Source: Eubacteriales bacterium
Lineage (GTDB): Bacteria; Bacillota; Clostridia; Oscillospirales; CAG-272
Reading direction: 5' to 3'
Assembly (NCBI GenBank): GCA_045613985.1
Contig: JAZLCA010000036.1
Span: 50,023 to 114,022, forward strand
Length of the DNA stretch: 64,000 bases
Made by a program: the position numbers and the translations under genes. The notes under the pieces are model-generated. The model had not been told where the DNA came from, made no database searches, and saw only the letters and a list, made by a program, of their open reading frames with translations. Positions 1 through 64,000 of this stretch are shown here, piece after piece. Positions within the stretch are counted from its first letter, which is position 1; the number at the start of each line of letters is the position of its first letter.

Positions 1-30
1 CCGTGTTCAGCGGGCAAGCAACGCTCTGAA

Positions 31-137
31 TTTCGGCTTGCGCCGAAATATGCTGCCGCAAGCGGCGGGGCCTCATCCCCTTCCGCTCCACAATCATTGT
101 GGAGTGAAGTGGATCGGCACCTCGCATTTGCGGCAGC
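31..137 (-). other. Unclassified multi-helix RNA-like element directly 3' of the kinase gene
   Basis: 8-bp hairpin 30-49 whose loop reads GCAA (GNRA) on the minus strand. 10-bp long-range helix 52-61/128-137 encloses hairpins 62-86 and 87-103. No coding signal. Confidence 0.3.
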
Positions 138-140
138 TTT

Positions 141-1112
141 TTATTTCAATTCCTCAATCAACCGCCCGATCTCCTCGCGCGTGGTGATCATCAGATCGTG
201 TCGGTTGTACTCAACCTCCCAGACGTAGGCGTTGCAGGCAAAGCGGATCATACGATAGATCAAGCGGCGGCGGACAGAGGCATCGTCCATGGCAAGCGGG
301 CGTCCGTAGCCCTGCCAAAGCTCGTCACAATACATCCACTCCATGTACGCAAAGTCAAAATCGCTATCGCCCCATACGGCGCGGTCCGTGTCGATAAAAG
401 CAGCAAAGGCGGTCCGATCTGCGTGGATGAGCAAATTGTTGGGGCCAAGGTCGGCATGAATCAAGCGCGGTTCTGTGATCTCGTCCAACACAGAAGTGTG
501 GCGATCCAAAATCTCGCGCATCGCGACAGTCTCCTGCTCTCTGAAAATAGCGTACGGCGCACACGAGGAAAGAATTTGATCCAATTCATCCTTGAGAAAC
601 GTGCTCCAGAGCGCACACCCTCGCCCCTCGGCCACGTTGTACACGTGACCGAACGCCTCACCACGAACGGCGTGCATTTTTGCGATGTTCTGGCCAAGTT
701 CGCGGTAGAGGCGCGAAACGTCGTCGGTTGCATAGGTGTAATCGTCGCGATTGAGCTTGTACGTCACACTGGGCAGATAGCGGACGATCATCAGGTCACG
801 ATCCAGTATCGCCTTACTCGTGTCAATCGCCAGCAACTCGGAGCAAGGCACGCCACGCTCGGCCAGAAGACGGTAAACGATGGCCTCGGCCTGCATCATG
901 TCGCGCTCGAAATGCAACAGCAGGTGGCGGTTGATCGGTCCTACGCGCAAAATCACGTCGCCATAATCGGCGGTCTTAACAAAATAGGTCGTGTTAAACA
1001 AACCGCCCGAAAGTAGTTTGTGTTCCACGGGGGCCGTATGAAGCATCCCTTTTATGATTTCCCGTATCTGCTCGTCCGTCACGGGCGAAAACAGTGAAGA
1101 GCTGATATTCAT
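141..1112 (-). CDS. Phosphotransferase, APH/choline-kinase-like kinase fold
   Basis: HADLGPNNLLI (HxDxxxxN catalytic loop) and DTDRAVWGD. Start moved to ATG 1112 (AAGGAG 7 nt upstream) because the track start at 1169 lies inside the -35 box. Confidence 0.8.
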   Translation of the reverse strand: MNISSSLFSPVTDEQIREIIKGMLHTAPVEHKLLSGGLFNTTYFVKTADYGDVILRVGPINRHLLLHFERDMMQAEAIVYRLLAERGVPCSELLAIDTSKAILDRDLMIVRYLPSVTYKLNRDDYTYATDDVSRLYRELGQNIAKMHAVRGEAFGHVYNVAEGRGCALWSTFLKDELDQILSSCAPYAIFREQETVAMREILDRHTSVLDEITEPRLIHADLGPNNLLIHADRTAFAAFIDTDRAVWGDSDFDFAYMEWMYCDELWQGYGRPLAMDDASVRRRLIYRMIRFACNAYVWEVEYNRHDLMITTREEIGRLIEELK

Positions 1113-1140
1113 GCTGCATCTCCTTTGCTTCGTTGAGAAT

Positions 1141-1169
1141 ATTGTATCACACCAACCAGATTTTGGCAA
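1141..1169 (-). promoter_or_regulatory. Sigma-A type promoter of the kinase gene
   Basis: Minus strand TTGCCA (1164-1169), 17 nt, TACAAT (1141-1146). Confidence 0.6.
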
Positions 1170-1216
1170 GAGTAGCCCCTATAAAAAATTTGCTCTTGTT
1201 TCCCCGTTCTAACATG

Positions 1217-1248
1217 TGGGGGAAACTTCTTTCAAGAAGTTTCCCCCA
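1217..1248. repeat. Perfect 12-bp inverted repeat (hairpin) between the radical SAM gene and the kinase promoter
   Basis: GGGGGAAACTTC (1218-1229) / GAAGTTTCCCCC (1236-1247). No U-tract on either strand, so terminator function is uncertain. Confidence 0.5.
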
Positions 1249-1258
1249 CGCGTCCTCT

Positions 1259-1885
1259 CTATTTATTGATCTCCGTCTTATAAGTCAACTCGTCAAACCT
1301 CGTCACGCCCATCTCGCGCAGGCGCTCCTTGCTGCGGGCGCGATGCTCCTCGGTGTTAAACCCGGGAATGAGCGGCACACGGACAAGTATCTTCTCCGTG
1401 CCGACCTCCTCCACAAGACGCCGCAGATTGTCGAGCACCTGCTCGTTCTCCCGCGTAGTATACTGACGGTAAATGTCGGGATCGGTATCCTTGATATCTA
1501 CAATGTAGCCGTCGATGATATCGGTCGTTGCCTGCACCAAGGACCACGGCACGTTGAGCGACGTTTCGACGTACAGCCGCCAGGATCTGCCGCATATCTC
1601 GCGGAACGCCCTCATAAACGGCACTTGTAAAAGCGGCCCACCGCCGCCAAACGTCACACCGCCGTTCGTGGCAAGGAAATACAGATTGTCGATCTTGACC
1701 TTGTCATAAAGCTGCTCGGGTGTCAGCGTCTCGCACTTGGTTCCCTCTCGCAAAGAGTGGGGGTTGAGACAATAGTGGCAACGCAAAGGACATCCCCAAA
1801 AGGCGGCCAGCGTCGTGACGCCCTCGCCGTCCGTCGTCAGACAATGGCGACGAAAGCCGATAAATTTTGCTGCTCTATCCATCAT
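1259..1885 (-). CDS. Radical SAM protein, glycyl-radical-enzyme-activase-like (PflA/NrdG/YjjW-size)
   Basis: CPLRCHYC (CxxxCxxC), GGVTFGGGGPLL SAM-binding-like motif, 208 aa. Starts 6 nt after the upstream gene's stop. Confidence 0.75.
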   Translation of the reverse strand: MMDRAAKFIGFRRHCLTTDGEGVTTLAAFWGCPLRCHYCLNPHSLREGTKCETLTPEQLYDKVKIDNLYFLATNGGVTFGGGGPLLQVPFMRAFREICGRSWRLYVETSLNVPWSLVQATTDIIDGYIVDIKDTDPDIYRQYTTRENEQVLDNLRRLVEEVGTEKILVRVPLIPGFNTEEHRARSKERLREMGVTRFDELTYKTEINK

Positions 1886-1891
1886 ACGCGA

Positions 1892-2413
1892 TTACGGAAT
1901 GTCCCCCATCGTCTCCTCGGGAGGCATCGGATCGCCGCCAAGCTCTACGTCTTCGTCCTCGTCCTCATCGGGAACGATGATGTCACCGTCCCATTCATCT
2001 AAAGGTTCCCCGGCGGTAGGCTCGTCTTCTTCGGGCGGCATTGGTTTGCCGCCAAGCTCACCTTCGTCATTGCCCTCATCCGGCGCAGGCACGGGCTCGC
2101 CACCAAGCTCGTCTTCATAGCGATCGGGCGGCATAGGATCGCCTCCCGTTTCCTTGGTGAAAAACAGCTCGTCGCATCCTGTGCTTGTCGTCAACGCGAT
2201 AGCTAAACCCGCCACGGCAACCGCCTTGCCCAATTTGGCGCGCTTTTCCAGCTCACGCTCCAGATACCGCACCTCGGCCTCGCACTTGGGGCAAGTACCA
2301 AGGCAATCGCCCTGATGCTTACATTCGGACGTGATAAATTCAACATCGTTGTTCTCTGCGATTTGTCGGCGGATTTCTTTTAAGATTTTACAGCGTTTTT
2401 TTCCTTTAAACAT
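1892..2413 (-). CDS. Hypothetical membrane protein: N-terminal Cys4 domain, one TM helix, acidic GG[DEK]P[MV]P-repeat tail
   Basis: N-terminus MFKGKKRCKILKEIRRQIAENNDVEFITSECKHQGDCLGTCPKCEAEVRYLERELEKR. TM AVAVAGLAIALTTSTGC. Four [TL]GGxPxP repeats. RBS GAAAGGAA. Confidence 0.7.
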   Translation of the reverse strand: MFKGKKRCKILKEIRRQIAENNDVEFITSECKHQGDCLGTCPKCEAEVRYLERELEKRAKLGKAVAVAGLAIALTTSTGCDELFFTKETGGDPMPPDRYEDELGGEPVPAPDEGNDEGELGGKPMPPEEDEPTAGEPLDEWDGDIIVPDEDEDEDVELGGDPMPPEETMGDIP

Positions 2414-2446
2414 ACGCGAATTCCTTTCTGTAAATGGTTACTTCTC

Positions 2447-3451
2447 TTAGGGTTCTTCGGTGACGACAGCGTCCATTAGCGTACCGTCCTCGGCAAAAGT
2501 GAGCGCGAGATATCGGGGTTTGGTTAATTCTTCGTCAACATAGTACCCTTCACTATTAAAGTAGTATCCCCGCTCAATGGTGTAACAGTCGGTGTTATCT
2601 CGAGAGTGCGCGTAGTACTCGTTCCAGCGGGCGCGGATAAACTTACGTGCATCCTCCTCCGGAGTTTTATTTTTCTGAAGGAACTCGCTCATAGCAGTAA
2701 GCAGTTCTTCCTTTTTCGGAAATTCCTGGGCATTGTCGGGACGATGAATTTCGGGGATATACGGCATATCGCCGGTTAAGTAATATTCTTCTGTTTTACT
2801 CTCGTAGCGGGCAGAAAGCAATACACCGGCAGACGAGAATGTCAAGTGCAAAAGTTCGCGCGTTTCCTCCCATGCTTCACTGTCCGACTGATAGGAAATG
2901 GAATAGGTATCCGTAACGGTACCGTCCGACTCTGTGGAGTAGTATAGCTTCTCGTCCCAATGTACGATAAATACGTATCGTTCATCCTCCTCCAAGCATT
3001 GCGCCTCTGCCAGCGCCGTTTTCAAGGCAGTGTAAATGGCACGGTCGGACTGTTTGATAAAGTCCGCGGGAGTAAATGACAGTTGCACGGCGAGAAATTC
3101 CTCGGTGCGCTCGGTCACGGGAATCTGCGGTAGTGGCTCACCGCCAAGTTGTTCTTCCTCGGGTGCCAGGGGCTTTCCTCCGGTTGGTCCGATACCGTCA
3201 AACCAATCGTCGCACCCGACCGTGCTCGTCATCAGCGCAACGGACAAGCCGGCCACCGCGATGGTGCGCCCGAGTTTTTGCCGCTTTTCCAACTCGCGCT
3301 CCAAATACCGCACCTCTTCCTCACACTTGGGGCAGGTGCCAAGGCAATCGCCCTTGTGCTTGCACTCGGAGGTGATGAACTCAATGTCGTTGTTCTCTGC
3401 GATCTGACGGCGGATCTCCTTTAAGATTTTACAGCGCTTTTTGCCTTTCAT
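2447..3451 (-). CDS. Hypothetical membrane protein, paralog of 1892-2413 with a larger exodomain
   Basis: Same Cys4 N-terminus (CKHKGDCLGTCPKC) and TM ending STVGC. Start set at the second ATG (3451), preceded by AAAGGAGAAATTTGG. Confidence 0.7.
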   Translation of the reverse strand: MKGKKRCKILKEIRRQIAENNDIEFITSECKHKGDCLGTCPKCEEEVRYLERELEKRQKLGRTIAVAGLSVALMTSTVGCDDWFDGIGPTGGKPLAPEEEQLGGEPLPQIPVTERTEEFLAVQLSFTPADFIKQSDRAIYTALKTALAEAQCLEEDERYVFIVHWDEKLYYSTESDGTVTDTYSISYQSDSEAWEETRELLHLTFSSAGVLLSARYESKTEEYYLTGDMPYIPEIHRPDNAQEFPKKEELLTAMSEFLQKNKTPEEDARKFIRARWNEYYAHSRDNTDCYTIERGYYFNSEGYYVDEELTKPRYLALTFAEDGTLMDAVVTEEP

Positions 3452-3550
3452 CCAAATTTCTCCTTTCAAACAGGGAAAATTTTTGTTTCACTATATAAGA
3501 CGACAAAAATCCGGAAATCTTCCATATTTTTTGGATTTTTTCAAAAAAAT

Positions 3551-4444
3551 TTATTTTTCTTGCAAAAGCCTTGCGTAAACGTCACGTGCCGTCCGGTCAA
3601 TGCGGGCAACCTCTTCGTCGGTCGCCGTCGTCAAACGTTTGACGCTCGGCTTGCCCCAGATATCAAACAGCCGCGGACCGATCCAAGTCCGATATTCGCT
3701 TTTCTCCAGCACACCGCGCAAAATACTCAACGCTGCCGCCCGAGGCCGCATGAAAATAACCTTCATGGGATATTTGATGATGGCAAAAATGAGGGGCGGA
3801 TAATGTGAGGTGATGTTGGTAAAGGTGATGCCGGGATGGGCGATCGCAAGCGTTGCCTGCTTCTCGTGGCGAAACAACTCATGCAAACCGTACATCAGAT
3901 ATCTTTTGGCGTTGCCGTAGACACGGCTCGCCTTTTTTCTTGTGCGGAAATCGACGTCGCTTTCATCCGTCACCGAATAATTGTGAGCGATGCTACCCAC
4001 CGCGATCACCCGCCCGCCACGTTCGCGCAAACGCGGAAGCAGACGGCAGGTCATGTAATACGGAGAGACAAAATTGATTTGAAACACGTTGTCATATCCC
4101 GTATCACAGATACATCGCGGAATGCTGTAAGCTCCCGCATTGTGGATCAGTACGTCAAATTCGCGTCCCTCCAGCGCCTCGCACGCACAGCGCACCGATG
4201 CCATGTCGGACAGATCCAAGGGGATGCGGGAGAGATGCGCGTCGGGATATTCAGACAAGAGATCACGCTCCAGCGCCTCTGCCTTTTTTTGATTTCGATC
4301 GAGCAAAATCAACTCCGCCCCCAAAGACAGCAAATGCCGGCATAATTCCCTGCCAAGTCCGCCTGTTGAGCCTGTGATAGCCACCGTTTGACCGCGGAGC
4401 AACGTGGCATTTCGCTTGATCCAGCGTTTTACGTTCATGAACAA
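3551..4444 (-). CDS. Short-chain dehydrogenase/reductase (SDR)
   Basis: TGSTGGLGRE (TGxxxGxG), IHNAG, YGNAK (YxxxK). Confidence 0.85.
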   Translation of the reverse strand: MFMNVKRWIKRNATLLRGQTVAITGSTGGLGRELCRHLLSLGAELILLDRNQKKAEALERDLLSEYPDAHLSRIPLDLSDMASVRCACEALEGREFDVLIHNAGAYSIPRCICDTGYDNVFQINFVSPYYMTCRLLPRLRERGGRVIAVGSIAHNYSVTDESDVDFRTRKKASRVYGNAKRYLMYGLHELFRHEKQATLAIAHPGITFTNITSHYPPLIFAIIKYPMKVIFMRPRAAALSILRGVLEKSEYRTWIGPRLFDIWGKPSVKRLTTATDEEVARIDRTARDVYARLLQEK

Positions 4445-4470
4445 AATTCCTTTCTGATACTATAAGTCAA

Positions 4471-4499
4471 GCGGCGACTGCTCACTCGCAGCCGCCGCT
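4471..4499 (-). terminator. Possible terminator/attenuator hairpin after the uL15-like gene
   Basis: GCGGCGACTGC / GCAGCCGCCGC, 11-bp stem with one mismatch. Weak U-tract. Confidence 0.35.
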
Positions 4500-4514
4500 C
4501 GTTCGGTATGAAAA

Positions 4515-5138
4515 TCAGCGGATCTTAATAACGGTACCGCCCGTCAATTCGATCATCTTGATCGCCTGAATGGAAAAGCTGTGCGCCTTGACACTCAAAG
4601 GCTTGGTCAACTCTCCGTCAGCCAAAATCTTGATGCGCTTGATCTTTTTGGAAACCAGGCCCTTATGCTTGAGCACGTCGAGCGTGATGTGATCGTGCGC
4701 TTGGAAGGCCTGATCAATATCGCCAATATTGATAAAGCCGCGCTTGCCATCCGTCTTGGGACCTGCTTCTGCCTTAGGAACAACCACCGGCGAGATCTCT
4801 GCATCGTCATCGTCGTCATCGTCGTACTCTTCCGGCTCATCTTCATCTTCTTCAATGACGAAAGCCAGAGCAACTTCATCGCTGAGCATTTCGTCCGCCT
4901 CGATCGCGTTGATGTGATCAACGGGTGCCGGCAAATGGGGCTCCTCCACCTGCTCCTCAGGCAACTCCTCGGCAGGTTCCGGCTCCGGTTCCGGGGCAGC
5001 CCACCGCTCCTGTTCTTCCGGAGCCTGGACTTTGTTCTTTTTGCCGAAATACTCGCTCAAAATGCTTGCGCCAAACGCGCTGATCGCAACGACAGCCAAA
5101 GCATCGACAACACCTACAATGATTGATACAATACCCAT
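4515..5138 (-). CDS. Membrane-anchored protein with a ribosomal uL15 C-terminal-like domain
   Basis: C-terminus IKILADGELTKPLSVKAHSFSIQAIKMIELTGGTVIKIR resembles the RplO C-terminus. N-terminal TM helix plus acidic linker. Start at ATG 5138 with GGAGGAG RBS. Confidence 0.7.
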   Translation of the reverse strand: MGIVSIIVGVVDALAVVAISAFGASILSEYFGKKNKVQAPEEQERWAAPEPEPEPAEELPEEQVEEPHLPAPVDHINAIEADEMLSDEVALAFVIEEDEDEPEEYDDDDDDDAEISPVVVPKAEAGPKTDGKRGFINIGDIDQAFQAHDHITLDVLKHKGLVSKKIKRIKILADGELTKPLSVKAHSFSIQAIKMIELTGGTVIKIR

Positions 5139-5209
5139 AAAAACTCCTCCTGTTATTCTATTTAGAATCTTCGGCGGCATCCGCAACCGAATTTTATATT
5201 CTTATAGTG

Positions 5210-5238
5210 ATTATATCATAACATTTTTGATTTGGCAA
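5210..5238 (-). promoter_or_regulatory. Sigma-A type promoter of the uL15-like gene
   Basis: Minus strand TTGCCA (5233-5238), 17 nt, TATAAT (5210-5215). Confidence 0.65.
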
Positions 5239-5319
5239 TACTTTTTTTGAAACTTTTGCACATATATTTTGTTTTTTATATGACATTCAAGAAGGCATGA
5301 GCTGATCAAAGGAGCCGTG

Positions 5320-5390
5320 CGAGAAAAATAGTCCTTGACGATCAACTCCTGATCCATTGATAACAGCGTTCCGTCCAGGTCGAACAGCAC
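5320..5390 (-). pseudogene. Probable remnant of a HAD-hydrolase N-terminus
   Basis: Minus-strand frame reads (V)LFDLDGTLLSMDQELIVKDYF (HAD motif I DxDGT). It then runs into AT-rich promoter DNA. No full-length ORF. Confidence 0.3.
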
Positions 5391-5403
5391 CGTAGAATTT
5401 TAC

Positions 5404-6438
5404 TCATACCTGCTTCTCGCCATCCCCGCGGTGCTTTACTGCCGCATAAGTATCCTTTTGCGAGCATCCTGCGCGTCCGCCGCCCGCACAAGCGCAAGCG
5501 CAGGCACACGCGCATCCGCGTCCACCGCTGTGAGAAGAGGTCGCCTGATGCTTGGCACGCGCACTGCTATACCGCGGATTGACGCGCCCGTACACGTGAA
5601 CGTGGTGACCGTATCCGCAGATAAATCCGCGTCCGCGGTGATAGGAAACGTAGCTATCAACAATATATACCTCTGCAACAAGCAACATAATAATGAAGAA
5701 GATTATCGTCATCACCACGCCGAATTTCGTCTCCCACAGCTCGTCGTACACACCGCTATCGTCAAACGGCTCGTAGTCCACCGTGCTCTGACCGTCAAAT
5801 TCATGGGGATCGGTATAGCGCACGTTCATCATCACGTACTCACCGCACGCCATCTCTCCCTGCCAGACGTGATCCCCTTCGGGACCGCCGCTCTTCCACC
5901 GAAATTCGTAATGCTCAACAGGCGTGGCGTTGAACCAGCCGGGGACGAACTCGTGGAAATATCCCTCATCGTCGCGGCAAAGAATCCGCTTCTGATTGAT
6001 CTTGAACGTAAGCTCAAGCACGGCACCTGCGCTGTAAGCGCGGTCGAGGTCGATGCGAACGCCGGTAAAACCATCCTCGTTTTGCTTGGTGATGGTATTG
6101 ATATTGGGGGAATTGTAGGAGCGGTCGATGGTAAACTGCTCGTTGGCCGTTCCGATCTCGATCCAGGTCAGCGGCTCGCTTGCGTCCAGCGGGATCCACT
6201 TCAAATAGTATTCAATGTCCAACGATCCGTCGGCCAAAGGCGTCACCGTCACGCGGTAGTCTTCAATCGTGTCCTGTGGCGTGGGATGATACCATATTGC
6301 AAACAAAATAAGCGCAATCTGTATCACGGCGCATATGCACAGCCATACCGTATTCTTTTTGGGGAAGGTGCGATTGGCAAGAATTTCCTCTTCGGAAAAG
6401 GGATCCTTTTTCACTTTCGGCTCTTTGTTCTTTGCCAT
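5404..6438 (-). CDS. Two-TM membrane protein (DUF2207-like layout) with a Cys/His-rich cytoplasmic tail containing (Cys-Ala)5
   Basis: TM1 WLCICAVIQIALILFAIWY, about 200-aa exodomain, TM2 FGVVMTIIFFIIMLLVAEVYIV, tail GYGHHVHVYG...GGRGCACACACACAGGGRAGC. ATG 6438 is 2 nt after the upstream stop, RBS GGAAAGGAGG. Confidence 0.7.
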   Translation of the reverse strand: MAKNKEPKVKKDPFSEEEILANRTFPKKNTVWLCICAVIQIALILFAIWYHPTPQDTIEDYRVTVTPLADGSLDIEYYLKWIPLDASEPLTWIEIGTANEQFTIDRSYNSPNINTITKQNEDGFTGVRIDLDRAYSAGAVLELTFKINQKRILCRDDEGYFHEFVPGWFNATPVEHYEFRWKSGGPEGDHVWQGEMACGEYVMMNVRYTDPHEFDGQSTVDYEPFDDSGVYDELWETKFGVVMTIIFFIIMLLVAEVYIVDSYVSYHRGRGFICGYGHHVHVYGRVNPRYSSARAKHQATSSHSGGRGCACACACACAGGGRAGCSQKDTYAAVKHRGDGEKQV

Positions 6439-6440
6439 GA

Positions 6441-7823
6441 TTACACGCCTCCTTTCCCATTTTGTGCGCGGAAGGGACACAGCAAGGCCTCATCCTCGCT
6501 CATGCGCCGCAAAGCTTGAGCTCTTGGATGCTTCCAGATGCCCTTCCAGCGATCCGTCAGGATATTACCCAGTCCCGCATCATCGGTCAGCCAGCTTTGA
6601 CAAGGCACGACCGTTCCGTCGGGAGAAATCGCCATATTGCTCAAGGCCGCGCCGCAGGAGGGCACGTTGAGCCCCAGCTCTTGCAATGCTTGCTTGGCGA
6701 TCAGGCCGGGAGAGGTGAAATCCATCTCCATGCCGTGCTCGTCGCAAAAGGCCTTGGCGGCGCGGAGAATGTCAGTCAGCTCTTTTTCGGTCAGATCGTA
6801 CGCCTTGTGATTTTCCCGTGCCGTTCCCGTGCAGATCAGGCCGCTGACGGTAACGAAACGAACGCCCAGCGAGTGAATCAGCGAAAGCGTTGCCATATAG
6901 TCGGCATTGAGTGAGCACAGAGGCGTGTTGACGCTGACGTCCAGCCCGGCATTCACGGCCGACGCAATACCTCGCACGGTATCGGCATGATGCTCGCTCC
7001 CAACCAGCTTGTTATGTATCGCCTCGTCCGAGGAATACAGCGTGATCTGCAAGCTGTCAAGACCGCCCTGCTTTAATTTAGCCGCCAGTTCAGGCGTCAG
7101 CAGCACGCCGTTGGTGTTGACGCGGGTGACGAACCACTTAGCGTATTCCACAAGCTCGGCAAGATCCGCCCTTTGCGTCGGCTCGCCCCCCGTAAAGGTC
7201 AGCATGGGAATGCCTGCCGCGCGCAGTTTATCGATCACACGTCTCCATTCGTCCGTGGAAAGCTCGCTTTTTTTAGCATAGGTCTGCCCTGCGGCGTAGC
7301 AAAACAGACACTTCTGATTGCACTGCCAACAGCCCTCACCGTCCGTCATGGCACGGATCATCAGGTCCATGCGGTGGGGAGCCCCCATGTGCTTGGCATA
7401 AGAGCGAATGGAAAGCTTTTCGATATCCTCGTCCACGTCACCGCCGCGGGCGATTTCAAATATAACGTCCATCATATAGGCAAGATCTTCGCGCACGACA
7501 CGCGCGTCGGTACCGGGATAGACGCGGTGGGTGCGCTTGATGGTGCGCTCAGTCAGCTCCGCGATATCCTTCTGGCTCATCTCTCGACCGTCAAAGACGT
7601 TGACCTCGTCGATCAGCGCCGACAGCAAAACGGACCAGGAATAGCCAAGCGGCAACAGATAATAGCCGTTGAGAATGACAATATATCCCGGATTGCGAAA
7701 CAAACGGGGCGTCGGCGGCACGAGATGAATACGCACCACGCCCGGTCCATCGGGATTGAAGGTACAATGTTTTACGCCCGCCCGCCATGCGCGCAGCTGC
7801 GCCAGTTTATTTTGTAGTCCCAT
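6441..7823 (-). CDS. Radical SAM enzyme with a C-terminal SPASM/twitch-like region and a ~165-aa N-terminal extension
   Basis: CNQKCLFC (CxxxCxxC), TFTGGEP, C-terminal SCGAALSNMAISPDGTVVPCQSW...LLCPF. Start moved to ATG 7823 (GTGAGG RBS) because ATG 7853 overlaps the -10 box. Confidence 0.8.
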   Translation of the reverse strand: MGLQNKLAQLRAWRAGVKHCTFNPDGPGVVRIHLVPPTPRLFRNPGYIVILNGYYLLPLGYSWSVLLSALIDEVNVFDGREMSQKDIAELTERTIKRTHRVYPGTDARVVREDLAYMMDVIFEIARGGDVDEDIEKLSIRSYAKHMGAPHRMDLMIRAMTDGEGCWQCNQKCLFCYAAGQTYAKKSELSTDEWRRVIDKLRAAGIPMLTFTGGEPTQRADLAELVEYAKWFVTRVNTNGVLLTPELAAKLKQGGLDSLQITLYSSDEAIHNKLVGSEHHADTVRGIASAVNAGLDVSVNTPLCSLNADYMATLSLIHSLGVRFVTVSGLICTGTARENHKAYDLTEKELTDILRAAKAFCDEHGMEMDFTSPGLIAKQALQELGLNVPSCGAALSNMAISPDGTVVPCQSWLTDDAGLGNILTDRWKGIWKHPRAQALRRMSEDEALLCPFRAQNGKGGV

Positions 7824-7851
7824 AGCAACCTCACTTTGATTTGATAGTTCC

Positions 7852-7880
7852 ATTATATCTCAATTTCACTTTCGTGTCAA
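7852..7880 (-). promoter_or_regulatory. Consensus sigma-A promoter of the radical SAM / Cys-Ala-tail operon
   Basis: Minus strand TTGACA (7875-7880), 17 nt, TATAAT (7852-7857). Confidence 0.7.
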
Positions 7881-7885
7881 GACAA

Positions 7886-7913
7886 AACGAGGATGCCTTT
7901 CGGCATCCTCGTT
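7886..7913 (-). terminator. Intrinsic terminator of pflB-pflA
   Basis: AACGAGGATGCC / GGCATCCTCGTT 12-bp stem, 4-nt loop, followed by TTTTG on the minus strand. Confidence 0.75.
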
Positions 7914-7921
7914 GGTCGATT

Positions 7922-8644
7922 CTATTTTCGGGGCAGCAAGTCTTGACACACTCGCTGTTGCATTTTTTCCACCATGGCCGCCGAGGGCTCGTCGTAGTCT
8001 TTAAAGCGGAAAGGAATGCTCATCTGCCCGTACTTGACGGCGCACATCTTTTTAAAGGGCAACAGTTCGACGGTGTCAATGCAGGGGTGACTGCCCACAA
8101 GCTCGCGCAGAAAAGCAATATTTTCATCGGTGTCGTTGAGCGTCGGAATAATGACCTGGCGAAGCGTGGTGGCAATTCCCCGCTCGTTCAGATAATCGAG
8201 AAACGCCAGAGGCGCGTCCATGCCACATCCCACGAAAGCACGGTATTGCTCATCCGTCGGGTATTTGACATCCAACAGCACCCGATCGGTGACCGAAAGC
8301 AGTGCTTGAACGTCATCGTTCCACACGCCCCCCGAAGTATCCAGACAGGTGTTTATCCCCTTCTTTCGACAGGCATCGAAAAACACTTGGACGAAGCCCG
8401 CCTGCAAAAGCGGCTCGCCGCCCGAAACGGTCACCCCGCCGGCAGTGCCAAAATATTCACGGTAGCGCACGGCCTTGTCCGCCAGCTCGTCGGCATCGTA
8501 CTGCGTACCTCCGCGGCAGTCCCAGGTATCGGGATTATGGCAGCATCCGCACCGCAAATTGCACCCTTGGGTGAACACGACGAAGCGGACACCGGGACCG
8601 TCCAGCGTGCCCAACGTCTGGATGGAATGTACCCATCCCGTCAT
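7922..8644 (-). CDS. pflA: Pyruvate formate-lyase activating enzyme
   Basis: GCNLRCGCCHNPDTW radical SAM motif. Immediately downstream of pflB. Start at ATG 8644 (MTGWVHS...), 1 nt after the pflB stop codon (8646-8648). Confidence 0.9.
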   Translation of the reverse strand: MTGWVHSIQTLGTLDGPGVRFVVFTQGCNLRCGCCHNPDTWDCRGGTQYDADELADKAVRYREYFGTAGGVTVSGGEPLLQAGFVQVFFDACRKKGINTCLDTSGGVWNDDVQALLSVTDRVLLDVKYPTDEQYRAFVGCGMDAPLAFLDYLNERGIATTLRQVIIPTLNDTDENIAFLRELVGSHPCIDTVELLPFKKMCAVKYGQMSIPFRFKDYDEPSAAMVEKMQQRVCQDLLPRK

Positions 8645-8645
8645 C

Positions 8646-10877
8646 TTACAGCACCTCGTGGAAGGTACGGCTGATGACCTCGCGTTGCTGTTCACGGGAT
8701 AGCTTATGGAAATTGACGGCATAACCCGACACGCGGATGGTCAGGTTGGGATAAGCCTCGGGGTCCTCGTAAGCTTTCATGAGCGTTTCACGGTTGAGTA
8801 CGTTGACGTTGATATGATGCGCTCTTTTCGCAAAATATCCGTCCAAAATGGAAACCAAATTGCTCACTCGCTCCTCTTCACTTCTGCCAAGCGCAGCAGG
8901 AGTGATAGAGAAGGTATTGGAAATACCGTCGCGGCAATCGTCGTAGCTGATCTTGGCCACCGAGTTGAGCGATGCCAAAGCACCGTTCTTTTCACGGTTG
9001 TGCATGGGGTTGGCGCCGGGAGCAAAGGCAGCGGTTGCCTTTCTGCCGTCGGGAGTCGCGCCCGTGTGCTTGCCGTACATGACGTTGGAGGTGATGGTCA
9101 GCACCGACAGCGTGTGGATCGCCTCACGGTAGGTCGGCGTCTTGCGCAGTTCGGTGATGGTCTTGTGGGTGATCTCCTTGGCAATGAGGTCAACGCGATC
9201 GTCATCGTTGCCAAAGGTGGGGAATTCTCCTTCGGTATTGAAATCAACAACAAATCCTCGGTCATCCTTCACGGGCTGTACGGATGCATACTTGATCGCA
9301 CTGAGCGAGTCGGCAACGACGGAAAGTCCCGCAATACCAAAGGCCATAAAACGCTCGACGTAGGTGTCGTGCAAAGCCATCTGGGTTTTTTCATACGCAT
9401 ACTTATCATGCATATAATGGATGATATTCATGGTGTTGACGTACAGCTTGGACAGCCAGGCAAGATAAATATCAAACCGCTCTGTCACCGCCGCATAATC
9501 CAGCTTATCCCCTGCCAGCACCGGCATCTGAGGGCCAATGCGCAAGCCGCTGGTGGTATCGTAACCGCCGTTGATGGCGATGAGCAACAGCTTAGCCAAA
9601 TTGCAACGCGCGCCAAAGAACTGCATCTGTTTGCCCACCTTCATGGCGGAGACACAGCAAGCAATGGCGTAGTCATCGCCGTAGACGGGGCGCATGACGT
9701 CGTCGTTTTCGTACTGGATGGAGTCGGTATCGACCGAAACCTTGGCGCAGAACGCCTTAAAGGACTCCGGCAGGCTGTTGGACCACAGCACCGTCAGATT
9801 GGGCTCGGGAGAGGAGCCCAGCGTGTAAAGCGTATTGAGCATACGGAAGCTGGACTTGGTAACAAGCGTTCTTCCGTCCTCGCCCATGCCGCCGACGACC
9901 TCGGTGATCCACATAGGATCGCCGCCGAACAGCTCGTTATATTCCCGGGTGCGCAAATGGCGAGCCATGCGAAGCTTGATGACGAAATCGTCCATCAGCT
10001 CCTGTGCGCCCTCTTCAGTCAGCGTGCCGTTTTGCAGGTCACGCTCCATGTAAATATCAAAGAAAGTGCTGACACGGCCCAGCGACATCGCCGCGCCGTT
10101 TTGCTCCTTAATGGAAGCAAGATAGGCAAAGTAGGTCCACTGGATAGCCTCGCGGGTATTCTTGGCGGGCTGGCTGATATCATAACCGTACATAGCAGCC
10201 ATTTCCTTCATATAGCCAAGGAAAGCGATCTGCTTGGCTACTTCCTCATCCAGACGGATGTGTTCCGCATCAAAATCGCCGTCGGCCAGTTTAGCCTTAT
10301 CCTTTTTCTTTTCTTCAACAAGACGATCTACGCCATACAACGCCACTCGGCGGTAGTCGCCAATGATACGGCCGCGGCCATAGGCATCGGGAAGACCTGT
10401 GATTACGTGGCACTTGCGTGCCTGACGCATTTCGTCCGTATAGGCGCGGAATACGCCGTCGTTGTGAGTGGTGCGGAAGCGAAATTCCTCCTCCACCTTG
10501 GGGCTGAGCTTGTAGCCGTACGCCTCACAGGCATTACGCACCATGCGCATACCGCCAAAGGGATTGACGCCCCGCTTCAGCGGTCTGTTGGTCTGAAGAC
10601 CTACGATCAGCTCGTTGTCCTTGTCGATGTAGCCGGGAGAATAGCTCGTCAGCGACGAAACCGTCGCTGTATCAATATCCAGCACGCCGCCCTGCTGACG
10701 CTCCAGCGCAAACAAAGCCTGCACCTTTTTCATCAGCTCGCTCGTACGCCGACTGGGACCGGACAAAAAGTCGCTCCCGCCCTCGTAAGGGTTGTAGTTG
10801 GTCTGGATAAAGTCGCGAACGTTGATCTCCTCCTGCCAGACGCCCTCTTTGAAACCTTGCCAATTTGTGTGTTTCAT
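8646..10877 (-). CDS. pflB: Formate C-acetyltransferase (pyruvate formate-lyase)
   Basis: Glycyl radical motif [11 protein letters not shown], active-site IACCVSAM, 743 aa, GGAGA RBS. Confidence 0.95.
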
Positions 10878-10980
10878 ACGTTTCTCCTTTGTTTGAAAGA
10901 ATCGCCCAGACGGTCGGCATTGCTGCTTTGCACTCCCATGCGGTACTCCGCAAATCCGTCAGTCATACAAAGCCAATGGT

Positions 10981-11009
10981 AGTATACACCAAAAAAGAGC
11001 AATTGTCAA
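10981..11009 (-). promoter_or_regulatory. Sigma-A promoter of pflBA
   Basis: Minus strand TTGACA (11004-11009), 17 nt, TATACT (10981-10986). Confidence 0.65.
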
Positions 11010-11118
11010 GATGCTTTTCTTCGCTCTTTTAGATGATTTTGCAAAAGAAACACTATTTCTTGTGGTGCATTCCAACAAAAACAGCACATATTGTTATTTT
11101 TTAAACAAAGAACAGAAA

Positions 11119-11147
11119 GAACCCCACGCGCAAACGCCGTGGGGTTC
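11119..11147 (-). terminator. Intrinsic terminator after the 451-aa lipoprotein gene
   Basis: GAACCCCACG / CGTGGGGTTC 10-bp stem. T-rich run on the minus strand (TTTCTGTTCTTTG). Confidence 0.7.
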
Positions 11148-11153
11148 TTTTAT

Positions 11154-12509
11154 TTAAGGGGCAAACAGAACAACGTCCGTGCGCTCCCCTGTCGTGTTGG
11201 TAACGGTGATGGCATCGCCAGGCTTTGCTGTGAAAATGCAAGCGCCTCCAGCAATTTCTGCCTCAACACCGTTCACCTTCACCGTCAGGCCTGCGCTGCA
11301 ATCGATGCTGACCGTCTTTTCCTCGCCCTTCCAGTTCAAGTGAAGGGTAGCCGAGCCCTCAATACGCATGGCGGTACTGCCGTATACGGGCAGCGCATCA
11401 TTCTCAGCACCGCTATGCAGTGCAAGCGAAAACTCTACCGCGTTGACGGTAGCCGCGCCCTTCGAGGAAACGGTAATGGAAACTTCATCTCCAGCATTGA
11501 CGGGCAGATACAGACAAGCGCCGCCGTCGGTGTAGGAAGTTACCACGTAAGTAGTAGTGTTGTACATCATGATGTTATTATCCGGCGTTGTGCAGGTCAG
11601 CACCAGATAGCCGGAAGCCGTCGCAGTATAGGTGTAGTAAACCGCACCCTCTGCAGGCACCTCAGCCGTCAGCGTCTTGTCTGCTTCGGCTCGATAGGGA
11701 TTCCCCTGCGTACCGGGCAGAGATTCAAAGCAAACGGTAAAGGTGCATTCGGATGTCCCGGTGTTCGTCACAGTAAAGGGTATGGTGGAGTTGGTATCTG
11801 CCGCGCCCTTGACCAAAACGCGAATGACACCGTCCTCAGGCAAATATTCCTCGCCCTCATAAACGACCTTAGTCGTTGCGCCCTCAACCACGAGATAGCG
11901 GGTGCTGGTACCGCGGGCAAAACAATGATAGGTCACGCCTGCCGAAGCAGTCAGAGTCACCCGCTCGTCCCCCACGTAATAGGGCTTTTCTTCCGAGCCG
12001 TCGGGATTGTTATCCACAGCTTTGAATTCACGCATCGGTGCCTCCGCCGAAAATTCGACTTCTGCCATATTGCCCTCAACGTACCAGCCCTCCTCCAGGC
12101 CCTCGAACCAAACGGTATAGAGACCGGGAAGAAGCTCGGCATTAACGCATCCTGCATCGTCCGTCTTTGCGACCAACGCGCTCTCGCCCTCGAACAACAG
12201 CGTCAGCGAAATACCAGCCATGGGATTTCCTTTTTCATCTTTGAGGGTAATGACCATATTTATGGGATCCACGCAAATTTCGCCGCAGATCTCGCAATGG
12301 TTATCGCCGTCGGTATCGATATGATCTTCGCAAACGTCGACAGGCACTTCTGCACCGCAAACGTCGCATTTTCCATCCTCGTCAGCGTCGGTGTGTGTCG
12401 CACAGGGCTGCTGCGGCACCTCATTCTTGCAAGCCGCCAATACAACCATCGCGCACACCATCAGACAGCACAACAGCACCGCCCATACTTTGCTCATATT
12501 CTTTTTCAT
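11154..12509 (-). CDS. Secreted lipoprotein with an N-terminal Asp/Cys mini-repeat region
   Basis: Signal peptide plus lipobox VVLAAC. CATHTDADEDGKCDVCG and CEDHIDTDGDNHCEICG units. Downstream beta-rich modules resemble the type-B modules of the neighbouring giant gene. Start ATG 12509 after GAGGAA. Confidence 0.7.
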   Translation of the reverse strand: MKKNMSKVWAVLLCCLMVCAMVVLAACKNEVPQQPCATHTDADEDGKCDVCGAEVPVDVCEDHIDTDGDNHCEICGEICVDPINMVITLKDEKGNPMAGISLTLLFEGESALVAKTDDAGCVNAELLPGLYTVWFEGLEEGWYVEGNMAEVEFSAEAPMREFKAVDNNPDGSEEKPYYVGDERVTLTASAGVTYHCFARGTSTRYLVVEGATTKVVYEGEEYLPEDGVIRVLVKGAADTNSTIPFTVTNTGTSECTFTVCFESLPGTQGNPYRAEADKTLTAEVPAEGAVYYTYTATASGYLVLTCTTPDNNIMMYNTTTYVVTSYTDGGACLYLPVNAGDEVSITVSSKGAATVNAVEFSLALHSGAENDALPVYGSTAMRIEGSATLHLNWKGEEKTVSIDCSAGLTVKVNGVEAEIAGGACIFTAKPGDAITVTNTTGERTDVVLFAP

Positions 12510-12544
12510 AAGATTCCTCACATAATACATAGCATTAACGATTC

Positions 12545-12573
12545 ATTCTATCACAAAATCCACTGTTTTGCAA
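12545..12573 (-). promoter_or_regulatory. Sigma-A promoter of the 451-aa lipoprotein gene
   Basis: Minus strand TTGCAA (12568-12573), 17 nt, TAGAAT (12545-12550). Confidence 0.6.
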
Positions 12574-12625
12574 CCCTTTATACAAAAAAGCCATGACGCC
12601 ACCGCAGTTTTTTCGCAAGCAAAAG

Positions 12626-12655
12626 AACGAACCGCATCTTTTGATGCGGTTCGTT
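12626..12655 (-). terminator. Intrinsic terminator of the 1759-aa gene
   Basis: AACGAACCGCATC / GATGCGGTTCGTT 13-bp stem, TTTT loop, CTTTTGC after the stem on the minus strand. Confidence 0.7.
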
Positions 12656-12690
12656 GAAAAATATCAGTTGACGTGAGAATCGGTCAGCCT

Positions 12691-15600
12691 TTAAGATGCC
12701 GTCTCCGCCGTCAATATCAAATTGATGGTATCGGCGTTCTTACCTTGGGTAACAACAATAAAGACCTTGGTCTGGCCTTCCTCCAGCTCAAACACATAAG
12801 GAGCATTCAAAACGATCAACTCCGTGACATATCCGTCTTCAATGATGATCGCAGCATTTTCCTCACCTTCTGCAGGTGCCAAAATATATGTGCCGGTAGA
12901 GGGAGCTGTAAACGGAATGCTCACGCCCTTCCAACCGTTGGTCACTTTAATGGCATTATCGCCAATGGAAAACTTGGTCACTGTCTCAGTACCATCATCG
13001 ACAGGCTCCTCATATTTCACCAGCGCCATCGGGATCTTCAACGACGGGCACTGGAACGTATAACTACCGTCGGGAGCAACCTGGATCAGTACATCCGTAG
13101 TCACTACACCGTCCTTGTAGAAGGTGAACGCACCGTCGGCATCGATTTGGTAAGTATAGGTGCCGGAATACAGCTGAGCATTGTTATCGACCAACGTCAT
13201 CGTATCATTTCTAAAAATGAGCTTATAGTACGTCGTGCCGGAAAAATCAACGCGATATTCCCCATCCAGCCAAAGCGTATCGTCCTCGTCGGGCTCGACC
13301 GGCTGTTCAGGCTCCGTACTGCCACCACTAATTACGACATTAATATAATCCTCGGTGATCATATAATCAATCGACTGGAAGTAGAAGACGATGCTCTCCC
13401 CTGCCTCCAGCGTGAAGGTATAAGGAAGGGTTTCGATCCATTCCAGATTGGCATTATGCAGCCAGCCATTCGTCTCGCCGTCAGCCCAAGAAATAGTGTA
13501 GGTACCGGACACGGGGGCCGTGAAGAATGCCTTGATCATATCCTGGAAATATTCCGTAACCGTAACGTAAACGGTATTCTCGCCGGGAAGCAGCATCACA
13601 CCGGGATCCTCGGGAACAACCTCGCCCTCGCCCTCGGCAATCACAAGATCAATATAGTCTTCCGTGATAAAGAAGTCTGCCGACTGAACGTAGACGATGA
13701 TGCTCTCGCCTTCCTCCAACTCAAAGGTGTAAGGCATATTCTCGATCCAGTTGCCCCACGCGTCGAACAGATCGCCATTCGTCTCGCCGTCGGCCCAAGA
13801 AATGGTGTAGGTGCCGGCCCAAGGCGCCGTAAAGGTTGCCTTGGTCTGATTCTGGAAGAAGTTGGTGACGGTGACGTAAACACTGTTCTCACCCAACACC
13901 AACGTAGCGTCGGCCGGCAGTTCCGGCTCGTCCGTACCTTCGCCGGGTTGCTCACCGGGCTCGTCACCGCCCTCGGAAATGACTACGTCGATGTAATCCT
14001 CGTCGATCATCATATCCAGAGAAGCGAAGTAGAAGATGATGCTCTCACCCTCGGCAAGGGTGAAGGTATAGGGCATATTCTCGATCCAGTTGCCGTTAAA
14101 ATCGTAAATATCCGCATTGCTCTCGCCTGCGGCAGGAGAAATGGTAAACGTACCTGCCCAGGGCGCGGTGAAGACCATTTCGGTCCACTCAGGCCAGAAG
14201 TTGAGCACCTGAACGTGAATGCTGTTCTCGCCCAAGACAAGCAAGTTATCTGCGGGCTCATCTCCGCCCTGCGAGCCGCCCTCGGAAATGACTACGTCGA
14301 TGTAATCCTCATCGATCATCGCATCCAGAGATGCGAAGTAGAAGATGATGCTCTCGCCCTCCGCAAGGGTGAAGGTATAGGGCATATTCTCGATCCAGTT
14401 GCCGTTAAAATCGTAAATATCCGCATTGCTCTCGCCAGCGGCAGGAGAAATGGTAAACGTACCTGCCCAGGGTGCGGTGAAGACCATTTCGGTCCACTCA
14501 GGCCAGAAGTTGACCACCTGAACGTGAATGCTGTTCTCGCCCAAGACAAGCAAGTTATCTGCGGGCTCATCTCCGCCCTGCGAACCGCCCTCGGAAATGA
14601 CTACGTCGATGTAATCCTCATCGATCATCATATCCAGAGAAGCGAAGTAGAAGATGATGCTCTCACCCTCCGCAAGGGTGAAGGTATAGGGCATATTCTC
14701 GATCCAGTTGCCGTCAAAATCGTAAATATCCGCATTGCTTTCGCCTGCGGCAGGAGAAATGGTAAACGTACCTGCCCAGGGCGCGGTGAAGACCATTTCG
14801 GTCCACTCAGGCCAGAAGTTGACCACCTGAACGTGAACGCTGTTCTCGCCCAAGACAAGCAAGTTGTCTGCAGGCTCATCACCGCTGCCACCTTCCTTGG
14901 TTACAACCAAGTCAACGGTATCGGAGGTGAAATCGCCGGTCAGAATGATGAACATCATAGTTTCGCCCGCACCCAATTCAAAGGTATAGGGCAGATCCAG
15001 CATTTCCGAACCGTACATAGTCTCAATCAAAACAAATGCATTGTTTTCGCCGTGATCCGCAGACAAAACATACGTTCCTGCCTCGGTGGCAGTAAAGCCA
15101 ATCACGACACCATTCCAAGGATCGTCCACTACAATGGAGTTGTTGCCCAGCACCAGCGCATCCTGGGTATCACCGCCGACATCCCCGCCGTCCTCGACCT
15201 TATTCAGCGGCTGTGCCATCATCAAAGCACTACACTGGAAGGTGAAACTGCCGTCCAGGCCAACCGAAATCAAAATGTCGCTGACCGTGCCGTCTGCATG
15301 ATAAATCGTCATACCACTGGTGGGAGTACCCTCATAGCTGTATGTGCCGCTATATGCACCGTTATTATGGTCTTCAATCGTCAAAACACCATTTTCAAAG
15401 GTGAGGACATACAGACCGGGCATCAGGAAATCCACGCTGTATTTACCGTTGAATGCTTCATCATTGCCTTCATCGTTGTCCTCATCCTCTACCTTGATCA
15501 GCGTCTGAGGCATCATCAGTCCAGCGCACTGGAAGGTAGGACTGCCATCCAGACCAAGCGCGATGATCATGTCGCTCTCACTGCCATCCTCGTTGTAAAC

Positions 15601-17970
15601 GGTCAGGCCGTTAACCAGCGAGCCGGTATAGGTATAGGTGCCGGCATAGGAACCGTTGTTGTAATCCTCAACGGTCAGAATGCCGTTCTGGAAGGTCAGC
15701 ACGTACAGACCATCCATCAGGAAGTTGACCTGATACTTTCCGTCCAGCTCTTCGCCAACAACGGGAGGCGCCGCCTCGGTATGAATTATCGTGAAGGTAG
15801 GTACGTTATTCCAGCTGAACGTACCCAGAGCCGCGTCCAGATAAAACGGAATTTCAGCGATGCCGTCGACATTGGAGTAAGTCAGTTTGCCGGCCTCGTA
15901 CAGATAATCGTACGTACCGCTCCAACCCGTATTGTTGTTATCAACAACCGTGACCGTGCCGGCCGTTCCGTCTGCAGCAATCGGATGGAAGGTGAACGAA
16001 TACGCCGTCATGCCAAAGAACTTCACCTCATACTTGCCCGAAAGAACGTCCTTGACGTCATACGTGGGAAGTTCTGCTGCCGTCAGTGTCAGCGTGCAGG
16101 AAATTTCGGGGTTTTTCATGGAGGTAAGGGTAATGACCCACGTACCCGTTGCCGTAGCGGACAGAGTGTAGGTGCCGTCGCCGTTGTCGATCAGCGTTGC
16201 ATTCTGAGCGCCGGTCTCCAGCGTTGCGGTAAAGGAACCATCCGCATAAGTATTAACGCCGGCGCTGAAGGTAATATTTGCCGCACCGGTTTCGTCTACG
16301 TAAACAGTATGCTCGCTCTTATCGGCAAACACGCCGTTTTCGCTAACGGTAGGATAGATCTCGGTAACTGCAGGAGGCGTGACGATAACCGTCAGCGTCT
16401 TGGTGGTCATCGCGGTCTTGATGGTCAGAGTATACGTACCCTGGGGGCATCCAAACAACATAATCGAGCCGCCCCAATAGGAGGATTCTCCGCCTTCATA
16501 TTCAACGATAACGTTATCCAGATCTATAATGGCCGTATCAGGCAGAATATTTACAAAGCACAGTGAGAAAGGTTTACCCGCCTCAAAGGTGATCTCATCT
16601 CCCAAAGGAGTGGTAGCCAGGATGGGCTTCGTGCCGATCCACTCACCGTTTTCATCGAATACGTCCTCCGAACCCAGTTCCTCATACAATTCATAGTCCG
16701 TCACGAAAATATTTTCGGGCGTGTACTTGGATTCCAGGTCGCGCTTACCGCTCGTCTGTTCCACAACATAGTTGTATACCGTGTTGGGAACCAGATTGGT
16801 GGTATGATAAGTCGTGCCGTTCTCGTCAATCTCGCAGTTGTACTTGGCAGAGGAGACGTAAACGTGGCGATAGGTATAGTCCTCACCCAGCGCAAAACCA
16901 ACCTGTACCTGATACAGCGTAGAAACCGTATCGTCGTAAAGAATCGGCTGAGAGAAGGAGAATACGTAATAGGGCGTACCCTCATGGCTGACCATATACT
17001 CCTTGAAGTCGCCATTGGGGTTTGCCTTAGCCATTTCGTACAGACCGGTGATCAGGGCCGTGACACCGTAGAAAGTATCTTCCGCATCGTCATCGTCGCC
17101 AAACACCTGTGCAAAAGCATAACCGTCGATCAGTGCGCTGGCAGGCTCATACGCCTTACCCACCGAACCGTCGGCATATTCCTCGATACCGAACATACTG
17201 CCCTTGTACAGCATATACCAGTAAGTCGTAGTTTCCGCATAGGTCAAATTATTCTCAATGATATTGGAGCTGTTCGCGCCCAGCGCGTAATCGATCGCAA
17301 GCTGATACTTCATCCAGGTATCATACTCGAAATCAACGTGACCGCCGTTGACGAGATTATCGTAATACTCGCCCATATCCACGGCCTTATCCACCGTAAC
17401 CGAGCCCTTGATGTAGCCGCAAACCACGCAACGATCCATATCATCGTAATCGTGCGCCTCCTCGTCCTCGATCACGCTGTGACCGCAAGATGCAGCATGC
17501 CAGTGGTTGTCTGCATCCATTGCCCACGCATCGGTGATGTAGGTGTGCTCGTGGCCACCGTCGTATTCGCAAATATCGCAAGCGCCATCGTTATCGGCAT
17601 CCTTGTGCGCAGCCTGGTCCTTTACGTCAATCGAGCATCCACAGGTAACTGCATACCAGTGATTGTTCTCGTCCGAGGACCATTCCGCAGCATAGGTATG
17701 GGTATGATGAAAGTCATATCCGCAAACGTCGCAAATGCTGTTCTTATCCGCATCGGCGTGTGCATTGAGGGAAGCCTTGGCGTTGGCGCAGTCCGCGCCG
17801 TCCTTACAGCTTGCCGCGTGCCAGTGATTGGTCTCGTCCATCGACCAGACGTCACCGTAGGTGTGCTGATGTGTATTCGCGGCAGGAGTGTCGCTTCCCT
17901 TGTCACAAGCAACGAACATAAGCGTTACCAGCAACAAAGCACACAAAAGCAAAGAAATGTGTCTCTTCAT
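12691..17970 (-). CDS. Giant (1759 aa) modular surface lipoprotein
   Basis: Signal peptide plus lipobox LMFVAC and GGAGG RBS. Three His/Cys units near the N-terminus. Four ~95-aa type-A modules (GKY.V.F...LYVLTF.NG.LT.ED.NNG.Y.GTY). Seven ~100-aa type-B modules (LVLGENS..V.V......F.APWAGT.TIS...GE...). Confidence 0.8.
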   Translation of the reverse strand: MKRHISLLLCALLLVTLMFVACDKGSDTPAANTHQHTYGDVWSMDETNHWHAASCKDGADCANAKASLNAHADADKNSICDVCGYDFHHTHTYAAEWSSDENNHWYAVTCGCSIDVKDQAAHKDADNDGACDICEYDGGHEHTYITDAWAMDADNHWHAASCGHSVIEDEEAHDYDDMDRCVVCGYIKGSVTVDKAVDMGEYYDNLVNGGHVDFEYDTWMKYQLAIDYALGANSSNIIENNLTYAETTTYWYMLYKGSMFGIEEYADGSVGKAYEPASALIDGYAFAQVFGDDDDAEDTFYGVTALITGLYEMAKANPNGDFKEYMVSHEGTPYYVFSFSQPILYDDTVSTLYQVQVGFALGEDYTYRHVYVSSAKYNCEIDENGTTYHTTNLVPNTVYNYVVEQTSGKRDLESKYTPENIFVTDYELYEELGSEDVFDENGEWIGTKPILATTPLGDEITFEAGKPFSLCFVNILPDTAIIDLDNVIVEYEGGESSYWGGSIMLFGCPQGTYTLTIKTAMTTKTLTVIVTPPAVTEIYPTVSENGVFADKSEHTVYVDETGAANITFSAGVNTYADGSFTATLETGAQNATLIDNGDGTYTLSATATGTWVITLTSMKNPEISCTLTLTAAELPTYDVKDVLSGKYEVKFFGMTAYSFTFHPIAADGTAGTVTVVDNNNTGWSGTYDYLYEAGKLTYSNVDGIAEIPFYLDAALGTFSWNNVPTFTIIHTEAAPPVVGEELDGKYQVNFLMDGLYVLTFQNGILTVEDYNNGSYAGTYTYTGSLVNGLTVYNEDGSESDMIIALGLDGSPTFQCAGLMMPQTLIKVEDEDNDEGNDEAFNGKYSVDFLMPGLYVLTFENGVLTIEDHNNGAYSGTYSYEGTPTSGMTIYHADGTVSDILISVGLDGSFTFQCSALMMAQPLNKVEDGGDVGGDTQDALVLGNNSIVVDDPWNGVVIGFTATEAGTYVLSADHGENNAFVLIETMYGSEMLDLPYTFELGAGETMMFIILTGDFTSDTVDLVVTKEGGSGDEPADNLLVLGENSVHVQVVNFWPEWTEMVFTAPWAGTFTISPAAGESNADIYDFDGNWIENMPYTFTLAEGESIIFYFASLDMMIDEDYIDVVISEGGSQGGDEPADNLLVLGENSIHVQVVNFWPEWTEMVFTAPWAGTFTISPAAGESNADIYDFNGNWIENMPYTFTLAEGESIIFYFASLDAMIDEDYIDVVISEGGSQGGDEPADNLLVLGENSIHVQVLNFWPEWTEMVFTAPWAGTFTISPAAGESNADIYDFNGNWIENMPYTFTLAEGESIIFYFASLDMMIDEDYIDVVISEGGDEPGEQPGEGTDEPELPADATLVLGENSVYVTVTNFFQNQTKATFTAPWAGTYTISWADGETNGDLFDAWGNWIENMPYTFELEEGESIIVYVQSADFFITEDYIDLVIAEGEGEVVPEDPGVMLLPGENTVYVTVTEYFQDMIKAFFTAPVSGTYTISWADGETNGWLHNANLEWIETLPYTFTLEAGESIVFYFQSIDYMITEDYINVVISGGSTEPEQPVEPDEDDTLWLDGEYRVDFSGTTYYKLIFRNDTMTLVDNNAQLYSGTYTYQIDADGAFTFYKDGVVTTDVLIQVAPDGSYTFQCPSLKIPMALVKYEEPVDDGTETVTKFSIGDNAIKVTNGWKGVSIPFTAPSTGTYILAPAEGEENAAIIIEDGYVTELIVLNAPYVFELEEGQTKVFIVVTQGKNADTINLILTAETAS
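13971..14897 (-). repeat. Three near-identical in-frame tandem repeats of 309 bp (103 aa) inside the giant gene
   Basis: CCTCGGAAATGACTACGTCGATGTAATCCTC recurs at 13971, 14280 and 14589. Only scattered substitutions between copies. Diverged copies flank on both sides. Confidence 0.9.
17413..17871 (-). repeat. Three protein-level His/Cys mini-domain repeats (~50 aa each)
   Basis: HQHTYGDVWSMDETNHWHAASC...AHADADKNSICDVCGY; HTHTYAAEWSSDENNHWYAVTC...AHKDADNDGACDICEY; HEHTYITDAWAMDADNHWHAASC...AHDYDDMDRCVVCGY. Confidence 0.8.
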
Positions 17971-18069
17971 AAGAAAGAGCCTCCTTTGGGAAAATTATTT
18001 CAAGTATTTTGAAATCAAATGTGGTGGGGAGCGGGATACCCTCCCGCCCGGGGCAACGGACAAAATCCG

Positions 18070-19656
18070 TTATTTTTTAACATAATAACCGCAAGCAAAC
18101 AGCCATTGGTCTTCTTCGGTGGCATCGACCTTGACCGTAGGATTGACCTCAACCCAACCCTGTCCGTCGGCAAAATAGCGGTGAGAAACGCTGAAGCCCT
18201 GCAAAAAGTGACGCACCTCTTCGGTCACGGCGTAAACGCCGTCCGAGTTAGCAAAAGATGCATATCCCAACAGTCGTTTGGGAATCTCTCCGCCGTTCGC
18301 CGCGATCTCGGCAACGATATCATCGGGCAATCGACGGCAATCCGCGTGACACTCCGTACAGGATTCACCGCACACGCCAATGCATTTGCCATCTTTAAGG
18401 CAAGGACATTCGGTGATACAGAAATACATTCCTGCATCTCCGGGCTGGTCAACCAGCAACGCAGGCAAGCCTTGAATAAACAGCTTGTGATTTTCCGTTC
18501 CGTAAATCGTCAAGGACTTATTACCGGGGTCTTCGATATGCGTAAAGGCCAGCTCGGCAAAGCGATGGGGCTGCGAGAGCTTGGCGTACAGAATCGGACC
18601 GTAGGTACCCGTTTCGGCATCGTAGACGTGGTAGTATCCGTCGCCGCCCTCTTCAAGAGGCCACAGCTTGAACATACTGCCATCGTATTCATAGCGTCCC
18701 TCGACCCCCTTGGTGGAGGTTTCAGCCCATTGGAACTTATATTCGCTTGGATCATACTCGGGTGTCTGCTTGAAATCCTCGGTGGGAATGACAATCTGAG
18801 CGGCACTGTGATCCAGAAAAAAGGATCCGTTGAGCTGGATGGCAAAATCGACGTAAATGGGATAAACACCGTTCTTGGAATCGGCGTGAACCGCAAAGGT
18901 AAATACCACCTGACCGCCCGTTGAGATCTGCTCGTCGGCAATCTCTACGATATGCTTGAAATTCTGTGTATAACCGGAGGAAATTCCGCCGTCGTTCAAG
19001 GTATACGAAAACGTCTTGTAAGCGATCGATCCCGTGTAAACATCGACCATGGGATTGTAGTTCCCCTCGGCCATGCTGACCCAAGACTCTACCGAGTAGG
19101 TACCGCTGGTCGTGGGTGCGTACTGGAAGTAGATCTTATGATCGGCATCCGTCAGCTCCACGCGATAAACACCCGTTTTGCTGATCTCGATGCAATCGTA
19201 AGGACCTGTTCCGTAACCCGAGGTACGGATGGGTTTGTAGATATCGATCACGACGTTTTTCTTATCGTTGGTAGCCACGTAGGCGTTGCAGTTGTACAAA
19301 TACCCTTCGGGCAGTCCCTTGAGCGTGACCTGATAGTCACCGTCAAGGCCGCTGACACGGGCAACACCGTCCTCCGAAAAATCAGCGGTGTAGAAGGAAA
19401 AGCCATCCGTCCACTGTGCCTTCATGTCATCCTTCTTTTTGGGGATGTAAGGTTGACCGTTATATCGGATAGACACCGTAAAGGCATCCGGGTCATCCAC
19501 AACATCTCCGGGGGTGCCGGGCTGCTGTGGACTGTCCTCGTGGCCGGGCTTATCGGTCGGAGCTCCGGGGCTATCGGGTGCCGGACGGTATTCACCGCAG
19601 GCCGTCGCCGAAAGCAACAACAGAACCGCCAACAAAAGCACAAAAACTTTTTTCAT
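18070..19656 (-). CDS. Lipoprotein, member of the window's DGYYH-module family
   Basis: MKKVFVLLLAVLLLLSATAC lipobox, GLPEGY beta-sandwich-like N-domain, GDGYYHVYDAETGTYGPILYAKL, Cys-cluster CITECPCLKDGKCIGVCGESCTECHADC. An alternative GTG start at 19704 overlaps the upstream stop (GTGA). Confidence 0.7.
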   Translation of the reverse strand: MKKVFVLLLAVLLLLSATACGEYRPAPDSPGAPTDKPGHEDSPQQPGTPGDVVDDPDAFTVSIRYNGQPYIPKKKDDMKAQWTDGFSFYTADFSEDGVARVSGLDGDYQVTLKGLPEGYLYNCNAYVATNDKKNVVIDIYKPIRTSGYGTGPYDCIEISKTGVYRVELTDADHKIYFQYAPTTSGTYSVESWVSMAEGNYNPMVDVYTGSIAYKTFSYTLNDGGISSGYTQNFKHIVEIADEQISTGGQVVFTFAVHADSKNGVYPIYVDFAIQLNGSFFLDHSAAQIVIPTEDFKQTPEYDPSEYKFQWAETSTKGVEGRYEYDGSMFKLWPLEEGGDGYYHVYDAETGTYGPILYAKLSQPHRFAELAFTHIEDPGNKSLTIYGTENHKLFIQGLPALLVDQPGDAGMYFCITECPCLKDGKCIGVCGESCTECHADCRRLPDDIVAEIAANGGEIPKRLLGYASFANSDGVYAVTEEVRHFLQGFSVSHRYFADGQGWVEVNPTVKVDATEEDQWLFACGYYVKK

Positions 19657-19700
19657 GTGTGTTGTAACCATTTCTTTCATTAGGTTGAATCGCATCCCGA

Positions 19701-22433
19701 TCACTTGGTTTTAGCAGAAGATGATTTAAACAGACCTCTGATATCGCTCCACTTGATCTTGCGGATGATAATATCCGCAACGTAAAGCGCAACCGCCGCG
19801 ATCATAAAGGGAATGGTAAAGGTCAAGCGATACGTATCCACGCGGGCCTTGGTCTCTGAAAGATCGGGAATCTGTCCCTCGCTGACCGTGCCGCGATGAC
19901 GGATGGCCGCGTGAAGCGCAGATGCATCAAAGTTGGCGAAGCTGTCATACTCGGGAGAATACGAAATGTGGAATTCCGAGGCGGACGTAAACGTACCCGA
20001 GGGTGCGCCGTACGTCACGCTGATATCGTAACGTCCCAGAAGGGGTGTCTCGAAGCGATAGAAGTAACGGGATGCGTCGAAGATCAACCGCTCGGTCACA
20101 CTCTTGCCATCGGGATGAGTGATGGTCACGTCCACCGTAGCATAAGGGTTCAAAATCGCGGGAATGATCTCAAGCGTGGAATAAATACCATCGTACTGAA
20201 CGTTGAGGGTATAGGGGTAATCCACCTTCTCTTCGGGAATATTGACGTCGAGCATATTGGCAAGCATTCTCTGCCCTGCCTCGCTCTGCCAGTTGGAGGC
20301 CCAATCTCCCGAAATGGCACCCGTGAAGGAGGTCACCTTGCCGTTGCCGTACTTCCAGTAGGCGTACAGCGGCACGTCGATCACGCTTCCGCTCGTCTTT
20401 TGGTACTCGACCGTCAGGACGGTGTAGGCGCTGATCTTGGCCTTGCTGTGAACGTAGCCCATGATCGAAGGCAGATAGGACACGCCCTGCATGACGTCGT
20501 CCTTGGGACGGGCGATCTTGACGGGAGTCTCACTCTCGATGATGGATTCGGTCACGTCATCTGCAATATCAGAGAAGACCAACTCCTCCAGTGCAGACTC
20601 ATTTTTGATGAAATAATACTCGCCTTTGCCTGCATTGGCAAGATTCTTGAGCATATTGATGCCCGCGGCCTCATTATTATAGGGATTCATCGTAGACAGA
20701 TAAATACCGTTGGCGTACATGTACTGAGCCACCTGAACGGGCGTCATCTCTCTGTCCTCGATCTTAACGATCTCGGCCGTGTAGTTCATACCGTCGCTGA
20801 TCAGCATCACCTGCTTCTCCGAGTGTTGCTGGTTGACGATATGATTGAGTGCCGCCGCAAGACCTCCGCCGATGGAGGTACCCTGACTGGGCTGAATGGC
20901 ATTGATCTTCTTGGCAATATCCTCGCGGTTGGCCGCCTTGGTTGTCGCCTGAATGATCTTGATATCTCCCGCAAAGGTGACGACAGCCACATCGTCCTCA
21001 TCGGAGAGCAGGTTGAGCAGATGGATGGCCGCTTGCTTGGCAACCGCCAAACGAGAAGCCGTAAACATACTGCGGGAGACGTCGATGACAATGGTAAACA
21101 GCTTAGGATCCTGGGCGCTGTTACCGAATTTTACGGGCAACATATTTTCCAGGCTTTCCAGCGTGCTGTCGGTTTTGTTCTGAATCTTGGTATCTCCGAT
21201 GGTAACAAAGCTCTTTCCATACTGCGATACCACCGTTTCCACACTTTCAATGAAGGCAGAAACGTTGTTGACCTCGCGCACGTCCATATTGGACAGGATG
21301 ATCTCATCGTAAAGGCAAAGCTCCTCAACACTGCAAGGAACGTTGCGAGGATCGGCCGAAACCGTCACGGTCGGATGATTCAAGAACAAGTTCTGTGCCT
21401 CTTTGAGCACACGATGATCGGAATGAACGAGCATCACGTCCACCGCCGCGCGGCCGCCGTACAGCTTTTCAATGGCGACGATGTCCTGCACACTCGAAGT
21501 CAAAAGCAGGGCGCGAAGCTCGGCACTGACCGTTTGAGTAAAGGAATAGCTGTTATTGTACGCCGACGTATCGGAGGGCACCGTGACACGGACCTCGTAG
21601 TCGAAGCGTCCCTCCGCGTCCGTTGGCAAATCAAAGTTGACGATATTGTATCCGCGGGTCAACTCAAGTGCACGATCAAGCAGCTTTTCACCGTTGCGGT
21701 ACAGCGAAACGACCGCTCGCTCGTCCATATTGGCTTGGATAAGGACGTCTGCTGTAGTCGCATGGCCGAGATACGTCGCGCGGATGTATTCCACGCCCGT
21801 CAGCTGCACTTCGTTTTCGCCGTCCTTGAGATTACTGTCAAGGTAGATGGCGTCAATGGCAATATCCTGCGCCACCAGCTGTTCTACGGCAGCAATCAAG
21901 GCGGAGGTATTCTCCCCCACCGTCTCCTTACCGTCGGTCAACAGCACCACGCGCTTGAGCATTCCTTCGCCAAACAGCGTGGAAGCATAAGACAACGCAG
22001 TCGCAATATCCGTGGCGGAATCGTCCACAAGACCGGCGGCCACCGCATCCTTGACGCTTTGGATCTCACCACCAAGCTCGGTCTGCAACACGTAGTTTTT
22101 ACCAAAGCAGATCACACCCACCTTGGAATTTTTGGGAAGCGAATCCCGGATTTGTGCGATATATTCATCCACCTCGTCCAGATTGCGATTGGCCGAATAG
22201 GAAACGTCCGCCACAATATAAACGTGGGTTTCCGTCATGACCGTCGTAATGACCGTGCCCGCGACGGCAAGCCCGATCAGCACCAGGATCACGATGTGAA
22301 TGATCAAAGAAGCAATCACACTCTTGCTCTTATTGTCCTTTCTTATGGCGATGAAGAAAGGAAGCAAAACTCCGATGGCCAGCGGAATGAGCAACAACAG
22401 CCACAAGGGATTATCGAAGCTGATATTTCTCAT
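19701..22433 (-). CDS. BatA-N-terminal-domain protein with two vWA domains and a C-terminal TM helix
   Basis: N-terminus MRNISFDNPLWLLLLIPLAIGVLLPFF (double-TM Bat-type). MIDAS motifs DVSYS and DVSRS. TDGKET / SDGMN. C-terminal TM FTIPFMIAAVALYVADIIIRKI. Confidence 0.8.
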   Translation of the reverse strand: MRNISFDNPLWLLLLIPLAIGVLLPFFIAIRKDNKSKSVIASLIIHIVILVLIGLAVAGTVITTVMTETHVYIVADVSYSANRNLDEVDEYIAQIRDSLPKNSKVGVICFGKNYVLQTELGGEIQSVKDAVAAGLVDDSATDIATALSYASTLFGEGMLKRVVLLTDGKETVGENTSALIAAVEQLVAQDIAIDAIYLDSNLKDGENEVQLTGVEYIRATYLGHATTADVLIQANMDERAVVSLYRNGEKLLDRALELTRGYNIVNFDLPTDAEGRFDYEVRVTVPSDTSAYNNSYSFTQTVSAELRALLLTSSVQDIVAIEKLYGGRAAVDVMLVHSDHRVLKEAQNLFLNHPTVTVSADPRNVPCSVEELCLYDEIILSNMDVREVNNVSAFIESVETVVSQYGKSFVTIGDTKIQNKTDSTLESLENMLPVKFGNSAQDPKLFTIVIDVSRSMFTASRLAVAKQAAIHLLNLLSDEDDVAVVTFAGDIKIIQATTKAANREDIAKKINAIQPSQGTSIGGGLAAALNHIVNQQHSEKQVMLISDGMNYTAEIVKIEDREMTPVQVAQYMYANGIYLSTMNPYNNEAAGINMLKNLANAGKGEYYFIKNESALEELVFSDIADDVTESIIESETPVKIARPKDDVMQGVSYLPSIMGYVHSKAKISAYTVLTVEYQKTSGSVIDVPLYAYWKYGNGKVTSFTGAISGDWASNWQSEAGQRMLANMLDVNIPEEKVDYPYTLNVQYDGIYSTLEIIPAILNPYATVDVTITHPDGKSVTERLIFDASRYFYRFETPLLGRYDISVTYGAPSGTFTSASEFHISYSPEYDSFANFDASALHAAIRHRGTVSEGQIPDLSETKARVDTYRLTFTIPFMIAAVALYVADIIIRKIKWSDIRGLFKSSSAKTK

Positions 22434-24258
22434 AGCAATACACCATCCAATCCGCCAGGAACAAGAGCGCCAAGCTAATAAACAAAATCATCAACGGATC
22501 ATACGTTCCGTCAAATCCGCCCTCGGTTGCTTCGCCCTGCAACCCAATGCTCGAAGCCGTCGGCGCGGGCTCGCGCTCAGCCTCCGGCAATGCGGAATAA
22601 AGATAAAATTGACTCGGGATCCCCGACACCGTAACGGTAATGGTGTACGTTCCGACCTCAGCCAAGGGGAACGTTGCCGTCGCCACGTCGGTGGCCAGAT
22701 AGGTTACCTTTCCCAAGGGGCTCTCTACGCGGATACTCTGGCAGTTGGCAATGACGTTAACCGCTGCCTCGTCTCCCGCATAATAGTTGACCTTTTCCAT
22801 CACGTCGGGGAACGAGAAGGTCATCAGGTTGTCCAGTATGACTATGAAATCCACCAGCATGGGCAGATTGGAATTATGCAGATCAAATGCGAAGACCACC
22901 TCGCGGTGTCCCGCTGCATTGGTACCCGCAAACACCAAGGGATTTCCCTTATAAGTGAACAGCGTGGTGAAATTGCGATACAGGCTGCACTTGACGTATT
23001 CGGAAATGTAAATTTCCTCTCCATCGACGTGAGCGATCAGCTTTTTGGCAACGCTGGAGGAAGACGTCGTCATCTCCAACAATTCGCCTCGGGCAAGGGT
23101 AACCTCACCCTGCACGCTGAATCCGGTATCGGGAACGCTTCCCTTGGGATCAAAAAACCATACCGCGCCATCCTCCGGTGCCTTGGCAGGCGTACAGCCT
23201 TCAAAAATATACAAGCCGTAACCGCGCACCGTTGAATTATAATCCTCTGGCGACATGACGGTGATTTTGGTCCGTCCGACCGCTCCCAGTGCCGTTTCCA
23301 GGAAGAAGGGGGTGTCCGATACCAACAGGATGCTGTACGAATCCTCGCTCTTAACGTTATAGATAACGTATTCATCGTCCAGTGCAAGTCCGTCCGACGT
23401 CCCTACGACCAAGCGCAAGGAGGAAAAGGTCTTGATGGTCGCCGTCATCTCAAACGGCACCTTTTCGCCCTTAACGGCAGCGACCTGCACGGTTGCGATG
23501 GGCGTTTCTCCACCATCGGCATAAGCCGATACCGTCAGAGCGGCATTGTCGTTGTAGGAAAGAATGCTTGCGTTCACACGCAGCTGTCCGCCCGCCAGAT
23601 CCCACAGCACGTCGGTCAAGGCGGTGTTTGTTTCCGCTTGTGCCACGTTGACAATTTGTAGATTGTTCACCGTCTGATACGCCGTATCGGTAACGAAGTA
23701 AACAAGCGATGCCGTATTTTCGGAAAAATACTGCTGTGCGCGGCCGATCGCATGCGAGACGTCCGTCTCTACGTAGCCGACCTCGGTCTCCGCCAACAGC
23801 TCGAGCGCCTGCTTCTTATCCGTCGTTTGCTCGAAGACGGTCGCGGTCGCGTCGCTGATGAGGATCAGCGAGAAGCGGCTGCCGTCGGTAGCGGAATCGA
23901 TCATATCCGCGATCTCATTTTTGGCGCGGTCGAAACGGCTGACTCCGTCCTGCTGCATATTCATACTGCCCGAGGCATCCAAAAGGAAGCAATATTCCTT
24001 GGCAGAGCCGGGAACGGTAATGATGGGACGGGCAATAATAAGCGAGATCGCCGTGACGGCCAGGATCTGCAACAGCAGGCTGATGATACCCGTCAAGGGG
24101 CTGGGACGGCGACGTCTTTTGAGAAACCTTTCGCTCAGCGTCCAAAGATAGGTGGAAGCGACCGTCTGTTCCGCATATTTACTTTTGATGATATAAATCA
24201 GGATCAAAATGGGAACACCAATGAGTCCCAAAAGACCTAACGGAAAAAGAAAATTCAC
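22411..24258 (-). CDS. BatA-like vWA-domain membrane protein
   Basis: GTG start overlapping the DUF58 stop (GTGA). N-terminus NFLFPLGLLGLIGVPILILIYIIK. MIDAS DASGS (CFLLDASGSMN). C-terminal TM. Confidence 0.8.
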   Translation of the reverse strand: MNFLFPLGLLGLIGVPILILIYIIKSKYAEQTVASTYLWTLSERFLKRRRRPSPLTGIISLLLQILAVTAISLIIARPIITVPGSAKEYCFLLDASGSMNMQQDGVSRFDRAKNEIADMIDSATDGSRFSLILISDATATVFEQTTDKKQALELLAETEVGYVETDVSHAIGRAQQYFSENTASLVYFVTDTAYQTVNNLQIVNVAQAETNTALTDVLWDLAGGQLRVNASILSYNDNAALTVSAYADGGETPIATVQVAAVKGEKVPFEMTATIKTFSSLRLVVGTSDGLALDDEYVIYNVKSEDSYSILLVSDTPFFLETALGAVGRTKITVMSPEDYNSTVRGYGLYIFEGCTPAKAPEDGAVWFFDPKGSVPDTGFSVQGEVTLARGELLEMTTSSSSVAKKLIAHVDGEEIYISEYVKCSLYRNFTTLFTYKGNPLVFAGTNAAGHREVVFAFDLHNSNLPMLVDFIVILDNLMTFSFPDVMEKVNYYAGDEAAVNVIANCQSIRVESPLGKVTYLATDVATATFPLAEVGTYTITVTVSGIPSQFYLYSALPEAEREPAPTASSIGLQGEATEGGFDGTYDPLMILFISLALLFLADWMVYCYEKYQLR

Positions 24259-25139
24259 TTCAATACTCCAATATTAACCAATTTTCCAAAGAAGATCTCA
24301 CCAACGCTGTCTTCCGCGCCCACCAGCAGATAATCCGCACCGCGAGCAGCGCAATAATTACGGATGCGATCCGTCGCATACTGCAAAGCCGCTTTGTAGG
24401 CCTTGACGATTTCCTTGTCGATATTTTTGCGGTAGGTTCGCGAAGCGTTTTCCGAGTCGAACAGATGCATTTTGCCGCGAATCTGGGGATTGAACTCCTC
24501 TCGCGTCAAAATCTGCAGGCAGAGAATGTCGCGTCGGCGGTCTGCCAGATAATCGATGGCATCCTCGTAGTTGTTGTCCGTCAAAAAATCCGAGATGATG
24601 ACCGAAAGTCCGTCACCACGGCCCACGCTCGAAGGGAGAATGGCTCGACTGATGTGACTATCGCCCTCAAAGGCAATTTCGTTCAGCTTGCCAATTTCAG
24701 ACAGGTAGGTTTCCTTGCCCACCATGCCTCGGATGATCTCCTTGACCTCGCCCTCGCAAATGGTATAGATCGAAACTCGATCCATCTCGCAGACAGAAAG
24801 ATAGGCGATCGTCGCCGCCAGGCGAATGGCCTGCTCGGCTTTTTTATTGTCTCCATATTCCATCGAACGGCTGGCGTCGATATAAATTCTCGTGTGCATC
24901 TGCCGCTCGTCGAAATACAGCTTTTCATACAGCTTATCGAAGCGAGCGTAGGCGTTCCAGTCGATCTTGGTAATGTCGTCGCCCGGCATATAATCGCGGT
25001 AGTCGGCAAATTCTGCGGAAGAACCAAAGTTTTTACTTTGGCGCAAGCCGCCAAACATTCCGCCCAGATTGTTTTTCAGGAGCGATTGCAGCGTTTCGAT
25101 CTGCTGCAACAGCTCCTCATTGATCACAAGATAGCCCAT
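24255..25139 (-). CDS. DUF58 domain protein
   Basis: DYRDYMPGDDITKIDWNAYARFDKLY signature. Sits between MoxR and vWA genes as in Bat-type operons. Confidence 0.85.
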   Translation of the reverse strand: MGYLVINEELLQQIETLQSLLKNNLGGMFGGLRQSKNFGSSAEFADYRDYMPGDDITKIDWNAYARFDKLYEKLYFDERQMHTRIYIDASRSMEYGDNKKAEQAIRLAATIAYLSVCEMDRVSIYTICEGEVKEIIRGMVGKETYLSEIGKLNEIAFEGDSHISRAILPSSVGRGDGLSVIISDFLTDNNYEDAIDYLADRRRDILCLQILTREEFNPQIRGKMHLFDSENASRTYRKNIDKEIVKAYKAALQYATDRIRNYCAARGADYLLVGAEDSVGEIFFGKLVNIGVLK

Positions 25140-25141
25140 GC

Positions 25142-26122
25142 TTATCTCTTGGTTGCCTTGATCAGAAGTCCAACCACGTCATCCACCGTGAGTTTATCGT
25201 TGAGTGCCGTGTAGTTGATCTTGATTCTGTGGCGAAGAACGGGAGCCGCCAGGGCGTTGATATCCTCGTAGGATACGTTATAGTTGCCGTTGATCAGCGC
25301 TCTGACCTTGGCGCAGGTGATCAGCGCCTGAGCTGCACGGGGAGACGCGCCGTACTTGATGTACTTTTTGGCTACGTCACTCGCGCCATCGATCTCTGGG
25401 TGCGTCCCTGAAACCAGACGGGCCGTATAATCCAGCACACCGTCAATGACGGGAACGGAAGCCGCCAGCGCTCTCATCTCCAGAATATCCTTGCCGTCAA
25501 CGACTGCCTCTGCCGTCTCGTCCATGGTGATCTGCGTCATCTTGACGATATCGATCAGCTCGTCGTTGCCGGGGAATTTCATGATCAGCTTGAACACGAA
25601 ACGGTCCATTTGAGCCTCGGGCAGAGGGTACGTACCATCCTGCTCGATGGGGTTTTCGGTTGCCAAAACGAAGAAAGGCTCGTCCAGCTTGTAAGTAGCG
25701 TTACCGATGGTCACCTTATGCTCCTGCATGACCTCCAGCATTGCCGATTGGGTTTTGGGGGTAGCGCGGTTGATCTCGTCTGCCAGCACCAGATTTGCAA
25801 AAATGGGGCCCTTGCGGAAGACGGTGTTGAGTTTTCCGTTTTCATCCTTTTCGATGATGTTGGTACCCGTAACGTCCGAGGGCATCAGGTCGGGGGTAAA
25901 CTGAATGCGGGAGAAAGGCAGGCTGAGTACCTTACCGAGCGAACGAACCAGACGCGTCTTACCGACACCGGGAACACCCTCCAGCAGTACGTTACCGCCG
26001 GCAATAATAGCAATAATAACGTTATCAATGATTTCGGCCTGACCTACGACGTCGCGGCGAAGCTCGCTCTTTATCTTAGCGACTTTCTCACTGAAAGCCT
26101 GTACTCTCTGTTTGTTTTCCAT
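25142..26122 (-). CDS. MoxR-family AAA+ ATPase
   Basis: Walker A GVPGVGKT, Walker B LADEINR, ATENPIEQDGTYPLPEAQMDRF. Confidence 0.9.
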   Translation of the reverse strand: MENKQRVQAFSEKVAKIKSELRRDVVGQAEIIDNVIIAIIAGGNVLLEGVPGVGKTRLVRSLGKVLSLPFSRIQFTPDLMPSDVTGTNIIEKDENGKLNTVFRKGPIFANLVLADEINRATPKTQSAMLEVMQEHKVTIGNATYKLDEPFFVLATENPIEQDGTYPLPEAQMDRFVFKLIMKFPGNDELIDIVKMTQITMDETAEAVVDGKDILEMRALAASVPVIDGVLDYTARLVSGTHPEIDGASDVAKKYIKYGASPRAAQALITCAKVRALINGNYNVSYEDINALAAPVLRHRIKINYTALNDKLTVDDVVGLLIKATKR

Positions 26123-26148
26123 GGTTATCTATCCCTTTCTCTCTTGTA

Positions 26149-27600
26149 TTAGTCGTTTTTGTCTTTGTAATACAGATCCGCAAAATACTTATCGATGAAC
26201 TCCTTTTGCTCATCCGTCAGCGGTCTTTCTTGCATTTCGGTCACCTTCTGACCGTTGTATTCGTCGATAACGTCGCCGTATTTGACGTGCGTCTCGTCCT
26301 TGGGGTAATAGATGGCATCGTCGCTGCCGTAAATGACCTCGCCATTGCCTTTACCGCCGCCGCCCAAGATCTCGTCCTCTTTTTCCTCGTACTCGTTATC
26401 CTCCGTCGAAGCTTCTTCGTCGTCGGAATACTTGAGCTCGTCCGGCAATTCATTCCAGCTGATATCGAAAATGCTCATCAGCCCATTCAGCGCATCATCC
26501 GTCGTTTTGCGGTTGATTCCCTGTTGATTCAAGGCTGCGCCGATCGACTCTGCCGCCGTTTCAAATACTCGGGTAAGAGCTGAGCTTGCCTCCTCGGTGG
26601 GTAATCCGTCTGCCGTCTGCGCAAAAGTCGCCAGCTGTGCTGAAAATTCAGCCAACGCCGCATACAGCGCATCCTCCACAGCGACGCTTGCCGTTCCGAT
26701 GGCGACGTCAATAGCGGTAGCAAACTGCTTGACGTCTGCGCCCAGTGTCTCCGTGACAAGGCCCGCCTTGAGCGCTTGGTATTTACTCTCAATGATAGGA
26801 TCCGCCGGCACGCCAATGGCATCCGCCAAGTCTTTGACCTTGGTGTTGCCTGCGCCTCGCATGGCGCGAACGATCGCAGTATAGCTGTTGATCCTGTTGG
26901 TGACCGCATCGATGCGAACCATCGCATCCATGACCGTGCGCTTCATGAGTGATTTGGAATGTACGTATTCCAGATCGACCAGCATCTTCTCCATAATCTC
27001 AACCACAGTTTCTCTGCCGGGCTGTTGCATCTCGGAAGCCTTGACCTCTTCGATCAGCACCCGAACAGCCGTTACGTGCCATTCGGTCAGCTCCCAGATA
27101 TCCTCTTCCCCGGGACCCTCTCCCACCGGTGCCGAGCTTTCGGTACGAACCGGAAGAATGATGGCCGCCGCTGCAATCGACAGGGCAATCACGGGCAATA
27201 CGAGCTGTACCCAAGCGCGGCGATCGCGCAGCTGCTTTTTGGGAGTAGAGGACAAGATACTCTCAGTATCCGAACGTTGCATTTGCAGCATTTCGCCGTC
27301 CTGTCCGCGGAACTCGACCATTGTCTGCACCTTTTCATTCATGTGCAGCCGCTCATCCAAACGCTTGGCAATACGCTTTTCCGTTGGATATTTAATCCAC
27401 AAGGACAACAGCGTTGCCACCAGTGCAACCGCGCCGCCTAAGACGACCGCCCAAACAAGTTGCGGCGTCATTGCCATAAGCTTTTGCACGACCACAAATG
27501 CGGCCGCCGCAAGCACGCCCAAAGCTATGCCAAACAAAACGAATTTTATAATCGTAGCAAGGCGGATTTTCTTTTTTATTTTTTCAAAATTCCGACTCAT
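26149..27600 (-). CDS. Hypothetical membrane protein heading the MoxR operon
   Basis: Two N-terminal TM helices plus one internal TM. Helical Ala-rich exodomain and acidic C-terminus. Start ATG 27600 with GAAAGGAAAG RBS (the track start 27663 has no RBS). Confidence 0.65.
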   Translation of the reverse strand: MSRNFEKIKKKIRLATIIKFVLFGIALGVLAAAAFVVVQKLMAMTPQLVWAVVLGGAVALVATLLSLWIKYPTEKRIAKRLDERLHMNEKVQTMVEFRGQDGEMLQMQRSDTESILSSTPKKQLRDRRAWVQLVLPVIALSIAAAAIILPVRTESSAPVGEGPGEEDIWELTEWHVTAVRVLIEEVKASEMQQPGRETVVEIMEKMLVDLEYVHSKSLMKRTVMDAMVRIDAVTNRINSYTAIVRAMRGAGNTKVKDLADAIGVPADPIIESKYQALKAGLVTETLGADVKQFATAIDVAIGTASVAVEDALYAALAEFSAQLATFAQTADGLPTEEASSALTRVFETAAESIGAALNQQGINRKTTDDALNGLMSIFDISWNELPDELKYSDDEEASTEDNEYEEKEDEILGGGGKGNGEVIYGSDDAIYYPKDETHVKYGDVIDEYNGQKVTEMQERPLTDEQKEFIDKYFADLYYKDKND

Positions 27601-27681
27601 GAAAACTTTCCTTTCAACCGTTTCCGGCCATTCGATCAAGTGCCAAAAAACACTCTTCCACATTAAAAAATAGTTATATTA

Positions 27682-27710
27682 AGTATAACACTTTTGGCGC
27701 TTATTGTCAA
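27682..27710 (-). promoter_or_regulatory. Sigma-A promoter of the MoxR/vWA operon
   Basis: Minus strand TTGACA (27705-27710), 17 nt, TATACT (27682-27687). Confidence 0.65.
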
Positions 27711-27794
27711 GCGTGATCACAGTATTTTCACATAGAAATTCATATTTCCATCATAATTATAAACGCGCGCGAGCGAGAGAAGCAAAAAAGAAAA

Positions 27795-27823
27795 GAGGCC
27801 CGGCGGAAGCACCGCCGGGTCTC
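27795..27823 (-). terminator. Intrinsic terminator ending the protease/Opp operon
   Basis: GC-rich stem CCCGGCGG / CCGCCGGG with extensions. TTTTCTTTTTT on the minus strand. Also has a T-run on the plus strand. Confidence 0.8.
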
Positions 27824-27839
27824 TTTTATTGCGTGGTTA

Positions 27840-28097
27840 TCACGTCATCAAAAGGCGCATCAAGAGGAAGGCCACCGTGATAATACCGAGGGCGACCAAC
27901 ATGGGAACGAACATCATACGAACCGCATTCCAGTAGGTCTGGAAGGGCGTTTGACGCGACGAAATGACCGGCTTGGTCCTCTCTTTTTTCTTGCGCGCGG
28001 AGAACATACCGCCGCTCGTTCCCGACATATCGGCGATCGTGCGCCCATCGTCGATATAAATGACCTTTTCCTTTTTCTTTTTATCCTTTTTACTCAT
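27840..28097 (-). CDS. Small Lys-rich protein with a C-terminal TM helix
   Basis: 85 aa, GAGG RBS 9 nt upstream, TM MMFVPMLVALGIITVAFLLM. Last gene before the terminator. Confidence 0.5.
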   Translation of the reverse strand: MSKKDKKKKEKVIYIDDGRTIADMSGTSGGMFSARKKKERTKPVISSRQTPFQTYWNAVRMMFVPMLVALGIITVAFLLMRLLMT

Positions 28098-28127
28098 GAC
28101 AACAACCTCTTCTTTGGATGGATAGCC

Positions 28128-29246
28128 TCAAACGGTTCCCTGTTCCTCCAGCACGTGGCAGGCAGCAAAGTGTCCCTTTTCGTACTCCTTGTAGGTGGGC
28201 GGCACATGACGGCAGATCTCCTTGGCGTAGGGACAGCGAGTATGGAAACGGCAGCCCTTGGGAGGATTGGCCGGCGAGGGAATGTCACCCCTCAGCACGA
28301 TGCGGTTCATCTTGACGTCGGGATTGGGATTGGGAATGGCCGAGAACAGTGCCTGCGTATACGGATGCAGGGGACGGGCAAAAATATCCTTTTTGTCGCC
28401 AAACTCGACCATCGAGCCAAGATACATGACGCCAACCTTGTCCGAAATAAACTTAACGACAGACAGATCGTGCGAAATGAACAGATACGTCAGACCCATC
28501 GACTGCTGAAGATTCTTGAGCAGGTTGATGATCTGCGCCTGAATGGAAACGTCCAGCGCCGATACCGGCTCGTCGCAAACAACCAATCGAGGATTGACCG
28601 TCAGCGCGCGGGCAATGCAAATTCTCTGACGCTGACCGCCCGAAAATTCGTGAGGGTATCTTTCATAGTAATAATCGCGCAAACCGCACTTTTCCATCAA
28701 ATCCAGTACGTAATCCTTGATCTCTTCCTTAGGCACGATGTTGTGTACCTGTACAGGCTCGGACAAAATACCGCCGACCGTGCTTCTGGGGGGCAAGGAG
28801 GAATACGGATCCTGGAAGATAATCTGCATCTTTTTGCGGATGTCACGCATCTGCGCAGATTTCAGATCGGTAATATCCTGACCGTCAAAAATAATCTGAC
28901 CGCCGTTGGAGGGATACAATTTAAGAATGGTACGTCCCATGGTAGTCTTGCCGCAGCCCGACTCACCGACGATACCAAGCGTTTCGCCCGGCATCAGCTT
29001 AAAGGATACGTCGTCAACCGCGATCAGCTCCTGCAACACCTTGCCGGTGATGGATTTCTTGACGGGGAAGCATTTGCGCAGGTGGCGAACCTCCAGGAGT
29101 GCCTCGGGATCAAAGGGCTGTTTGAGATCTTGCTCGATCTGCGCCTTGCGCTGTGCGGCAAACTTCTCCTGCTCTGCGGCATCATCATACGCGTTCGTGG
29201 GAGCGTCGACGACAGCTTCGGTATTCAATTGTTTCTCGTCAGCCAT
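28128..29246 (-). CDS. oppF: Oligopeptide/dipeptide ABC transporter ATP-binding protein (OppF-like)
   Basis: Walker A GESGCGKT, signature FSGGQRQR, C-terminal oligopeptide-type extension (PPKGCRFHTRCPYA). ATG 29246 overlaps the oppD stop. Confidence 0.9.
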   Translation of the reverse strand: MADEKQLNTEAVVDAPTNAYDDAAEQEKFAAQRKAQIEQDLKQPFDPEALLEVRHLRKCFPVKKSITGKVLQELIAVDDVSFKLMPGETLGIVGESGCGKTTMGRTILKLYPSNGGQIIFDGQDITDLKSAQMRDIRKKMQIIFQDPYSSLPPRSTVGGILSEPVQVHNIVPKEEIKDYVLDLMEKCGLRDYYYERYPHEFSGGQRQRICIARALTVNPRLVVCDEPVSALDVSIQAQIINLLKNLQQSMGLTYLFISHDLSVVKFISDKVGVMYLGSMVEFGDKKDIFARPLHPYTQALFSAIPNPNPDVKMNRIVLRGDIPSPANPPKGCRFHTRCPYAKEICRHVPPTYKEYEKGHFAACHVLEEQGTV

Positions 29247-30408
29247 TTTCGTTCTCCTTATCGTACAGATGGCACGCCACAAAGTGGGTGGGGCTTACCT
29301 GCATCATGCCGGGATAATCGCCCGAGCATTTGCCGATGCACTTGGAGCAACGCTCCTTGAAATAACAGTAGTTGGGCATATTGATGGGGTTGGGGACGTT
29401 GCCGGGGATGCTGAACAGCTCGTCGTCGTTTGAATCCAAGGTAGGCTTGGACTTTTGCAGACCGATGGTGTAGGGGTGGCGGGGATCGTGGAAGATCTCC
29501 TGCACCGTTCCCTTTTCGATCACGCGTCCGGCGTACATAACGACAACGTAGTCTGCCATCTCGGCAATGATGCCCAGATCGTGAGTGATCAGCATGATGG
29601 AGCCGTTGATCTTATCCTTCAGATCGCGCAACAAATCCAGAATCTGAGCCTGAATGGTTACGTCCAGTGCCGTGGTGGGCTCGTCCGCGATGATCAAGCG
29701 GGGATTGCACACCAACGCCATGGAGATCATGACGCGCTGGCGCATACCGCCCGACAGCTCGTGGGGGAAGGATTTGTACACACGCTCGGGAGCGGCAATT
29801 CCAACCAGTTCCAGCATTTCCATCGAACGCGCCTTGGCCATTTCCTTGGTCGCGCCGGGAACGTGAATGAAGGTCACCTCATCCAACTGCTCTCCAATGG
29901 TAAAGACGGGATTGAGCGAAGTCATCGGCTCCTGGAAGATCATAGCAATCTCCTTGCCGCGCAGACGATACATTTCGTCGATAGGCATTTGGGCAATGTC
30001 GTAAACCTTGTCCTCTGCGGCAAAGCGGATACTACCCGAATAGATCTGTCCCTGGGGACCCTGCAGCAGGCGCATGACCGACATACTGGTTACGGATTTT
30101 CCGCACCCCGACTCGCCGACGACGCCAACCGTTGCGTTCTTGGGAACGTTGAAGGAGACGCCGTTGACCGCCTTGACGACACCCTGCTCGGTAAAGAAGT
30201 AGGTATGCAAGTCGTCAATTTCCAGAATATTCTTTTCGTCCTTAAGCGTCGTAATAAACTCCGACTCGTCGGCTTTGCGATACTTGAATTTTTCAAGCTC
30301 GTGCATCACCTTGGCATTCTGCTTGGCGATAGCACGGATCTCCTTGCCCGAAAGATATCCTGTTTTGGTTTGTTTTTTCATATCTTTTTTGTTTTGCATC
30401 GCACTCAT
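29239..30408 (-). CDS. oppD: Oligopeptide/dipeptide ABC transporter ATP-binding protein (OppD-like)
   Basis: Walker A GESGCGKS, signature LSGGMRQR, Walker [16 protein letters not shown] overlap with oppC. Confidence 0.9.
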
Positions 30409-31526
30409 CTCCTCATTTTGGGGTCAAGCGCGTCGCGCAAGCCGTCGCCGACAAAGTTGAAGCCCAGCACCGCGATAACGATGCAAATACCGGGAGGTCC
30501 CCAGATATTGAAATAGTTCTGCAAAATGTCGGTATTGGTGGAAATGATATTGATCATGGTACCCCAAGCGGCATAAGGTGCCTTGACACCCAGGTTGAGG
30601 TAGGACAGCGTTGCCTCGTACAGGATCATGCTACCAAGGCTCAAGCTCATCTGCACGATCAGCTGAGGCATGACGTTGGGCACCAGATGCTTGAAGATCT
30701 TGCGGCCCGTGGAATAACCCATGGCCTCAGCGGCTACCATGTATTCCTGCTCGCGCAAGGACAAGATCTGTCCGCGCACAAGTCTTGCCGTACCCGACCA
30801 AGAGAACAAGGTCAGATAGACCATCAACAGGTAAATACGGTACTTGGCATCAATGCCCGCCGAGTCCAGAATGGTACTAATGATCAAAAGGATCGGAATA
30901 CCGGGCAGGCACATCAGAACGTCACAGATACGCATGATCACGTTATCGATCGCCCCGCCGAAATAGCCCGCGATACCGCCCATGATAACACCGAGAACGG
31001 TGATAACGAATACGGCGATAAAGCTGACCGTCAGCGAAATGCGGCCACCGTACATCAAGCGCACAAAAACGTCATAGCCCTCGTTGTCCGTGCCAAGCGG
31101 ATGATCCGCCGACATGGGCGCGCGGAGATTGTCCTTGAGGTGCTTTTCCGTGGTCTGCTTGACGGTGTAAGTCACACCGTCGGAGGTCGTAAAAGTAAAC
31201 TGCGAAGGGGTGTATTCATATTTACCTGATTCGTCGAGTTCGGTCTCGCCCCACTTGCCGTTGTCCGGATCGTAATGGATGACGCCGTACTCGTCCACCG
31301 TTCCCAAATCGGCACAGAGCAAAGGGCCGACAAAGCTGAACAAGAACAGCCCTACGACCATAATAAGACCGATGATACTGAGCTTGGATCGGAAGAAACG
31401 GCGCACGACCATGCGGGTGGGAGACATCAAGCGGACATTTTTGTCCAGCGGCACCTCGGTATCTGCGGGAGTGGCGGAGAGAACTTCTTCGTTCTCGGTT
31501 ACGTTTGCGTTTTCTTTTTGATTCAC
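30405..31526 (-). CDS. oppC: Peptide ABC transporter permease (OppC-like)
   Basis: C-terminus [17 protein letters not shown] start at 31526 preceded by GGGAGGAA (the track start at 31580 overlaps oppB by 35 nt and lacks an RBS). Confidence 0.85.
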   Translation of the reverse strand: MNQKENANVTENEEVLSATPADTEVPLDKNVRLMSPTRMVVRRFFRSKLSIIGLIMVVGLFLFSFVGPLLCADLGTVDEYGVIHYDPDNGKWGETELDESGKYEYTPSQFTFTTSDGVTYTVKQTTEKHLKDNLRAPMSADHPLGTDNEGYDVFVRLMYGGRISLTVSFIAVFVITVLGVIMGGIAGYFGGAIDNVIMRICDVLMCLPGIPILLIISTILDSAGIDAKYRIYLLMVYLTLFSWSGTARLVRGQILSLREQEYMVAAEAMGYSTGRKIFKHLVPNVMPQLIVQMSLSLGSMILYEATLSYLNLGVKAPYAAWGTMINIISTNTDILQNYFNIWGPPGICIVIAVLGFNFVGDGLRDALDPKMRR

Positions 31527-31545
31527 GATACGTTCCTCCCTTCCC

Positions 31546-32538
31546 TTATTCCAATTTGACGCGCGGGTCAACGACCGCATACATCAGGTCGGCCAAAAGC
31601 ACGCCCAGAACGCTCAAAATTGCCAGGAACATATTATATCCCATAATAAAGGGAATGTCACCGCGGTTCATAGCGTCCAGCGCGACGTTACCGATGCCGG
31701 GCAGACCGAACACCTGCTCGGTGATGATCGCACCCGAAAACAGCGAGGGCAAAAGTCCTGCCATGGTGGTTACCAACGGGATGAGAGTGTTGCGGAAGGC
31801 GTGCTTGTTGATGACCTTGCGCTCACCAAGACCCTTGGCGCGGGCCGTGCGGATGTAGTCGGCATTGAGTACCTCCAGCATATTGGTTCTCGTCATTCTC
31901 ATTCGAGCACCAATGCTCAGAATAACAACGGTCAATATAGGGATAAACATATGCCGCAAATAGTCGATGAGCAGGGCAACTCCGGTAGCGGAGCTGCCTG
32001 CCTCGACCAAGCCGGAAGGCGGGAACCATCCCAACTTCATGGCGAACAAATCCTTGAGCACCTGCCCAAAGAAGAAGGAGGGCAAGGAAATACCGATCAT
32101 GACCAGTACCGTTACGATATAGTCACGCAAGGAATACTGGTGCGTTGCGGCTGTAATACCCAAAGGAATGGCAATCAAAAACTCAAAAATCGTTGCGATA
32201 ATGGCGATGGCGAAGGAGGTTCCCATGTGTTCCACGATAACCTGTGTAACGGGCAGCTTATGCACGAAGCTGGTACCAAAGTCAAATTTGACAATGTTTC
32301 CAAGCCACCCGAAATAGCCCTTGAGAATACCCATCAGGCTGTTGTCGCCAAGGCCGTACATCTTGTACATGGCATCCACCGTTTCCTGTGGAACTGTGGC
32401 ACCGCCCTGGTTCATTTGATTGATCTTATCCTGAATGAAATCGACCGGCATCAGACGGATCAAAAAGTAAATGATCATCGAAACGCCAAGCAAAATCAGA
32501 ACGGACAGAGCCAATCGCTTCAGTATATATTTTAACAT
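31546..32538 (-). CDS. oppB: Peptide ABC transporter permease (OppB-like)
   Basis: N-terminus MLKYILKRLALSVLILLGVS, C-terminus VVDPRVKLE, six predicted TM segments. Confidence 0.9.
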   Translation of the reverse strand: MLKYILKRLALSVLILLGVSMIIYFLIRLMPVDFIQDKINQMNQGGATVPQETVDAMYKMYGLGDNSLMGILKGYFGWLGNIVKFDFGTSFVHKLPVTQVIVEHMGTSFAIAIIATIFEFLIAIPLGITAATHQYSLRDYIVTVLVMIGISLPSFFFGQVLKDLFAMKLGWFPPSGLVEAGSSATGVALLIDYLRHMFIPILTVVILSIGARMRMTRTNMLEVLNADYIRTARAKGLGERKVINKHAFRNTLIPLVTTMAGLLPSLFSGAIITEQVFGLPGIGNVALDAMNRGDIPFIMGYNMFLAILSVLGVLLADLMYAVVDPRVKLE

Positions 32539-32554
32539 ATATCAGCTCCAAGGA

Positions 32555-35155
32555 TTACTGAACGAACTCAAGCTCCCAGATACGGTCCAGAGGCGAGGAA
32601 TAAGGATTCATCTCGTTCTCGGAGGGCAGAGAGTCGGAATTGATAACGTTCGAATTGTAAGCGTAAATGACGCTACGCTGATAAACGGGAAGCTCGATAG
32701 CCAGATCCAGGATCTTGCCCATGGCCTTCTCGTAGATCGCAGTACGCTGCGCCTGATCCAGCGTTTCACGAGCTGCATCGATCAAATCCGCCAGCTCGTT
32801 CATAATGGCCTTTTCCTCGGTAGAACCGCTCGTCTTCAAGGTGGGGAAGCCCCATGCCAGCGTGCTGGTGGTAGAAGCGTTCTTGTGGTAAACCTGATAC
32901 ATGTCAGGGTCGATTGCGGAGCCCCATGCAGCAGCCCAGACTTCCAGAGAACCGGTGCTCAGCTTGGTCAGCGCCTGAGTATCGGGAATGACCTCGATAT
33001 CCCAGCCGAGGCTGTTGAGCAGTGCAGCAGCGTCACGGAAGGTCTTGTAGGTGGGGTGATCCTGCAGGTTGGAGCCTGCAATGGTAAAGGTAATGGACAA
33101 GGAAGAGTCGCCTGCAGAAACACCGGCAGCTTCCATGTACATCTGGATATTCTTCTTAGCGATTTCTTCATTGAAGCGGCCGTTGGCCTGAGGATAATCC
33201 TTACCGTTGTAGGTGCTGTGGTTGCCATCGTCACCCTTGGGGTAAGCCCAGCTGACCTTGGACATGGGCCAGTAGATCTGGCTGGCGGTACCGGGACGGT
33301 AGTAGTCGAGCGCCAGAGTGGTATTCATAGCGCACATGATCGCCTTACGCAGATTCAGGTCGGTAACCTTTGCGGCATTGATACCGATATAACCGTAACC
33401 GAGCTGATCCTCGAGCAGATACTTAACGCCCTTTTCCTTGAGCTTTTCCAGGCTGTCATAGTTTTGGGTCGTCAGCTGAGGAGTGATGTAGTGAACCTCG
33501 CCGTTTTCCAGAACGCTGATTGCGTTGGTAGCGGGAACAACCTGGTAACGGATCTTTTCGATCTTGGCATTATTCAAACCGCTTCCGACCGTCTGGAAGT
33601 TATTGTTCGCCTTGAAGTATACGACGTTATCCTTGTAGAAGGTATTACCTGCGGGATTGTCTGCATTTTCGCGGTTGGTTGCCTTGTATGCACCGGCACC
33701 CATGGGAACCGTGATGTTACGGGGAGACTGAATGATATCGGTCATAAAGTCGAAGGAACCCCATTCCACACCGAACTGGTTGTTCTCGATGTTCATGCCA
33801 ACCTTACTGCCCTCACCGTAGTAGTGCTGAGGAGCAACGGCAAATGCAAAGTTCCATACTGCCTTGGGGTCAACGCCCTCAATGGTGATCTGCAGTACGT
33901 CGTACTCGTCAGCAGCAGTAACGGTACCATCGGCGTTGTGGCCGGATGCAACCTTGTAGGTGTTGCCGTTGACGGTGATGGTGCTACCCTTGGTAGCGGC
34001 ATTGTGGCCGAGAGAAACGATACCCTCGATGTTGGGAACCTTAAGCTGACCGTTCTGCAGGTTCTGGTGCAGGATAACTTCCTTTGCCTTTGCGCTGTAC
34101 TCGGTGAGCAGCTTCTGCGCGGTTGCCCAGTAGGTCAGAATGATGTTGAGCTCGGATGCGATCTTGTCGTTGTAAACGTACTCGATCGCTTCTTCCTTAG
34201 TGTCAATGCTGTCGGGATAACCGAGAGTCACGTTGACGATCTTGGACTTATCATCCTTGTTGGTCACGGGATCCTTGGCCCACTCAATGGTAGCGTAGCC
34301 CTCGTGATACATGAAGCAGACGATAGGATTCTGGAAGTTAGCGTTGGACTTGTAGGGCTCCTCGGTGTAAGCACTCTGAGCGGAAACGTAGTCCGACTCC
34401 AGCTCTTCCTTGAACTTCTTGAGGGTGTATTCGTAGTCCTCCAGAAGCTGATTGTTGGTAACCTCTGCGGGGTTGCTCGAAAGAGCGGCCTTATAACCGG
34501 CACTCAAGGAGTGAGAAGCGATGGCTGCCTTCATGGTAGCGTAATCTGCATAGAAGCCGGAAGAGGTCTTGTGCTGTCTGAAAACATTGATCAGCTCGTT
34601 GATACGGGCCTGTGCTCTGGTAGCGGCCTGCGAGTCGATCAAGTCACCCGAATCCGAACCGGAACCCGAGCTGATGGTCTGGTTGCGGTAAGCGGACAGA
34701 CCCTTGATCTTGGTGGAATACATGGTGTTGGAACCGGTGTACACGGGGTCCAGATAAACGTACAGGTTAAACAGCACGTCCTCCATCGTCAGCGGGTGAC
34801 CGTCGGAGTACAGAATGCCGTTTTTCAGAACAAAGGTATATACTGTTTCGTTCTTTGCACTGTCATACGCAGACTGATAGTCCTTTACGACGACAGCCTC
34901 GTTGTCGCCGAAGCCGACCTCGATGGAGCCGTTGACGTACTTGGACGTCAGCATACCGATCTGGGTCATGGAAACGATGGTGCCATCTGCACCCGTAGTG
35001 GAGTAGAAGGGATTGAACAGGCCGTCCAACGCCTCGGACATGATGACCAGCGCGTCGGGAGCACTTTTTTGTTCCTTCTTACAGCCGGCAAAGCACGCCA
35101 CGGTGCTCAGCAGCATAACTGCGCAAAGAAACAGCGAAACAATTCTCTTTTTCAT
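32555..35155 (-). CDS. ABC substrate-binding lipoprotein, family 5 (OppA-like), unusually large (866 aa)
   Basis: MKKRIVSLFLCAVMLLSTVACFAGC lipobox, GGAGA RBS. Family-5-like segments (GYGYIGINA, WGSAIDPDMYQVYH). Operon context with oppBCDF. Confidence 0.85.
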   Translation of the reverse strand: MKKRIVSLFLCAVMLLSTVACFAGCKKEQKSAPDALVIMSEALDGLFNPFYSTTGADGTIVSMTQIGMLTSKYVNGSIEVGFGDNEAVVVKDYQSAYDSAKNETVYTFVLKNGILYSDGHPLTMEDVLFNLYVYLDPVYTGSNTMYSTKIKGLSAYRNQTISSGSGSDSGDLIDSQAATRAQARINELINVFRQHKTSSGFYADYATMKAAIASHSLSAGYKAALSSNPAEVTNNQLLEDYEYTLKKFKEELESDYVSAQSAYTEEPYKSNANFQNPIVCFMYHEGYATIEWAKDPVTNKDDKSKIVNVTLGYPDSIDTKEEAIEYVYNDKIASELNIILTYWATAQKLLTEYSAKAKEVILHQNLQNGQLKVPNIEGIVSLGHNAATKGSTITVNGNTYKVASGHNADGTVTAADEYDVLQITIEGVDPKAVWNFAFAVAPQHYYGEGSKVGMNIENNQFGVEWGSFDFMTDIIQSPRNITVPMGAGAYKATNRENADNPAGNTFYKDNVVYFKANNNFQTVGSGLNNAKIEKIRYQVVPATNAISVLENGEVHYITPQLTTQNYDSLEKLKEKGVKYLLEDQLGYGYIGINAAKVTDLNLRKAIMCAMNTTLALDYYRPGTASQIYWPMSKVSWAYPKGDDGNHSTYNGKDYPQANGRFNEEIAKKNIQMYMEAAGVSAGDSSLSITFTIAGSNLQDHPTYKTFRDAAALLNSLGWDIEVIPDTQALTKLSTGSLEVWAAAWGSAIDPDMYQVYHKNASTTSTLAWGFPTLKTSGSTEEKAIMNELADLIDAARETLDQAQRTAIYEKAMGKILDLAIELPVYQRSVIYAYNSNVINSDSLPSENEMNPYSSPLDRIWELEFVQ

Positions 35156-35205
35156 TTTGCTTTCTCCTTGTAATGTGTTTATAGTTGATTTATTGTTCCT
35201 CAAAA

Positions 35206-36573
35206 TCAGGGGGCCATTTTGACGGAGACGTCATTTCCGTCTACTTCGACGATAATATCACTTGCATTCTCACCCGTAGCCTGGCAGATAATGCCCGCAG
35301 GATCGATGCCGTGCGTCGAGCCGTTGCCGCAAACGCGGCCAATGGCAGTGTTATCCAACAAATTCGCGTTGGCATGGATAAGCAGCTTGGAATTTTGAAT
35401 GGTGACATTATTCAGCGTCGCATTGGCATCCAGCGTACCGGCCAAAAGACCGAAGGAAGCGTCCTGCTGCAGCGTACCGCTCGCAATCGTCATGGTTACG
35501 TTGTCAAACGTAAGATCGCGCAGCACCGCCTCGCCAGCAATCGAACCAAACATACCGCTGTTTTGCTTTTTGGTATCGGTCTGCTCAAAGGTAATATTGG
35601 AGAAGGTGTGACCGTTACCCAGGATCTCGCCGCGGAAGGTACCGTGCATCAAAGCCGTCTTCCAGGAAAGGCCGGTGAAATCAAGATCGGCAAGGATCTC
35701 GTAGTGTCCGCCCGGCTTGAAGTTGTCGAGGAATTGCTTTGCGGTATAGATACGGAACCACTCGCCCTCGGCAAAGTCGAGATACAGCTTCATGACCGGA
35801 GCCTCTGCCGTTGCATTCGCGGCATTATAGCTGCCCGTATGCTTCACGGAGGTGCCTTGCGCCGCAACCGTGCCATTGGCATCGAGGTAGACACCGGCAA
35901 GCGTCTTGTCCGTCACGCTCGGGAATTTTTCCATGTTCAATTTTCCCGTTTCTTCACTCCACGAGGGAAGAAGGATTTCGGACACGTAATTGGGGTCAAA
36001 TAAATATTCGGAGATCAGCTCGCCCGTTTGAAGCGAGTAAAATTCATACTTAAATTCGGGGATCCATGCGGCGTACAGGGTAAGCTCGGGCGCCGATGCG
36101 GAATACTCTTTGCCAGCATCCAACGCAAGACGGCCGTTTTCAAAATCCCACTTGCCGCCGTAGGTATAAGCAGGTGTTTTTCCGCTCTCTGCGGCAATGC
36201 CGCCGTCGACATCCAGGTGTCTTCCCTGCCCGTCAAGCACGGGGATACGTTCGGTGTACCAGCCCGCCAGGAAGTAGCCTGCATTATTGGCTTTAAAGGC
36301 GTTTTCTGTTCCGCGGACGGGATTGTCGGGAGAGATCAGTACCAACTCCTTTTTACCGTCAGCCGTCGTGGGAAGCTCTGACAAGTTATAAGTGTCTACG
36401 ACGGTCTCAACGTTGGTCGTAAACATCCCCCCGTTGGCATCGTACTTAATGCTGACGCTGTAGCCCGCTTCGTCGTACACATCGTACTGCGAGGGCTCGG
36501 CGCACGCCGCCAAAAGCAGCAGCGCACACAGAAGCATACACGCCAGAATGATTGTTTTTGTTATTCTGTTCAT
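35206..36573 (-). CDS. Surface lipoprotein with Listeria-Bacteroides-type repeat and beta-helix-like repeats
   Basis: Lipobox LLLAAC. YSVSIKYDANGGMF (Flg_new-type repeat). GNGHTFSNITFEQT...MFGSIAGEAVLRDLTFDNV beta-helix-like repeats. Confidence 0.7.
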   Translation of the reverse strand: MNRITKTIILACMLLCALLLLAACAEPSQYDVYDEAGYSVSIKYDANGGMFTTNVETVVDTYNLSELPTTADGKKELVLISPDNPVRGTENAFKANNAGYFLAGWYTERIPVLDGQGRHLDVDGGIAAESGKTPAYTYGGKWDFENGRLALDAGKEYSASAPELTLYAAWIPEFKYEFYSLQTGELISEYLFDPNYVSEILLPSWSEETGKLNMEKFPSVTDKTLAGVYLDANGTVAAQGTSVKHTGSYNAANATAEAPVMKLYLDFAEGEWFRIYTAKQFLDNFKPGGHYEILADLDFTGLSWKTALMHGTFRGEILGNGHTFSNITFEQTDTKKQNSGMFGSIAGEAVLRDLTFDNVTMTIASGTLQQDASFGLLAGTLDANATLNNVTIQNSKLLIHANANLLDNTAIGRVCGNGSTHGIDPAGIICQATGENASDIIVEVDGNDVSVKMAP

Positions 36574-36612
36574 TGTTTGATTTTCGCATCCTCTTTCGTT
36601 TTGATCGCCTTC

Positions 36613-36656
36613 GCACCATCGCGCCCGTACCTAATTTCGGCCACGGGCGCGGGTGC
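36613..36656 (-). other. GC-rich 14-bp stem-loop between the protease and lipoprotein genes
   Basis: GCACC(AT)CGCGCCCGT / ACGGGCGCGGGTGC with a 14-nt loop. No U-tract. Confidence 0.5.
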
Positions 36657-36703
36657 AAATATCCGGCGTCTTGTAATTCGCTTTTTTGACGGTCGGGCAA
36701 GAA

Positions 36704-39700
36704 TTACTCTTGTTCCTTTTCCGTCTCGGATGTCTGAACGGACTCCTCTTCCACGGAGGCCTCATCGTCCTCTGCAGAGTCCTGGGAGTCTTGGGATTCT
36801 TGAGTTTCGGGCGCGTTTTCATCGTCACCCGTCTTGCGCTTCTGGGCAACGTACCAAAGCACGGCCCAAACAGCGATTGCCGCGAGCAAAACAGACTCAA
36901 CGATAACGACGATCGTCAATGCCATCGTTGCATCCTTTTCCTCCTCAACAACGGGAGGCATAGGCTCGGGCTCCACTTCGGTATCCTTGAAGGAAGCAAT
37001 ACGGTCCTCGGCAGAGAGCAATGCAGTCAGATTGGTAACCAGTGCCTGCTGCTCCTTGGTCGCGATCTTGTCGTACGCCTGGCGGGCAGCCACGACCAAC
37101 GGCTCATGCTCCGGCTTGATCATACCGCCGTTTTGAGTAAGCTCGACGAGCTTGTTGATGGCGGCGATGGCAGCCAGCGTCGTGTCATCGGCGGCTACGC
37201 TTCCGTCGTAGGTCACCGCAAAGTATTTGCCGTAAATAAAGGTGTCGTAATACTGGCCGTTGGAGGGACGTACCATGGCGATATAGCTGTCAACCTTGCC
37301 GATATAATCGACGAAGTTGGCACCGTAGTAGACGTTGCAGTACTTGCCGTCGGTCAGGTTCCACATGTAATAAGGAACGATGCCCAACGCCTCTTTGGTC
37401 ACGCCCTCGCCCGTCCACAGGGTAAAGTCGTAGGAACCTGTCGCGGGGAGATTATCATAGGATTCATAATAGCTTGCGTCAAATTCTTCTTCCAGATTGG
37501 GAGCCTCGTAACCGGTAAAGACCACGACGGACAATCTGTTGCAATCGAAGAATGCCTTATGACCGATGGAAGCCAAGGTGTGAGGCAGCTCTACGCGGAC
37601 CACGTCAGCGCCGGCAAACGCCATCGCGGTGATTCTTACCGTGTTGTCTGCAACAACGACGTTATCGTTGTCAAGACCGGCATAGGTAACCAGCTCCAGA
37701 CCGTTGGGGACGCGGTAATACAGCGAACCGTCGATGACGAACACCGTCTCGCTGATATCGTAAGTGTAGACTTCGATCTCGTACTCCTTGCCATTGAACG
37801 GAACCTTTTGTACCGTGGAGAAGGGCTTGACGCGGCACAGCGAGAAGGGATTTTCGCCCAGCTCCGTCAATGCCGTACCCAGCTTGACCTCAAAGTCGGT
37901 CAATTCCTGCTTGAGGAAGGCATGATCGCCGATGGACTCAGCAGCAGTCAGATCGATCGAAACGATCGCGGTGTAAGCAAAGGCGTAGGGGCCGACGGCG
38001 GTAACCGCGGCATCGTTTTCAACGGTGGCCAAGGCAGAGCAGTAAGCAAACGCGCCCTCTTCGATGTGCGTGCCGTTGGCATTGAGAGTGACCTTGGTCA
38101 GATCGTCACAATAAACGAAGGCATACTTCTCGATCCGCTCGACCTTGGGCAGTGCGATCTCGGTCAGTGCCGTCGCAACGAAGGCGTTGGTCTTGATCGT
38201 CACAACGTGATCCAGGTTGATGTCCGTCAGGTTTTCGCACTCGTAGAACGCCATGCTGGGAACTTCGGTGATCTTATCGCCCAGCTTGACCGATGCAAGC
38301 TGCTTGCAGTACAAGAAAGCCTGCTCGCCGATGAATTCAGCTGCGGACAGATCAACCGCCTCCAGCTTTGCGGCGTAATACTTGTAAACCATCTGGCCAT
38401 CCTCCGTCAGAGCGTAGCTGTTCTGATTCTCGTCGCCGTACATATACAATTCGTCGCCCGAGAATGCCATTTTGCCAATGGAAACAACCTTGGAAAGATC
38501 CATGTTCTTAAGGCTGCAAGCGTTATAGAACGCCAGATCGCCAATGGTCACGCCCTCGCCCAAGGTGACACCGACCAGCTTGGAAGCGCCCATGAAGGCG
38601 GATTCACCGATGACAACGCGGTCACCGATGGTCAGCGAGGTCAGGGAGGAAAGATACTCAAAGCTGTAATACTTGTTGTTGGGATATTCGGGATCGCGGA
38701 TCAGCTGGCTGTTCTGGAAGCGATCCAGCATGAAGGCAGCCTTGCCGATGATAACGTCATCACCGATGACAACGCTTTGCAGCTTGGAGCATTCGGTGAA
38801 GGCACCCTCTCCGATAACCATACCGGCGGGAATATCCAAAGAAGTGATCTTGGTATAGGCAAATGCGTACTTGCCAATCTCCTTTACGGAATCAAGAGCG
38901 GGAATATCGCAATATTCACCGATATTGCTGTTGAAGAACGCATAGTCGCCGATGTGCGTCACCTTGCCCAGCTGCAACGATTCAATGAAGTTGCAGTATG
39001 CAAAGGCGTAATCCTCGATCACCGTGACGTTCGGCATGATGATATGGGTAACACCCGATGCACGGCGGCCGTTGGAGGAGAAAGCACCCTTACCGATGGT
39101 GGTAATGGTCTGCTCGGCAGGCTTGAACTCGCCCTTGACGTAAGGTGCGACCAAAAGCAGCGTCTTACCGTCCGCGGATACGAGGTAGGATTGCTCCTTC
39201 TGTGCCTTGTAGGTCTTGTTGCCCTCGGCAACCGTAAAGGCAGTAACGGCAGTATCCTTGAAGGCATACTCACCGATGGAGGCAACGTCCTTACCAATGG
39301 TAACCTTGCTGAGCTTTTCTGCGCCGTTGAAAGCGCCCGTGGGAATAACACCCGTGTTGATCTCGATCGCGGTCAGAGAAGTACATTCTGCAAAGACGTA
39401 CGGACCGTACTTAACCTTTTCTGCCTTGACCGTCACCGTTTCCAGCTTGGTGTTGCCGTAGAAGGCATACTCACCGATGGACTGCAGCGTCTCGGGCAAG
39501 ATGATCTCCTTGATGTTCTTGTTGTTGGCGAACGCATAGTCACCGACGGCGCGGGCGTTATCCAACGACAAGGTACCGGTGATGTTACAGCCAAAGAAGG
39601 CATCCTTGTTGATCAGCTTGACATTCTCAATACCGGTGACCTTCTTGAGCGAGGTACAGCCGTAGAATGCACCGTATTCGATGGATTCCAGCGTCGAGGG

Positions 39701-42700
39701 CAGAACGACCTCCTGCAAAGCGGTCAAGCCTGCAAACGCGTAAGGGCCAATAACCTCAACGCCCTCGGGAATGATAACCTTGGTGATGGTATTGTCACCA
39801 ATATACATGGGCTTGGTCAGGTCCGGCTCATCCTCGGAAATGATATCTTCTTCCGTCTTAAGAACGTAGTTATAGTTGGTAAAGGCATACTGGCCGATCT
39901 GGGTGATGAGCAGCGTGTCGGGAATTTCGACGACACCGCCAAGGCCAAAGTAATGCGACAGCGCGGGAGCCGAGGTAATGAAGGGATCCTTGACCTCGAT
40001 GTCAAGCGACTGCGAATAGTAGGTAGGATTTCCGTCCATCATGACCTGAACGGTGATGGAGGCAAAGCCCTCGGCCTGTGCCGTGATCACGCCCTGATCG
40101 TCGATGGTAACGATGCGGTCGTTGCTCGAGGAGAACTCGACCGTCGTGTTCTTGGGGAAATAAGCATCCAGCTTATAGTGCAGCTGAATGGACTCGGAGG
40201 GATAGAACTTGAGCGAATGCTTGTTCAAAACGGTATAATCGCCCGTTTCTCCCAGCTCACGCTCCGAGCTGTCCAGCTGATAATATGCCTTAAGAGTATC
40301 GAAACCGATCAACTCAAAGACATCCGCTACGGGCTTATCGTAATACATAAAGCCCTCGTCGCCTTCGGAAAGGACGGTAACCTTGATGCTGGTGGATTTG
40401 CCATTGGTACCGTCATCGTTCTTTTCGTAAGCGGTAATGGTGGCAGTACCCGAGCCGGTGGCAATGATCTTATCGTTGACAACGGTGGCAACCGCGGGAT
40501 TGCTGGAGGCATAGTGCAACAGCTCTCCCCACTCGGTACCGGGGTACATCTGGGGTGTCAGGTTGTACAGCTCGTTGGGGCTGAGCGTGATCTCGGATTC
40601 CTCGAAGTAGAAGTCCAAAAACTCGTCGGGAAGCGAGATCTCGTAGGTTGCCTCGTTGAGCGCGTAGTCGTAACAAGCAACGGTAAAGGTGTTCTTATGT
40701 ACCGAATTGTTCTTGATGTCCTGAATGTGGTCGGTCAGCTCGTACTCGACGTAAGTCACGCCGTCACGCACCGAGTAAACAGGAGTCAGATACTGGTCAA
40801 ACGACTTCATCTCATAGCTGAGCTGGCCATCCACCGTCGTCTGAGCGACGTAGCCCAGCATCATAGCCATGGTGTAGTGGTTATCGTACACGGCAATGCG
40901 CGCGTACAGACGGTTCTTTTTGAGATCCTTATCGTACTCCGTGAAGAATTCGCAATCCGTGATGGCAGGCGCCTCGAAGTCGGTCACGAAGGGGAACTCG
41001 AATACGTTCTTTTGGTTGGTGTCGATACCGCCGTCACCGTAGTCCAGATAACCGACCAGGCGAACGGTGTACTCGGTATTATTCTTGAGGTTGTGCTCGC
41101 CCACGTCAAACTCGATCTTGACGTTGGCGGGATAGATGGAGCCGCCGTCACCGTACGACTTGCGTACGTCGTGCTCCGTCTTGGAGTAAATGACCTCACC
41201 CGTGGCATCATCCGTAATGCTGATTTCAATACGCTCAGCGTTGCGGAGCAAGCCCGTCCAAACGAAGCGGAGCGAATGGACCGTTCCCTCTACGTTGGAA
41301 AGAGCGATATAATCGCGGCTGGCGGAAATGATCTTGGTTGCAGCAGGATTCTGCAAGAAGTAGTAGGAGCCGAGGTAGTTGACGTAATCCTCCGACACAC
41401 CGCCAATGGGACGGGTAGCGTAGGCGTCCGCCATATTCTTGTCCTCCTGAGCGATGGAGTCATCCAATTCGTCCGCGTTGGTCTCGAAATAATCGCGGTC
41501 AAACAGAGGAGCCACCGTCCAGTCGCCGTAGAAGGCGAGGTAAGGAACGTTCAGATCGATATCGGTGCCGCTTACGGCATCCAGAACGACGAAGCCCTCA
41601 ACGTACATACCGTTTTTGAAGGACTCGTCCAGATAAGTCTTGTCGGCATCACTCAGTGTGATGGTCACCGTAACCTTCGCCGTCGAATTGCCGTTCACGG
41701 TAATGGTGTTGCCGTTTTGGGTGCCGTTCTCAACCGTAAAAGTCACCGTCGGAGACAACAGATAACCGTCCTCGGTCACCGTAGTCTCACCGTGGCTGGT
41801 CTTAGTATCGCTGACGCCCTCGGTCATAACGTGTGCGGACAAGTTATAAGACAGTGCCGCGCCCTCAAAGTTCTGAATAGCAAAGGTCAGCGTGTAGACG
41901 CCGCTCTTGGTAGGATCGTCGCCCAGCTCAATCTTGGACTTATCCATCACCGAGCCGTCGACTCTGTCATAGGTCAAAATGTATGCGGGCGTCTGGCTCG
42001 CCTGGGTCAAGTTAGCAAGACCCGCGCCCTGCTTCCGGACGGCGTAGGGCAGGCCGTTTGTATTGAGCACGATATCTGCCGTAGACATCAACAGGCGGTT
42101 GATGCGGGCGTTGACCTCTACGGGATCATTGGCGATATCGGGATATTTGTCCATGACGTGCTGACGCAAAAGAGCGATAACGCCCGCCATGTTGGGACAA
42201 GCCATGGAGGTACCGGACAGACGGTCATAGCTGCCGCCCGTAACGGCCGACAGAATGTTACCGCCGTGCGCCGTGATCTCAGGCTTGATGCCGAGATCGG
42301 GGGTGGGGCCCCAAGAGGAGAAGTCCGACATGAAGGGACCAGAGGTCTGATTGCGGCTGATCTTGATGGTGCCCGTCTTGTGAGCGGCCAGAAGCTTACC
42401 GTCGTCCTGCTTGATCGAGCAGACGGGAACCTCAGCCGTACCGATGTTCATCTTGATGTCACCCGAGACGTTGTTGTAAATGATCACGCCTGCCGCGCCG
42501 TTTTTCTGAGCGGCATTGGCTTTTTCCTCAAAGGTATTGAATCCGCGCTCGACCAGAACGATCTTGCCCTTAACATCCACGCCCATGTAGTCTGCCTCAC
42601 GGCCGGCACCGGGAATGGTGACAAATTCAAAGTCCATGGAGTCCACACCCTCGGGAAGGATCTCCTCGAAGAAGTTATTCTCCTCGGTAGCGGCGTTGGT

Positions 42701-44023
42701 GGACTCATCGAAGTAGATGATGGTCTCACCGAACAGAAGATAAGGCGTCTTGACACCGTTGATGGACGCAACCGACATCGCGCCCTGATAAGTGGAGGGC
42801 GAGCCGACCGTCGCAGTGTCGGGGTTGGTCGTCAGACCCAGGTTACCGTTACGGTCCGAACCGTAAGCCGAGTTGAAGCTGTTGGAAGCCGCGACGACCA
42901 GGCTGATGCCCATCTCGCGGATGCGGTCGTATACACCGGTGACCGCCTCTTTGTCCATCTCACGGCTGAAGCCGCAGGCAGTACCCAGCGACATATTGAT
43001 GACGTCAACGCCCAGAACAACGCAGTCCTCCAGGGCCGCCAGAATCCAAGAGGTGTAGGCGGATTCTTTGACGTCGGAGAAGATCTTCATAGAAACGAGC
43101 TGTGCGTTGGGTGCAACACCGCGAATGGTATCGTCGTGTCCGACGATAACGCCCGATACGTGAGTACCGTGGTTATTGTGCAACGAATAAACGTCTGCAT
43201 CCTCATCGGCATAGTCGAAGGAGAAGGGCACCTTGTCGCTGACGTAAACGTCGTCCGCGGTAAGACCGGGCATCAAAGACATCGCCTTGGTATCACCCAG
43301 AAGCTTTGCGACCTCGTCCTTGGTCAGCCCCAGCTTGGTGGAAGAGAAGTTGGCCATAGAGAAGGCGCTGTGCGTGTAGTCCAGACCGGTATCCAGAACG
43401 GCGACCAGCATACCCGAGCCGTCGTAAGCAAAGCCGGTACTGTCGAAAATACCCGTGGCCTCGTCAAAGTTGACCTCGTTTTCGACCAGTTTGGTCTCGG
43501 CGACGTTGTAAACCTCACCGACGATAGCCATCGCCTCGTTGCCCAGAGTACGAACGACCGTCTCAAAGTCAGAGGCCTGAATGACGATCTCAAAGCCGCT
43601 GAGCACCGTGGCGTAATTCTTACCCGTCAAGTACTTGACGTTGCAATCATCCAATGCAGCCAAAATATTCTTTTTGTCCTCACCGATGCGGTCGCGGATC
43701 TGTTGCGCCTGCTCGGTCAGCGCAAACTCACCGATGGTCACCGATTTATCCGTCTGCTGATACGCATCCACAATGGCGGGATCGTTCAGTTTAACGATAA
43801 CGGAAATTTGGTCGGTGTCCTTGACAGTATCCGGCAAGCGATAGATGACGTCGCTGTTGAGGTAATCCTCAAAATTCGTCGTGATATCGCCATTGAATTT
43901 GCTGATGTAACTCGCTGCCGATGCCGTGATCTCCCCGACACCGGGACCGGTAAACAGCAGTGTCAACAGCAACAACATACTCAGTGCCGCAAGTGACACT
44001 CTTTGGAACGTTTTGGTTTTCAT
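36704..44023 (-). CDS. Giant S8 subtilisin-family cell-envelope proteinase with PA domain, Ig-like domains, BspA-type LRR array and a C-terminal TM anchor
   Basis: Catalytic triad contexts VAVLDTGLDYTH, HGTHVSG, SGTSMACPNMAG. PA insert GKIVLVERGFNTFEEKANAAQKNGAAGVIIYNN. Big_2-like segments. Long LRR array (e.g. IPEGVEVIGPYAFAGLTALQEVVLPSTLESIEYGAFYGCTSL). TM MALTIVVIVESVLLAAIAVWAVLWYV plus acidic tail. Signal peptide. Confidence 0.9.
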   Translation of the reverse strand: MKTKTFQRVSLAALSMLLLLTLLFTGPGVGEITASAASYISKFNGDITTNFEDYLNSDVIYRLPDTVKDTDQISVIVKLNDPAIVDAYQQTDKSVTIGEFALTEQAQQIRDRIGEDKKNILAALDDCNVKYLTGKNYATVLSGFEIVIQASDFETVVRTLGNEAMAIVGEVYNVAETKLVENEVNFDEATGIFDSTGFAYDGSGMLVAVLDTGLDYTHSAFSMANFSSTKLGLTKDEVAKLLGDTKAMSLMPGLTADDVYVSDKVPFSFDYADEDADVYSLHNNHGTHVSGVIVGHDDTIRGVAPNAQLVSMKIFSDVKESAYTSWILAALEDCVVLGVDVINMSLGTACGFSREMDKEAVTGVYDRIREMGISLVVAASNSFNSAYGSDRNGNLGLTTNPDTATVGSPSTYQGAMSVASINGVKTPYLLFGETIIYFDESTNAATEENNFFEEILPEGVDSMDFEFVTIPGAGREADYMGVDVKGKIVLVERGFNTFEEKANAAQKNGAAGVIIYNNVSGDIKMNIGTAEVPVCSIKQDDGKLLAAHKTGTIKISRNQTSGPFMSDFSSWGPTPDLGIKPEITAHGGNILSAVTGGSYDRLSGTSMACPNMAGVIALLRQHVMDKYPDIANDPVEVNARINRLLMSTADIVLNTNGLPYAVRKQGAGLANLTQASQTPAYILTYDRVDGSVMDKSKIELGDDPTKSGVYTLTFAIQNFEGAALSYNLSAHVMTEGVSDTKTSHGETTVTEDGYLLSPTVTFTVENGTQNGNTITVNGNSTAKVTVTITLSDADKTYLDESFKNGMYVEGFVVLDAVSGTDIDLNVPYLAFYGDWTVAPLFDRDYFETNADELDDSIAQEDKNMADAYATRPIGGVSEDYVNYLGSYYFLQNPAATKIISASRDYIALSNVEGTVHSLRFVWTGLLRNAERIEISITDDATGEVIYSKTEHDVRKSYGDGGSIYPANVKIEFDVGEHNLKNNTEYTVRLVGYLDYGDGGIDTNQKNVFEFPFVTDFEAPAITDCEFFTEYDKDLKKNRLYARIAVYDNHYTMAMMLGYVAQTTVDGQLSYEMKSFDQYLTPVYSVRDGVTYVEYELTDHIQDIKNNSVHKNTFTVACYDYALNEATYEISLPDEFLDFYFEESEITLSPNELYNLTPQMYPGTEWGELLHYASSNPAVATVVNDKIIATGSGTATITAYEKNDDGTNGKSTSIKVTVLSEGDEGFMYYDKPVADVFELIGFDTLKAYYQLDSSERELGETGDYTVLNKHSLKFYPSESIQLHYKLDAYFPKNTTVEFSSSNDRIVTIDDQGVITAQAEGFASITVQVMMDGNPTYYSQSLDIEVKDPFITSAPALSHYFGLGGVVEIPDTLLITQIGQYAFTNYNYVLKTEEDIISEDEPDLTKPMYIGDNTITKVIIPEGVEVIGPYAFAGLTALQEVVLPSTLESIEYGAFYGCTSLKKVTGIENVKLINKDAFFGCNITGTLSLDNARAVGDYAFANNKNIKEIILPETLQSIGEYAFYGNTKLETVTVKAEKVKYGPYVFAECTSLTAIEINTGVIPTGAFNGAEKLSKVTIGKDVASIGEYAFKDTAVTAFTVAEGNKTYKAQKEQSYLVSADGKTLLLVAPYVKGEFKPAEQTITTIGKGAFSSNGRRASGVTHIIMPNVTVIEDYAFAYCNFIESLQLGKVTHIGDYAFFNSNIGEYCDIPALDSVKEIGKYAFAYTKITSLDIPAGMVIGEGAFTECSKLQSVVIGDDVIIGKAAFMLDRFQNSQLIRDPEYPNNKYYSFEYLSSLTSLTIGDRVVIGESAFMGASKLVGVTLGEGVTIGDLAFYNACSLKNMDLSKVVSIGKMAFSGDELYMYGDENQNSYALTEDGQMVYKYYAAKLEAVDLSAAEFIGEQAFLYCKQLASVKLGDKITEVPSMAFYECENLTDINLDHVVTIKTNAFVATALTEIALPKVERIEKYAFVYCDDLTKVTLNANGTHIEEGAFAYCSALATVENDAAVTAVGPYAFAYTAIVSIDLTAAESIGDHAFLKQELTDFEVKLGTALTELGENPFSLCRVKPFSTVQKVPFNGKEYEIEVYTYDISETVFVIDGSLYYRVPNGLELVTYAGLDNDNVVVADNTVRITAMAFAGADVVRVELPHTLASIGHKAFFDCNRLSVVVFTGYEAPNLEEEFDASYYESYDNLPATGSYDFTLWTGEGVTKEALGIVPYYMWNLTDGKYCNVYYGANFVDYIGKVDSYIAMVRPSNGQYYDTFIYGKYFAVTYDGSVAADDTTLAAIAAINKLVELTQNGGMIKPEHEPLVVAARQAYDKIATKEQQALVTNLTALLSAEDRIASFKDTEVEPEPMPPVVEEEKDATMALTIVVIVESVLLAAIAVWAVLWYVAQKRKTGDDENAPETQESQDSQDSAEDDEASVEEESVQTSETEKEQE

Positions 44024-44089
44024 TGAATAATTGCCTTTCTTCTTTATTATAATGTGTCAAAAGTCAAAAGTTAAAAACATACAGGATAC

Positions 44090-44118
44090 ATTATAACACA
44101 AACGAATTCACATTGCAA
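44090..44118 (-). promoter_or_regulatory. Sigma-A promoter of the protease/Opp operon
   Basis: Minus strand TTGCAA (44113-44118), 17 nt, TATAAT (44090-44095). Confidence 0.65.
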
Positions 44119-44271
44119 GACTTTTCTTTGTAAAAAGGCTATTTTTTTGCAAAGAAATCAATCCCTGTTTCCTTTTTTCTTCGTCCTCCTCAGAAAGCTT
44201 TTCCGAAAATTCGCCTCACGTTCACAAGCGCGTCACCCAACCTCACCCACGCAGGAAAAAGCATCAATCTC

Positions 44272-44300
44272 TTGACTTTCCCCGTCCCGTGTGTTATAAT
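44272..44300 (+). promoter_or_regulatory. Sigma-A promoter of the CXXC / NapH-like pair
   Basis: TTGACT (44272-44277), 17 nt, TATAAT (44295-44300). Confidence 0.65.
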
Positions 44301-44361
44301 GATTTTGTATTGCTTAATGTCTTCGGCGTTCTGCGCCGGGAAAGGATGGCCTGTACCGTTC

Positions 44362-45213
44362 ATGTCAAAACAAACCATCAAACGAATCCATATTGCCTAC
44401 GGTGTCGTGCTGACGCTTCTGATCCTGACCGTCGGCGCAGCTCTCATCCTGTCTTGTCTGGATATTTACCGCAGCGGTGACCGCCCCTTTTCTACCGAAA
44501 GCGTCAAAACGCATTTTTCCGCCATTGCCCTGCCCGTTTATCTTTGCATTGTCTGGGCCGTGGGCGGTTTTGTGCTGGCAGTTGCCCTTCCCCTTGAAAA
44601 AGGCAAGCTCAAATCGCGCACCTCATCGAAAATCACGCTGTCGCGGCTTTCGGGCAAATTAGATCTGTCGCGCTGTCCCGCAGAGTTGGCCCGCGATATC
44701 CGCAGCCTGCGAGTATGGCGTCTCGTTTTGATACTGACCAGTACCCTCTTCTATCTCGCCGGTGCAACGCTGGCATTGATCTACGTCCTGAACAAAAACA
44801 ACTTCCCCGCCGCCGACGACCAGTTTAACGCCGAGATTCTGCGCGGCACGCTGAAAATAGCCCGCTACCTCGGTCCGCCCTTCTTTCATTCCATCGTCGT
44901 AAGTCTTCTAAATCACGGATTCCGCAAGCGCGAGATCGCTCTGACCAAAGAGGCCATCACCCTGTGTGCAACCCGTCCCGATCTTTGCCCCTCGCCCCAC
45001 GAGCCCGTCGATGACAATGGCGGCCGTCCGTGTCCGATCGGAAAAATCAAGTCTGCTTTTACCAAGCACCAAAAGACAATTTTGACCGTCGTCCGCTGTG
45101 TTGTATTGGGCGTCGGCGCATTGTTCGTCTTGCTCGGCATTTTCAACGGCGGCATGAGTGACGTCGTCCAAAAGGCCATTAAGATCTGCACGGAATGCAT
45201 CGGATTGGGGTGA
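44362..45213 (+). CDS. Polytopic membrane protein with a CD1871A-like C-terminal CXXC module
   Basis: Several TM helices. Last helix plus tail GIFNGGMSDVVQKAIKICTECIGLG. Start ATG 44362 is the first in-frame ATG clear of the mapped -35/-10 boxes and predicted transcription start. Confidence 0.65.
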   Translation: MSKQTIKRIHIAYGVVLTLLILTVGAALILSCLDIYRSGDRPFSTESVKTHFSAIALPVYLCIVWAVGGFVLAVALPLEKGKLKSRTSSKITLSRLSGKLDLSRCPAELARDIRSLRVWRLVLILTSTLFYLAGATLALIYVLNKNNFPAADDQFNAEILRGTLKIARYLGPPFFHSIVVSLLNHGFRKREIALTKEAITLCATRPDLCPSPHEPVDDNGGRPCPIGKIKSAFTKHQKTILTVVRCVVLGVGALFVLLGIFNGGMSDVVQKAIKICTECIGLG

Positions 45214-45217
45214 TATC

Positions 45218-46756
45218 ATGAGTAAATTCACACAAAAAATCAAAGCTTGGCTGCCTTCCAAACGCAAGCTGATCCAGTTGTATTCCGCCCTGCTGTTCAA
45301 CGCCAACGTCAAGGGCTTTATCAACGGACAGATCTACAAGGGCCCGCTGAAAAACGTCTGCACCCCCGGACTCAACTGCTATTCCTGCCCCGGTGCATCG
45401 GGGGCCTGCCCGCTGGGATCGCTCCAAAACGCGCTTGGCAGCAGCGAAAAACGCACTCCTTACTACATCTTCGGCATTCTTCTTTTGTACGGCATCCTGC
45501 TCGGTCGCTTCATCTGCGGTTTCCTTTGCCCCTTCGGTCTGATCCAGGAGCTGTTCCATAAGATCAAAACGCCAAAAATCAAAAAAGGACGTATCACACG
45601 CCTGTTGTCCTGGGTGAAATACGTCATTCTGATCTTCTTTGTGGGCATCGTTCCCATCCTCTATGGACTCCGCAATGTTCCCCTGCCCGCTTTTTGCAAG
45701 TACATCTGCCCGGCCGGCACGCTGGAGGGCGCGATGGGCCTGCTTTCCAACAAGATCAACGCCGGCAAGCTTTCCATGCTCGGCCCGCTGTTCACCTGGA
45801 AATTCGCCTTGATGGTAGCCATCCTTCTTGGCTCGATCTTCATGTTCCGCTTCTTCTGCCGCTTCTTGTGCCCGCTCGGTGCCTTGTACGGCCTGTTTAA
45901 TAAGATCTCCATCTTCGGCATCAAGCTGGAGCCGTCGAAATGCACCTCTTGCGGTCTTTGCACCGCCAAGTGCCAGATGGATATCCGCCACGTCGGCGAC
46001 CACGAATGCATCAGCTGCGGCGAATGCATCGACGTCTGCCCCACGGGCGCCATCTCCTGGAAGGGATCGAAGCCCTTCCTTGCCCCCGCCGAGCCTTGCC
46101 TCTCCGCCGATGCAAGTGCTAAGGAGATAGAAATTGCTAAGCAGAACTTCCACGAGCAAACACGCAAAATTGCTAAGCGCAACAAGACAATCAAGATCGT
46201 CGTCGCAACCCTTATGTCCCTCCTTCTTGTCGGTACGCTCATTTACTTCAACGTCATCGACAAGCCCGCCCCCGTTGCCGTGGGCAATCAGGTCGGCGAC
46301 GAATGTCCCGGCGAGGATCTTCCGCTGTTCGACGAAAACGGTCTGACGGGAGAAGCGTTCAACCCCGCCGACAACGACGGCAAAATCACCATCATCAACT
46401 TCTGGGGCACCTGGTGCGGCGGATGTGTCAAGGAACTTCCTTATTTTGACCGCATCGCTACCGAGTTTTATCAAAGCGTCACGGTTGTCGCAGTACATAC
46501 CGACCTGGATTTTGACACCGCCCCCGCCTACGTCGAGGAGCATTACAAGGATTCCTTGATGCTGTTCGCCAAGGATTCGCTGATCGATCCGAATGACCGC
46601 TATGGCCTTGACCGCTACTACGCGGCGCTGGGCGGCATGGATCAGTACCCCATCACCCTGATTCTGGACGAACACGGCGTCATTATCTCGACCATCATGC
46701 GCGAAACGACCTACGAAGAACTCAAATCCATCATAGAAGCAAAGCTTCAAAACTGA
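45218..46756 (+). CDS. NapH/NosH-like membrane polyferredoxin fused to a TM helix and a TlpA/ResA-like thioredoxin domain
   Basis: CX3CP-type motifs FICGFLCPFG, FCKYICPAG, FCRFLCPLG plus CYSCPGASGACPLG. 4Fe-4S motifs CTSCGLCTAKC and CISCGECIDVCP. TM IVVATLMSLLLVGTLIYFNVI. NFWGTWCGGCVKELPYF (WCGGC at 46412-46426). Confidence 0.85.
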   Translation: MSKFTQKIKAWLPSKRKLIQLYSALLFNANVKGFINGQIYKGPLKNVCTPGLNCYSCPGASGACPLGSLQNALGSSEKRTPYYIFGILLLYGILLGRFICGFLCPFGLIQELFHKIKTPKIKKGRITRLLSWVKYVILIFFVGIVPILYGLRNVPLPAFCKYICPAGTLEGAMGLLSNKINAGKLSMLGPLFTWKFALMVAILLGSIFMFRFFCRFLCPLGALYGLFNKISIFGIKLEPSKCTSCGLCTAKCQMDIRHVGDHECISCGECIDVCPTGAISWKGSKPFLAPAEPCLSADASAKEIEIAKQNFHEQTRKIAKRNKTIKIVVATLMSLLLVGTLIYFNVIDKPAPVAVGNQVGDECPGEDLPLFDENGLTGEAFNPADNDGKITIINFWGTWCGGCVKELPYFDRIATEFYQSVTVVAVHTDLDFDTAPAYVEEHYKDSLMLFAKDSLIDPNDRYGLDRYYAALGGMDQYPITLILDEHGVIISTIMRETTYEELKSIIEAKLQN

Positions 46757-46763
46757 CAAAAAA

Positions 46764-46798
46764 AGAACCGAACGCACCACTCGGGTGCGGTCGGTTCT
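46764..46798. terminator. Bidirectional intrinsic terminator between convergent genes
   Basis: AGAACCGAACGCACC / GGGTGCGGTCGGTTCT (one mismatch). A7 run upstream and a T-rich run downstream. Confidence 0.7.
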
Positions 46799-46802
46799 TT
46801 CA

Positions 46803-47276
46803 TTACTGTGCCTTCTTATTCAGCACGACGGTGATCTCGGTCTGACCTGCCTCAATGGCGATCTTTTCGGTGGGGTACTCGTAGCCCTCGGGGCTGCCGC
46901 CCTCATTGATCTGGAGCGAAACGGTGCTATCGCCGGGATCGTCCATGGTGAACTTAACCACGCCGTCCTCACCCGTGACGTTGGGCTTCTTGCAAACGTC
47001 GCCAACGCAAATCTGTGCTTCGACACCTGCGATGGGGTTGCCGTCCTGATCCTTCACGGTCACAGTGTAAGTGACCTTTACAGGCTTGGCGGGTTCTTCC
47101 GGCTTATCGGTTCCGGGCTGCTCGGTGTCACCGGGCTGCTCATTTCCGGGGGTATCGCCGGGCTGCTCGTCCTTATTCTGATCGGGATCAGCGGGAGTGT
47201 CGGTCGGGTTACCGCACGCAACCAGCATGGTCAGCGCCAGCATCAGCGCCAACACGAGTATCAAAAATCTTTTCAT
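46803..47276 (-). CDS. Small lipoprotein with one prealbumin/carboxypeptidase-regulatory-like domain
   Basis: MKRFLILVLALMLALTMLVAC lipobox, Pro/Asp/Glu-rich linker, YTVTVKDQDGNPIAGVEAQICVGDVCKKPNVTGEDGVVKF. GGAGA RBS. Confidence 0.65.
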   Translation of the reverse strand: MKRFLILVLALMLALTMLVACGNPTDTPADPDQNKDEQPGDTPGNEQPGDTEQPGTDKPEEPAKPVKVTYTVTVKDQDGNPIAGVEAQICVGDVCKKPNVTGEDGVVKFTMDDPGDSTVSLQINEGGSPEGYEYPTEKIAIEAGQTEITVVLNKKAQ

Positions 47277-47310
47277 GATGTTTCTCCTTGTTTTGATTTG
47301 TTTTCGGTTT

Positions 47311-47339
47311 ATTATAGCATCCGTCCTGTCGTTTGGCAA
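47311..47339 (-). promoter_or_regulatory. Sigma-A promoter of the small lipoprotein gene
   Basis: Minus strand TTGCCA (47334-47339), 17 nt, TATAAT (47311-47316). Confidence 0.65.
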
Positions 47340-47362
47340 GACGTTTTTGAAAAATCGTCAGA

Positions 47363-48940
47363 TTATTCCTCCACGAAGGCCTCGTAGGTCATAATAAATT
47401 CACGCGCCGTCTCCGAAGTTACGGTAAAGGTAGCCTTGTCGATGATCGACACAGCAATCACGCCGTCATCATAGGGCAGATACGTCTTTCCGTTACACGT
47501 TACGCTCATCCCCTCGGCATTCTCAATAAATACGGTCACGTCACCCGTCGCGCGGAACTTGACGGGTTCGCCCGCCTTGGCTATGACGCGAGCCGTCGCC
47601 AGCTCGCCGCTCGGCGTCAGGGTAATAGCCGTATCACCGCCGTGAGCGAACTCATCCACGTAGCAGCAAGCGAACAGATAGGCGTTATTCTTGACCAGGT
47701 TGGCCGCGGTCACGCCCGTGGGGTTTCCGTTTTGATCAGCCGTCAAAACACCCTTACCTTCCGCATCAATGTCCCACCAGCCCATCTGCTCGCCGCTGTT
47801 GTTGATCATATAAATCAACTCCTCGGTCAAAGGGCAGACGCCATTGCTGTCGCAAATATTCGCGTAAGCGGCAACGATGTTGTTGTAGCTTTCCTTTTTC
47901 ACCAGTTCTCCGTTCTCGTAGAACAGCTTGTACATTCTGGTCGTTTCACATATTTCGGTGAACGAAACCAAGTATTTACTGGGGGAGCTGATGCGAACGT
48001 AAACCACAGGACCGTCGGCGCTGCCGTAATGGTAGTAGCCGTCCTCCGCGCTGTAAACGATCTTAACCGACGGATCGGTGATGCTGATATCCACCAGAGC
48101 ATGATTCAGATAATCGGTTTTGGGCCAAGTCGTCGGCACCTGAGTCGCAACACAATCGGTCCATTCAAGCTCAGGGACAGGGTCAGCAATGCGTTCGATT
48201 ACCAGAATCGCATTCTTTGCCGTTGCCGAACCGAGACCGATGACCATACGAAAGGTTCCGCCGGCCTCCTCATTTCCAACGCTTCCGTCTTGAATCTCAA
48301 TTTCAAATGCATGATTCTCCACATCAGCGGTGCTTTCGCTAAGCACCACGTTTGCATCACCGTAATATCCCAACGAAAGCTCCGTATCCGAAATATAGCT
48401 GATGCGGTAAATGCCGCCGCGGGTCGGTGCAAAAATATAATACGACATATCGTCACGATCCATTTCGACGTAAGTAGCGCCTTCCGTGACTTGAGCGGCT
48501 TCGTAAGCCATACGATCGCCAACACTGGCAAAATACGGATAAATCGTTTGTTTGCCTCCGCTCAGACTGTACAACACAACCGTCACCTCCGTGACGTCAG
48601 CCGTCAATTGGCAGGCTTCGGCATCATAATGCACCTCCGCCTTGGCAGCGGTGGGAATGAAGGTATAGTCTCCCTTTTCCAATTCAAAGGTGGCCTTACC
48701 CGTAGCGTCGGCCTTTTTCATGCCGACCGTCACGCCGTTTTTCTGCACCTCAACGAGCACGTCATACGAGGGAACGTTGCCTTGATAATCGGTCACGTTG
48801 ATGGTATACGTCGCCTTGCCGTTCTCCTCGGTCGCCGGAGGGGTATCCGGTTCCTTCGTATCCTTACAAGCAATCGCACTCAGCAAGCCAACCGCCAGCA
48901 GCATCACCGCAAGTACGCGCAGTATTCTTTTCAAACTCAT
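47363..48940 (-). CDS. Lipoprotein of the DGYYH-module family
   Basis: MSLKRILRVLAVMLLAVGLLSAIAC lipobox. YTINVTDYQGNVPSYDVLVEVQKNG beta-sandwich. EDGYYHYGSADGPVVYVRI. C-terminal LFACCYV. AGGAGAAG RBS. Confidence 0.7.
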   Translation of the reverse strand: MSLKRILRVLAVMLLAVGLLSAIACKDTKEPDTPPATEENGKATYTINVTDYQGNVPSYDVLVEVQKNGVTVGMKKADATGKATFELEKGDYTFIPTAAKAEVHYDAEACQLTADVTEVTVVLYSLSGGKQTIYPYFASVGDRMAYEAAQVTEGATYVEMDRDDMSYYIFAPTRGGIYRISYISDTELSLGYYGDANVVLSESTADVENHAFEIEIQDGSVGNEEAGGTFRMVIGLGSATAKNAILVIERIADPVPELEWTDCVATQVPTTWPKTDYLNHALVDISITDPSVKIVYSAEDGYYHYGSADGPVVYVRISSPSKYLVSFTEICETTRMYKLFYENGELVKKESYNNIVAAYANICDSNGVCPLTEELIYMINNSGEQMGWWDIDAEGKGVLTADQNGNPTGVTAANLVKNNAYLFACCYVDEFAHGGDTAITLTPSGELATARVIAKAGEPVKFRATGDVTVFIENAEGMSVTCNGKTYLPYDDGVIAVSIIDKATFTVTSETAREFIMTYEAFVEE

Positions 48941-48963
48941 ATCTGCTTCTCCTATCAAAAAAA

Positions 48964-48995
48964 TCATGCGGCAGCGAAAGGTCGCCGCCGCATGA
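48964..48995 (-). terminator. Intrinsic terminator (possibly partial) after the 961-aa gene
   Basis: TCATGCGGCAGCG / GTCGCCGCCGCATGA stem. T7 run on the minus strand (48957-48963), directly before the next gene's RBS. Confidence 0.65.
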
Positions 48996-49031
48996 CGAAA
49001 TATCATTTACACTGTTACGTTTGCGGCTCGA

Positions 49032-51917
49032 TCAATAGCCAAGATATCTGTAGTAGTAGCACAGCTTGGTCCAGGAGTGTTCAACGCCCTTGAAGGTGTA
49101 CTTATCCATCAGTGTCTGCAAGATTTCAGCCAGCTGCTCGTCAACCGGAACACAGCCCTGACGCTCGGGATAACCCTCTTCGTCCAGCATTTTATCAATG
49201 TAGGTCTTGAAGATGTCGGTCATATCCTTGCCGTCACCGTGATAGATACCCTTGATGATATCATCCATCTCGTACAGTTCCCAATAAGCATCGAAATCAT
49301 CGCCCCACATCTGGCGCAGCTTATCCTCATCCTTCCCTGCCTTCTCCCATGCGCTCAGACCCATATGGTCGTACTCGGAGAGCGCGAAGTTGAATGCGTG
49401 GGTGTTGGCCATGTCCTTAAGAGACTGGCTGGTGAAAATATTGGTCGTCAGATAAAAGTCGGCGTACAACAGGGAGCCCTTGGTACCGTCGGCCTTTTTG
49501 TGATAGTAATAACCGTCATCACCGAGGATAACGTCGATACCGCCTGCAATGGTGTTACCCATCGAATCACCCGTGCCCAGTTCGAACTCGAAGGGACCAT
49601 GGGATGCAACGATGAAATAGTCAAAGGTAGGCGCGATATAGTTGATTTCAAAGGTGAATGAACCTGCACCGTAGATGTCGTAATAAGCAAAGTCAATATA
49701 ATAGGCCTGACCAGCCTCCATGTATGCAACCATGGAAGCGTTGTTGTGATCTCTGGTCAGTTGCGTGGTCACGTTGCCGTGCTCATCCTTGACCTCGGTC
49801 TCGATGAGCAGATCGGGGCAGAAACGCTCGCCCTCATCGCCGCTGGTGTACAAAATTCTGTCACCAAATTCGAGCCACTGCTTATCGTCGCCGATAAAGA
49901 TCCAACCATCGACCTCTTGGGATGCACCGCCCGAGGTGATGCGGTAAACGCCCGATTTTTCGGGAACGAACTTATACAGATAACCTCTGGGCAAAATATT
50001 CACACCAATGTACTCAACTCTGTTCGGCTTTCCTTCGGTGGCAATATATGCACTATGCGTCGAGAGTCCCTTGATGGGGTCCTCAAACTGAGCAATGGGG
50101 GTACCATCCTCATTCTTACCGTAAGCGTCATAGTAGGAGCACAGCTGCAACCAAGTATTTTCATCCGTATTGAAGCCGTACTTTTGAACGTAAGCCTCCA
50201 AATAGGTGCGCAACTCTTCGGTAACGCTGCAAAAAGTGTAAACCTTGGAGTTCGCCGCGTAATTACAATATTTTTCCAGCGCGGCAAAGCAGTCCTTGCC
50301 ATCGACCGTGAAAACACCGTCTTGATACAGGTTTTCAGCAACGGAGGTGCTCGAGAAGGTAGAACCGTAAATCAGCTTTGCCAAGAGAATCGGTCCATTT
50401 TCACTGCCTACATGATAGTAGCCGTCGTTGGGATTCAAATAGATCTGGGGGTAGGTAAACGTATCATTCGCACCCTTGGTTGCCGCTTCTCTGGGGATAT
50501 AGGAAACCACAGTCACGTCCTTGGCATCCACAACGCGGAAATCCTTGAGGTAAACAACGTCATCGCCGGCACGGTCGGAAATGTCCTTGTAGTAAACCAG
50601 AGCAACGTCATACTCTCCGTCCTCGGTAGCAACCCACGGGCAGCATTCTCTCCATTGCGAGCTGATACCCGAGATCTGATAAATATCCTCGCCGTTGACC
50701 AAAACGTACAGCACGTCGTAGCCGCTGTCCGTAGAAGAGAAATAATCGAACATAAACGCCTGTCCCGCCTTGAGCGTTACCTTGGCGTGCAGGGTTGCAA
50801 AAGAGCTGTCCAGATCGGCATTGGAGGGAATGATGCACTTGACACCGTCTTTCTCCGTAATCTCAAAGGGCCAGGAATATTCAGCATCCACCTCACCCAA
50901 CTCAGGGGTATAGGTGACGGTGATATCGCCCTTGTTCAGCACCTCGGAAAGCTCCTCGCTGGAGGGCATCTCCTTGTCGGGCTTGGCCGCAGGGATCAGC
51001 TCGGACACATCACCGTAGGTTCCCTGTCTGTAATCGTCCGATACGTAGTGAGCGAACATATTGGTGAAATACTTTTCGCTGGGGATAGCGCCAACGTGAT
51101 ACAAAGAAATCATACCGTAGCGGTCGATCATGACAGTGACGGGGTTACCGGGAACGTTGAAAGCATCTTCTACGCCCGCAGTATCCTTGGCCATGGGGAA
51201 GGCCAGCTCGTAGCCATAATAGCCTGCCTTGAAATCAGCCACGTCCTTTTGGCTGTCGCCGCCGTAATTGTTCAGAGCAACGATCTCGATCTGATCCTGA
51301 TACTGCAGATAGGCGTTGTTCATATCGGGGAACTCTTCCACGCAGTAGGTGCAGGTAGTATACCAGAAGTTGAGCATGACTGCCTTTTTGGTTTTGAGCA
51401 GTTCGGAAAGCTTGATGGTCTGGCCGTCCGACGTAGTCACCTCAAAGTCGTGCATGATCATGCCAAGCTTGTAGGAAACTCCCGACAGGTCCTGATCTTC
51501 AATTACCTCCGATACCAATACGATATTGGTGCCGTTGGTTCCTACGTCATACTTATCCTTGAGGATATAACCCTCGGGAACGCCCGAAAGCTCTGCCTTA
51601 TAATCGGGGGAAGCAGGCAGGGTAAAAGAAACGTTTCCGTTTTCATCGGTAGAATTTTTGGCAACAATATAACCGTCGGTATTATAAATATACACCATAA
51701 TACCGTCCATAGCCATACCGCCGGCCGTCTTGATGGAAATCGTATAGATCGCCTCGCCGGGATTGGTACCGGGATTCACGATTTCGCCGGGCTGATCGCC
51801 GGGTTGTTCCTCGTCCGGAGGCGTCTGGGGATCCTTGCAAGCAGACAGTACGGACGCCACACTCAACAGCATCAGAATCGCCAGCACAAGGGACAACAGT
51901 CTCTTGGTTTTGTTCAT
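49032..51917 (-). CDS. Large lipoprotein with a thioredoxin-like (TlpA/redoxin) domain and two DGYYH modules
   Basis: Lipobox VLSAC. YTISIKTAGGMAMDGIMVYIY beta-sandwich. AVMLNFWYTTCTYCVEEFP (CTYC at 51342-51353). DGYYHVGSENGPILLAKL and DDGYYYHKKADGTKGSLLYADF. Confidence 0.8.
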   Translation of the reverse strand: MNKTKRLLSLVLAILMLLSVASVLSACKDPQTPPDEEQPGDQPGEIVNPGTNPGEAIYTISIKTAGGMAMDGIMVYIYNTDGYIVAKNSTDENGNVSFTLPASPDYKAELSGVPEGYILKDKYDVGTNGTNIVLVSEVIEDQDLSGVSYKLGMIMHDFEVTTSDGQTIKLSELLKTKKAVMLNFWYTTCTYCVEEFPDMNNAYLQYQDQIEIVALNNYGGDSQKDVADFKAGYYGYELAFPMAKDTAGVEDAFNVPGNPVTVMIDRYGMISLYHVGAIPSEKYFTNMFAHYVSDDYRQGTYGDVSELIPAAKPDKEMPSSEELSEVLNKGDITVTYTPELGEVDAEYSWPFEITEKDGVKCIIPSNADLDSSFATLHAKVTLKAGQAFMFDYFSSTDSGYDVLYVLVNGEDIYQISGISSQWRECCPWVATEDGEYDVALVYYKDISDRAGDDVVYLKDFRVVDAKDVTVVSYIPREAATKGANDTFTYPQIYLNPNDGYYHVGSENGPILLAKLIYGSTFSSTSVAENLYQDGVFTVDGKDCFAALEKYCNYAANSKVYTFCSVTEELRTYLEAYVQKYGFNTDENTWLQLCSYYDAYGKNEDGTPIAQFEDPIKGLSTHSAYIATEGKPNRVEYIGVNILPRGYLYKFVPEKSGVYRITSGGASQEVDGWIFIGDDKQWLEFGDRILYTSGDEGERFCPDLLIETEVKDEHGNVTTQLTRDHNNASMVAYMEAGQAYYIDFAYYDIYGAGSFTFEINYIAPTFDYFIVASHGPFEFELGTGDSMGNTIAGGIDVILGDDGYYYHKKADGTKGSLLYADFYLTTNIFTSQSLKDMANTHAFNFALSEYDHMGLSAWEKAGKDEDKLRQMWGDDFDAYWELYEMDDIIKGIYHGDGKDMTDIFKTYIDKMLDEEGYPERQGCVPVDEQLAEILQTLMDKYTFKGVEHSWTKLCYYYRYLGY

Positions 51918-51979
51918 AGTATTTCTCCTTCAACTATATTCAAAATATATCATAGGTCAAAAGCGCACATGAATAATCC

Positions 51980-52008
51980 ATTATATCATGCCAAAAAGCA
52001 TATGTCAA
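51980..52008 (-). promoter_or_regulatory. Consensus sigma-A promoter of the 961-aa lipoprotein gene
   Basis: Minus strand TTGACA (52003-52008), 17 nt, TATAAT (51980-51985). Confidence 0.7.
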
Positions 52009-52078
52009 GTTTTATTAAAGCAAAGCGGCAAAAATTCGCCTGAAATTCGCACTTTTTTCACACATTCTTGCATTTTGA

Positions 52079-52107
52079 TTGACAAAATAAGACGAGAGTG
52101 ATATAAT
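52079..52107 (+). promoter_or_regulatory. Consensus sigma-A promoter of the desulfidase-like/ansA pair
   Basis: TTGACA (52079-52084), 17 nt, TATAAT (52102-52107). Confidence 0.7.
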
Positions 52108-52160
52108 CAAACTATATGCGGCGGATATAGCGCCGCTGCTTGATCACACGGGAGAATATT

Positions 52161-53441
52161 ATGTCGCTGTCGGAACAAATCGTCCAAACCTATAAAAGCA
52201 TTTTGAAAGAAGAGCTGGTCGTTGCCATGGGCTGTACCGAGCCCATTGCCATCGCTTACGCGGCGGCCGTTTTGCGCCATGCGCTGGGAGATGTGCCTCA
52301 AAGCATCCGCATTGGTCTGAGCGGCAACATCATCAAAAACGTCAAAAGCGTTATCGTTCCCGCAACGGGAGGTATGCGCGGCATCGGTGCGGCCGTTGCC
52401 GCCGGTCTTGTCGCCGGCTGCCCCGAGCGCAAATTGGAGGTGCTGTGCGCCCTGAAACCGGAAGATACCGTGAGTATTCGCCGGCTCCTGGAGGAGGTTT
52501 CGGTCGAAATCCACGAGACGGACTCGGGTACCCCCTTTGAGATCGATCTGCACGGAAAAACGCCCTCGCACGAGGTCCGCGTTCATTTGATCAACCGCCA
52601 TACCAATATCACCGACGTCATCCGTGACGGCGAGGACCTGACCTCCCACTACCGTCTCAATGAAGCGGCTACCGAAACCTACGCTGCCGACCGCGCCCTG
52701 CTCAACGTCAAGGACATCGTCACCTTTGCCGACGAAGTACCGCTGGACGATATTGCCCCCCTGCTCCGCCGCCAGATCGACATGAACATGGCCATCGCCC
52801 GTGAAGGATTGACGGAAAGCTACGGTGCTTCCATCGGCCGCATCATTTACGCCAACGGCACCTGTATTTTGCGCGATCTCGCTCGCGCCTATGCGGCCGC
52901 AGGCTCGGATGCCCGCATGAACGGCTGTGAATTGCCCGTTTGCATCATCTCGGGCAGCGGTAACCAGGGCATCCCCGCCTCCGTTCCCGTCGTCGTTTAC
53001 GCCGAGGCAATGGGAGCCGACGAAGAACAGCTGCTCCGCGCTTTGATTGTTTCCGATTTGATCACCATTCATCAAAAGACCGGCATCGGCTGTTTGTCTG
53101 CCTACTGCGGCGCCATTTCGGCCGGTTGCGGCTGCGGCACCGGTATTTGTTACTTAAAGGGCGGCAAATACTATGAGATCGCCCACTCGCTGGTCAATTC
53201 TCTTGCCATCCTTTCGGGCACCATCTGTGACGGAGCCAAAGCCTCCTGCGCGGCCAAGATTGCTATGGCGGTCGAGGCAGGCATCATGGGTTATGAAATG
53301 ATGACGGCAGGCAAGCAATTCTACGGCGGAGACGGTATCATCACCAAGGGCGTCGAAAACACCATCCGCAACGTTGGAAAATTGGCCCGCGACGGCATGA
53401 GCGAAACCGACCGCGAGATCATTCGCATCATGCTCTCTTAA
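52161..53441 (+). CDS. UPF0597 / serine-dehydratase-alpha-like protein (L-cysteine desulfidase family)
   Basis: MGCTEPIAIAYAAA motif, SGSGNQGIP, about 425 aa. ATG 52161 follows GGGAGAA (the track start at 52140 is a TTG without an RBS). Confidence 0.8.
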   Translation: MSLSEQIVQTYKSILKEELVVAMGCTEPIAIAYAAAVLRHALGDVPQSIRIGLSGNIIKNVKSVIVPATGGMRGIGAAVAAGLVAGCPERKLEVLCALKPEDTVSIRRLLEEVSVEIHETDSGTPFEIDLHGKTPSHEVRVHLINRHTNITDVIRDGEDLTSHYRLNEAATETYAADRALLNVKDIVTFADEVPLDDIAPLLRRQIDMNMAIAREGLTESYGASIGRIIYANGTCILRDLARAYAAAGSDARMNGCELPVCIISGSGNQGIPASVPVVVYAEAMGADEEQLLRALIVSDLITIHQKTGIGCLSAYCGAISAGCGCGTGICYLKGGKYYEIAHSLVNSLAILSGTICDGAKASCAAKIAMAVEAGIMGYEMMTAGKQFYGGDGIITKGVENTIRNVGKLARDGMSETDREIIRIMLS

Positions 53442-53469
53442 TCCAATCCATACTGAAATCAGGTGTATT

Positions 53470-54474
53470 ATGAAAAAAATCCTTATGATCGGCACCGGCG
53501 GCACCATCGCTTCGGACGTCACCCCCACGGGTCTTTCCCCCGAGTTGAATCCCGGCCGTCTGTTGGAATTTATCCCCAACATTCACAAGCACTGTGAGGT
53601 GGACTGCGTCCAATGCTACAGCCTGGACAGCACCAATATCCGTCCCAAGCACTGGTTGGGGCTGGCGCAAACGGTGCGTGACAACTACGACAGCTACGAC
53701 GGCTTTGTCATTTCGCACGGCACCGATACCATGGCCTATACCGCCGCTGCCCTGAGCTATCTCATCCAGAACAGCGCAAAGCCCATCGTCATCACGGGAG
53801 CGCAGAAGCCCATCTGGTTTGACAGCACCGACTCCAAGCGAAATCTAACCGATGCCTTCCTTTACGCCTGCCACGGAAGCGGCGGTGTTGTCATCGTCTT
53901 TGACGGCAAGGTCATTTTAGGCACGAGAGCAAGAAAGACCTATTCCAAGAGCTTTCAGGCATTTTCCAGCGTCAATTACCCCATCTTGGCTGTTTTGCAG
54001 GATGAAAAGCTGCTGCAATATATCCATGCAGACGCCTCGCCAAATGCCCACGTGTTTTACAACACCCTCAACGCAAACGTAGGCCTTCTCAAGCTGTTCC
54101 CCGGTATGCAGAGCGACGTCGTGGATTATATGCTGGAGCATCACGACGGATTGATCATTGAAAGCTTCGGCGTTGGCGGGCTTCCCGAATACTCCGACTT
54201 CTACGACAGCGTGCGAAGAGGTGCCGAGAGCGGCAAGGTCATCGTCATGACCACGCAGGTACCCAACGAAGGAAGTGATCTGTCCGTTTACGTTGTGGGA
54301 GGACACCTCAAGAGCACCGTTCGCATTCTGGAAGCACACGACATGACCACCGAAGCCGCGCTGACCAAGCTGATGTGGATCATGGGTCAGACCAACGATT
54401 TCGAGCGAATCAAATCCATGTTTTATACCCCTGTCGCCAAGGATATTTTGTATTCCGAAAGCTACGGAGAATAA
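53470..54474 (+). CDS. ansA: L-asparaginase, type I
   Basis: GTGGTIAS and HGTDTMAYTA motifs, 334 aa, AGGTG RBS. Confidence 0.9.
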   Translation: MKKILMIGTGGTIASDVTPTGLSPELNPGRLLEFIPNIHKHCEVDCVQCYSLDSTNIRPKHWLGLAQTVRDNYDSYDGFVISHGTDTMAYTAAALSYLIQNSAKPIVITGAQKPIWFDSTDSKRNLTDAFLYACHGSGGVVIVFDGKVILGTRARKTYSKSFQAFSSVNYPILAVLQDEKLLQYIHADASPNAHVFYNTLNANVGLLKLFPGMQSDVVDYMLEHHDGLIIESFGVGGLPEYSDFYDSVRRGAESGKVIVMTTQVPNEGSDLSVYVVGGHLKSTVRILEAHDMTTEAALTKLMWIMGQTNDFERIKSMFYTPVAKDILYSESYGE

Positions 54475-54481
54475 AAAAGCA

Positions 54482-54519
54482 AAAGCCGCGGGAATCACTC
54501 CTCGCGGCTTTCGTTTTTT
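54482..54519. terminator. Bidirectional intrinsic terminator
   Basis: AAAGCCGCGGGA / TCC(T)CGCGGCTTT stem followed by TCGTTTTTT. A-run upstream serves the convergent minus-strand gene. Confidence 0.75.
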
Positions 54520-55033
54520 ATTCCATGCTTACCTCAACCCGCTCTTGTTCCGTCACTTCTTCCATGACCATGAGTAAAAGGCCTTTGAAAACGACAAAAT
54601 TAATCACCGGTACCCAGCCGAGCAAAATGGCTAAGCTACGCTCGCGGCGGCCCAATTTGCGCGAAACCAAGCAAACGGACAAAATGCCGTTGAGAAAAAC
54701 AGCCAATTCTGCGGCAAGGCATACAATCACACTGACGCCAAACAATTCAGAATTGCTTCCCTTCGTGACAGCAAAAAGAACAACGTGATACAAGCTCGCG
54801 GGGATAACGGATACTGCATACAAAAGAAGCATCACGGCGCCGTGATAGCATATCTTGATACGCTTGGCTTCGGTCGCAGGCTCCCACATACCCGCCAAAA
54901 AATGAAACAGCACATACGCGGGCACAATGGCGATCAAAAGCAGCGGCTGTGCCTGAATGGCCACATAGCTGTTTGCAACAACGCAAAGCAACCACAGGTG
55001 CAAAAGATTGGGAAGAGTAAGAACGCGTCTCAT
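54518..55033 (-). CDS. Hypothetical polytopic membrane protein
   Basis: 171 aa, about 5 hydrophobic helices. 4-nt overlap with the upstream PTP gene. Confidence 0.55.
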   Translation of the reverse strand: MRRVLTLPNLLHLWLLCVVANSYVAIQAQPLLLIAIVPAYVLFHFLAGMWEPATEAKRIKICYHGAVMLLLYAVSVIPASLYHVVLFAVTKGSNSELFGVSVIVCLAAELAVFLNGILSVCLVSRKLGRRERSLAILLGWVPVINFVVFKGLLLMVMEEVTEQERVEVSME

Positions 55034-55506
55034 ACGGTTTCCTCCTTGATCAGTTGGTGCAGCATGGCCGTGCAGCCCTCCAAAATATCCCGATATGCGA
55101 TGTCAAAGCGATCGGAATACCAAGGATCTGCAACGTCACCGCCCCGTGCGGTATAGTCCATCAGCTTTCGGATTTTTCCCTGAGGATCACCGCTCAAAAT
55201 TCGGTGCATATTTCGAATGTTGGCACTGTCCATGCCAACAAACAAGTCATATTTGTCATAATCGGTACAGCGCAACTGTACCGCACGCTTTCCGTCACAA
55301 GAAATACCGTGACGTGCCAGCTCTTCTTTGGCGGGCGGATAGACGGGATTGCCCACGCCGTGCCATATCTCTTCCGTGCTGGTCGCGCAAGAGGCCACGG
55401 TGAATTGCTCCGCCATGCCTTTTTGTTCCATCAGCGACTTGAAAATAAACTCCGCCATGGGTGAGCGGCAGATGTTGCCGTGGCATACGAACATGATGCG
55501 CTTCAT
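55030..55506 (-). CDS. Low-molecular-weight protein tyrosine phosphatase
   Basis: VCHGNICRSPMAE (CX5R-S P-loop), DP acid loop DVADPWY, 158 aa. Confidence 0.9.
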   Translation of the reverse strand: MKRIMFVCHGNICRSPMAEFIFKSLMEQKGMAEQFTVASCATSTEEIWHGVGNPVYPPAKEELARHGISCDGKRAVQLRCTDYDKYDLFVGMDSANIRNMHRILSGDPQGKIRKLMDYTARGGDVADPWYSDRFDIAYRDILEGCTAMLHQLIKEETV

Positions 55507-56024
55507 GCGTCCTCCTCCGACCCTCGCAGGCAGTATTTTTCCGCATTGTACAGAGAGGCAAGCGTTCCCTTGTCATCCCGATAGACCACAAGAATAAAGG
55601 ACGTGCCCCGACAATAATTCTCATAATTGCCCAATTGAGTGAACTCGCCGTGGTGTTCAAAATAAAGGTGGCTCCGGTCAGGACCGTGGGTGCTGGGTGA
55701 ATAGTAGACGCTGACCAGCGTATCCTCAAAAATATCATATTTCCCACGCACAAACAGATACGCGTTTTTGCAGGGAGGAGCGAAGAAAAGCGCCCCCAAT
55801 CCGACGAATATCAAAATCAAAAATACGGCAATGGAAATAAACAAGGGATGGTATTGAGGGCGAATGCTGTCAAGCCCACCCAACCACAAGCCAACGATGA
55901 GGCCGCCACAGAGCCAAATAATTCCGACGGTTATCCCACGAGAGATCATATCCCCTTTGAGGTCGCTTCGAACATCCTCCTCGATTTTCTCGCGCGTCAA
56001 GACAATCTTCTCGTCCTTTTTCAT
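55503..56024 (-). CDS. Hypothetical two-TM membrane protein
   Basis: Start ATG 56024 with GAGGTGA RBS (the track start 56072 lies in the -35 box). TMs ITVGIIWLCGGLIVGLWLGG and LFISIAVFLILIFVGLGALFF. Confidence 0.55.
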   Translation of the reverse strand: MKKDEKIVLTREKIEEDVRSDLKGDMISRGITVGIIWLCGGLIVGLWLGGLDSIRPQYHPLFISIAVFLILIFVGLGALFFAPPCKNAYLFVRGKYDIFEDTLVSVYYSPSTHGPDRSHLYFEHHGEFTQLGNYENYCRGTSFILVVYRDDKGTLASLYNAEKYCLRGSEEDA

Positions 56025-56043
56025 GCCATCACCTCTTTTTCTC

Positions 56044-56072
56044 ATTATAACCTTAACGTCAATTTTTGTCAA
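56044..56072 (-). promoter_or_regulatory. Consensus sigma-A promoter of the membrane-PTP-membrane operon
   Basis: Minus strand TTGACA (56067-56072), 17 nt, TATAAT (56044-56049). Confidence 0.7.
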
Positions 56073-56083
56073 TAGGTAAAAGA

Positions 56084-56106
56084 AAAGCAGCCACTGGGGC
56101 TGCTTT
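56084..56106 (-). terminator. Intrinsic terminator after the 458-aa lipoprotein gene
   Basis: AAAGCAGCC / GGCTGCTTT stem followed by TTTTCTTTT on the minus strand. Confidence 0.7.
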
Positions 56107-56119
56107 TCCGAGTAATACG

Positions 56120-57496
56120 TTATTGAAATTTAACGCTGGTCGTGACCGTCAGGGTGACAGCCCCGTAAGATGCAATCGTTCCCTTGGCGGTAACGGTGCT
56201 CAAAATAGTGACGATGGCCCCGTCCTTGACGGTAACCGTGATGACCTGGCCGACGGAAGACATCGTGCCGCCGTTACCGGTGAAAACGGCCTCGTATTCG
56301 TCCCGGCTCAGATTGTCGCAAGTCAATTTATACACGCCGTCGCCCTTGTCCTCGATATTCGTGACGATATCAGGCGAATATTTGGACGTATTCATCAGCG
56401 ATTGGATCCACTCGCGAGCCTGCTGCTCGGTCTGGGGATTGTCTTGAGACTGGGAGCCCGTTTTGACCGTCTGCTTGCCGTTTTTGTAGGAAATATCGTA
56501 GTTCGTTTTATTGATGAAGGCATCAATGTTGTAAGAATACCCATCTTCGCCCTCAGCAACCACGATGTCGTTTTCCTCCGTATAAACGGACAACTGCTTG
56601 CCGTCGGCGGCGCGGATGAGCTGCTTGAGGTCCAATTCAAATCTGCATTGCCCGCTCTCGCTCCGCTCCTCCAGCATTTTCTCGATATCTTCCAGGATTC
56701 TGATATCATCGACCTTGGTGTAATCCTCTATCTTGATGGACTCGGTCGTTGTGATCGCTTCGTTGTACTGAGAGTAATCCGCCGTTATGGAAACGACGGG
56801 CATATTTTTGGCTTCCTCAAACACAAAATCTATTTTGATCTGCTTGGCGCGATAGTCCGCGTCCGCGATCAGAACCAGCTTCAGATCCATCACCTCAACG
56901 GACAGGGTACTGTCGTCCAGCCCCATCTGCTTACTGATCTTCTCAATCGCCGTTTTGGTGTAGCCGGAGCAGATCAACTCCCACGTGCCGTCCTCTTTTT
57001 TAGAAAAGTCCTTGGCGGTGCAATCCTTGATCAGATCAAGCGTGTCAAGCTCGCTTTCCAGGCGGTATTCCTTCGCCTCCTCGGCAGTCATGGACGAGTA
57101 CAGCTTTTGGGCCGCGCCGTCCTGCTCGTTGGAGATAAAATAATTGCCTTTGTAATAGGCCTCGATATTCTTTTGCGTCTGATCCATGGACAACCCCTTG
57201 GCAGTAACCTTGGTGGTCGTTTCCGTGTAGAAGTAGTAATCTCCCTCAAGCTTCAGATCCTGGATGGTGTAGCCCGTGCCATCCCCCGTCACCTCAATGC
57301 CGTTGATGAAGAAGGTCATTTTCATACTCATATCGGCTCGGTAGGAATCCAGCGCATCCATTTGCTCGTCGATTCTGTCGTAAAGCTCTTGTGCGCTCTC
57401 GGGCTCACTCACCTTTGGTTCGTCGCCGCCGCACGAAACCATCATCACAGCCGCAAGCAACATACATACCAACAAATAAAGAATTCTCTTTTTCAT
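56120..57496 (-). CDS. Hypothetical lipoprotein
   Basis: MKKRILYLLVCMLLAAVMMVSC lipobox, AAGGAGGA RBS, no recognised catalytic motif. Confidence 0.65.
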   Translation of the reverse strand: MKKRILYLLVCMLLAAVMMVSCGGDEPKVSEPESAQELYDRIDEQMDALDSYRADMSMKMTFFINGIEVTGDGTGYTIQDLKLEGDYYFYTETTTKVTAKGLSMDQTQKNIEAYYKGNYFISNEQDGAAQKLYSSMTAEEAKEYRLESELDTLDLIKDCTAKDFSKKEDGTWELICSGYTKTAIEKISKQMGLDDSTLSVEVMDLKLVLIADADYRAKQIKIDFVFEEAKNMPVVSITADYSQYNEAITTTESIKIEDYTKVDDIRILEDIEKMLEERSESGQCRFELDLKQLIRAADGKQLSVYTEENDIVVAEGEDGYSYNIDAFINKTNYDISYKNGKQTVKTGSQSQDNPQTEQQAREWIQSLMNTSKYSPDIVTNIEDKGDGVYKLTCDNLSRDEYEAVFTGNGGTMSSVGQVITVTVKDGAIVTILSTVTAKGTIASYGAVTLTVTTSVKFQ

Positions 57497-57528
57497 TATC
57501 GCAGTCCTCCTTATCAGATTGTAATTTT

Positions 57529-57557
57529 ATTATAGCATATCGCATCTTCAAAGTCAA
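57529..57557 (-). promoter_or_regulatory. Sigma-A promoter of the 458-aa lipoprotein gene
   Basis: Minus strand TTGACT (57552-57557), 17 nt, TATAAT (57529-57534). Confidence 0.65.
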
Positions 57558-57590
57558 GAACAGCATTTGTAAACAAAGTATCATGAAACA

Positions 57591-57623
57591 AGCACCGCCC
57601 GACGTTTTTTGTCGAACGGTGCT
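57591..57623 (-). terminator. Intrinsic terminator after the acyltransferase gene
   Basis: AGCACCG...CGAC / GTCG...CGGTGCT composite stem. T-rich sequence follows on the minus strand. Confidence 0.55.
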
Positions 57624-57628
57624 TTGCT

Positions 57629-58483
57629 TTACATTGTCTTTTGATAGTCGGCAAGCGACAGATTGGTATTGTAGGTAGGATCGCCCGGATGGATGCCTGC
57701 CATGCCCTGCATGACGTGATAGGCGCGTTCTTGCATATCCCGCGCCGCATCGATAGGGGACAGCGCCTTATCGTGATGCAACGGCTCACCAACGTGCAGA
57801 TCGACCTGCGGCTTTTTGGTAAACCACTTGGTAATACCCTTGCGGGGGCGGAAAGTCATCACGATGGGCAGGATGGGACGATCAAACTTGACCGCATACT
57901 GAAAGACCGCCTTTTTGAGAGGACGGATATCCGGATAATAAAACCACATCGAGCCCTCGGGGAAAAAGTGCATCCAGGTCTTGCTTGAAAGGACCTCTTC
58001 CATCGCGCCCTTGAAGTGCTTCATGGCACTGAAGCTGTCCGTAGGAATGGGAATGCCGCCCGCCATGCGGATCAAGGGGCCGTTGGGGCCCTCCAAATTG
58101 GTCTTCCAGGCAGGGAAAAACATCAATCGGGGACGGATGGCCTTCATCACGCAAATAAAGTCCCACATAAATACGTGATTGGAAATCGTGATGGCACCGT
58201 CCTTGAGAACTGCTTCATGCTTTTTCAAATTTTCTCGGCCATAGATGCGCAGGCCGTGGGTAATGCGTATGAGCCAGAACATCAGCACTCGCAGTACCAC
58301 CCACAAAAATACTCGCTGGCATTTGAACCAAAAGCTCTTTTGCAAATAGGGATAATCCTTATCCACCGCCACGTCCCGCAGATGCTTGACCGTGATCATG
58401 TGCTCGTCGGGCTGATCGGGATATTGATAATCCAGCTGATGCCGATAGTAGGCAAATTCTTTCTTTTTCTTCATAAGGAACAC
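57629..58483 (-). CDS. Lysophospholipid (1-acyl-sn-glycerol-3-phosphate-type) acyltransferase, PlsC-like
   Basis: HX4D motif NHVFMWD and FPEGS motif. Confidence 0.8.
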   Translation of the reverse strand: MFLMKKKKEFAYYRHQLDYQYPDQPDEHMITVKHLRDVAVDKDYPYLQKSFWFKCQRVFLWVVLRVLMFWLIRITHGLRIYGRENLKKHEAVLKDGAITISNHVFMWDFICVMKAIRPRLMFFPAWKTNLEGPNGPLIRMAGGIPIPTDSFSAMKHFKGAMEEVLSSKTWMHFFPEGSMWFYYPDIRPLKKAVFQYAVKFDRPILPIVMTFRPRKGITKWFTKKPQVDLHVGEPLHHDKALSPIDAARDMQERAYHVMQGMAGIHPGDPTYNTNLSLADYQKTM

Positions 58484-58491
58484 CTATGTTT

Positions 58492-59718
58492 TCAGGATTT
58501 CGGACGCTTTCTGAGCAAATACTCATCCAGTTTTTGTTTGACGTTATCCGGCATCTCGCGCGAAACGGGGCAGCGGACCGCATTGACCATGCGATCGGTA
58601 AAAGCGGCAATGAAGTCAATATCCTTTTGCACCTGCTCCGCCTTGACGACGGCAGCGGTGTCGTAGCTGTTATGAATGGGGGCCAGATCGCGGCCGGCGA
58701 TGCGGGCAAATGAAATGGCGGGAACGCCGAGATCGGCAAAGGGAGTGGAGTCACTGGAATAGACGTCCTGGTAAGGCTTGACCTGGAAGCCAAGCTCGTT
58801 GCCAAGATAAGAAACGTAGTGAACCAGCGGCATCTCGCCCGTTACGCAAGCAATAAAGTGTCCCATGATCGAACCGATCATATCCAGGTTGATGACCAGC
58901 GGGATTTTGTCAAGCGTTTCTTTGTTTGCCTCGCAATAGGCCTTGGAGCCAAGAAGTCCCCTCTCTTCGCTGCCGCAGAAGATAAAGCGCAGAGAACGGC
59001 GGTGGGCATGCGTCAAAAAGTAATCGGCAAGGCCCAACAGTCCCACGCATCCGGACATATTGTCATAAGCACCCTGAGAGAGCGAGGTAGTATCGTAGTG
59101 GGCAGTGAAGATGACAGTCTCCTCCTCGTCGCCCGCAAGATCGAATACGACGTTATGCGATTTACCCTTGTATTCGTCCTGTGCCAGCACGATCTTGGCC
59201 GTTTTCGCGCCGCTTCTGACGATATCTACCGCATCCTTGGCATTGATGTTAACGCCGGGAATCTTATCGCCCTTGGAAACGTAGGAGCGGAGCTCACGGT
59301 GGTCGATGTCACGGTCGGCGTAGTTGACGTTTCCGTCGTAGGAGATAAAGCCGAGCGCGCCGTTATCCAACAGATCGCGGTATCTCCAATAGCCCAGATA
59401 GCCGTCAAACAAAACGATCTTACCGCGGCACGAGGACAGCGAATATTTATCGTTGCCGGTCAGATAGTACAAGGGAGCCTCCACCTCGCCCGAGCCTGCA
59501 CAAAGATAGCCCTTGCAAGGGATCTCGTGGCCGTCCACCGTCAGAGTAGCGGTCTGTATGGTGGCCATGTCCACTTCAAATTCTTCCAGGCGAGCATCGA
59601 TCCCCATTTCGCGGCATACGCTTTGCAAATATTGCGCCGCTTTGAGTTCTTCCCCGCTTCCGCCCATGCGGACGTAGGCGGTATCGGCAAAAATCTTTTC
59701 GATCTGAGTCAGTTTCAT
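58492..59718 (-). CDS. M28-family metallopeptidase with PA domain
   Basis: FTAHYDT, FCGSEERGLLGS, PA-like RGKIVLFDGYLGYWRYRDLLDNGALGFISYDG. Confidence 0.8.
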   Translation of the reverse strand: MKLTQIEKIFADTAYVRMGGSGEELKAAQYLQSVCREMGIDARLEEFEVDMATIQTATLTVDGHEIPCKGYLCAGSGEVEAPLYYLTGNDKYSLSSCRGKIVLFDGYLGYWRYRDLLDNGALGFISYDGNVNYADRDIDHRELRSYVSKGDKIPGVNINAKDAVDIVRSGAKTAKIVLAQDEYKGKSHNVVFDLAGDEEETVIFTAHYDTTSLSQGAYDNMSGCVGLLGLADYFLTHAHRRSLRFIFCGSEERGLLGSKAYCEANKETLDKIPLVINLDMIGSIMGHFIACVTGEMPLVHYVSYLGNELGFQVKPYQDVYSSDSTPFADLGVPAISFARIAGRDLAPIHNSYDTAAVVKAEQVQKDIDFIAAFTDRMVNAVRCPVSREMPDNVKQKLDEYLLRKRPKS

Positions 59719-59762
59719 GTGATACTCCTTATTCTAAAATTTATTTTTCACGGGCCATGCCT

Positions 59763-60524
59763 TTATACGTTTTTCAGCAAATAGTCCAGCGCGCTTTGAA
59801 TATGCTTATCCCACCAGCGCCAGGAATGGTCACCCTCGGAGGATTCGTACAAGTGGGGCACACCATAGTCGGTCAGCATTTGGCTAAAGCGCTCGCTGTA
59901 CTCGTGTCCGCGATCCTGCTCTCCGCACCAAATGTACATTGCAGGGAAAGGCTTGCCTGCGGCGCGACACTCGTCAGCAAGAGCAAACAGATCGTGCTGT
60001 GTTCCCTTCAATTCACCGTGGCTCTTCATATCAAAGCCGAAAATACCGCGCCACTCATCCATGGGACGGTTGCGGGAGACGTCGGCGATATCCAGCGTAC
60101 CCGACAAGGACGCCGCGCCGCCAAAGCATTCGGGATAGGTCAGCGCTGCCTTGAAGGCACCGTAGCCTCCCATTGACAGTCCTGCGATAAGATTATCCTC
60201 CCTCAAATCAGACATTCCTCTGAAAAAGCCGCGGCAGACCTCGGGCAATTCCTTTGCCACGAAGGTCAGGTAGTTTGCACCCGTAGCCGTGTCGGTGTAC
60301 CAGCTTCTACCCACGCCCGGCATAACGACAGCGATGCCACGATCGCCGGCATAGCGTTCGATCGCGGTGCGGCGCATCCAGGTGGTGTGATCGTCCGAAA
60401 GGCCGTGCAACAGATACAGCGTCTTATATTTTTCTCCGTGCTTGGCCCCCTCGGGCAACACGACGTTGACCGTAACGCCCATACGAAGAGCATCCGACTG
60501 ATAACTCATTTCAAAAAAAGCCAT
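59763..60524 (-). CDS. Esterase-D-family alpha/beta hydrolase
   Basis: GLSMGGYGA nucleophile elbow, YLLHGLSDDHTTW, C-terminal HSW. Confidence 0.85.
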   Translation of the reverse strand: MAFFEMSYQSDALRMGVTVNVVLPEGAKHGEKYKTLYLLHGLSDDHTTWMRRTAIERYAGDRGIAVVMPGVGRSWYTDTATGANYLTFVAKELPEVCRGFFRGMSDLREDNLIAGLSMGGYGAFKAALTYPECFGGAASLSGTLDIADVSRNRPMDEWRGIFGFDMKSHGELKGTQHDLFALADECRAAGKPFPAMYIWCGEQDRGHEYSERFSQMLTDYGVPHLYESSEGDHSWRWWDKHIQSALDYLLKNV

Positions 60525-60545
60525 GTTCCTTCTCCTTGCATTGCA

Positions 60546-62090
60546 TTATTTCGTATTCTCGCCTTGTTCTTGCCAGTTGTAGCGATAAGTCTCGCCGCCG
60601 CAGGAGTACACCTCGGGCACCTTGCGCTCCATCCAGTCCAGAGGCGTCAGGTCGTCGCGGTCCTCGGAAGAGCGGCGGAATGCCTGCATCAGACGCTCCT
60701 CGTCGCGAGGCTTCAGCACGCCGGGTGCCGCCGAGATGAAAAAGGCCGAGTTGCTCATGGCCAAAAGATCGGCAAACTGCAAATTCAGATCGATCGGCAC
60801 ACGATCGGTAAAGGCGGCGCAGTCAGCGTCCGTCATAAAGAAGGCCTTGTTCTGGCACTGGCGGAAGGCCAGCGTGTTGATGCCGTAGTCGCGGGTGATC
60901 CACCAGTGATGGCCGCTGGTATCGTTGCCACTGCGGACGATATCGTGAATGCCCGCCGCAAGATGATTGTAAATGTTACAGCCAATGATATGGGCACCGT
61001 CGGCCGCGTCCTGAATGAGAGAATACACATCCTTCAATACTCGAGCGTTGGTCTTGGTGCGATCGCGCCAGTGCCAGCCGCCAAACGTCAGGGTCGGATC
61101 CAAAAACTGCTTACCCATCAGGTCGGGGCAGGTAAAATCGTGTTTGATGAGGCGGTAGCCGCTCTTGGCCAAGCCGCCGATCAGCGAGCGCACGTAGTCC
61201 TGCGCGCCCTCCGTGGTGGGGTCCAGCACTCTTCCCTCATCGGGATATTCCTGATTTTCAGAATAACATTCCTCGGGAATGTGCGGCATCAGCTCTTCGC
61301 GCACCAGCATGGGACGCACCCAAATGCCGGGATCGCAGCCCAGTGCCGAAATGTCCTCCGCCACTACCTTCATGTCGCCGAAATCGGCGTTGCCCGCGTA
61401 GGGGCCGCCATTGTAGGTTACGCCCGGACGGCGGCCGTACTTGTTCCAACCGTCGTCAATGACCATGATGGGCGGGGGCGTCCCCTCCACTCGGTCGCTT
61501 GCCAGACGGGCGCACAAACGGGCGTCCTCCATTACCGAGGCGCGGGTGATGTTACCGTAGGTGTAGTACCAGGTGTTAAAACCGTAGACGGGGCGGCCGG
61601 GCAATTTGGGACGCTCGCACATCGCACGGCAAAAATCGCGGGCAAAATCGAAGGGGGATTGCCCATTCACGCTCACTCCATAGACCGTCTCGGCGCAAAG
61701 CAGCGGTTCGACAAGCTCTACGCCCTCACCGCCGTTGCGGGTGTCACACCGCAGAGTCACTCCGTCCTCCTCGATCAACCAAGAACAAAAGCTGTCACAG
61801 CCTGTCTTGACGCCAAAACCGTGCGTCCGCTCGCCGTCAAAGGCCATAAAGTACCATTCGGCGGGACGGGACAGCGGCAGCGGCGACCAGCACAGATCCG
61901 CACGGGCCACGCCCCACGAATCAGCCAGCACCTGCTTCATAAAAGACGTATCAAAGCGCCACTTGAGTACAACCTCCTTGACGGATCGACCACTCGGCAG
62001 CAGCCATATTTTCACTCCCTTGGCGGCAGGCTCAACACGCACCGAGCCGTCCGCGGGAGAAACGATGTGAATTTTCTCCATTGACAACAT
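60546..62090 (-). CDS. Clan GH-D alpha-galactosidase-like glycoside hydrolase (GH36/GH27-like)
   Basis: IMVIDDGW and LIKHDF motifs, no signal peptide, GGAGA RBS before ATG 62090. Confidence 0.6.
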   Translation of the reverse strand: MLSMEKIHIVSPADGSVRVEPAAKGVKIWLLPSGRSVKEVVLKWRFDTSFMKQVLADSWGVARADLCWSPLPLSRPAEWYFMAFDGERTHGFGVKTGCDSFCSWLIEEDGVTLRCDTRNGGEGVELVEPLLCAETVYGVSVNGQSPFDFARDFCRAMCERPKLPGRPVYGFNTWYYTYGNITRASVMEDARLCARLASDRVEGTPPPIMVIDDGWNKYGRRPGVTYNGGPYAGNADFGDMKVVAEDISALGCDPGIWVRPMLVREELMPHIPEECYSENQEYPDEGRVLDPTTEGAQDYVRSLIGGLAKSGYRLIKHDFTCPDLMGKQFLDPTLTFGGWHWRDRTKTNARVLKDVYSLIQDAADGAHIIGCNIYNHLAAGIHDIVRSGNDTSGHHWWITRDYGINTLAFRQCQNKAFFMTDADCAAFTDRVPIDLNLQFADLLAMSNSAFFISAAPGVLKPRDEERLMQAFRRSSEDRDDLTPLDWMERKVPEVYSCGGETYRYNWQEQGENTK

Positions 62091-62101
62091 ACTGTTCTCC
62101 T

Positions 62102-62953
62102 TTATCTTATCTCAAATTTATCTTTGGTCGCGCACGCGCCGCCAAATCTCTCTTTCAAAAAGCGTGCCACGCCGTCCTCCTCGTTGCCGCAGATGACAGC
62201 CGTTGCCATCTTCTTCAGCTCTTCGTCGGCATTGGCCATCGCGTAGCACTCGTCTGCGATTTCAAACATGGAAACGTCGTTTTTCCCGTCGCCAAAGCAG
62301 ACGATCTTATCACAGCCAAGCAATCGCTTCAAGGCAAGAATAGCCTCTGCCTTGGTCGCGCCGCGCGGTTGGATCTCCAGCCACTGCTCCCCGCTGTAAA
62401 TATCTTTGTGATAGATGCACTCAAAGCGGTCGCGGTACTTCTCGTAAATGGGAAACAGAAGCTCGGGCTCGTCGATGCAGGTCAGGTGGAAGATCTCGCC
62501 CGCATACAGTTCATGCTCATCCGACACCGGATTGTCTCGCTTATCACCGCGGCGGGTATCGTTAAACCATCGCACTCCCCTGCTCTGCCTGTCCTCGACG
62601 TAGGAGAATTTTTCCACGCTGTCCACAAAAGCGTAAACGATGGGGTATATGCCGCAAGACAGCAGGTCGTCGAGGATCTCCCTCGCTTCGGCTGAGGCGA
62701 ATGCCCCCGAAAGGAGCCGCTTGCCCGTCGCGCTTTCCACCACGAAAGAGCCGTTGTAAATAATGACCGGCAGGTTGGTGTTAAGTCCCGCCGTGGCCTT
62801 GCTTGCGGTCACAAGCGAGCGGGCGGTGGCATAGGAAAAGATCATGCCCTGCGCCACCAGAGCATTGATGGCATCGACGGTAAAGGCGGAAAGCGTCTGA
62901 TCGCCTCGCAACAGCGTGCCGTCGAGATCGGATACGTACAGCACCTTTGACAT
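62102..62953 (-). CDS. Cof-type HAD-IIB hydrolase
   Basis: YVSDLDGTLL and GDGKNDVSMF. ATG 62953 follows AGAGAGGAA. The track start 62974 is a TTG only a few nt from the predicted transcription start. Confidence 0.85.
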   Translation of the reverse strand: MSKVLYVSDLDGTLLRGDQTLSAFTVDAINALVAQGMIFSYATARSLVTASKATAGLNTNLPVIIYNGSFVVESATGKRLLSGAFASAEAREILDDLLSCGIYPIVYAFVDSVEKFSYVEDRQSRGVRWFNDTRRGDKRDNPVSDEHELYAGEIFHLTCIDEPELLFPIYEKYRDRFECIYHKDIYSGEQWLEIQPRGATKAEAILALKRLLGCDKIVCFGDGKNDVSMFEIADECYAMANADEELKKMATAVICGNEEDGVARFLKERFGGACATKDKFEIR

Positions 62954-62985
62954 GACCGTTCCTCTCTTTCCCAAATTCTGCTTTT

Positions 62986-63014
62986 ATTATACTAAATCCA
63001 TCGACACTTGTCAA
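62986..63014 (-). promoter_or_regulatory. Consensus sigma-A promoter of the HAD-glycosidase-esterase-M28-PlsC operon
   Basis: Minus strand TTGACA (63009-63014), 17 nt, TATAAT (62986-62991). Confidence 0.7.
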
Positions 63015-63023
63015 GCACAAACA

Positions 63024-63050
63024 AAAGGCCAAGCGGTGCGCTCGGCCTTT
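63024..63050 (-). terminator. Intrinsic terminator
   Basis: AAAGGCCAAGC / GCTCGGCCTTT stem (one mismatch) followed by TTTTGTTTGTG on the minus strand. Confidence 0.7.
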
Positions 63051-63070
63051 GGTCTTATTTGTTAGATTTG

Positions 63071-63169
63071 TTATAACTCCTTTTGCAGAACGTACTCTCT
63101 TCTGTTCTTTTCGATCATATCGTACGCAATGGTGAAACCGAGCTTTTGATAAAAAGCCACGAGCACGTC
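63071..63169 (-). pseudogene. Remnant of a GNAT acetyltransferase C-terminus
   Basis: Minus-strand frame reads ADVLVAFYQKLGFTIAYDMIEKNRREYVLQKEL-stop. The frame is closed by a stop 17 codons upstream, has no start codon, and differs from the frame of the preceding gene. Confidence 0.4.
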
Positions 63170-64000
63170 AGCATTCGCCGGCAACGTGCTTTTCCGCTTT
63201 GTGCATAAACTGAAAGCCCATCAGAATCTCGCCCATCGTCCAACCCGTTTCAATACAACAGGGGGCCCAACCCACGTCGTGCGGCACGCCGTAGCTCTCC
63301 CAGCGCTCCATATCAAACGCACGTGTCCATGCACCGTCGAGATTTGGATCCTCGCTGTGTATCTGGCAGGAAACAAGGAAGGAGGCAATGTCCGCCCACG
63401 CATCATAAAACCTCCGCTCGCCCGTCGCGAGGTAGGCGTAGGCAAAACCAAGCGGCAGCCAGTTGTTGGAATACAACAGATCGCACACGGGATCGCCGTT
63501 GTCAGCCAAGAGAGCGCACTCGCCGGTATGATTGCGCGAGCAGGCGGCGGTATAGCCCGTATCCCATTCGGCATATCCTCCCGATGCATGACGGAATCTG
63601 GCCAGATCGTCACTCACGCGGCAAAGCCACGCGTAATGCAAGGGATCTTTGGTGATCTCATACAGAACAGCCAGGGGCAAAATCAGACGGCAACACTCCT
63701 CCGTCTCGCTCGTTTCGCGGTGTATGTCAGGATACCGCGCCATGAGCGAAGCAAGGCCTTTTTGTGCCGCATCGAAGAATTTTTCCGACGCACCCGCGCG
63801 ATAAGCCAAAAGCAGTGCGGCGTGATAGTAGGCGTTGTAGTGCGCCGAGGGAATACCCGAGCCCGAATTTCGCAGGCGGGCGCACTCGGTTTCATTCAAC
63901 TGACAAATATCGGTACGAAAGGCACGAAGACCGTCCTCATCCGTCGTTTGAAGCATATATTCCAGGGCGTCTGTCGCCTCCCGGAAATGAGGGGCGGAAC
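63168..64000 (-). CDS. Hypothetical protein, 5'-partial (frame stays open to the window edge); possibly an alpha/alpha-toroid glycoside-hydrolase-like fold
   Basis: Trp/Tyr-rich helical sequence (YAEWDTGY, NNWLPLGFAYAYLATGE, WAPCCIETGWTMGE). No stop between the annotated ATG 63956 and position 64000. Confidence 0.45.
   Translation of the reverse strand, partial: SAPHFREATDALEYMLQTTDEDGLRAFRTDICQLNETECARLRNSGSGIPSAHYNAYYHAALLLAYRAGASEKFFDAAQKGLASLMARYPDIHRETSETEECCRLILPLAVLYEITKDPLHYAWLCRVSDDLARFRHASGGYAEWDTGYTAACSRNHTGECALLADNGDPVCDLLYSNNWLPLGFAYAYLATGERRFYDAWADIASFLVSCQIHSEDPNLDGAWTRAFDMERWESYGVPHDVGWAPCCIETGWTMGEILMGFQFMHKAEKHVAGEC

Follow-up and report, generated by a model that had tools for sequence, protein, structure and literature searches.

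The stretch of DNA analysed here (64,000 nucleotides; hereafter, the window) contains two adjacent genes whose products begin with a nearly identical five-cysteine (Cys5) N-domain, followed by a gene for a small, activase-like radical SAM (rSAM) enzyme. Comparison across genomes supports a functional tie between the Cys5 domain and this enzyme. The explanation that we favour, with confidence somewhat short of even, is that the genes encode a two-component maturation system for exported proteins, in which the Cys5 leader would mark the clients of a dedicated rSAM. The gene unit has the following parts:

3451..2447, minus strand: putative client protein A, 334 aa, with Cys5 N-domain, signal peptide plus lipobox, motif region, and two-lobed exodomain
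2413..1892, minus strand: putative client protein B, 173 aa, with Cys5 N-domain, signal peptide plus lipobox, and acidic Pro-rich tail
1885..1259, minus strand: rSAM gene, 208 aa, a minimal activase-like enzyme
1211..1254, minus strand: stem-loop directly 3' of the rSAM stop codon, identified by folding against shuffled sequences

Protein A was taken to start at the ATG at 3451, which is preceded by an AGGAG, rather than at the TTG at 3469, where the mechanically called ORF begins. Proteins A and B were 75% identical over 109 aa (BLASTP E 1e-54), and their N-domains were identical at 55 of 60 residues, in agreement with the near-identical N-termini of about 60 aa reported in a preliminary description of this DNA. 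Only 6 nt separate the stop codon of the 173-aa gene from the ATG of the rSAM gene. The layout given in that description (products of 334, 173, and 208 aa, the 6-nt gap, and the CPLRCHYC motif) was confirmed in every statement about the sequence. The stem-loop had a folding energy of −31 kcal/mol (z-score −6.4; 0 of 200 shuffles as stable) and lacks a U-tract; it is likely the 3' end of a three-gene unit. A scan upstream of 3451 for a sigma-70 consensus promoter found none. Rfam gave a single match across the window, the ZTP riboswitch of pflB, and none for the gene trio; riboswitch control of the trio was therefore rejected. About 6 kb from the trio lies a pyruvate formate-lyase (PFL) gene (10877..8646) with its own activase gene, PflA (8722..7922), as the preliminary description had stated.

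The linkage of the two kinds of gene was determined from both sides. Of 80 genome loci found by means of the Cys5 domain, 73 had an rSAM gene next to the Cys5 gene on the same strand, with gaps mostly between −20 and +20 nt. In four of the seven misses (L029, L031, L070, L077), the contig ended no more than a few hundred bases beyond the Cys5 gene on the rSAM side, and a fifth (L073) had only about 950 bases of sequence on that side; the other two (L042 and L074) had several kilobases of flank and no rSAM gene. When look-ups began from the rSAM, a Cys5 gene was found immediately upstream in five of five independent cases, with a 4-nt overlap. The order of the genes differed between groups. The Cys5 gene came first in 42 loci, mostly from Clostridia with a few from Bacteroidales, and the rSAM gene came first, followed by one or more Cys5 genes, in 29 loci, all from Bacteroidales; both orders occurred in two loci. 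The co-occurrence proposed in the preliminary description as a check on the tie between module and enzyme was thus found in 73 of 80 and five of five cases, and survives an inversion of gene order between phyla. One to seven tandem Cys5 genes with divergent C-termini accompany a single rSAM gene (L054, L032, L025–27), and the trio recurs, as two Cys5 genes and then an rSAM gene, on an extrachromosomal element of Segatella copri.

Across all loci, the Cys5 and rSAM genes were the only conserved genes. No third gene conserved across phyla was found, and a pair encoding a lipoprotein and a DUF5723 protein was conserved upstream only in a subset of Bacteroidales. No glycyl radical enzyme (GRE) gene was conserved in the 80 loci, which bears out the earlier view of the rSAM as an activase-type orphan that lacks a neighbouring GRE. 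Neither a sigma factor gene nor an ExbBD gene was conserved nearby; an ECF sigma/anti-sigma pair was present upstream in one locus only (L007).

At 50% identity the N-domain family resolves into 2,860 clusters, and its members are encoded in at least 577 species-representative genomes from Bacteroidales, Clostridia, and Negativicutes. Hosts include Bacteroides xylanisolvens, B. caecimuris, Segatella copri, Muribaculaceae, Oscillospiraceae, Lachnospiraceae, and Selenomonadaceae. Given this number of clusters and the adjacency of the rSAM gene across phyla, we conclude that the pattern is not due to chance. The proteins are annotated as "hypothetical" or "energy transducer TonB", the latter being the RefSeq name for members with a TonB_C domain. 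The preliminary description had not recognised the trio as a described system, and searches of Pfam, NCBIfam, PADLOC, PDB, and the searchable literature yielded no description of the trio or family. A Porphyromonas gingivalis TonB preprint, a B. theta 11-TonB paper, Haft's selenoprotein preprint, a TonB evolution paper, and a graspetide paper were considered and set aside, their topics being unrelated to the module. A phage origin was rejected in view of the lack of any relative among 2.9 million viral contigs.

The N-terminal regions of the two window proteins are divided as follows:

3272..3451, minus strand: Cys5 N-domain of protein A, residues 1–60, defined by invariant columns and AlphaFold2 models
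3212..3271, minus strand: h-region and lipobox of protein A, residues 61–80 (LGRTIAVAGLSVALMTSTVG-C80)
2231..2413, minus strand: Cys5 N-domain of protein B
2174..2230, minus strand: signal peptide and lipobox of protein B, with C80

The N-domain is the sole element present in every family member, begins at residue 1 in nearly all of them, and retains 65–70% identity across phyla. Its cysteines in protein A are C7, C30, C36, C40, and C43, and all five are invariant in the family, with G34 and G38 invariant or nearly so. The preliminary description of a four-Cys module gave the spacing from C30 to C43 correctly as C-x5-C-x3-C-x2-C and overlooked C7; conservation of the Cys residues in homologs, on which it had staked its proposal, extends to all five. 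AlphaFold2 predicted a helix (residues 2–20), the Cys loop, and a second helix (residues 41–59), with a pLDDT of 70, and the domain is probably a metal-binding helical hairpin. Searches of both Cys proteins against Pfam, NCBIfam, and PADLOC returned nothing except a 15-bit trace of Zn_Ribbon_YjdM below its cut-off, PDB searches with single sequences and with a profile gave only matches with E > 0.2, and Foldseek found no match with E < 3 for the N-domain model. Two family members are labelled "ferredoxin" by JGI.

The hydrophobic segment after the N-domain had been read as a transmembrane helix ending in ST(V)GC. Our results instead identify it as part of a predicted cleavable signal peptide, comprising its h-region and lipobox, with the ends TSTVG-C80 and TTSTG-C80 in the window proteins; members that lack the Cys carry AxA-Q. 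Of 105 members that bear the Cys, 90 have it at position 79–80, and 98 have G, S, or A at −1. A strict lipobox was present in 120 of 149 representatives and AxA-Q in 10, most of the remaining 18 having looser versions of either. Overall, roughly 80–85% of members have a lipobox Cys near residue 80, and most others have the AxA-Q site of signal peptidase I, so that signatures of a cleavage site are found in about 90%; some members, such as a Bacteroides xylanisolvens protein, have no clear site. The PROSITE rule for lipoproteins (PS51257) calls for a short basic n-region and a lipobox Cys within about the first 35 residues. The family Cys falls outside this position rule, at 79–80, because the 60-aa Cys5 extension precedes it; both window proteins have the h-region, the small residues at −2 and −1, and the invariant Cys at +1 that characterize lipoproteins. 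In 24 of 130 Bacteroidales members, VALA-QQ, VAMA-QT, or a similar sequence replaces the lipobox Cys, and such ends match the Q-rule for signal peptidase I substrates of Bacteroidetes (PMC5837995). Judged from these signatures, cleavage would occur at Cys80 or between the A and Q of AxA-Q. Because the signal peptide appears cleavable, the Cys domain would be lost from the mature exported protein, and the permanent anchoring or signalling role suggested for it earlier is unlikely.

The exported parts of the window proteins contain these features:

3128..3184, minus strand: motif region of protein A, with TGGKPLA (residue 90) and LGGEPLP (residue 102)
2759..2779, minus strand: third copy in protein A, LTGDMPY (residue 225)
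2450..3112, minus strand: exodomain of protein A, residues 114–334, two tandem modules, each of helices and then an antiparallel sheet
1895..2173, minus strand: tail of protein B, 93 aa, acidic and Pro-rich, with six motif copies

Four copies of [TL]GG[DEK]PxP are present in the 173-aa protein B and two in the 334-aa protein A, exactly the counts reported earlier; looser copies are TAGEPLD and TMGDIP in protein B and LTGDMPY in protein A. These repeats are real but are not peculiar to the two genes, since the motif is family-wide: the exported part of members opens with motifs of the form E-[LIV]-x-G-[DE]-[VIP]-x-x-P. With the pattern [LMIFV]xG[DEY][VIMLPA], 112 of 123 tails had at least one match, and the total of 211 matches compared with 33 ± 5.5 in shuffled sequences. 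Motif density per 1,000 aa was 10.4 in the tails and 18.8 in their first 70 residues, versus 0.71 in 636 further ORFs from these loci; the motif is thus 15–26 times denser than in neighbouring proteins. The residue at motif position +1 was D or E in 199 of 336 matches, although the search pattern had left it free.

The tail of protein B contains 35 D plus E, 3 K plus R, and 16 P. In protein A, AlphaFold2 gave a pLDDT below 50 for residues 67–113, with the motif region docked on nothing, and above 90 over most of the exodomain. Foldseek comparison of this exodomain with PDB folds found nothing significant, and the hot-dog or VirB8-like fold suggested by the best match (E 9e-3, TM at most 0.15) was judged to be noise. 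Its family is narrow, with 15 homologs, most of them 312–336 aa like protein A and none with a precomputed Pfam domain; two (P0325 and P0265) also belong to the list of Cys5 proteins. Among 119 Cys5 family members, 27 had a C-terminal TonB_C domain, two or three had CarboxypepD_reg, and most had no Pfam domain. Sizes range from peptides of about 120 aa to proteins of 300–630 aa, including TonB_C lipoproteins. Many members are only 120–145 aa, and their mature part would be an acidic, motif-bearing peptide of about 50 aa.

Two motifs locate the core of the rSAM enzyme:

1814..1831, minus strand: DGEGVT, residues 19–24
1769..1792, minus strand: CPLRCHYC, residues 32–39

The enzyme matched Pfam Radical_SAM (8.4e-16) and Fer4_12, and its closest PDB entry was PflA (3c8f, E 2e-14). 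It scored below every curated NCBIfam activase cut-off (125 of 174 bits for TIGR02494, 89 of 232 for TIGR02493, 48 of 131 for NrdG2, and lower for the others); the match to the PFLA profile was 89 bits. Members of this rSAM family are 202–212 aa long and keep the DGxG loop, CX3CX2C, GGE, D130, K132, and R169 common to PflA. Every member has DGEG, 95% have Thr where DGxGxR has Arg, and R13, R15, T24, and T25 beside the loop are family-specific invariants. Pfam found no SPASM domain, and there is no RRE or twitch domain. No Cys beyond CX3CX2C was conserved at 90% or more in the family, and an extra conserved Cys serving as hydrogen donor or auxiliary-cluster ligand was therefore rejected. JGI names homologs of the enzyme "pyruvate formate lyase activating enzyme".

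The maturation model is built on the N-terminal family, the gene linkage, the cleavage-site signatures, the motif enrichment, and the activase-like core, all of which were observed. The Cys5 domain would lie on the cytoplasmic side, directly ahead of an otherwise ordinary Sec signal peptide, and would mark various exported proteins and lipoproteins as clients of the adjoining rSAM. At the inner face of the membrane, the enzyme would most likely dock on the Cys5 domain and, before translocation, abstract a backbone Cα hydrogen from the client; afterwards, leader and signal peptide would be cut off together by signal peptidase II or I. PflA-type activases act on the Gly Cα in a peptide loop of the V-x-G-Y type. 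The invariant Gly of E-[LIV]-x-G-[DE]-[VIP]-x-x-P, crowded into the first 70 or so residues past the signal peptide, is therefore the best candidate for the target. Docking, target residue, chemistry, timing relative to export, and metal binding are the parts that we infer.

Several points weigh against this model. Known leader-guided rSAM peptide maturases carry SPASM/twitch domains or the leader-binding RRE, and here an enzyme of about 205 aa would act without them. A cytoplasmic enzyme would also have to act on the segment immediately after the signal peptide before Sec translocation. The N-domain is far more conserved than typical leaders, and the function or the modification could reside in it; the motif could have a purely extracytoplasmic role. 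The target residue is a proposal, and in the AlphaFold2 model of protein A the motif region docks on nothing. Cleavage is likewise read from the sequence, and a few members have no clear site. More doubtful than the model itself is its extension to an unrecognised class of processing, widespread and horizontally mobile in gut Bacteroidales and Clostridia, in which Cys5 would recruit the rSAM, the backbone would be changed at a Gly Cα before export, and the leader might supply an auxiliary cluster.

The alternative that survives best, which we regard as unlikely but well worth weighing, is that the Cys5 domain is itself the enzyme's substrate or its cofactor-bearing partner, a Zn or Fe-S domain at the membrane, and that the exported tail is a separate matter. 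This is the direction in which the preliminary description had pointed. As a substrate, the domain could carry a radical at Gly34 or Gly38 or a Cys-derived cross-link; as a partner, it could act in trans as the source of an auxiliary cluster or of electrons, or could tether or regulate the enzyme. Such a role would suit a domain that is universal in the family and extremely conserved, and that, being cytoplasmic, would always be within reach of an rSAM with no auxiliary cluster of its own. The C-x3-C-x2-C spacing and CPxC knuckle fit metal or cluster binding, and the JGI label "ferredoxin" on two members is consistent with it. However, the conserved cleavage site, the motif-rich exported segment, and the pairing of one enzyme with as many as seven copies that differ in their exported parts are then left unexplained, and after cleavage the domain would stay on the discarded signal peptide. 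It has no similarity in Pfam, NCBIfam, or PDB to Fe-S or Zn domains, and tight turns around a metal explain the Gly residues of the Cys loop equally well.

We consider it improbable that the Cys5 proteins are instead uncleaved, single-pass transmembrane transducers, similar to TonB or to zinc-binding anti-sigma (ZAS) factors, that relay an outside signal to the rSAM or regulate it. Their layout, with a cytoplasmic Cys domain, one hydrophobic segment, and a variable outside domain, is that of a transducer, and C-x3-C-x2-C resembles the H-x3-C-x2-C of ZAS domains. The TonB_C domain in 27 of 119 members, with its RefSeq name, the members with no obvious cleavage site, and the single upstream ECF sigma/anti-sigma pair point in the same direction. 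Against this, the cleavage signatures found in about 90% of members extend to the TonB_C proteins, 36 of 45 of which have a lipobox; zf-HC2 was not matched in Pfam at E up to 0.1, and sigma factor and ExbBD genes are not conserved nearby. Most Clostridia members have a disordered acidic tail of about 50 aa with no sensor domain, and a TonB function is not expected in Clostridia because they are monoderm.

That the rSAM is an ordinary activase of a GRE or anaerobic ribonucleotide reductase, with its partner encoded elsewhere and its position beside the Cys5 genes incidental, is very improbable: its best profile matches are to GRE activases (125 bits for TIGR02494, 89 for PFLA), its closest solved structure is PflA, and JGI names its homologs accordingly, but it misses every curated cut-off (125 vs. 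174 bits for TIGR02494, 48 vs. 131 for NrdG2), the PFL in the window already has its own PflA, the 80 loci have no conserved GRE gene, and adjacency to Cys5 genes holds in Bacteroidales, Clostridia, and Negativicutes, with the order inverted and stop and start codons overlapping.

With its 2,860 clusters and at least 577 species-representative genomes, the Cys5–rSAM pair is not rare. If the maturation model is correct, non-GRE exported proteins would be a new substrate class for activase-type rSAM enzymes, the Cys5 domain would be a new kind of signal-peptide extension, and the modification would be carried by cell-surface proteins of dominant gut anaerobes; over-annotation of TonB in Bacteroidales would also be corrected. 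Because the system is small, consisting of two genes with clients of about 130 aa, it is directly testable by co-expression and mass spectrometry.

Four kinds of known system resemble parts of this one. Like ZAS domains and TonB, the Cys5 proteins have a cytoplasmic Cys motif (with x3-C-x2-C spacing), a hydrophobic segment, and an outside domain, which in some members ends in TonB_C. They differ from ZAS proteins in having no zf-HC2 match (E up to 0.1) and no conserved sigma factor, and from TonB in that the window proteins have no TonB_C, ExbBD is not conserved, and most family members have cleavage sites.

The ESPR of autotransporters is about 25 aa long and has no Cys, and Tat signal peptides have dedicated chaperones. 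As in these extensions, a conserved cytoplasmic segment lies upstream of the h-region and would be lost when the signal peptide is cut off. Neither is related to the Cys5 domain in sequence, and neither has an rSAM partner; the extension here is 60 aa, structured, has five Cys, and occurs in both diderm and monoderm bacteria.

The rSAM shares with the GRE activases (PflA, NrdG, and TIGR02494 PFLE_PFLC) a small core with the DGxG loop followed by CX3CX2C, GGE, and the D, K, and R residues that bind SAM. Its size is close to that of PflA and NrdG, and its target is probably the backbone of a protein or peptide. It differs from them in scoring below the curated cut-offs, in having T for the R of DGxGxR in 95% of members together with its own invariant R13 and R15, and, compared with PFLE_PFLC, in lacking the ferredoxin insert. 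No GRE is adjacent, and the conserved partner is instead the family with Cys5 and signal peptide.

The rSAM RiPP maturases (of sactipeptides, ranthipeptides, and triceptides, and those with domain-sized leaders such as Nif11 and NHLP) likewise pair one rSAM gene with one or more substrate-like genes, whose products share an N-terminal region, vary in C-terminal parts with repeated short motifs, and lose the leader on export. In contrast to those enzymes, the rSAM here has no SPASM, twitch, or RRE domain. Unlike RiPP leaders, the candidate leader has five Cys, probably binds metal, and is fused to a Sec signal peptide that would be cut by general signal peptidases; and its putative clients, unlike RiPP precursors, extend from peptides of about 120 aa to proteins of 300–630 aa, TonB_C lipoproteins among them.

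The two genes sharing the N-terminal module of about 60 aa and the gene for the radical SAM protein (rSAM) were arranged head-to-tail, all on the minus strand, with 6 nt between the stop codon of the 173-aa gene and the rSAM start codon:

3451..2447, minus strand: 334-aa module protein gene (ATG with AGGAG upstream)
2413..1892, minus strand: 173-aa module protein gene
1885..1259, minus strand: 208-aa rSAM gene
1211..1254: stem-loop after the rSAM stop codon (15-bp perfect stem plus four outer pairs; −31 kcal/mol, z-score −6.4)

Over their first 109 residues the module proteins shared 75% identity (E 1e-54), with 55/60 identities in residues 1–60, and they diverged beyond the shared N-terminal part. 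Gene calls, spacing, and paralogy were re-checked, and the preliminary description of the trio proved accurate apart from two omissions. APH-type kinase and SDR genes flank the trio (141–1169 and 3551–4444, both minus strand). The same flanks were present at another locus (L090), whose rSAM is 65% identical to that of the window and where the first of two upstream genes encodes an ordinary lipoprotein without the five-Cys domain; these flanks are local synteny of this Clostridia lineage only.

The module had no match in Pfam, NCBIfam, PADLOC, or the PDB. When 1.84 billion representatives were searched with a profile, 2,860 clusters matched at E ≤ 1e-3, of which 2,295 reached E ≤ 1e-10; nearly all 2,860 had the module at residues 1–81. 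Among genomes sampled once per species, at least 577 contained it. These included Bacteroides xylanisolvens XB1A, B. caecimuris, Muribaculaceae, many rumen Bacteroidales, Oscillospiraceae, Lachnospiraceae, and one Selenomonadaceae genome. The thousands of module clusters form a large family without annotation. Invariant or nearly invariant residues were G3, K4, C7, L10, K11, I13, R14, A18, N21, E29, C30, G34, C36, G38, T39, C40, P41, C43, E44, E46, L50, and L54. The four Cys residues described previously were thus retained in homologs, but the fifth, C7, had been overlooked. The AlphaFold2 model (mean pLDDT 70) contained a helix (3–20), an extended Cys loop, and a second helix (41–59) continuing into the hydrophobic segment; no fold match was found for it.

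That segment, in which G61, A67, and G68 are invariant or nearly so, had been read as a transmembrane helix. Its presence was confirmed, but its endings point to a signal peptide. Among 130 proteins from the genome loci, the segment ended in Cys in 105, and this Cys lay at position 79–80 in 90 of them; the −1 residue was G, S, or A in 98 of the 105, and positions −2 and −3 held small residues. This ending is a lipobox. The 24 locus proteins lacking the terminal Cys, all from Bacteroidales, ended in VALA-QQ, VAMA-QT, TAFA-QQ, or SAQ, which are AxA sites followed by Gln. This matches the published Q-rule for signal peptidase I substrates of Bacteroidetes, an AxA-type site and then Gln (PMC5837995). 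A set of 149 diverse representatives behaved in the same way (120 strict lipobox, 10 AxA-Q, and another 18 mostly with looser versions, e.g., PGC, NAC, or ANA-GK in Firmicutes); in a few members, among them the B. xylanisolvens protein, no cleavage site was clear. That one position carries either of two cleavage signatures is expected of a signal peptide and hard to reconcile with a permanent anchor, and an N-in, C-out topology would fit the basic N-domain and acidic tail. Taken together, the signatures and topology indicate that the module extends a Sec signal peptide by 60 residues on the cytoplasmic side; cleavage of this signal peptide is predicted from sequence.

The exported parts (tails) share a core motif, [LMIFV]xG[DEY][VIMLPA], found in 112 of 123 tails with 211 matches versus 33 ± 5.5 in shuffles; a looser pattern gave 351 matches versus 119 ± 9 in the representative set. 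Gly is the only invariant residue, and a hydrophobic residue stands at −2; of 336 matches, 199 had D or E at position +1, which the pattern left free. Per 1,000 residues, the motif occurred 10.4 times in tails overall and 18.8 times within 70 residues past the signal peptide, compared with 0.71 times in 636 further ORFs from these loci. The [TL]GG[DEK]PxP repeats noted earlier in the window proteins are real, and represent the local form of a family-wide E-[LIV]-x-G-[DE]-[VIP]-x-x-P. Many members are only 120–145 aa long, and their whole mature product would be an acidic, motif-bearing peptide or lipopeptide of about 50 residues. The tail of the 173-aa protein has 93 residues, of which 35 are acidic and 16 are prolines. 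The exodomain of the 334-aa protein (about 220 residues) was confidently predicted by AlphaFold2 as two tandem units, in each of which helices precede an antiparallel sheet, with no significant match among PDB folds. It had only 15 homologs, most as long as the window protein (312–336 aa) and none with a precomputed Pfam domain; two were also among the module-family matches.

Longer members add TonB_C (27/119), CarboxypepD_reg (2–3), or unannotated domains. RefSeq names the TonB_C members "energy transducer TonB"; a lipobox in 36 of 45 makes this name doubtful, and the label is probably an over-annotation. One member (L058, B. xylanisolvens XB1A, 5995–6999) has two TonB_C domains, a feature also described for B. 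thetaiotaomicron TonB9 (PMC10350073); if the two are orthologs, a published tonB9 deletion strain would be an existing client mutant.

Genome loci with the module numbered at least 577, and gene linkage was determined for the 80 best. Starting from the module, rSAM was adjacent in 73 of the 80; starting from rSAM, all five independent homologs (57–65% identity) lay directly downstream of a module gene that overlapped them by 4 nt. Four of the seven misses (L029, L031, L070, L077) had the module within a few hundred bases of a contig end on the side where rSAM would be expected, and L073 had only about 950 bases of flank there. L042 and L074 had several kb of flank without rSAM, and may be extra module copies with rSAM elsewhere in the genome. 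Paired genes were always on the same strand, with gaps mostly of −20 to +20 nt. Within these 80 loci the module preceded rSAM in 42 (mostly Clostridia, with a few Bacteroidales), rSAM preceded the module gene(s) in 29 (exclusively Bacteroidales), and both orders occurred in 2; up to seven module genes accompanied one rSAM gene (L054). ORF clustering of the same loci showed that only the module and rSAM were conserved across phyla.

Identity across phyla was 65–70% for the module and 52–57% for rSAM. A 93-kb extrachromosomal record of Segatella copri (L097, NZ_CP137558.1, 10192–20437) carried, like the window, two module genes and then rSAM, here beside relaxase and MobC genes, and the L095 unit lay beside relaxase, resolvase, and Mrr genes. 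This identity and these contexts suggest that the pair spreads horizontally; no relatives were found among viral contigs.

In 19–21 Bacteroidales loci a lipoprotein of about 510 aa (no Pfam match) and a DUF5723 protein of about 475 aa precede rSAM (e.g., L001 2342–5345; L025 2237–5247), the DUF5723 stop codon overlapping the rSAM start codon. This pair is absent from Bacteroides (L058) and Clostridia, and may be an extra envelope component in that clade or just shared synteny. [FeFe]-hydrogenase-like genes lie within a few kb of the module–rSAM pair in two unrelated lineages (L005/L006 7155–8660; L001 11919–12399), with an Rrf2-NifU-NifS cluster also near it in L005/L006. Because these genes are not conserved across the 80 loci, their proximity is probably coincidental.

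The rSAM protein matched Radical_SAM and Fer4_12 in Pfam. Its best NCBIfam matches were glycyl-radical enzyme (GRE) activases, each far under the cut-off (TIGR02494, 125 versus 174 bits; PFLA, 89 versus 232; NrdG2, 48 versus 131), and its TIGR02494 alignment bypassed the ferredoxin insert of that model. The closest structure was that of E. coli PflA (E 2e-14). Among the residues invariant in 65 family members, those shared with PflA were D19, G20, G22, C32, C36, C39, N41, GG75–76, GGE81–83, D130, K132, and R169, and those of the family's own were R13, R15, T24, T25, D66, W102, D133, Y139, and Y142. No further Cys was conserved in the 65 members, and the enzyme is therefore not expected to have an auxiliary cluster. 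Previously called activase-type, it is indeed of that type and, lying beneath every curated NCBIfam cut-off including NrdG2, forms a distinct minimal subfamily.

Elsewhere in the window, a ZMP/ZTP riboswitch (pfl motif; 10897–10976, minus strand, 58.9 bits, E 5e-7) immediately precedes the gene for pyruvate formate-lyase (10877..8646), its classic context. Directly after PflA is a 470-aa radical SAM/SPASM protein (6441–7853, minus strand) that passed no curated family cut-off, followed by a 358-aa two-TM protein (5404–6480, minus strand) with an unusual C-terminal tail, ...SSHSGGRGCACACACACAGGGRAGC...; these may constitute a second, unrelated pair of radical SAM enzyme and Cys-repeat substrate. 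A 223-aa protein (4515–5186, minus strand) carries a hydrophobic segment at its N-terminus, then a long stretch that is acidic and of low complexity, and at its C-terminus a ribosomal L15/L27A-like domain (PF00828, 9.4e-17; TIGR01071, 52.6 bits versus a cut-off of 78), an odd architecture for a uL15 paralog.

The layout of the trio resembles a leader-guided maturation system: its conserved domain is strictly N-terminal and sits before a cleavable export signal, the mature part opens with a conserved motif and carries variable cargo, and one dedicated cytoplasmic radical enzyme can have several putative clients. The five-Cys domain would be the recognition handle for rSAM on the cytoplasmic face, the client would be modified ahead of translocation, and signal peptidase would then cut off the handle. 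The established reaction of PflA-type enzymes is abstraction of the C-alpha hydrogen from a Gly within a hydrophobic-x-Gly sequence. The motif Gly, as sole invariant residue in a matching context, would be the preferred target; R13 and R15, by the DGxG loop and putatively facing the acidic motif, would be compatible with this choice. The product could be a cross-link, an epimerization of a neighboring residue, or something else. A functional enzyme–client pair built on an extended signal peptide is quite probable; leader-guided, export-coupled maturation as a whole is put forward tentatively, and the motif Gly as its specific target is rather doubtful.

It is possible, if somewhat unlikely, that the N-domain is itself the substrate of rSAM or a cluster-bearing partner, which would fit its extreme conservation and an enzyme lacking an auxiliary cluster but would not account for the conservation of the cleavage site, for the motif, or for the presence of several clients. 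That the module proteins are uncleaved TonB-like or ZAS-like transducers is improbable, being contradicted by the cleavage signatures and by loci with no conserved sigma or ExbBD genes. The sub-threshold NCBIfam scores and cross-phylum linkage to the module in the loci inspected make an ordinary activase with a distant GRE highly improbable.

No description of the system was found in domain libraries or in full-text searches of the literature. The rSAM protein would work like GRE activases, but scores below the thresholds of their families. The organization is like that of known radical SAM peptide maturation, without the defining SPASM or RRE domains, and the module extension is conceptually similar to ESPR and Tat n-regions but unrelated in sequence. 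By analogy, an enzyme with leader-marked clients would be an organization of an already known kind; a new category of export-coupled radical modification is less likely, but a real possibility.

Follow-up and report, generated by a model that had tools for sequence, protein, structure and literature searches.

A Bat-like MoxR-DUF58-vWA operon with conserved surface lipoprotein genes in gut Clostridia

MoxR and vWA proteins are established partners that act as chaperone and co-chaperone when complexes mature or metal cofactors are inserted; in CoxD/E, NorQ/D, RavA-ViaA and the MoxR of methanol dehydrogenase, an AAA+ MoxR protein and a MIDAS-bearing vWA co-chaperone serve dedicated client complexes (PMC3893208, PMC7159879), and both the clients and the vWA partners are cytoplasmic or lie at the inner face of the membrane. 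The vWA domains of Bat systems face the extracytoplasmic side, and Tang et al., as cited in PMC3557215, suggested that Bat proteins influence the redox state of proteins in the periplasm. Two further clusters are relevant. The MoxR-containing operon RL3499-RL3502 of Rhizobium leguminosarum is described as needed for membrane integrity and cell morphology (PMC3893208), and the Bifidobacterium PFNA cluster (pkb2-fn3-aaa-atp-duf58-tgm) is described as joining MoxR and DUF58 to a large surface protein in a Gram-positive gut organism.

The operon described here lies in a 64,000-nucleotide stretch of a Eubacteriales genome (the window) and shares a MoxR of the MRP type, DUF58, a BatA-type protein and a second vWA protein with the Bacteroides fragilis BatI operon, Borrelia bb0170-bb0176 and Leptospira batABD. 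A first-pass annotation had called it a Bat-like MoxR-DUF58-vWA module lacking TPR and BatD genes, which Pfam and profile searches bore out: unlike Bat systems, it has no BatC/BatE TPR/SH3 proteins and no BatD. It also differs from them in a 483-aa three-TM gene ahead of moxR (the head gene), in a second vWA protein that is 910 aa long and carries two vWA domains along with a weak GATase1-like region, and in two fixed downstream lipoprotein genes. Because the host is a monoderm, the complex would stand on the cell-surface side of a single membrane, unlike in Bat systems. RL3499, an MRP-subfamily MoxR with an envelope phenotype, provides a likeness in the part of the description available (PMC3893208), which differs in naming no lipoprotein partners. 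PFNA is actinobacterial, and its available description lists a Ser/Thr kinase, an FN3 protein and a transglutaminase as partners and includes no BatA-type vWA membrane protein, head gene or member of the lipoprotein family found here. The features of the operon are as follows.

27799-27819, minus strand: intrinsic terminator, 8-bp all-GC stem followed by a T run
27682-27710, minus strand: sigma-70-type promoter, TTGACA-17-TATACT with a TG extension
26149-27600, minus strand: head gene, 483-aa three-TM protein (ORF and RBS)
25142-26122, minus strand: MoxR AAA+ ATPase, 326 aa, predicted cytoplasmic (AAA_3, AAA_lid_2)
24255-25139, minus strand: DUF58 protein, 294 aa, predicted cytoplasmic (PF01882 at 1.2e-28)
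22411-24258, minus strand: vWA615, BatA-type vWA membrane protein, 615 aa (BatA, VWA_2, TIGR02226)
19701-22433, minus strand: vWA910, double-vWA membrane protein, 910 aa (VWA_2 in two stretches)
18070-19656, minus strand: lipo528, 528-aa lipoprotein (lipobox LSATAC)
12691-17970, minus strand: XL lipoprotein, 1759 aa, with His/Cys motifs (lipobox, motifs, RBS)
13966-14885, no strand: tandem repeat, 309 bp x 3.0, within the XL gene (TRF score 1728)
12626-12655, minus strand: intrinsic terminator, 13-bp stem and T-rich tail, likely end of the transcription unit
11154-12530, minus strand: lipo458, associated lipoprotein with a Cys/Asp-rich N-terminus (ORF)

The terminator at 27819-27799 belongs to an upstream Opp/small-protein unit and marks the upstream boundary of the operon. 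Directly past it sits the promoter (27710-27682), a strong one, which has 11 of 12 matches and is the top-scoring site across 17.4 kb. The head, MoxR, DUF58, vWA615, vWA910 and lipo528 genes follow in this order, all on the minus strand, as the first-pass annotation had described; its count of six packed genes behind one promoter should probably be seven, since neither a terminator nor a promoter was found in the 99-nt gap between lipo528 and the XL gene. The unit most likely runs on through the XL gene to the strong terminator at 12655-12626, so that seven co-directional genes would probably share one promoter. lipo458 comes after this terminator and is probably driven by a weak promoter of its own at 12573-12545.

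The assignments of the ATPase and of DUF58 were confirmed. MoxR matches AAA_3 (3.5e-61), AAA_lid_2 (1.7e-16) and the structure 2r44 (1.8e-73), with Walker A and B invariant in 49 of 49 homologues; DUF58 carries a vWA-like DASRS motif at residue 88, and DxSxS is kept in at least 55 of 56 homologues. TM prediction gave no TM segments for either protein, and both are placed on the cytoplasmic side. The ATPase also has weak matches to Pfam bpMoxR (5.6e-15) and PADLOC DolB (2.1e-5), as an NTP-dependent anti-phage or conflict system of the MoxR-vWA ternary type would predict, but AAA_3 scores 205 bits against 55 for bpMoxR, PADLOC matches none of the other seven proteins, and no VMAP, iSTAND, FtsH, beta-propeller or effector domain was found. 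With a membrane-anchored, outward-facing architecture and the appearance of a stable core feature across many species also speaking against it, we consider this the least probable of all explanations.

vWA615 is a BatA-type protein as annotated (BatA N-terminal domain 2e-9, VWA_2 8.5e-14, TIGR02226), and is laid out as an N-terminal two-TM hairpin, a predicted external vWA domain, an unknown domain and a C-terminal TM segment. Its MIDAS motif is DASGS at residue 94, with D94, S96 and S98 conserved; its gene overlaps that of DUF58 by GTGA, as can be read directly in the sequence, and that of vWA910 by 23 nt. vWA910 has two N-terminal TM segments, two predicted external vWA domains (VWA_2 at 9.3e-28 across two stretches) and a C-terminal TM segment with a basic tail. 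The two intact MIDAS motifs attributed to it are present, DVSYS at 76 and DVSRS at 451, and both are kept in at least 78 of 80 homologues. Across vWA910, vWA615 and DUF58, conservation of these motifs ranges from at least 51 of 54 up to 79 of 80 homologues. The N-terminal BatA double-TM domain also attributed to vWA910 held as a two-TM hairpin but not as a BatA domain: its first 90 residues match neither the BatA nor the two_anch profile, even at E<=1. Its nearest structures are Bacteroides BatB (3ibs, 3e-4) and an aerotolerance-related membrane protein (4jdu), and the weak GATase1-like region (GATase1_like, 3.9e-4) is precomputed in many homologues too.

The head, vWA615 and vWA910 proteins are membrane-anchored at one or both ends, and the positive-inside rule predicts their large domains, namely three MIDAS-bearing vWA domains and the all-alpha domain of the head, on the outer face of the membrane. 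This outward topology agrees with that of the BatA-type protein BB0173, for which a periplasm-facing vWFA domain was determined experimentally (PMC5700661). Three of the four MIDAS domains would lie outside the membrane, unlike in the CoxD/E-type chaperones.

The head is, as first described, a three-TM protein (20-38, 51-69 and 133-151) of unknown family: no curated Pfam or NCBIfam model matches above cut-off, and its AF2 model (pLDDT 79.6) has no fold match in the PDB; the family comprises 2898 clusters at 50% identity. TM2 and TM3 are joined by a conserved 63-aa loop on the cytoplasmic side, the core of which (72-116) is the most conserved segment of the protein; the all-alpha ectodomain is accompanied by an acidic low-complexity stretch and a conserved C-terminal motif. 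The N-terminus is weakly DUF4175-like, with 16.9 bits, below the threshold of 27.3, and 3 of 96 family members matching. The RL3499-RL3502 operon presumably encodes, besides MoxR, DUF58, a two_anch/GATase1-like membrane protein and a protein of the DUF4175 family, a content that would parallel the GATase1-like region of vWA910 and the N-terminus of the head, both weak; the sub-threshold DUF4175 score of the head is a difference from it.

The first-pass annotation had also linked the lipo528 family to MoxR/vWA genes, and this association is general among the best 80 of 232 genome hits inspected. Of the species loci that include sufficient upstream sequence, 69 of 69 keep the order head-MoxR-DUF58-vWA615-vWA910-lipo528. 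The gene directly after vWA910 is lipo528 in 79 of 79 loci; the median distance between the two is 1 nt, and 4-nt ATGA overlaps are common. The order persists despite identities down to 37% for lipo528 and 21% for the head, and three more distant operons (head identity ~25%) share it, while the genes flanking the conserved block vary from clade to clade. At least 69 species of uncultured gut Clostridia thus share this gene order, every homologue coming from a MAG or metagenome and all source samples being gut. This recurrence argues for more than a chance arrangement and, within the poorly understood Bat-type systems, for a new Gram-positive variant, and it supports lipo528 as an integral, translationally coupled operon member in many species. 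That the lipoprotein genes just happen to sit next to a generic MoxR-vWA housekeeping module and are functionally uncoupled from it is accordingly very improbable; for lipo528 this is contradicted by its invariable adjacency to vWA910 and by the short gaps. What favours it concerns the genes further downstream: the gap before the XL gene is long in several species, reaching 1175 nt, and could accommodate a separate promoter, and lipo458, a homologue of which occurs 1-3 genes downstream in many loci, lies past the terminator with a promoter-like site of its own.

The lipobox Cys of lipo528 is kept in 71 of 72 homologues. Its start is most likely ATG 19656, 44 nt past the vWA910 stop; the overlapping GTG start (19704) suggested earlier was dropped because it adds an N-terminal extension that close relatives lack. 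The protein belongs to a large family with no curated Pfam or NCBIfam model above cut-off. In its AF2 model (pLDDT 82), a beta-sandwich (59-140) is followed by a jelly roll resembling PPC/collagen-binding domains (~156-275); the C-terminal alpha/beta domain, which has no Foldseek match, bears 8 Cys that are kept in at least 71 of 72 homologues. The XL protein opens with three HxHTY..W..D...HW..C / DxDxDGxCDxC modules followed by repeated beta-sandwich modules, and its tandem repeat encodes 103-aa modules with 96% matches. In 46 of 47 scorable loci the gene after lipo528 encodes an equivalent large lipoprotein with HxH motifs, 514-2053 aa long and highly variable in sequence.

Such variability, together with the recent repeat, would suit an adhesion or substrate-capture apparatus, in which the external vWA domains and the beta-sandwich lipoproteins would themselves bind host glycoproteins, extracellular matrix or plant polymers, XL would act as the specificity subunit, and MoxR and DUF58 would be needed just for assembly or activation. 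Foldseek matches of lipo528 to claudin-binding C-CPE, the ColG collagen-binding domain and RG lyase accessory domains point the same way, as do the gut origin of all samples, the surface FN3 adhesin of PFNA in its available description, and the binding of integrin alpha3beta1 by BB0172, a vWA protein of the Borrelia Bat-like cluster (PMC5700661). However, the query-normalised TM-scores of these matches are low (0.14-0.23, covering about 130-280 residues), no protein has a carbohydrate-binding or adhesin Pfam match, and the invariant 8-Cys cluster and the recurrent fusion to a thiol-redox module are left unexplained; we regard this reading as unlikely.

We give about an even chance to a different one, that the operon encodes an envelope machine, a monoderm variant of MoxR(MRP)-DUF58-BatA/BatB, forming a membrane scaffold, driven by ATP, for the assembly or maturation of surface lipoproteins rich in Cys and His. 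A MoxR hexamer, with DUF58 as a vWA-like adaptor, would engage short conserved cytoplasmic elements of the membrane proteins: the TM2-TM3 loop of the head, the BatA hairpin loops and the basic C-terminal tails. The energy of ATP hydrolysis by MoxR could then power the external vWA scaffold as it assembles or cycles between conformations. The MIDAS sites of this scaffold would bind and retain lipo528 and the variable XL protein, both very acidic, rich in Cys and His and tethered on the outer face alongside the vWA domains, while these lipoproteins fold, acquire metal or enter a surface complex. No known mechanism lets a MoxR ATPase in the cytoplasm exert its action through the membrane. Such a machine fits the predicted topology and the conserved neighbours, and also the conservation of the cytoplasmic head loop and the binding-type beta-sandwiches and invariant cysteines of lipo528; we infer the client relation between vWA and lipoproteins from co-localisation and synteny; lipo528 could instead be a structural subunit or an enzyme.

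Client cysteines may be kept reduced by a module encoded 17.5 kb from the operon in the window.

44272-46756, plus strand: redox module, TM313 gene and NapH-Trx fusion
47363-48940, minus strand: par547, remote lipo528 paralog (hhalign 97.8%, E 1e-12)
49032-51917, minus strand: par961, lipoprotein with an AhpC/TSA thioredoxin-fold domain (Pfam, hhalign)

TM313 (313-aa TM protein, 44272-45213, plus strand) forms a conserved pair with a NapH-like polyferredoxin fused to thioredoxin (Fer4_5 9e-20, AhpC-TSA/Thioredoxin, WCGGC); the NapH-thioredoxin "pair" of the first-pass annotation is this one fused ORF (45218-46756, plus strand). Of the two lipo528 paralogs claimed beside it, par547 stands, without the Cys-rich insert of lipo528, whereas par961 resembles lipo528 in the first beta-sandwich only. 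The NapH-Trx fusion and the AhpC/TSA-fold lipoprotein would together form the thiol-reducing module of the proposed machine.

An envelope redox or aerotolerance system in the original Bat sense, which senses or repairs extracytoplasmic oxidative damage with Cys-rich lipoproteins that are redox-active and not clients, would draw on the same genes. The Bat-like core, the 8 invariant Cys of lipo528, the fused or adjacent NapH-thioredoxin and AhpC/TSA-fold lipoprotein genes in several lineages and the partial rescue of the B. fragilis bat phenotype by reducing agents (PMC3557215) all fit it. We nevertheless find it doubtful: Pfam detects no thioredoxin-like or peroxiredoxin domain in the seven core genes, Leptospira bat mutants have no oxidative-stress phenotype (PMC3557215), and the redox module is non-adjacent in most loci. 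The last two points weigh against the proposed machine as well.

The functional link that had been suggested between the operon and the NapH-thioredoxin locus has support from gene context in a minority of lineages. Most loci with enough flank show no redox-module adjacency: among the roughly 14 metagenome loci flanked by 5 kb or more it occurs in ~2, and redox genes are immediate upstream neighbours in 3 of 57 loci of the genome set. In some lineages the thiol-reducing module is joined to the operon, which gives some support to a link between the two loci: redox-locus genes lie directly upstream of the head on the same strand in L082/L083, L122 and L123, and divergently in L061. In L082/L083 and L122 (gaps of 11, 11 and 1 nt), and likewise in L123, the module is contiguous with the head. 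L082/L083, L122, L011 and L070 also have a par961-like gene upstream of the head.

All genes of interest in the operon lie on the minus strand of the window. In the direction of transcription, the genes and signals are as follows:

27819-27799 (-), upstream terminator with an 8-bp all-GC stem, which ends the oligopeptide-transporter/small-protein unit
27710-27682 (-), promoter, TTGACA-17-TATACT with a TG extension (11/12), the best site of the region
27600-26149 (-), head, a 483-aa three-TM protein, with the ribosome-binding site AGGAAAG ahead of ATG 27600
26122-25142 (-), MoxR
25139-24255 (-), DUF58
24258-22411 (-), vWA615, a BatA-type vWA protein that starts at GTG, within a GTGA overlap
22433-19701 (-), vWA910, a double-vWA protein, overlapping vWA615 by 23 nt
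19656-18070 (-), lipo528, a 528-aa lipoprotein
17970-12691 (-), lipo1759, a 1759-aa His/Cys-motif lipoprotein, with a good AAAGGAGG ribosome-binding site
13966-14885, tandem repeat inside the lipo1759 gene, 309 bp x 3.0 with 96% matches, encoding near-identical 103-aa modules
12655-12626 (-), downstream terminator with a 13-bp stem, 3' of lipo1759
12530-11154 (-), lipo458, the next lipoprotein, with its own weak promoter ahead

DUF58 starts 2 nt past the moxR stop and is followed by the two vWA genes. The lipo528 reading frame can be extended to GTG 19704, which overlaps the preceding TGA and had been named as a possible start in the first-pass annotation; the extension adds 16 residues absent from close relatives, and ATG 19656, where the signal peptide and lipobox (MKKVFVLLLAVLLLLSATAC) start, is favoured. 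Of the proposal that one promoter serves six genes, the promoter stands but the gene count probably does not: no site resembling a terminator or promoter lies on the coding strand of the 99-nt gap between lipo528 and lipo1759, and the 13-bp-stem terminator follows lipo1759, so the transcription unit most likely comprises seven genes over ~15 kb. Rfam gave no riboswitch or leader RNA in the operon 5' UTR, and its sole above-threshold match in 10800-28300 is part of the next unit.

A profile built from an alignment of 29 lipo528 relatives was scanned against one genome per species (185,579 species) and hit 232 species; the best 80 of these 232 loci were retrieved and inspected, and gene order was scored by tblastn with the window's proteins. 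Every homologue found came from a MAG or metagenome. Among the best 80 loci, vWA910 lies immediately 5' of lipo528 in all 79 that have any upstream DNA, and the order head-MoxR-DUF58-vWA615-vWA910-lipo528 is kept in 69/69 with a long enough upstream contig, so the association of this lipoprotein family with MoxR/vWA genes, which a lack of genomic association elsewhere was to have overturned, clearly holds. That lipo528 neighbours the MoxR/vWA genes by chance is rejected. The order persists at lipo528 identity as low as 37% and head identity as low as 21%. The lipo528 gene starts a median of 1 nt past the vWA910 stop (61 scorable species), and 4-nt overlaps are numerous. The gene after lipo528 encodes a lipoprotein of 514-2053 aa with HxHT[FY]..W..D...HW[HY]..C just past the lipobox in 46/47 scorable loci, a lipo458-like gene frequently comes next, and the genes flanking the conserved block vary between clades. 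Three distant operons (L081, L082 and L084), in which head is only ~25-27% identical, are arranged in the same order and include a member of the lipo528 family (HMM E 6e-81 to 1e-165) as well as a counterpart of lipo1759. As far as gene order and spacing tell, these comparisons show a seven-gene module that is conserved and translationally coupled. The junction of head and moxR can vary, since in L081 the two are separated by a gene for 84 aa (11964-12218) that weakly matches DUF3592.

The core of the operon is Bat-like. MoxR is a MoxR AAA+ ATPase of the MRP type, with an AAA_3 core (Pfam, 205.3 bits, GA 27, 3.5e-61) and lid (AAA_lid_2, 60.2 bits), Walker A GVPGVGKT (49-56) and Walker B LVLADE (111-116), both invariant in 49/49 homologues, and adjoining DUF58/vWA genes; its closest solved structure is the MoxR protein 2r44 (1.8e-73). 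DUF58 matches PF01882 over profile positions 1-211 of 216 (100.2 bits, GA 23.4, 1.2e-28). vWA615 has the BatA N-terminal double-TM domain followed by vWA (PF07584, 38.2 bits, GA 25.9; TIGR02226, 24.5, cut-off 23.05; VWA_2, 52.5) and is accordingly BatA-type. vWA910 had been described as carrying the same N-terminal domain; it does have the two-TM hairpin, but its N-terminus gave no match to the BatA profile even at E<=1. Two stretches of it match vWA, another region weakly resembles GATase1, also a precomputed match in many homologues, and its nearest solved structures are Bacteroides BatB 3ibs and 4jdu. The second vWA domain is nearest 3ibs, weakly (E=3e-4), and the architecture differs from that of BatB in its two vWA domains and 910-aa length. 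A search with vWA910 yielded relatives of at least 50% identity and none more distant. The two MIDAS motifs of vWA910 had been called intact, and indeed all four DxSxS MIDAS motifs, together with Walker A/B, are kept in nearly all of 49-80 homologues. This conservation shows that the ATPase and MIDAS motifs of the operon are intact as sequences, and indicates that the MoxR-vWA-lipoprotein system is under purifying selection.

The expected absence of BatC/BatE and BatD was borne out, as neither Pfam nor NCBIfam matched TPR, SH3 or BatD in the eight proteins encoded in 11154-27663, and for this reason we do not file the operon as a Bat operon. Compared with the latter, the variant here is monoderm, its head gene is new, one of its proteins carries two vWA domains and its lipoprotein partners are fixed; no account of such an arrangement came up in searches of the literature. 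A conflict system, of the kind in which MoxR and vWA proteins form ternary anti-phage systems, was considered and rejected: VMAP, iSTAND, FtsH, beta-propeller and effector domains are missing, and PADLOC yields two weak matches only, on the ATPase.

The head protein had been taken to belong to no known family, and head, lipo528, lipo1759 and lipo458 all lack a Pfam or NCBIfam match above threshold. The head family comprises 2898 clusters at 50% identity (E<=1e-3). Membership of DUF4175/TIGR02302, as opposed to remote homology, was rejected, the match being 16.9 bits against a GA of 27.3 over the N-terminal 75 residues only, with 3/96 family members matching at E<=0.05 and no NCBIfam match. A relationship to LPG_synthase_TM was likewise rejected: 43/96 members match it, all below the gathering score and in TM segments only, and these matches were taken as compositional. 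The AF2 model of head is all-alpha (pLDDT 79.6) and found nothing in the PDB at E<0.2 (Foldseek); profiles of head and lipo528 against PDB sequences likewise gave nothing at E<0.05. The most conserved segment is the core of the cytoplasmic loop (72-116), with invariant D82, T93 and Q108, followed by the C-terminal 70 residues.

Lipoboxes were read in lipo528 (LSATAC), lipo1759 (MFVAC) and lipo458 (VLAAC), identifying all three as lipoproteins; the lipobox is present in 46/47 homologues of lipo1759 and its Cys is kept in 71/72 homologues of lipo528. In the AF2 model (pLDDT 82) lipo528 has a beta-sandwich towards its N-terminus (59-140), then a jelly roll (~156-275), and at its C-terminus an alpha/beta domain with eight Cys, for which Foldseek gave no match. 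Each of these cysteines (C413, C417, C419, C429, C433, C436, C440 and C522) is kept in at least 71/72 homologues. In Foldseek the jelly roll resembles the C. perfringens enterotoxin C-terminal domain (C-CPE), collagenase collagen-binding/PPC domains and rhamnogalacturonan lyase accessory domains (E 2.5e-5 to 1e-3), the matches to solved PPC, collagen-binding or C-CPE domains having E 5e-5 to 1e-3 and target-normalised TM 0.45-0.68, with no Pfam match on the segment at E<=1. We consider it unlikely that the operon encodes an adhesion or substrate-capture apparatus. The N-terminus of lipo1759 consists of three His/Cys + DxDxDGxCDxC modules, and its 309-bp repeat points to a surface-exposed repeat that has expanded recently.

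Membrane topology was predicted from hydropathy and the positive-inside rule. The N-terminus of head and the 63-aa loop between TM2 and TM3 are predicted to be cytoplasmic, with residues 152-483 outside. vWA615 and vWA910 each have two predicted N-terminal TMs with a short basic cytoplasmic loop between them, then a large external part, a C-terminal TM and a basic tail; no LPXTG precedes this TM, and sortase-type anchoring was rejected. Hydropathy gave no convincing TM segment in MoxR or DUF58. The predicted external vWA domains agree with the BatA-type protein BB0173, whose vWFA domain was found by experiment to face the periplasm (PMC5700661). On this predicted topology, five of the seven operon products would come together at the outer surface of the single membrane.

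The second locus, which the first-pass annotation had linked to the operon, contains the following genes:

44272-45213 (+), TM313, a 313-aa TM protein
45218-46756 (+), NapH-Trx, a single ORF with a NapH-like polyferredoxin (Fer4_5, 9e-20) and a thioredoxin domain (WCGGC)
47363-48940 (-), par547, a remote true paralog of lipo528 (hhalign 97.8%, 364 columns) that lacks the Cys insert
49032-51917 (-), par961, with an AhpC/TSA thioredoxin-fold domain and only the first sandwich in common with lipo528

Thus both domains of the proposed "NapH-thioredoxin pair" are present but in one fused ORF, and of its two neighbours only par547 qualifies as a paralog of lipo528. In other genomes this redox module can adjoin the operon. 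L082/L083 carry, on a single strand, the Opp transporter, a small TM protein, par961-like, TM313-like and NapH-Trx genes and head; in L122 (10004-17481) a single strand carries NapH-Trx, the genes for two lipoproteins (481 and 855 aa) and then head, spaced 11, 11 and 1 nt apart, and the redox module and MoxR operon of this lineage read as one array. Head is directly preceded by NapH-Trx in L123, the TM313/NapH-Trx pair is divergent from head in L061, and a par961-like gene lies upstream of head in L011 and L070. In the majority of loci with sufficient flank the module does not adjoin head, and the link between the two loci is therefore recurrent but confined to a minority of lineages.

TM313 lies directly 5' of NapH-Trx in most of 70 metagenome loci (among L086-L153), and a gene for an AhpC/TSA-fold lipoprotein often adjoins the pair. 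The three look like a conserved trans-membrane thiol-reducing triad, in appearance functionally analogous to DsbD/CcdA systems, which appears not to have been described previously. Bat proteins have been proposed to repair periplasmic proteins or hold them reduced (PMC3557215). A redox/aerotolerance system in which the lipoproteins themselves are active components is conceivable, though we give it a low probability.

MoxR-vWA pairs act as chaperone and co-chaperone in complex maturation and metal insertion (PMC3893208, PMC7159879). In the mechanism we propose, MoxR and DUF58 would engage head and the vWA proteins through cytoplasmic elements conserved in these, and would thereby assemble or cycle an external MIDAS scaffold; this scaffold would keep hold of the acidic, Cys/His-rich lipoproteins while they fold, take up metal or are built into a complex, and the thiol-reducing module may serve the same lipoprotein clients. 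On the most far-reaching reading, the operon would encode a clade-wide envelope machine, its cytoplasmic MoxR/DUF58 motor working via three membrane proteins to metal-load or thiol-control Cys/His-rich surface lipoproteins, with reductant from the NapH-like polyferredoxin-thioredoxin conduit—a reading that is tentative and, taken as a whole, rather improbable.

MoxR-DUF58-vWA (Bat-type) operons are very widespread, and mutants of different phyla have inconsistent phenotypes; we know of no clients or mechanism established for them since their description in 1999. The proposed machine, if true, would give Bat-type systems their first concrete clients and provide a testable mechanism for the 1999 proposal that Bat proteins manage extracytoplasmic protein redox state. 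The Clostridial variant offers fixed, identifiable predicted extracytoplasmic partners (lipo528 with its eight invariant Cys and the variable giant His/Cys-module lipoprotein) and, in several lineages, a thiol-reducing trans-membrane module joined to the operon, so that the chaperone-like complex, until now a vague idea, can be put as specific and testable hypotheses on protein-protein contacts and redox. The analysis further delimits two or more large protein families that lack curation, among them head and lipo528, and adds a conserved His/Cys N-terminal module, from abundant but uncultured animal-gut Clostridia.

Several neighbouring features were recorded. The gene at 27840-28097 (-), flanked by the Opp ATPase genes on one side and the head operon on the other, encodes a small conserved lysine-rich protein (75-85 aa) with one C-terminal TM; this gene ends at the terminator at 27819-27799 and is therefore part of the upstream unit. 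Counterparts occur in L002, L004, L008 and L082 (4008-4235), followed in L082 by the redox module instead. A 2439-aa secreted protein at 36704-44023 (-) has an S8 subtilase with a PA insert, Fn3-like and Big_2 domains and six BspA-type leucine-rich-repeat blocks. Antisense ORFs of up to 2436 aa over minus-strand genes, at 12673-16566 (+), 19896-22478 (+), 36686-43996 (+) and elsewhere, have no family matches and are artefacts of codon composition; greedy ORF calling chose some of them in homologous loci. Past lipo458, a promoter-like TTGACA-17-TATACT (11009-10981, -) precedes a ZMP/ZTP (pfl-motif) riboswitch (10897-10976, -; 58.9 bits, GA 39), which is followed by a 743-aa ORF with a pyruvate-formate-lyase-like N-terminus (8646-10877, -) and a radical-SAM activase-like ORF (7922-8722, -), both identified by sequence reading.
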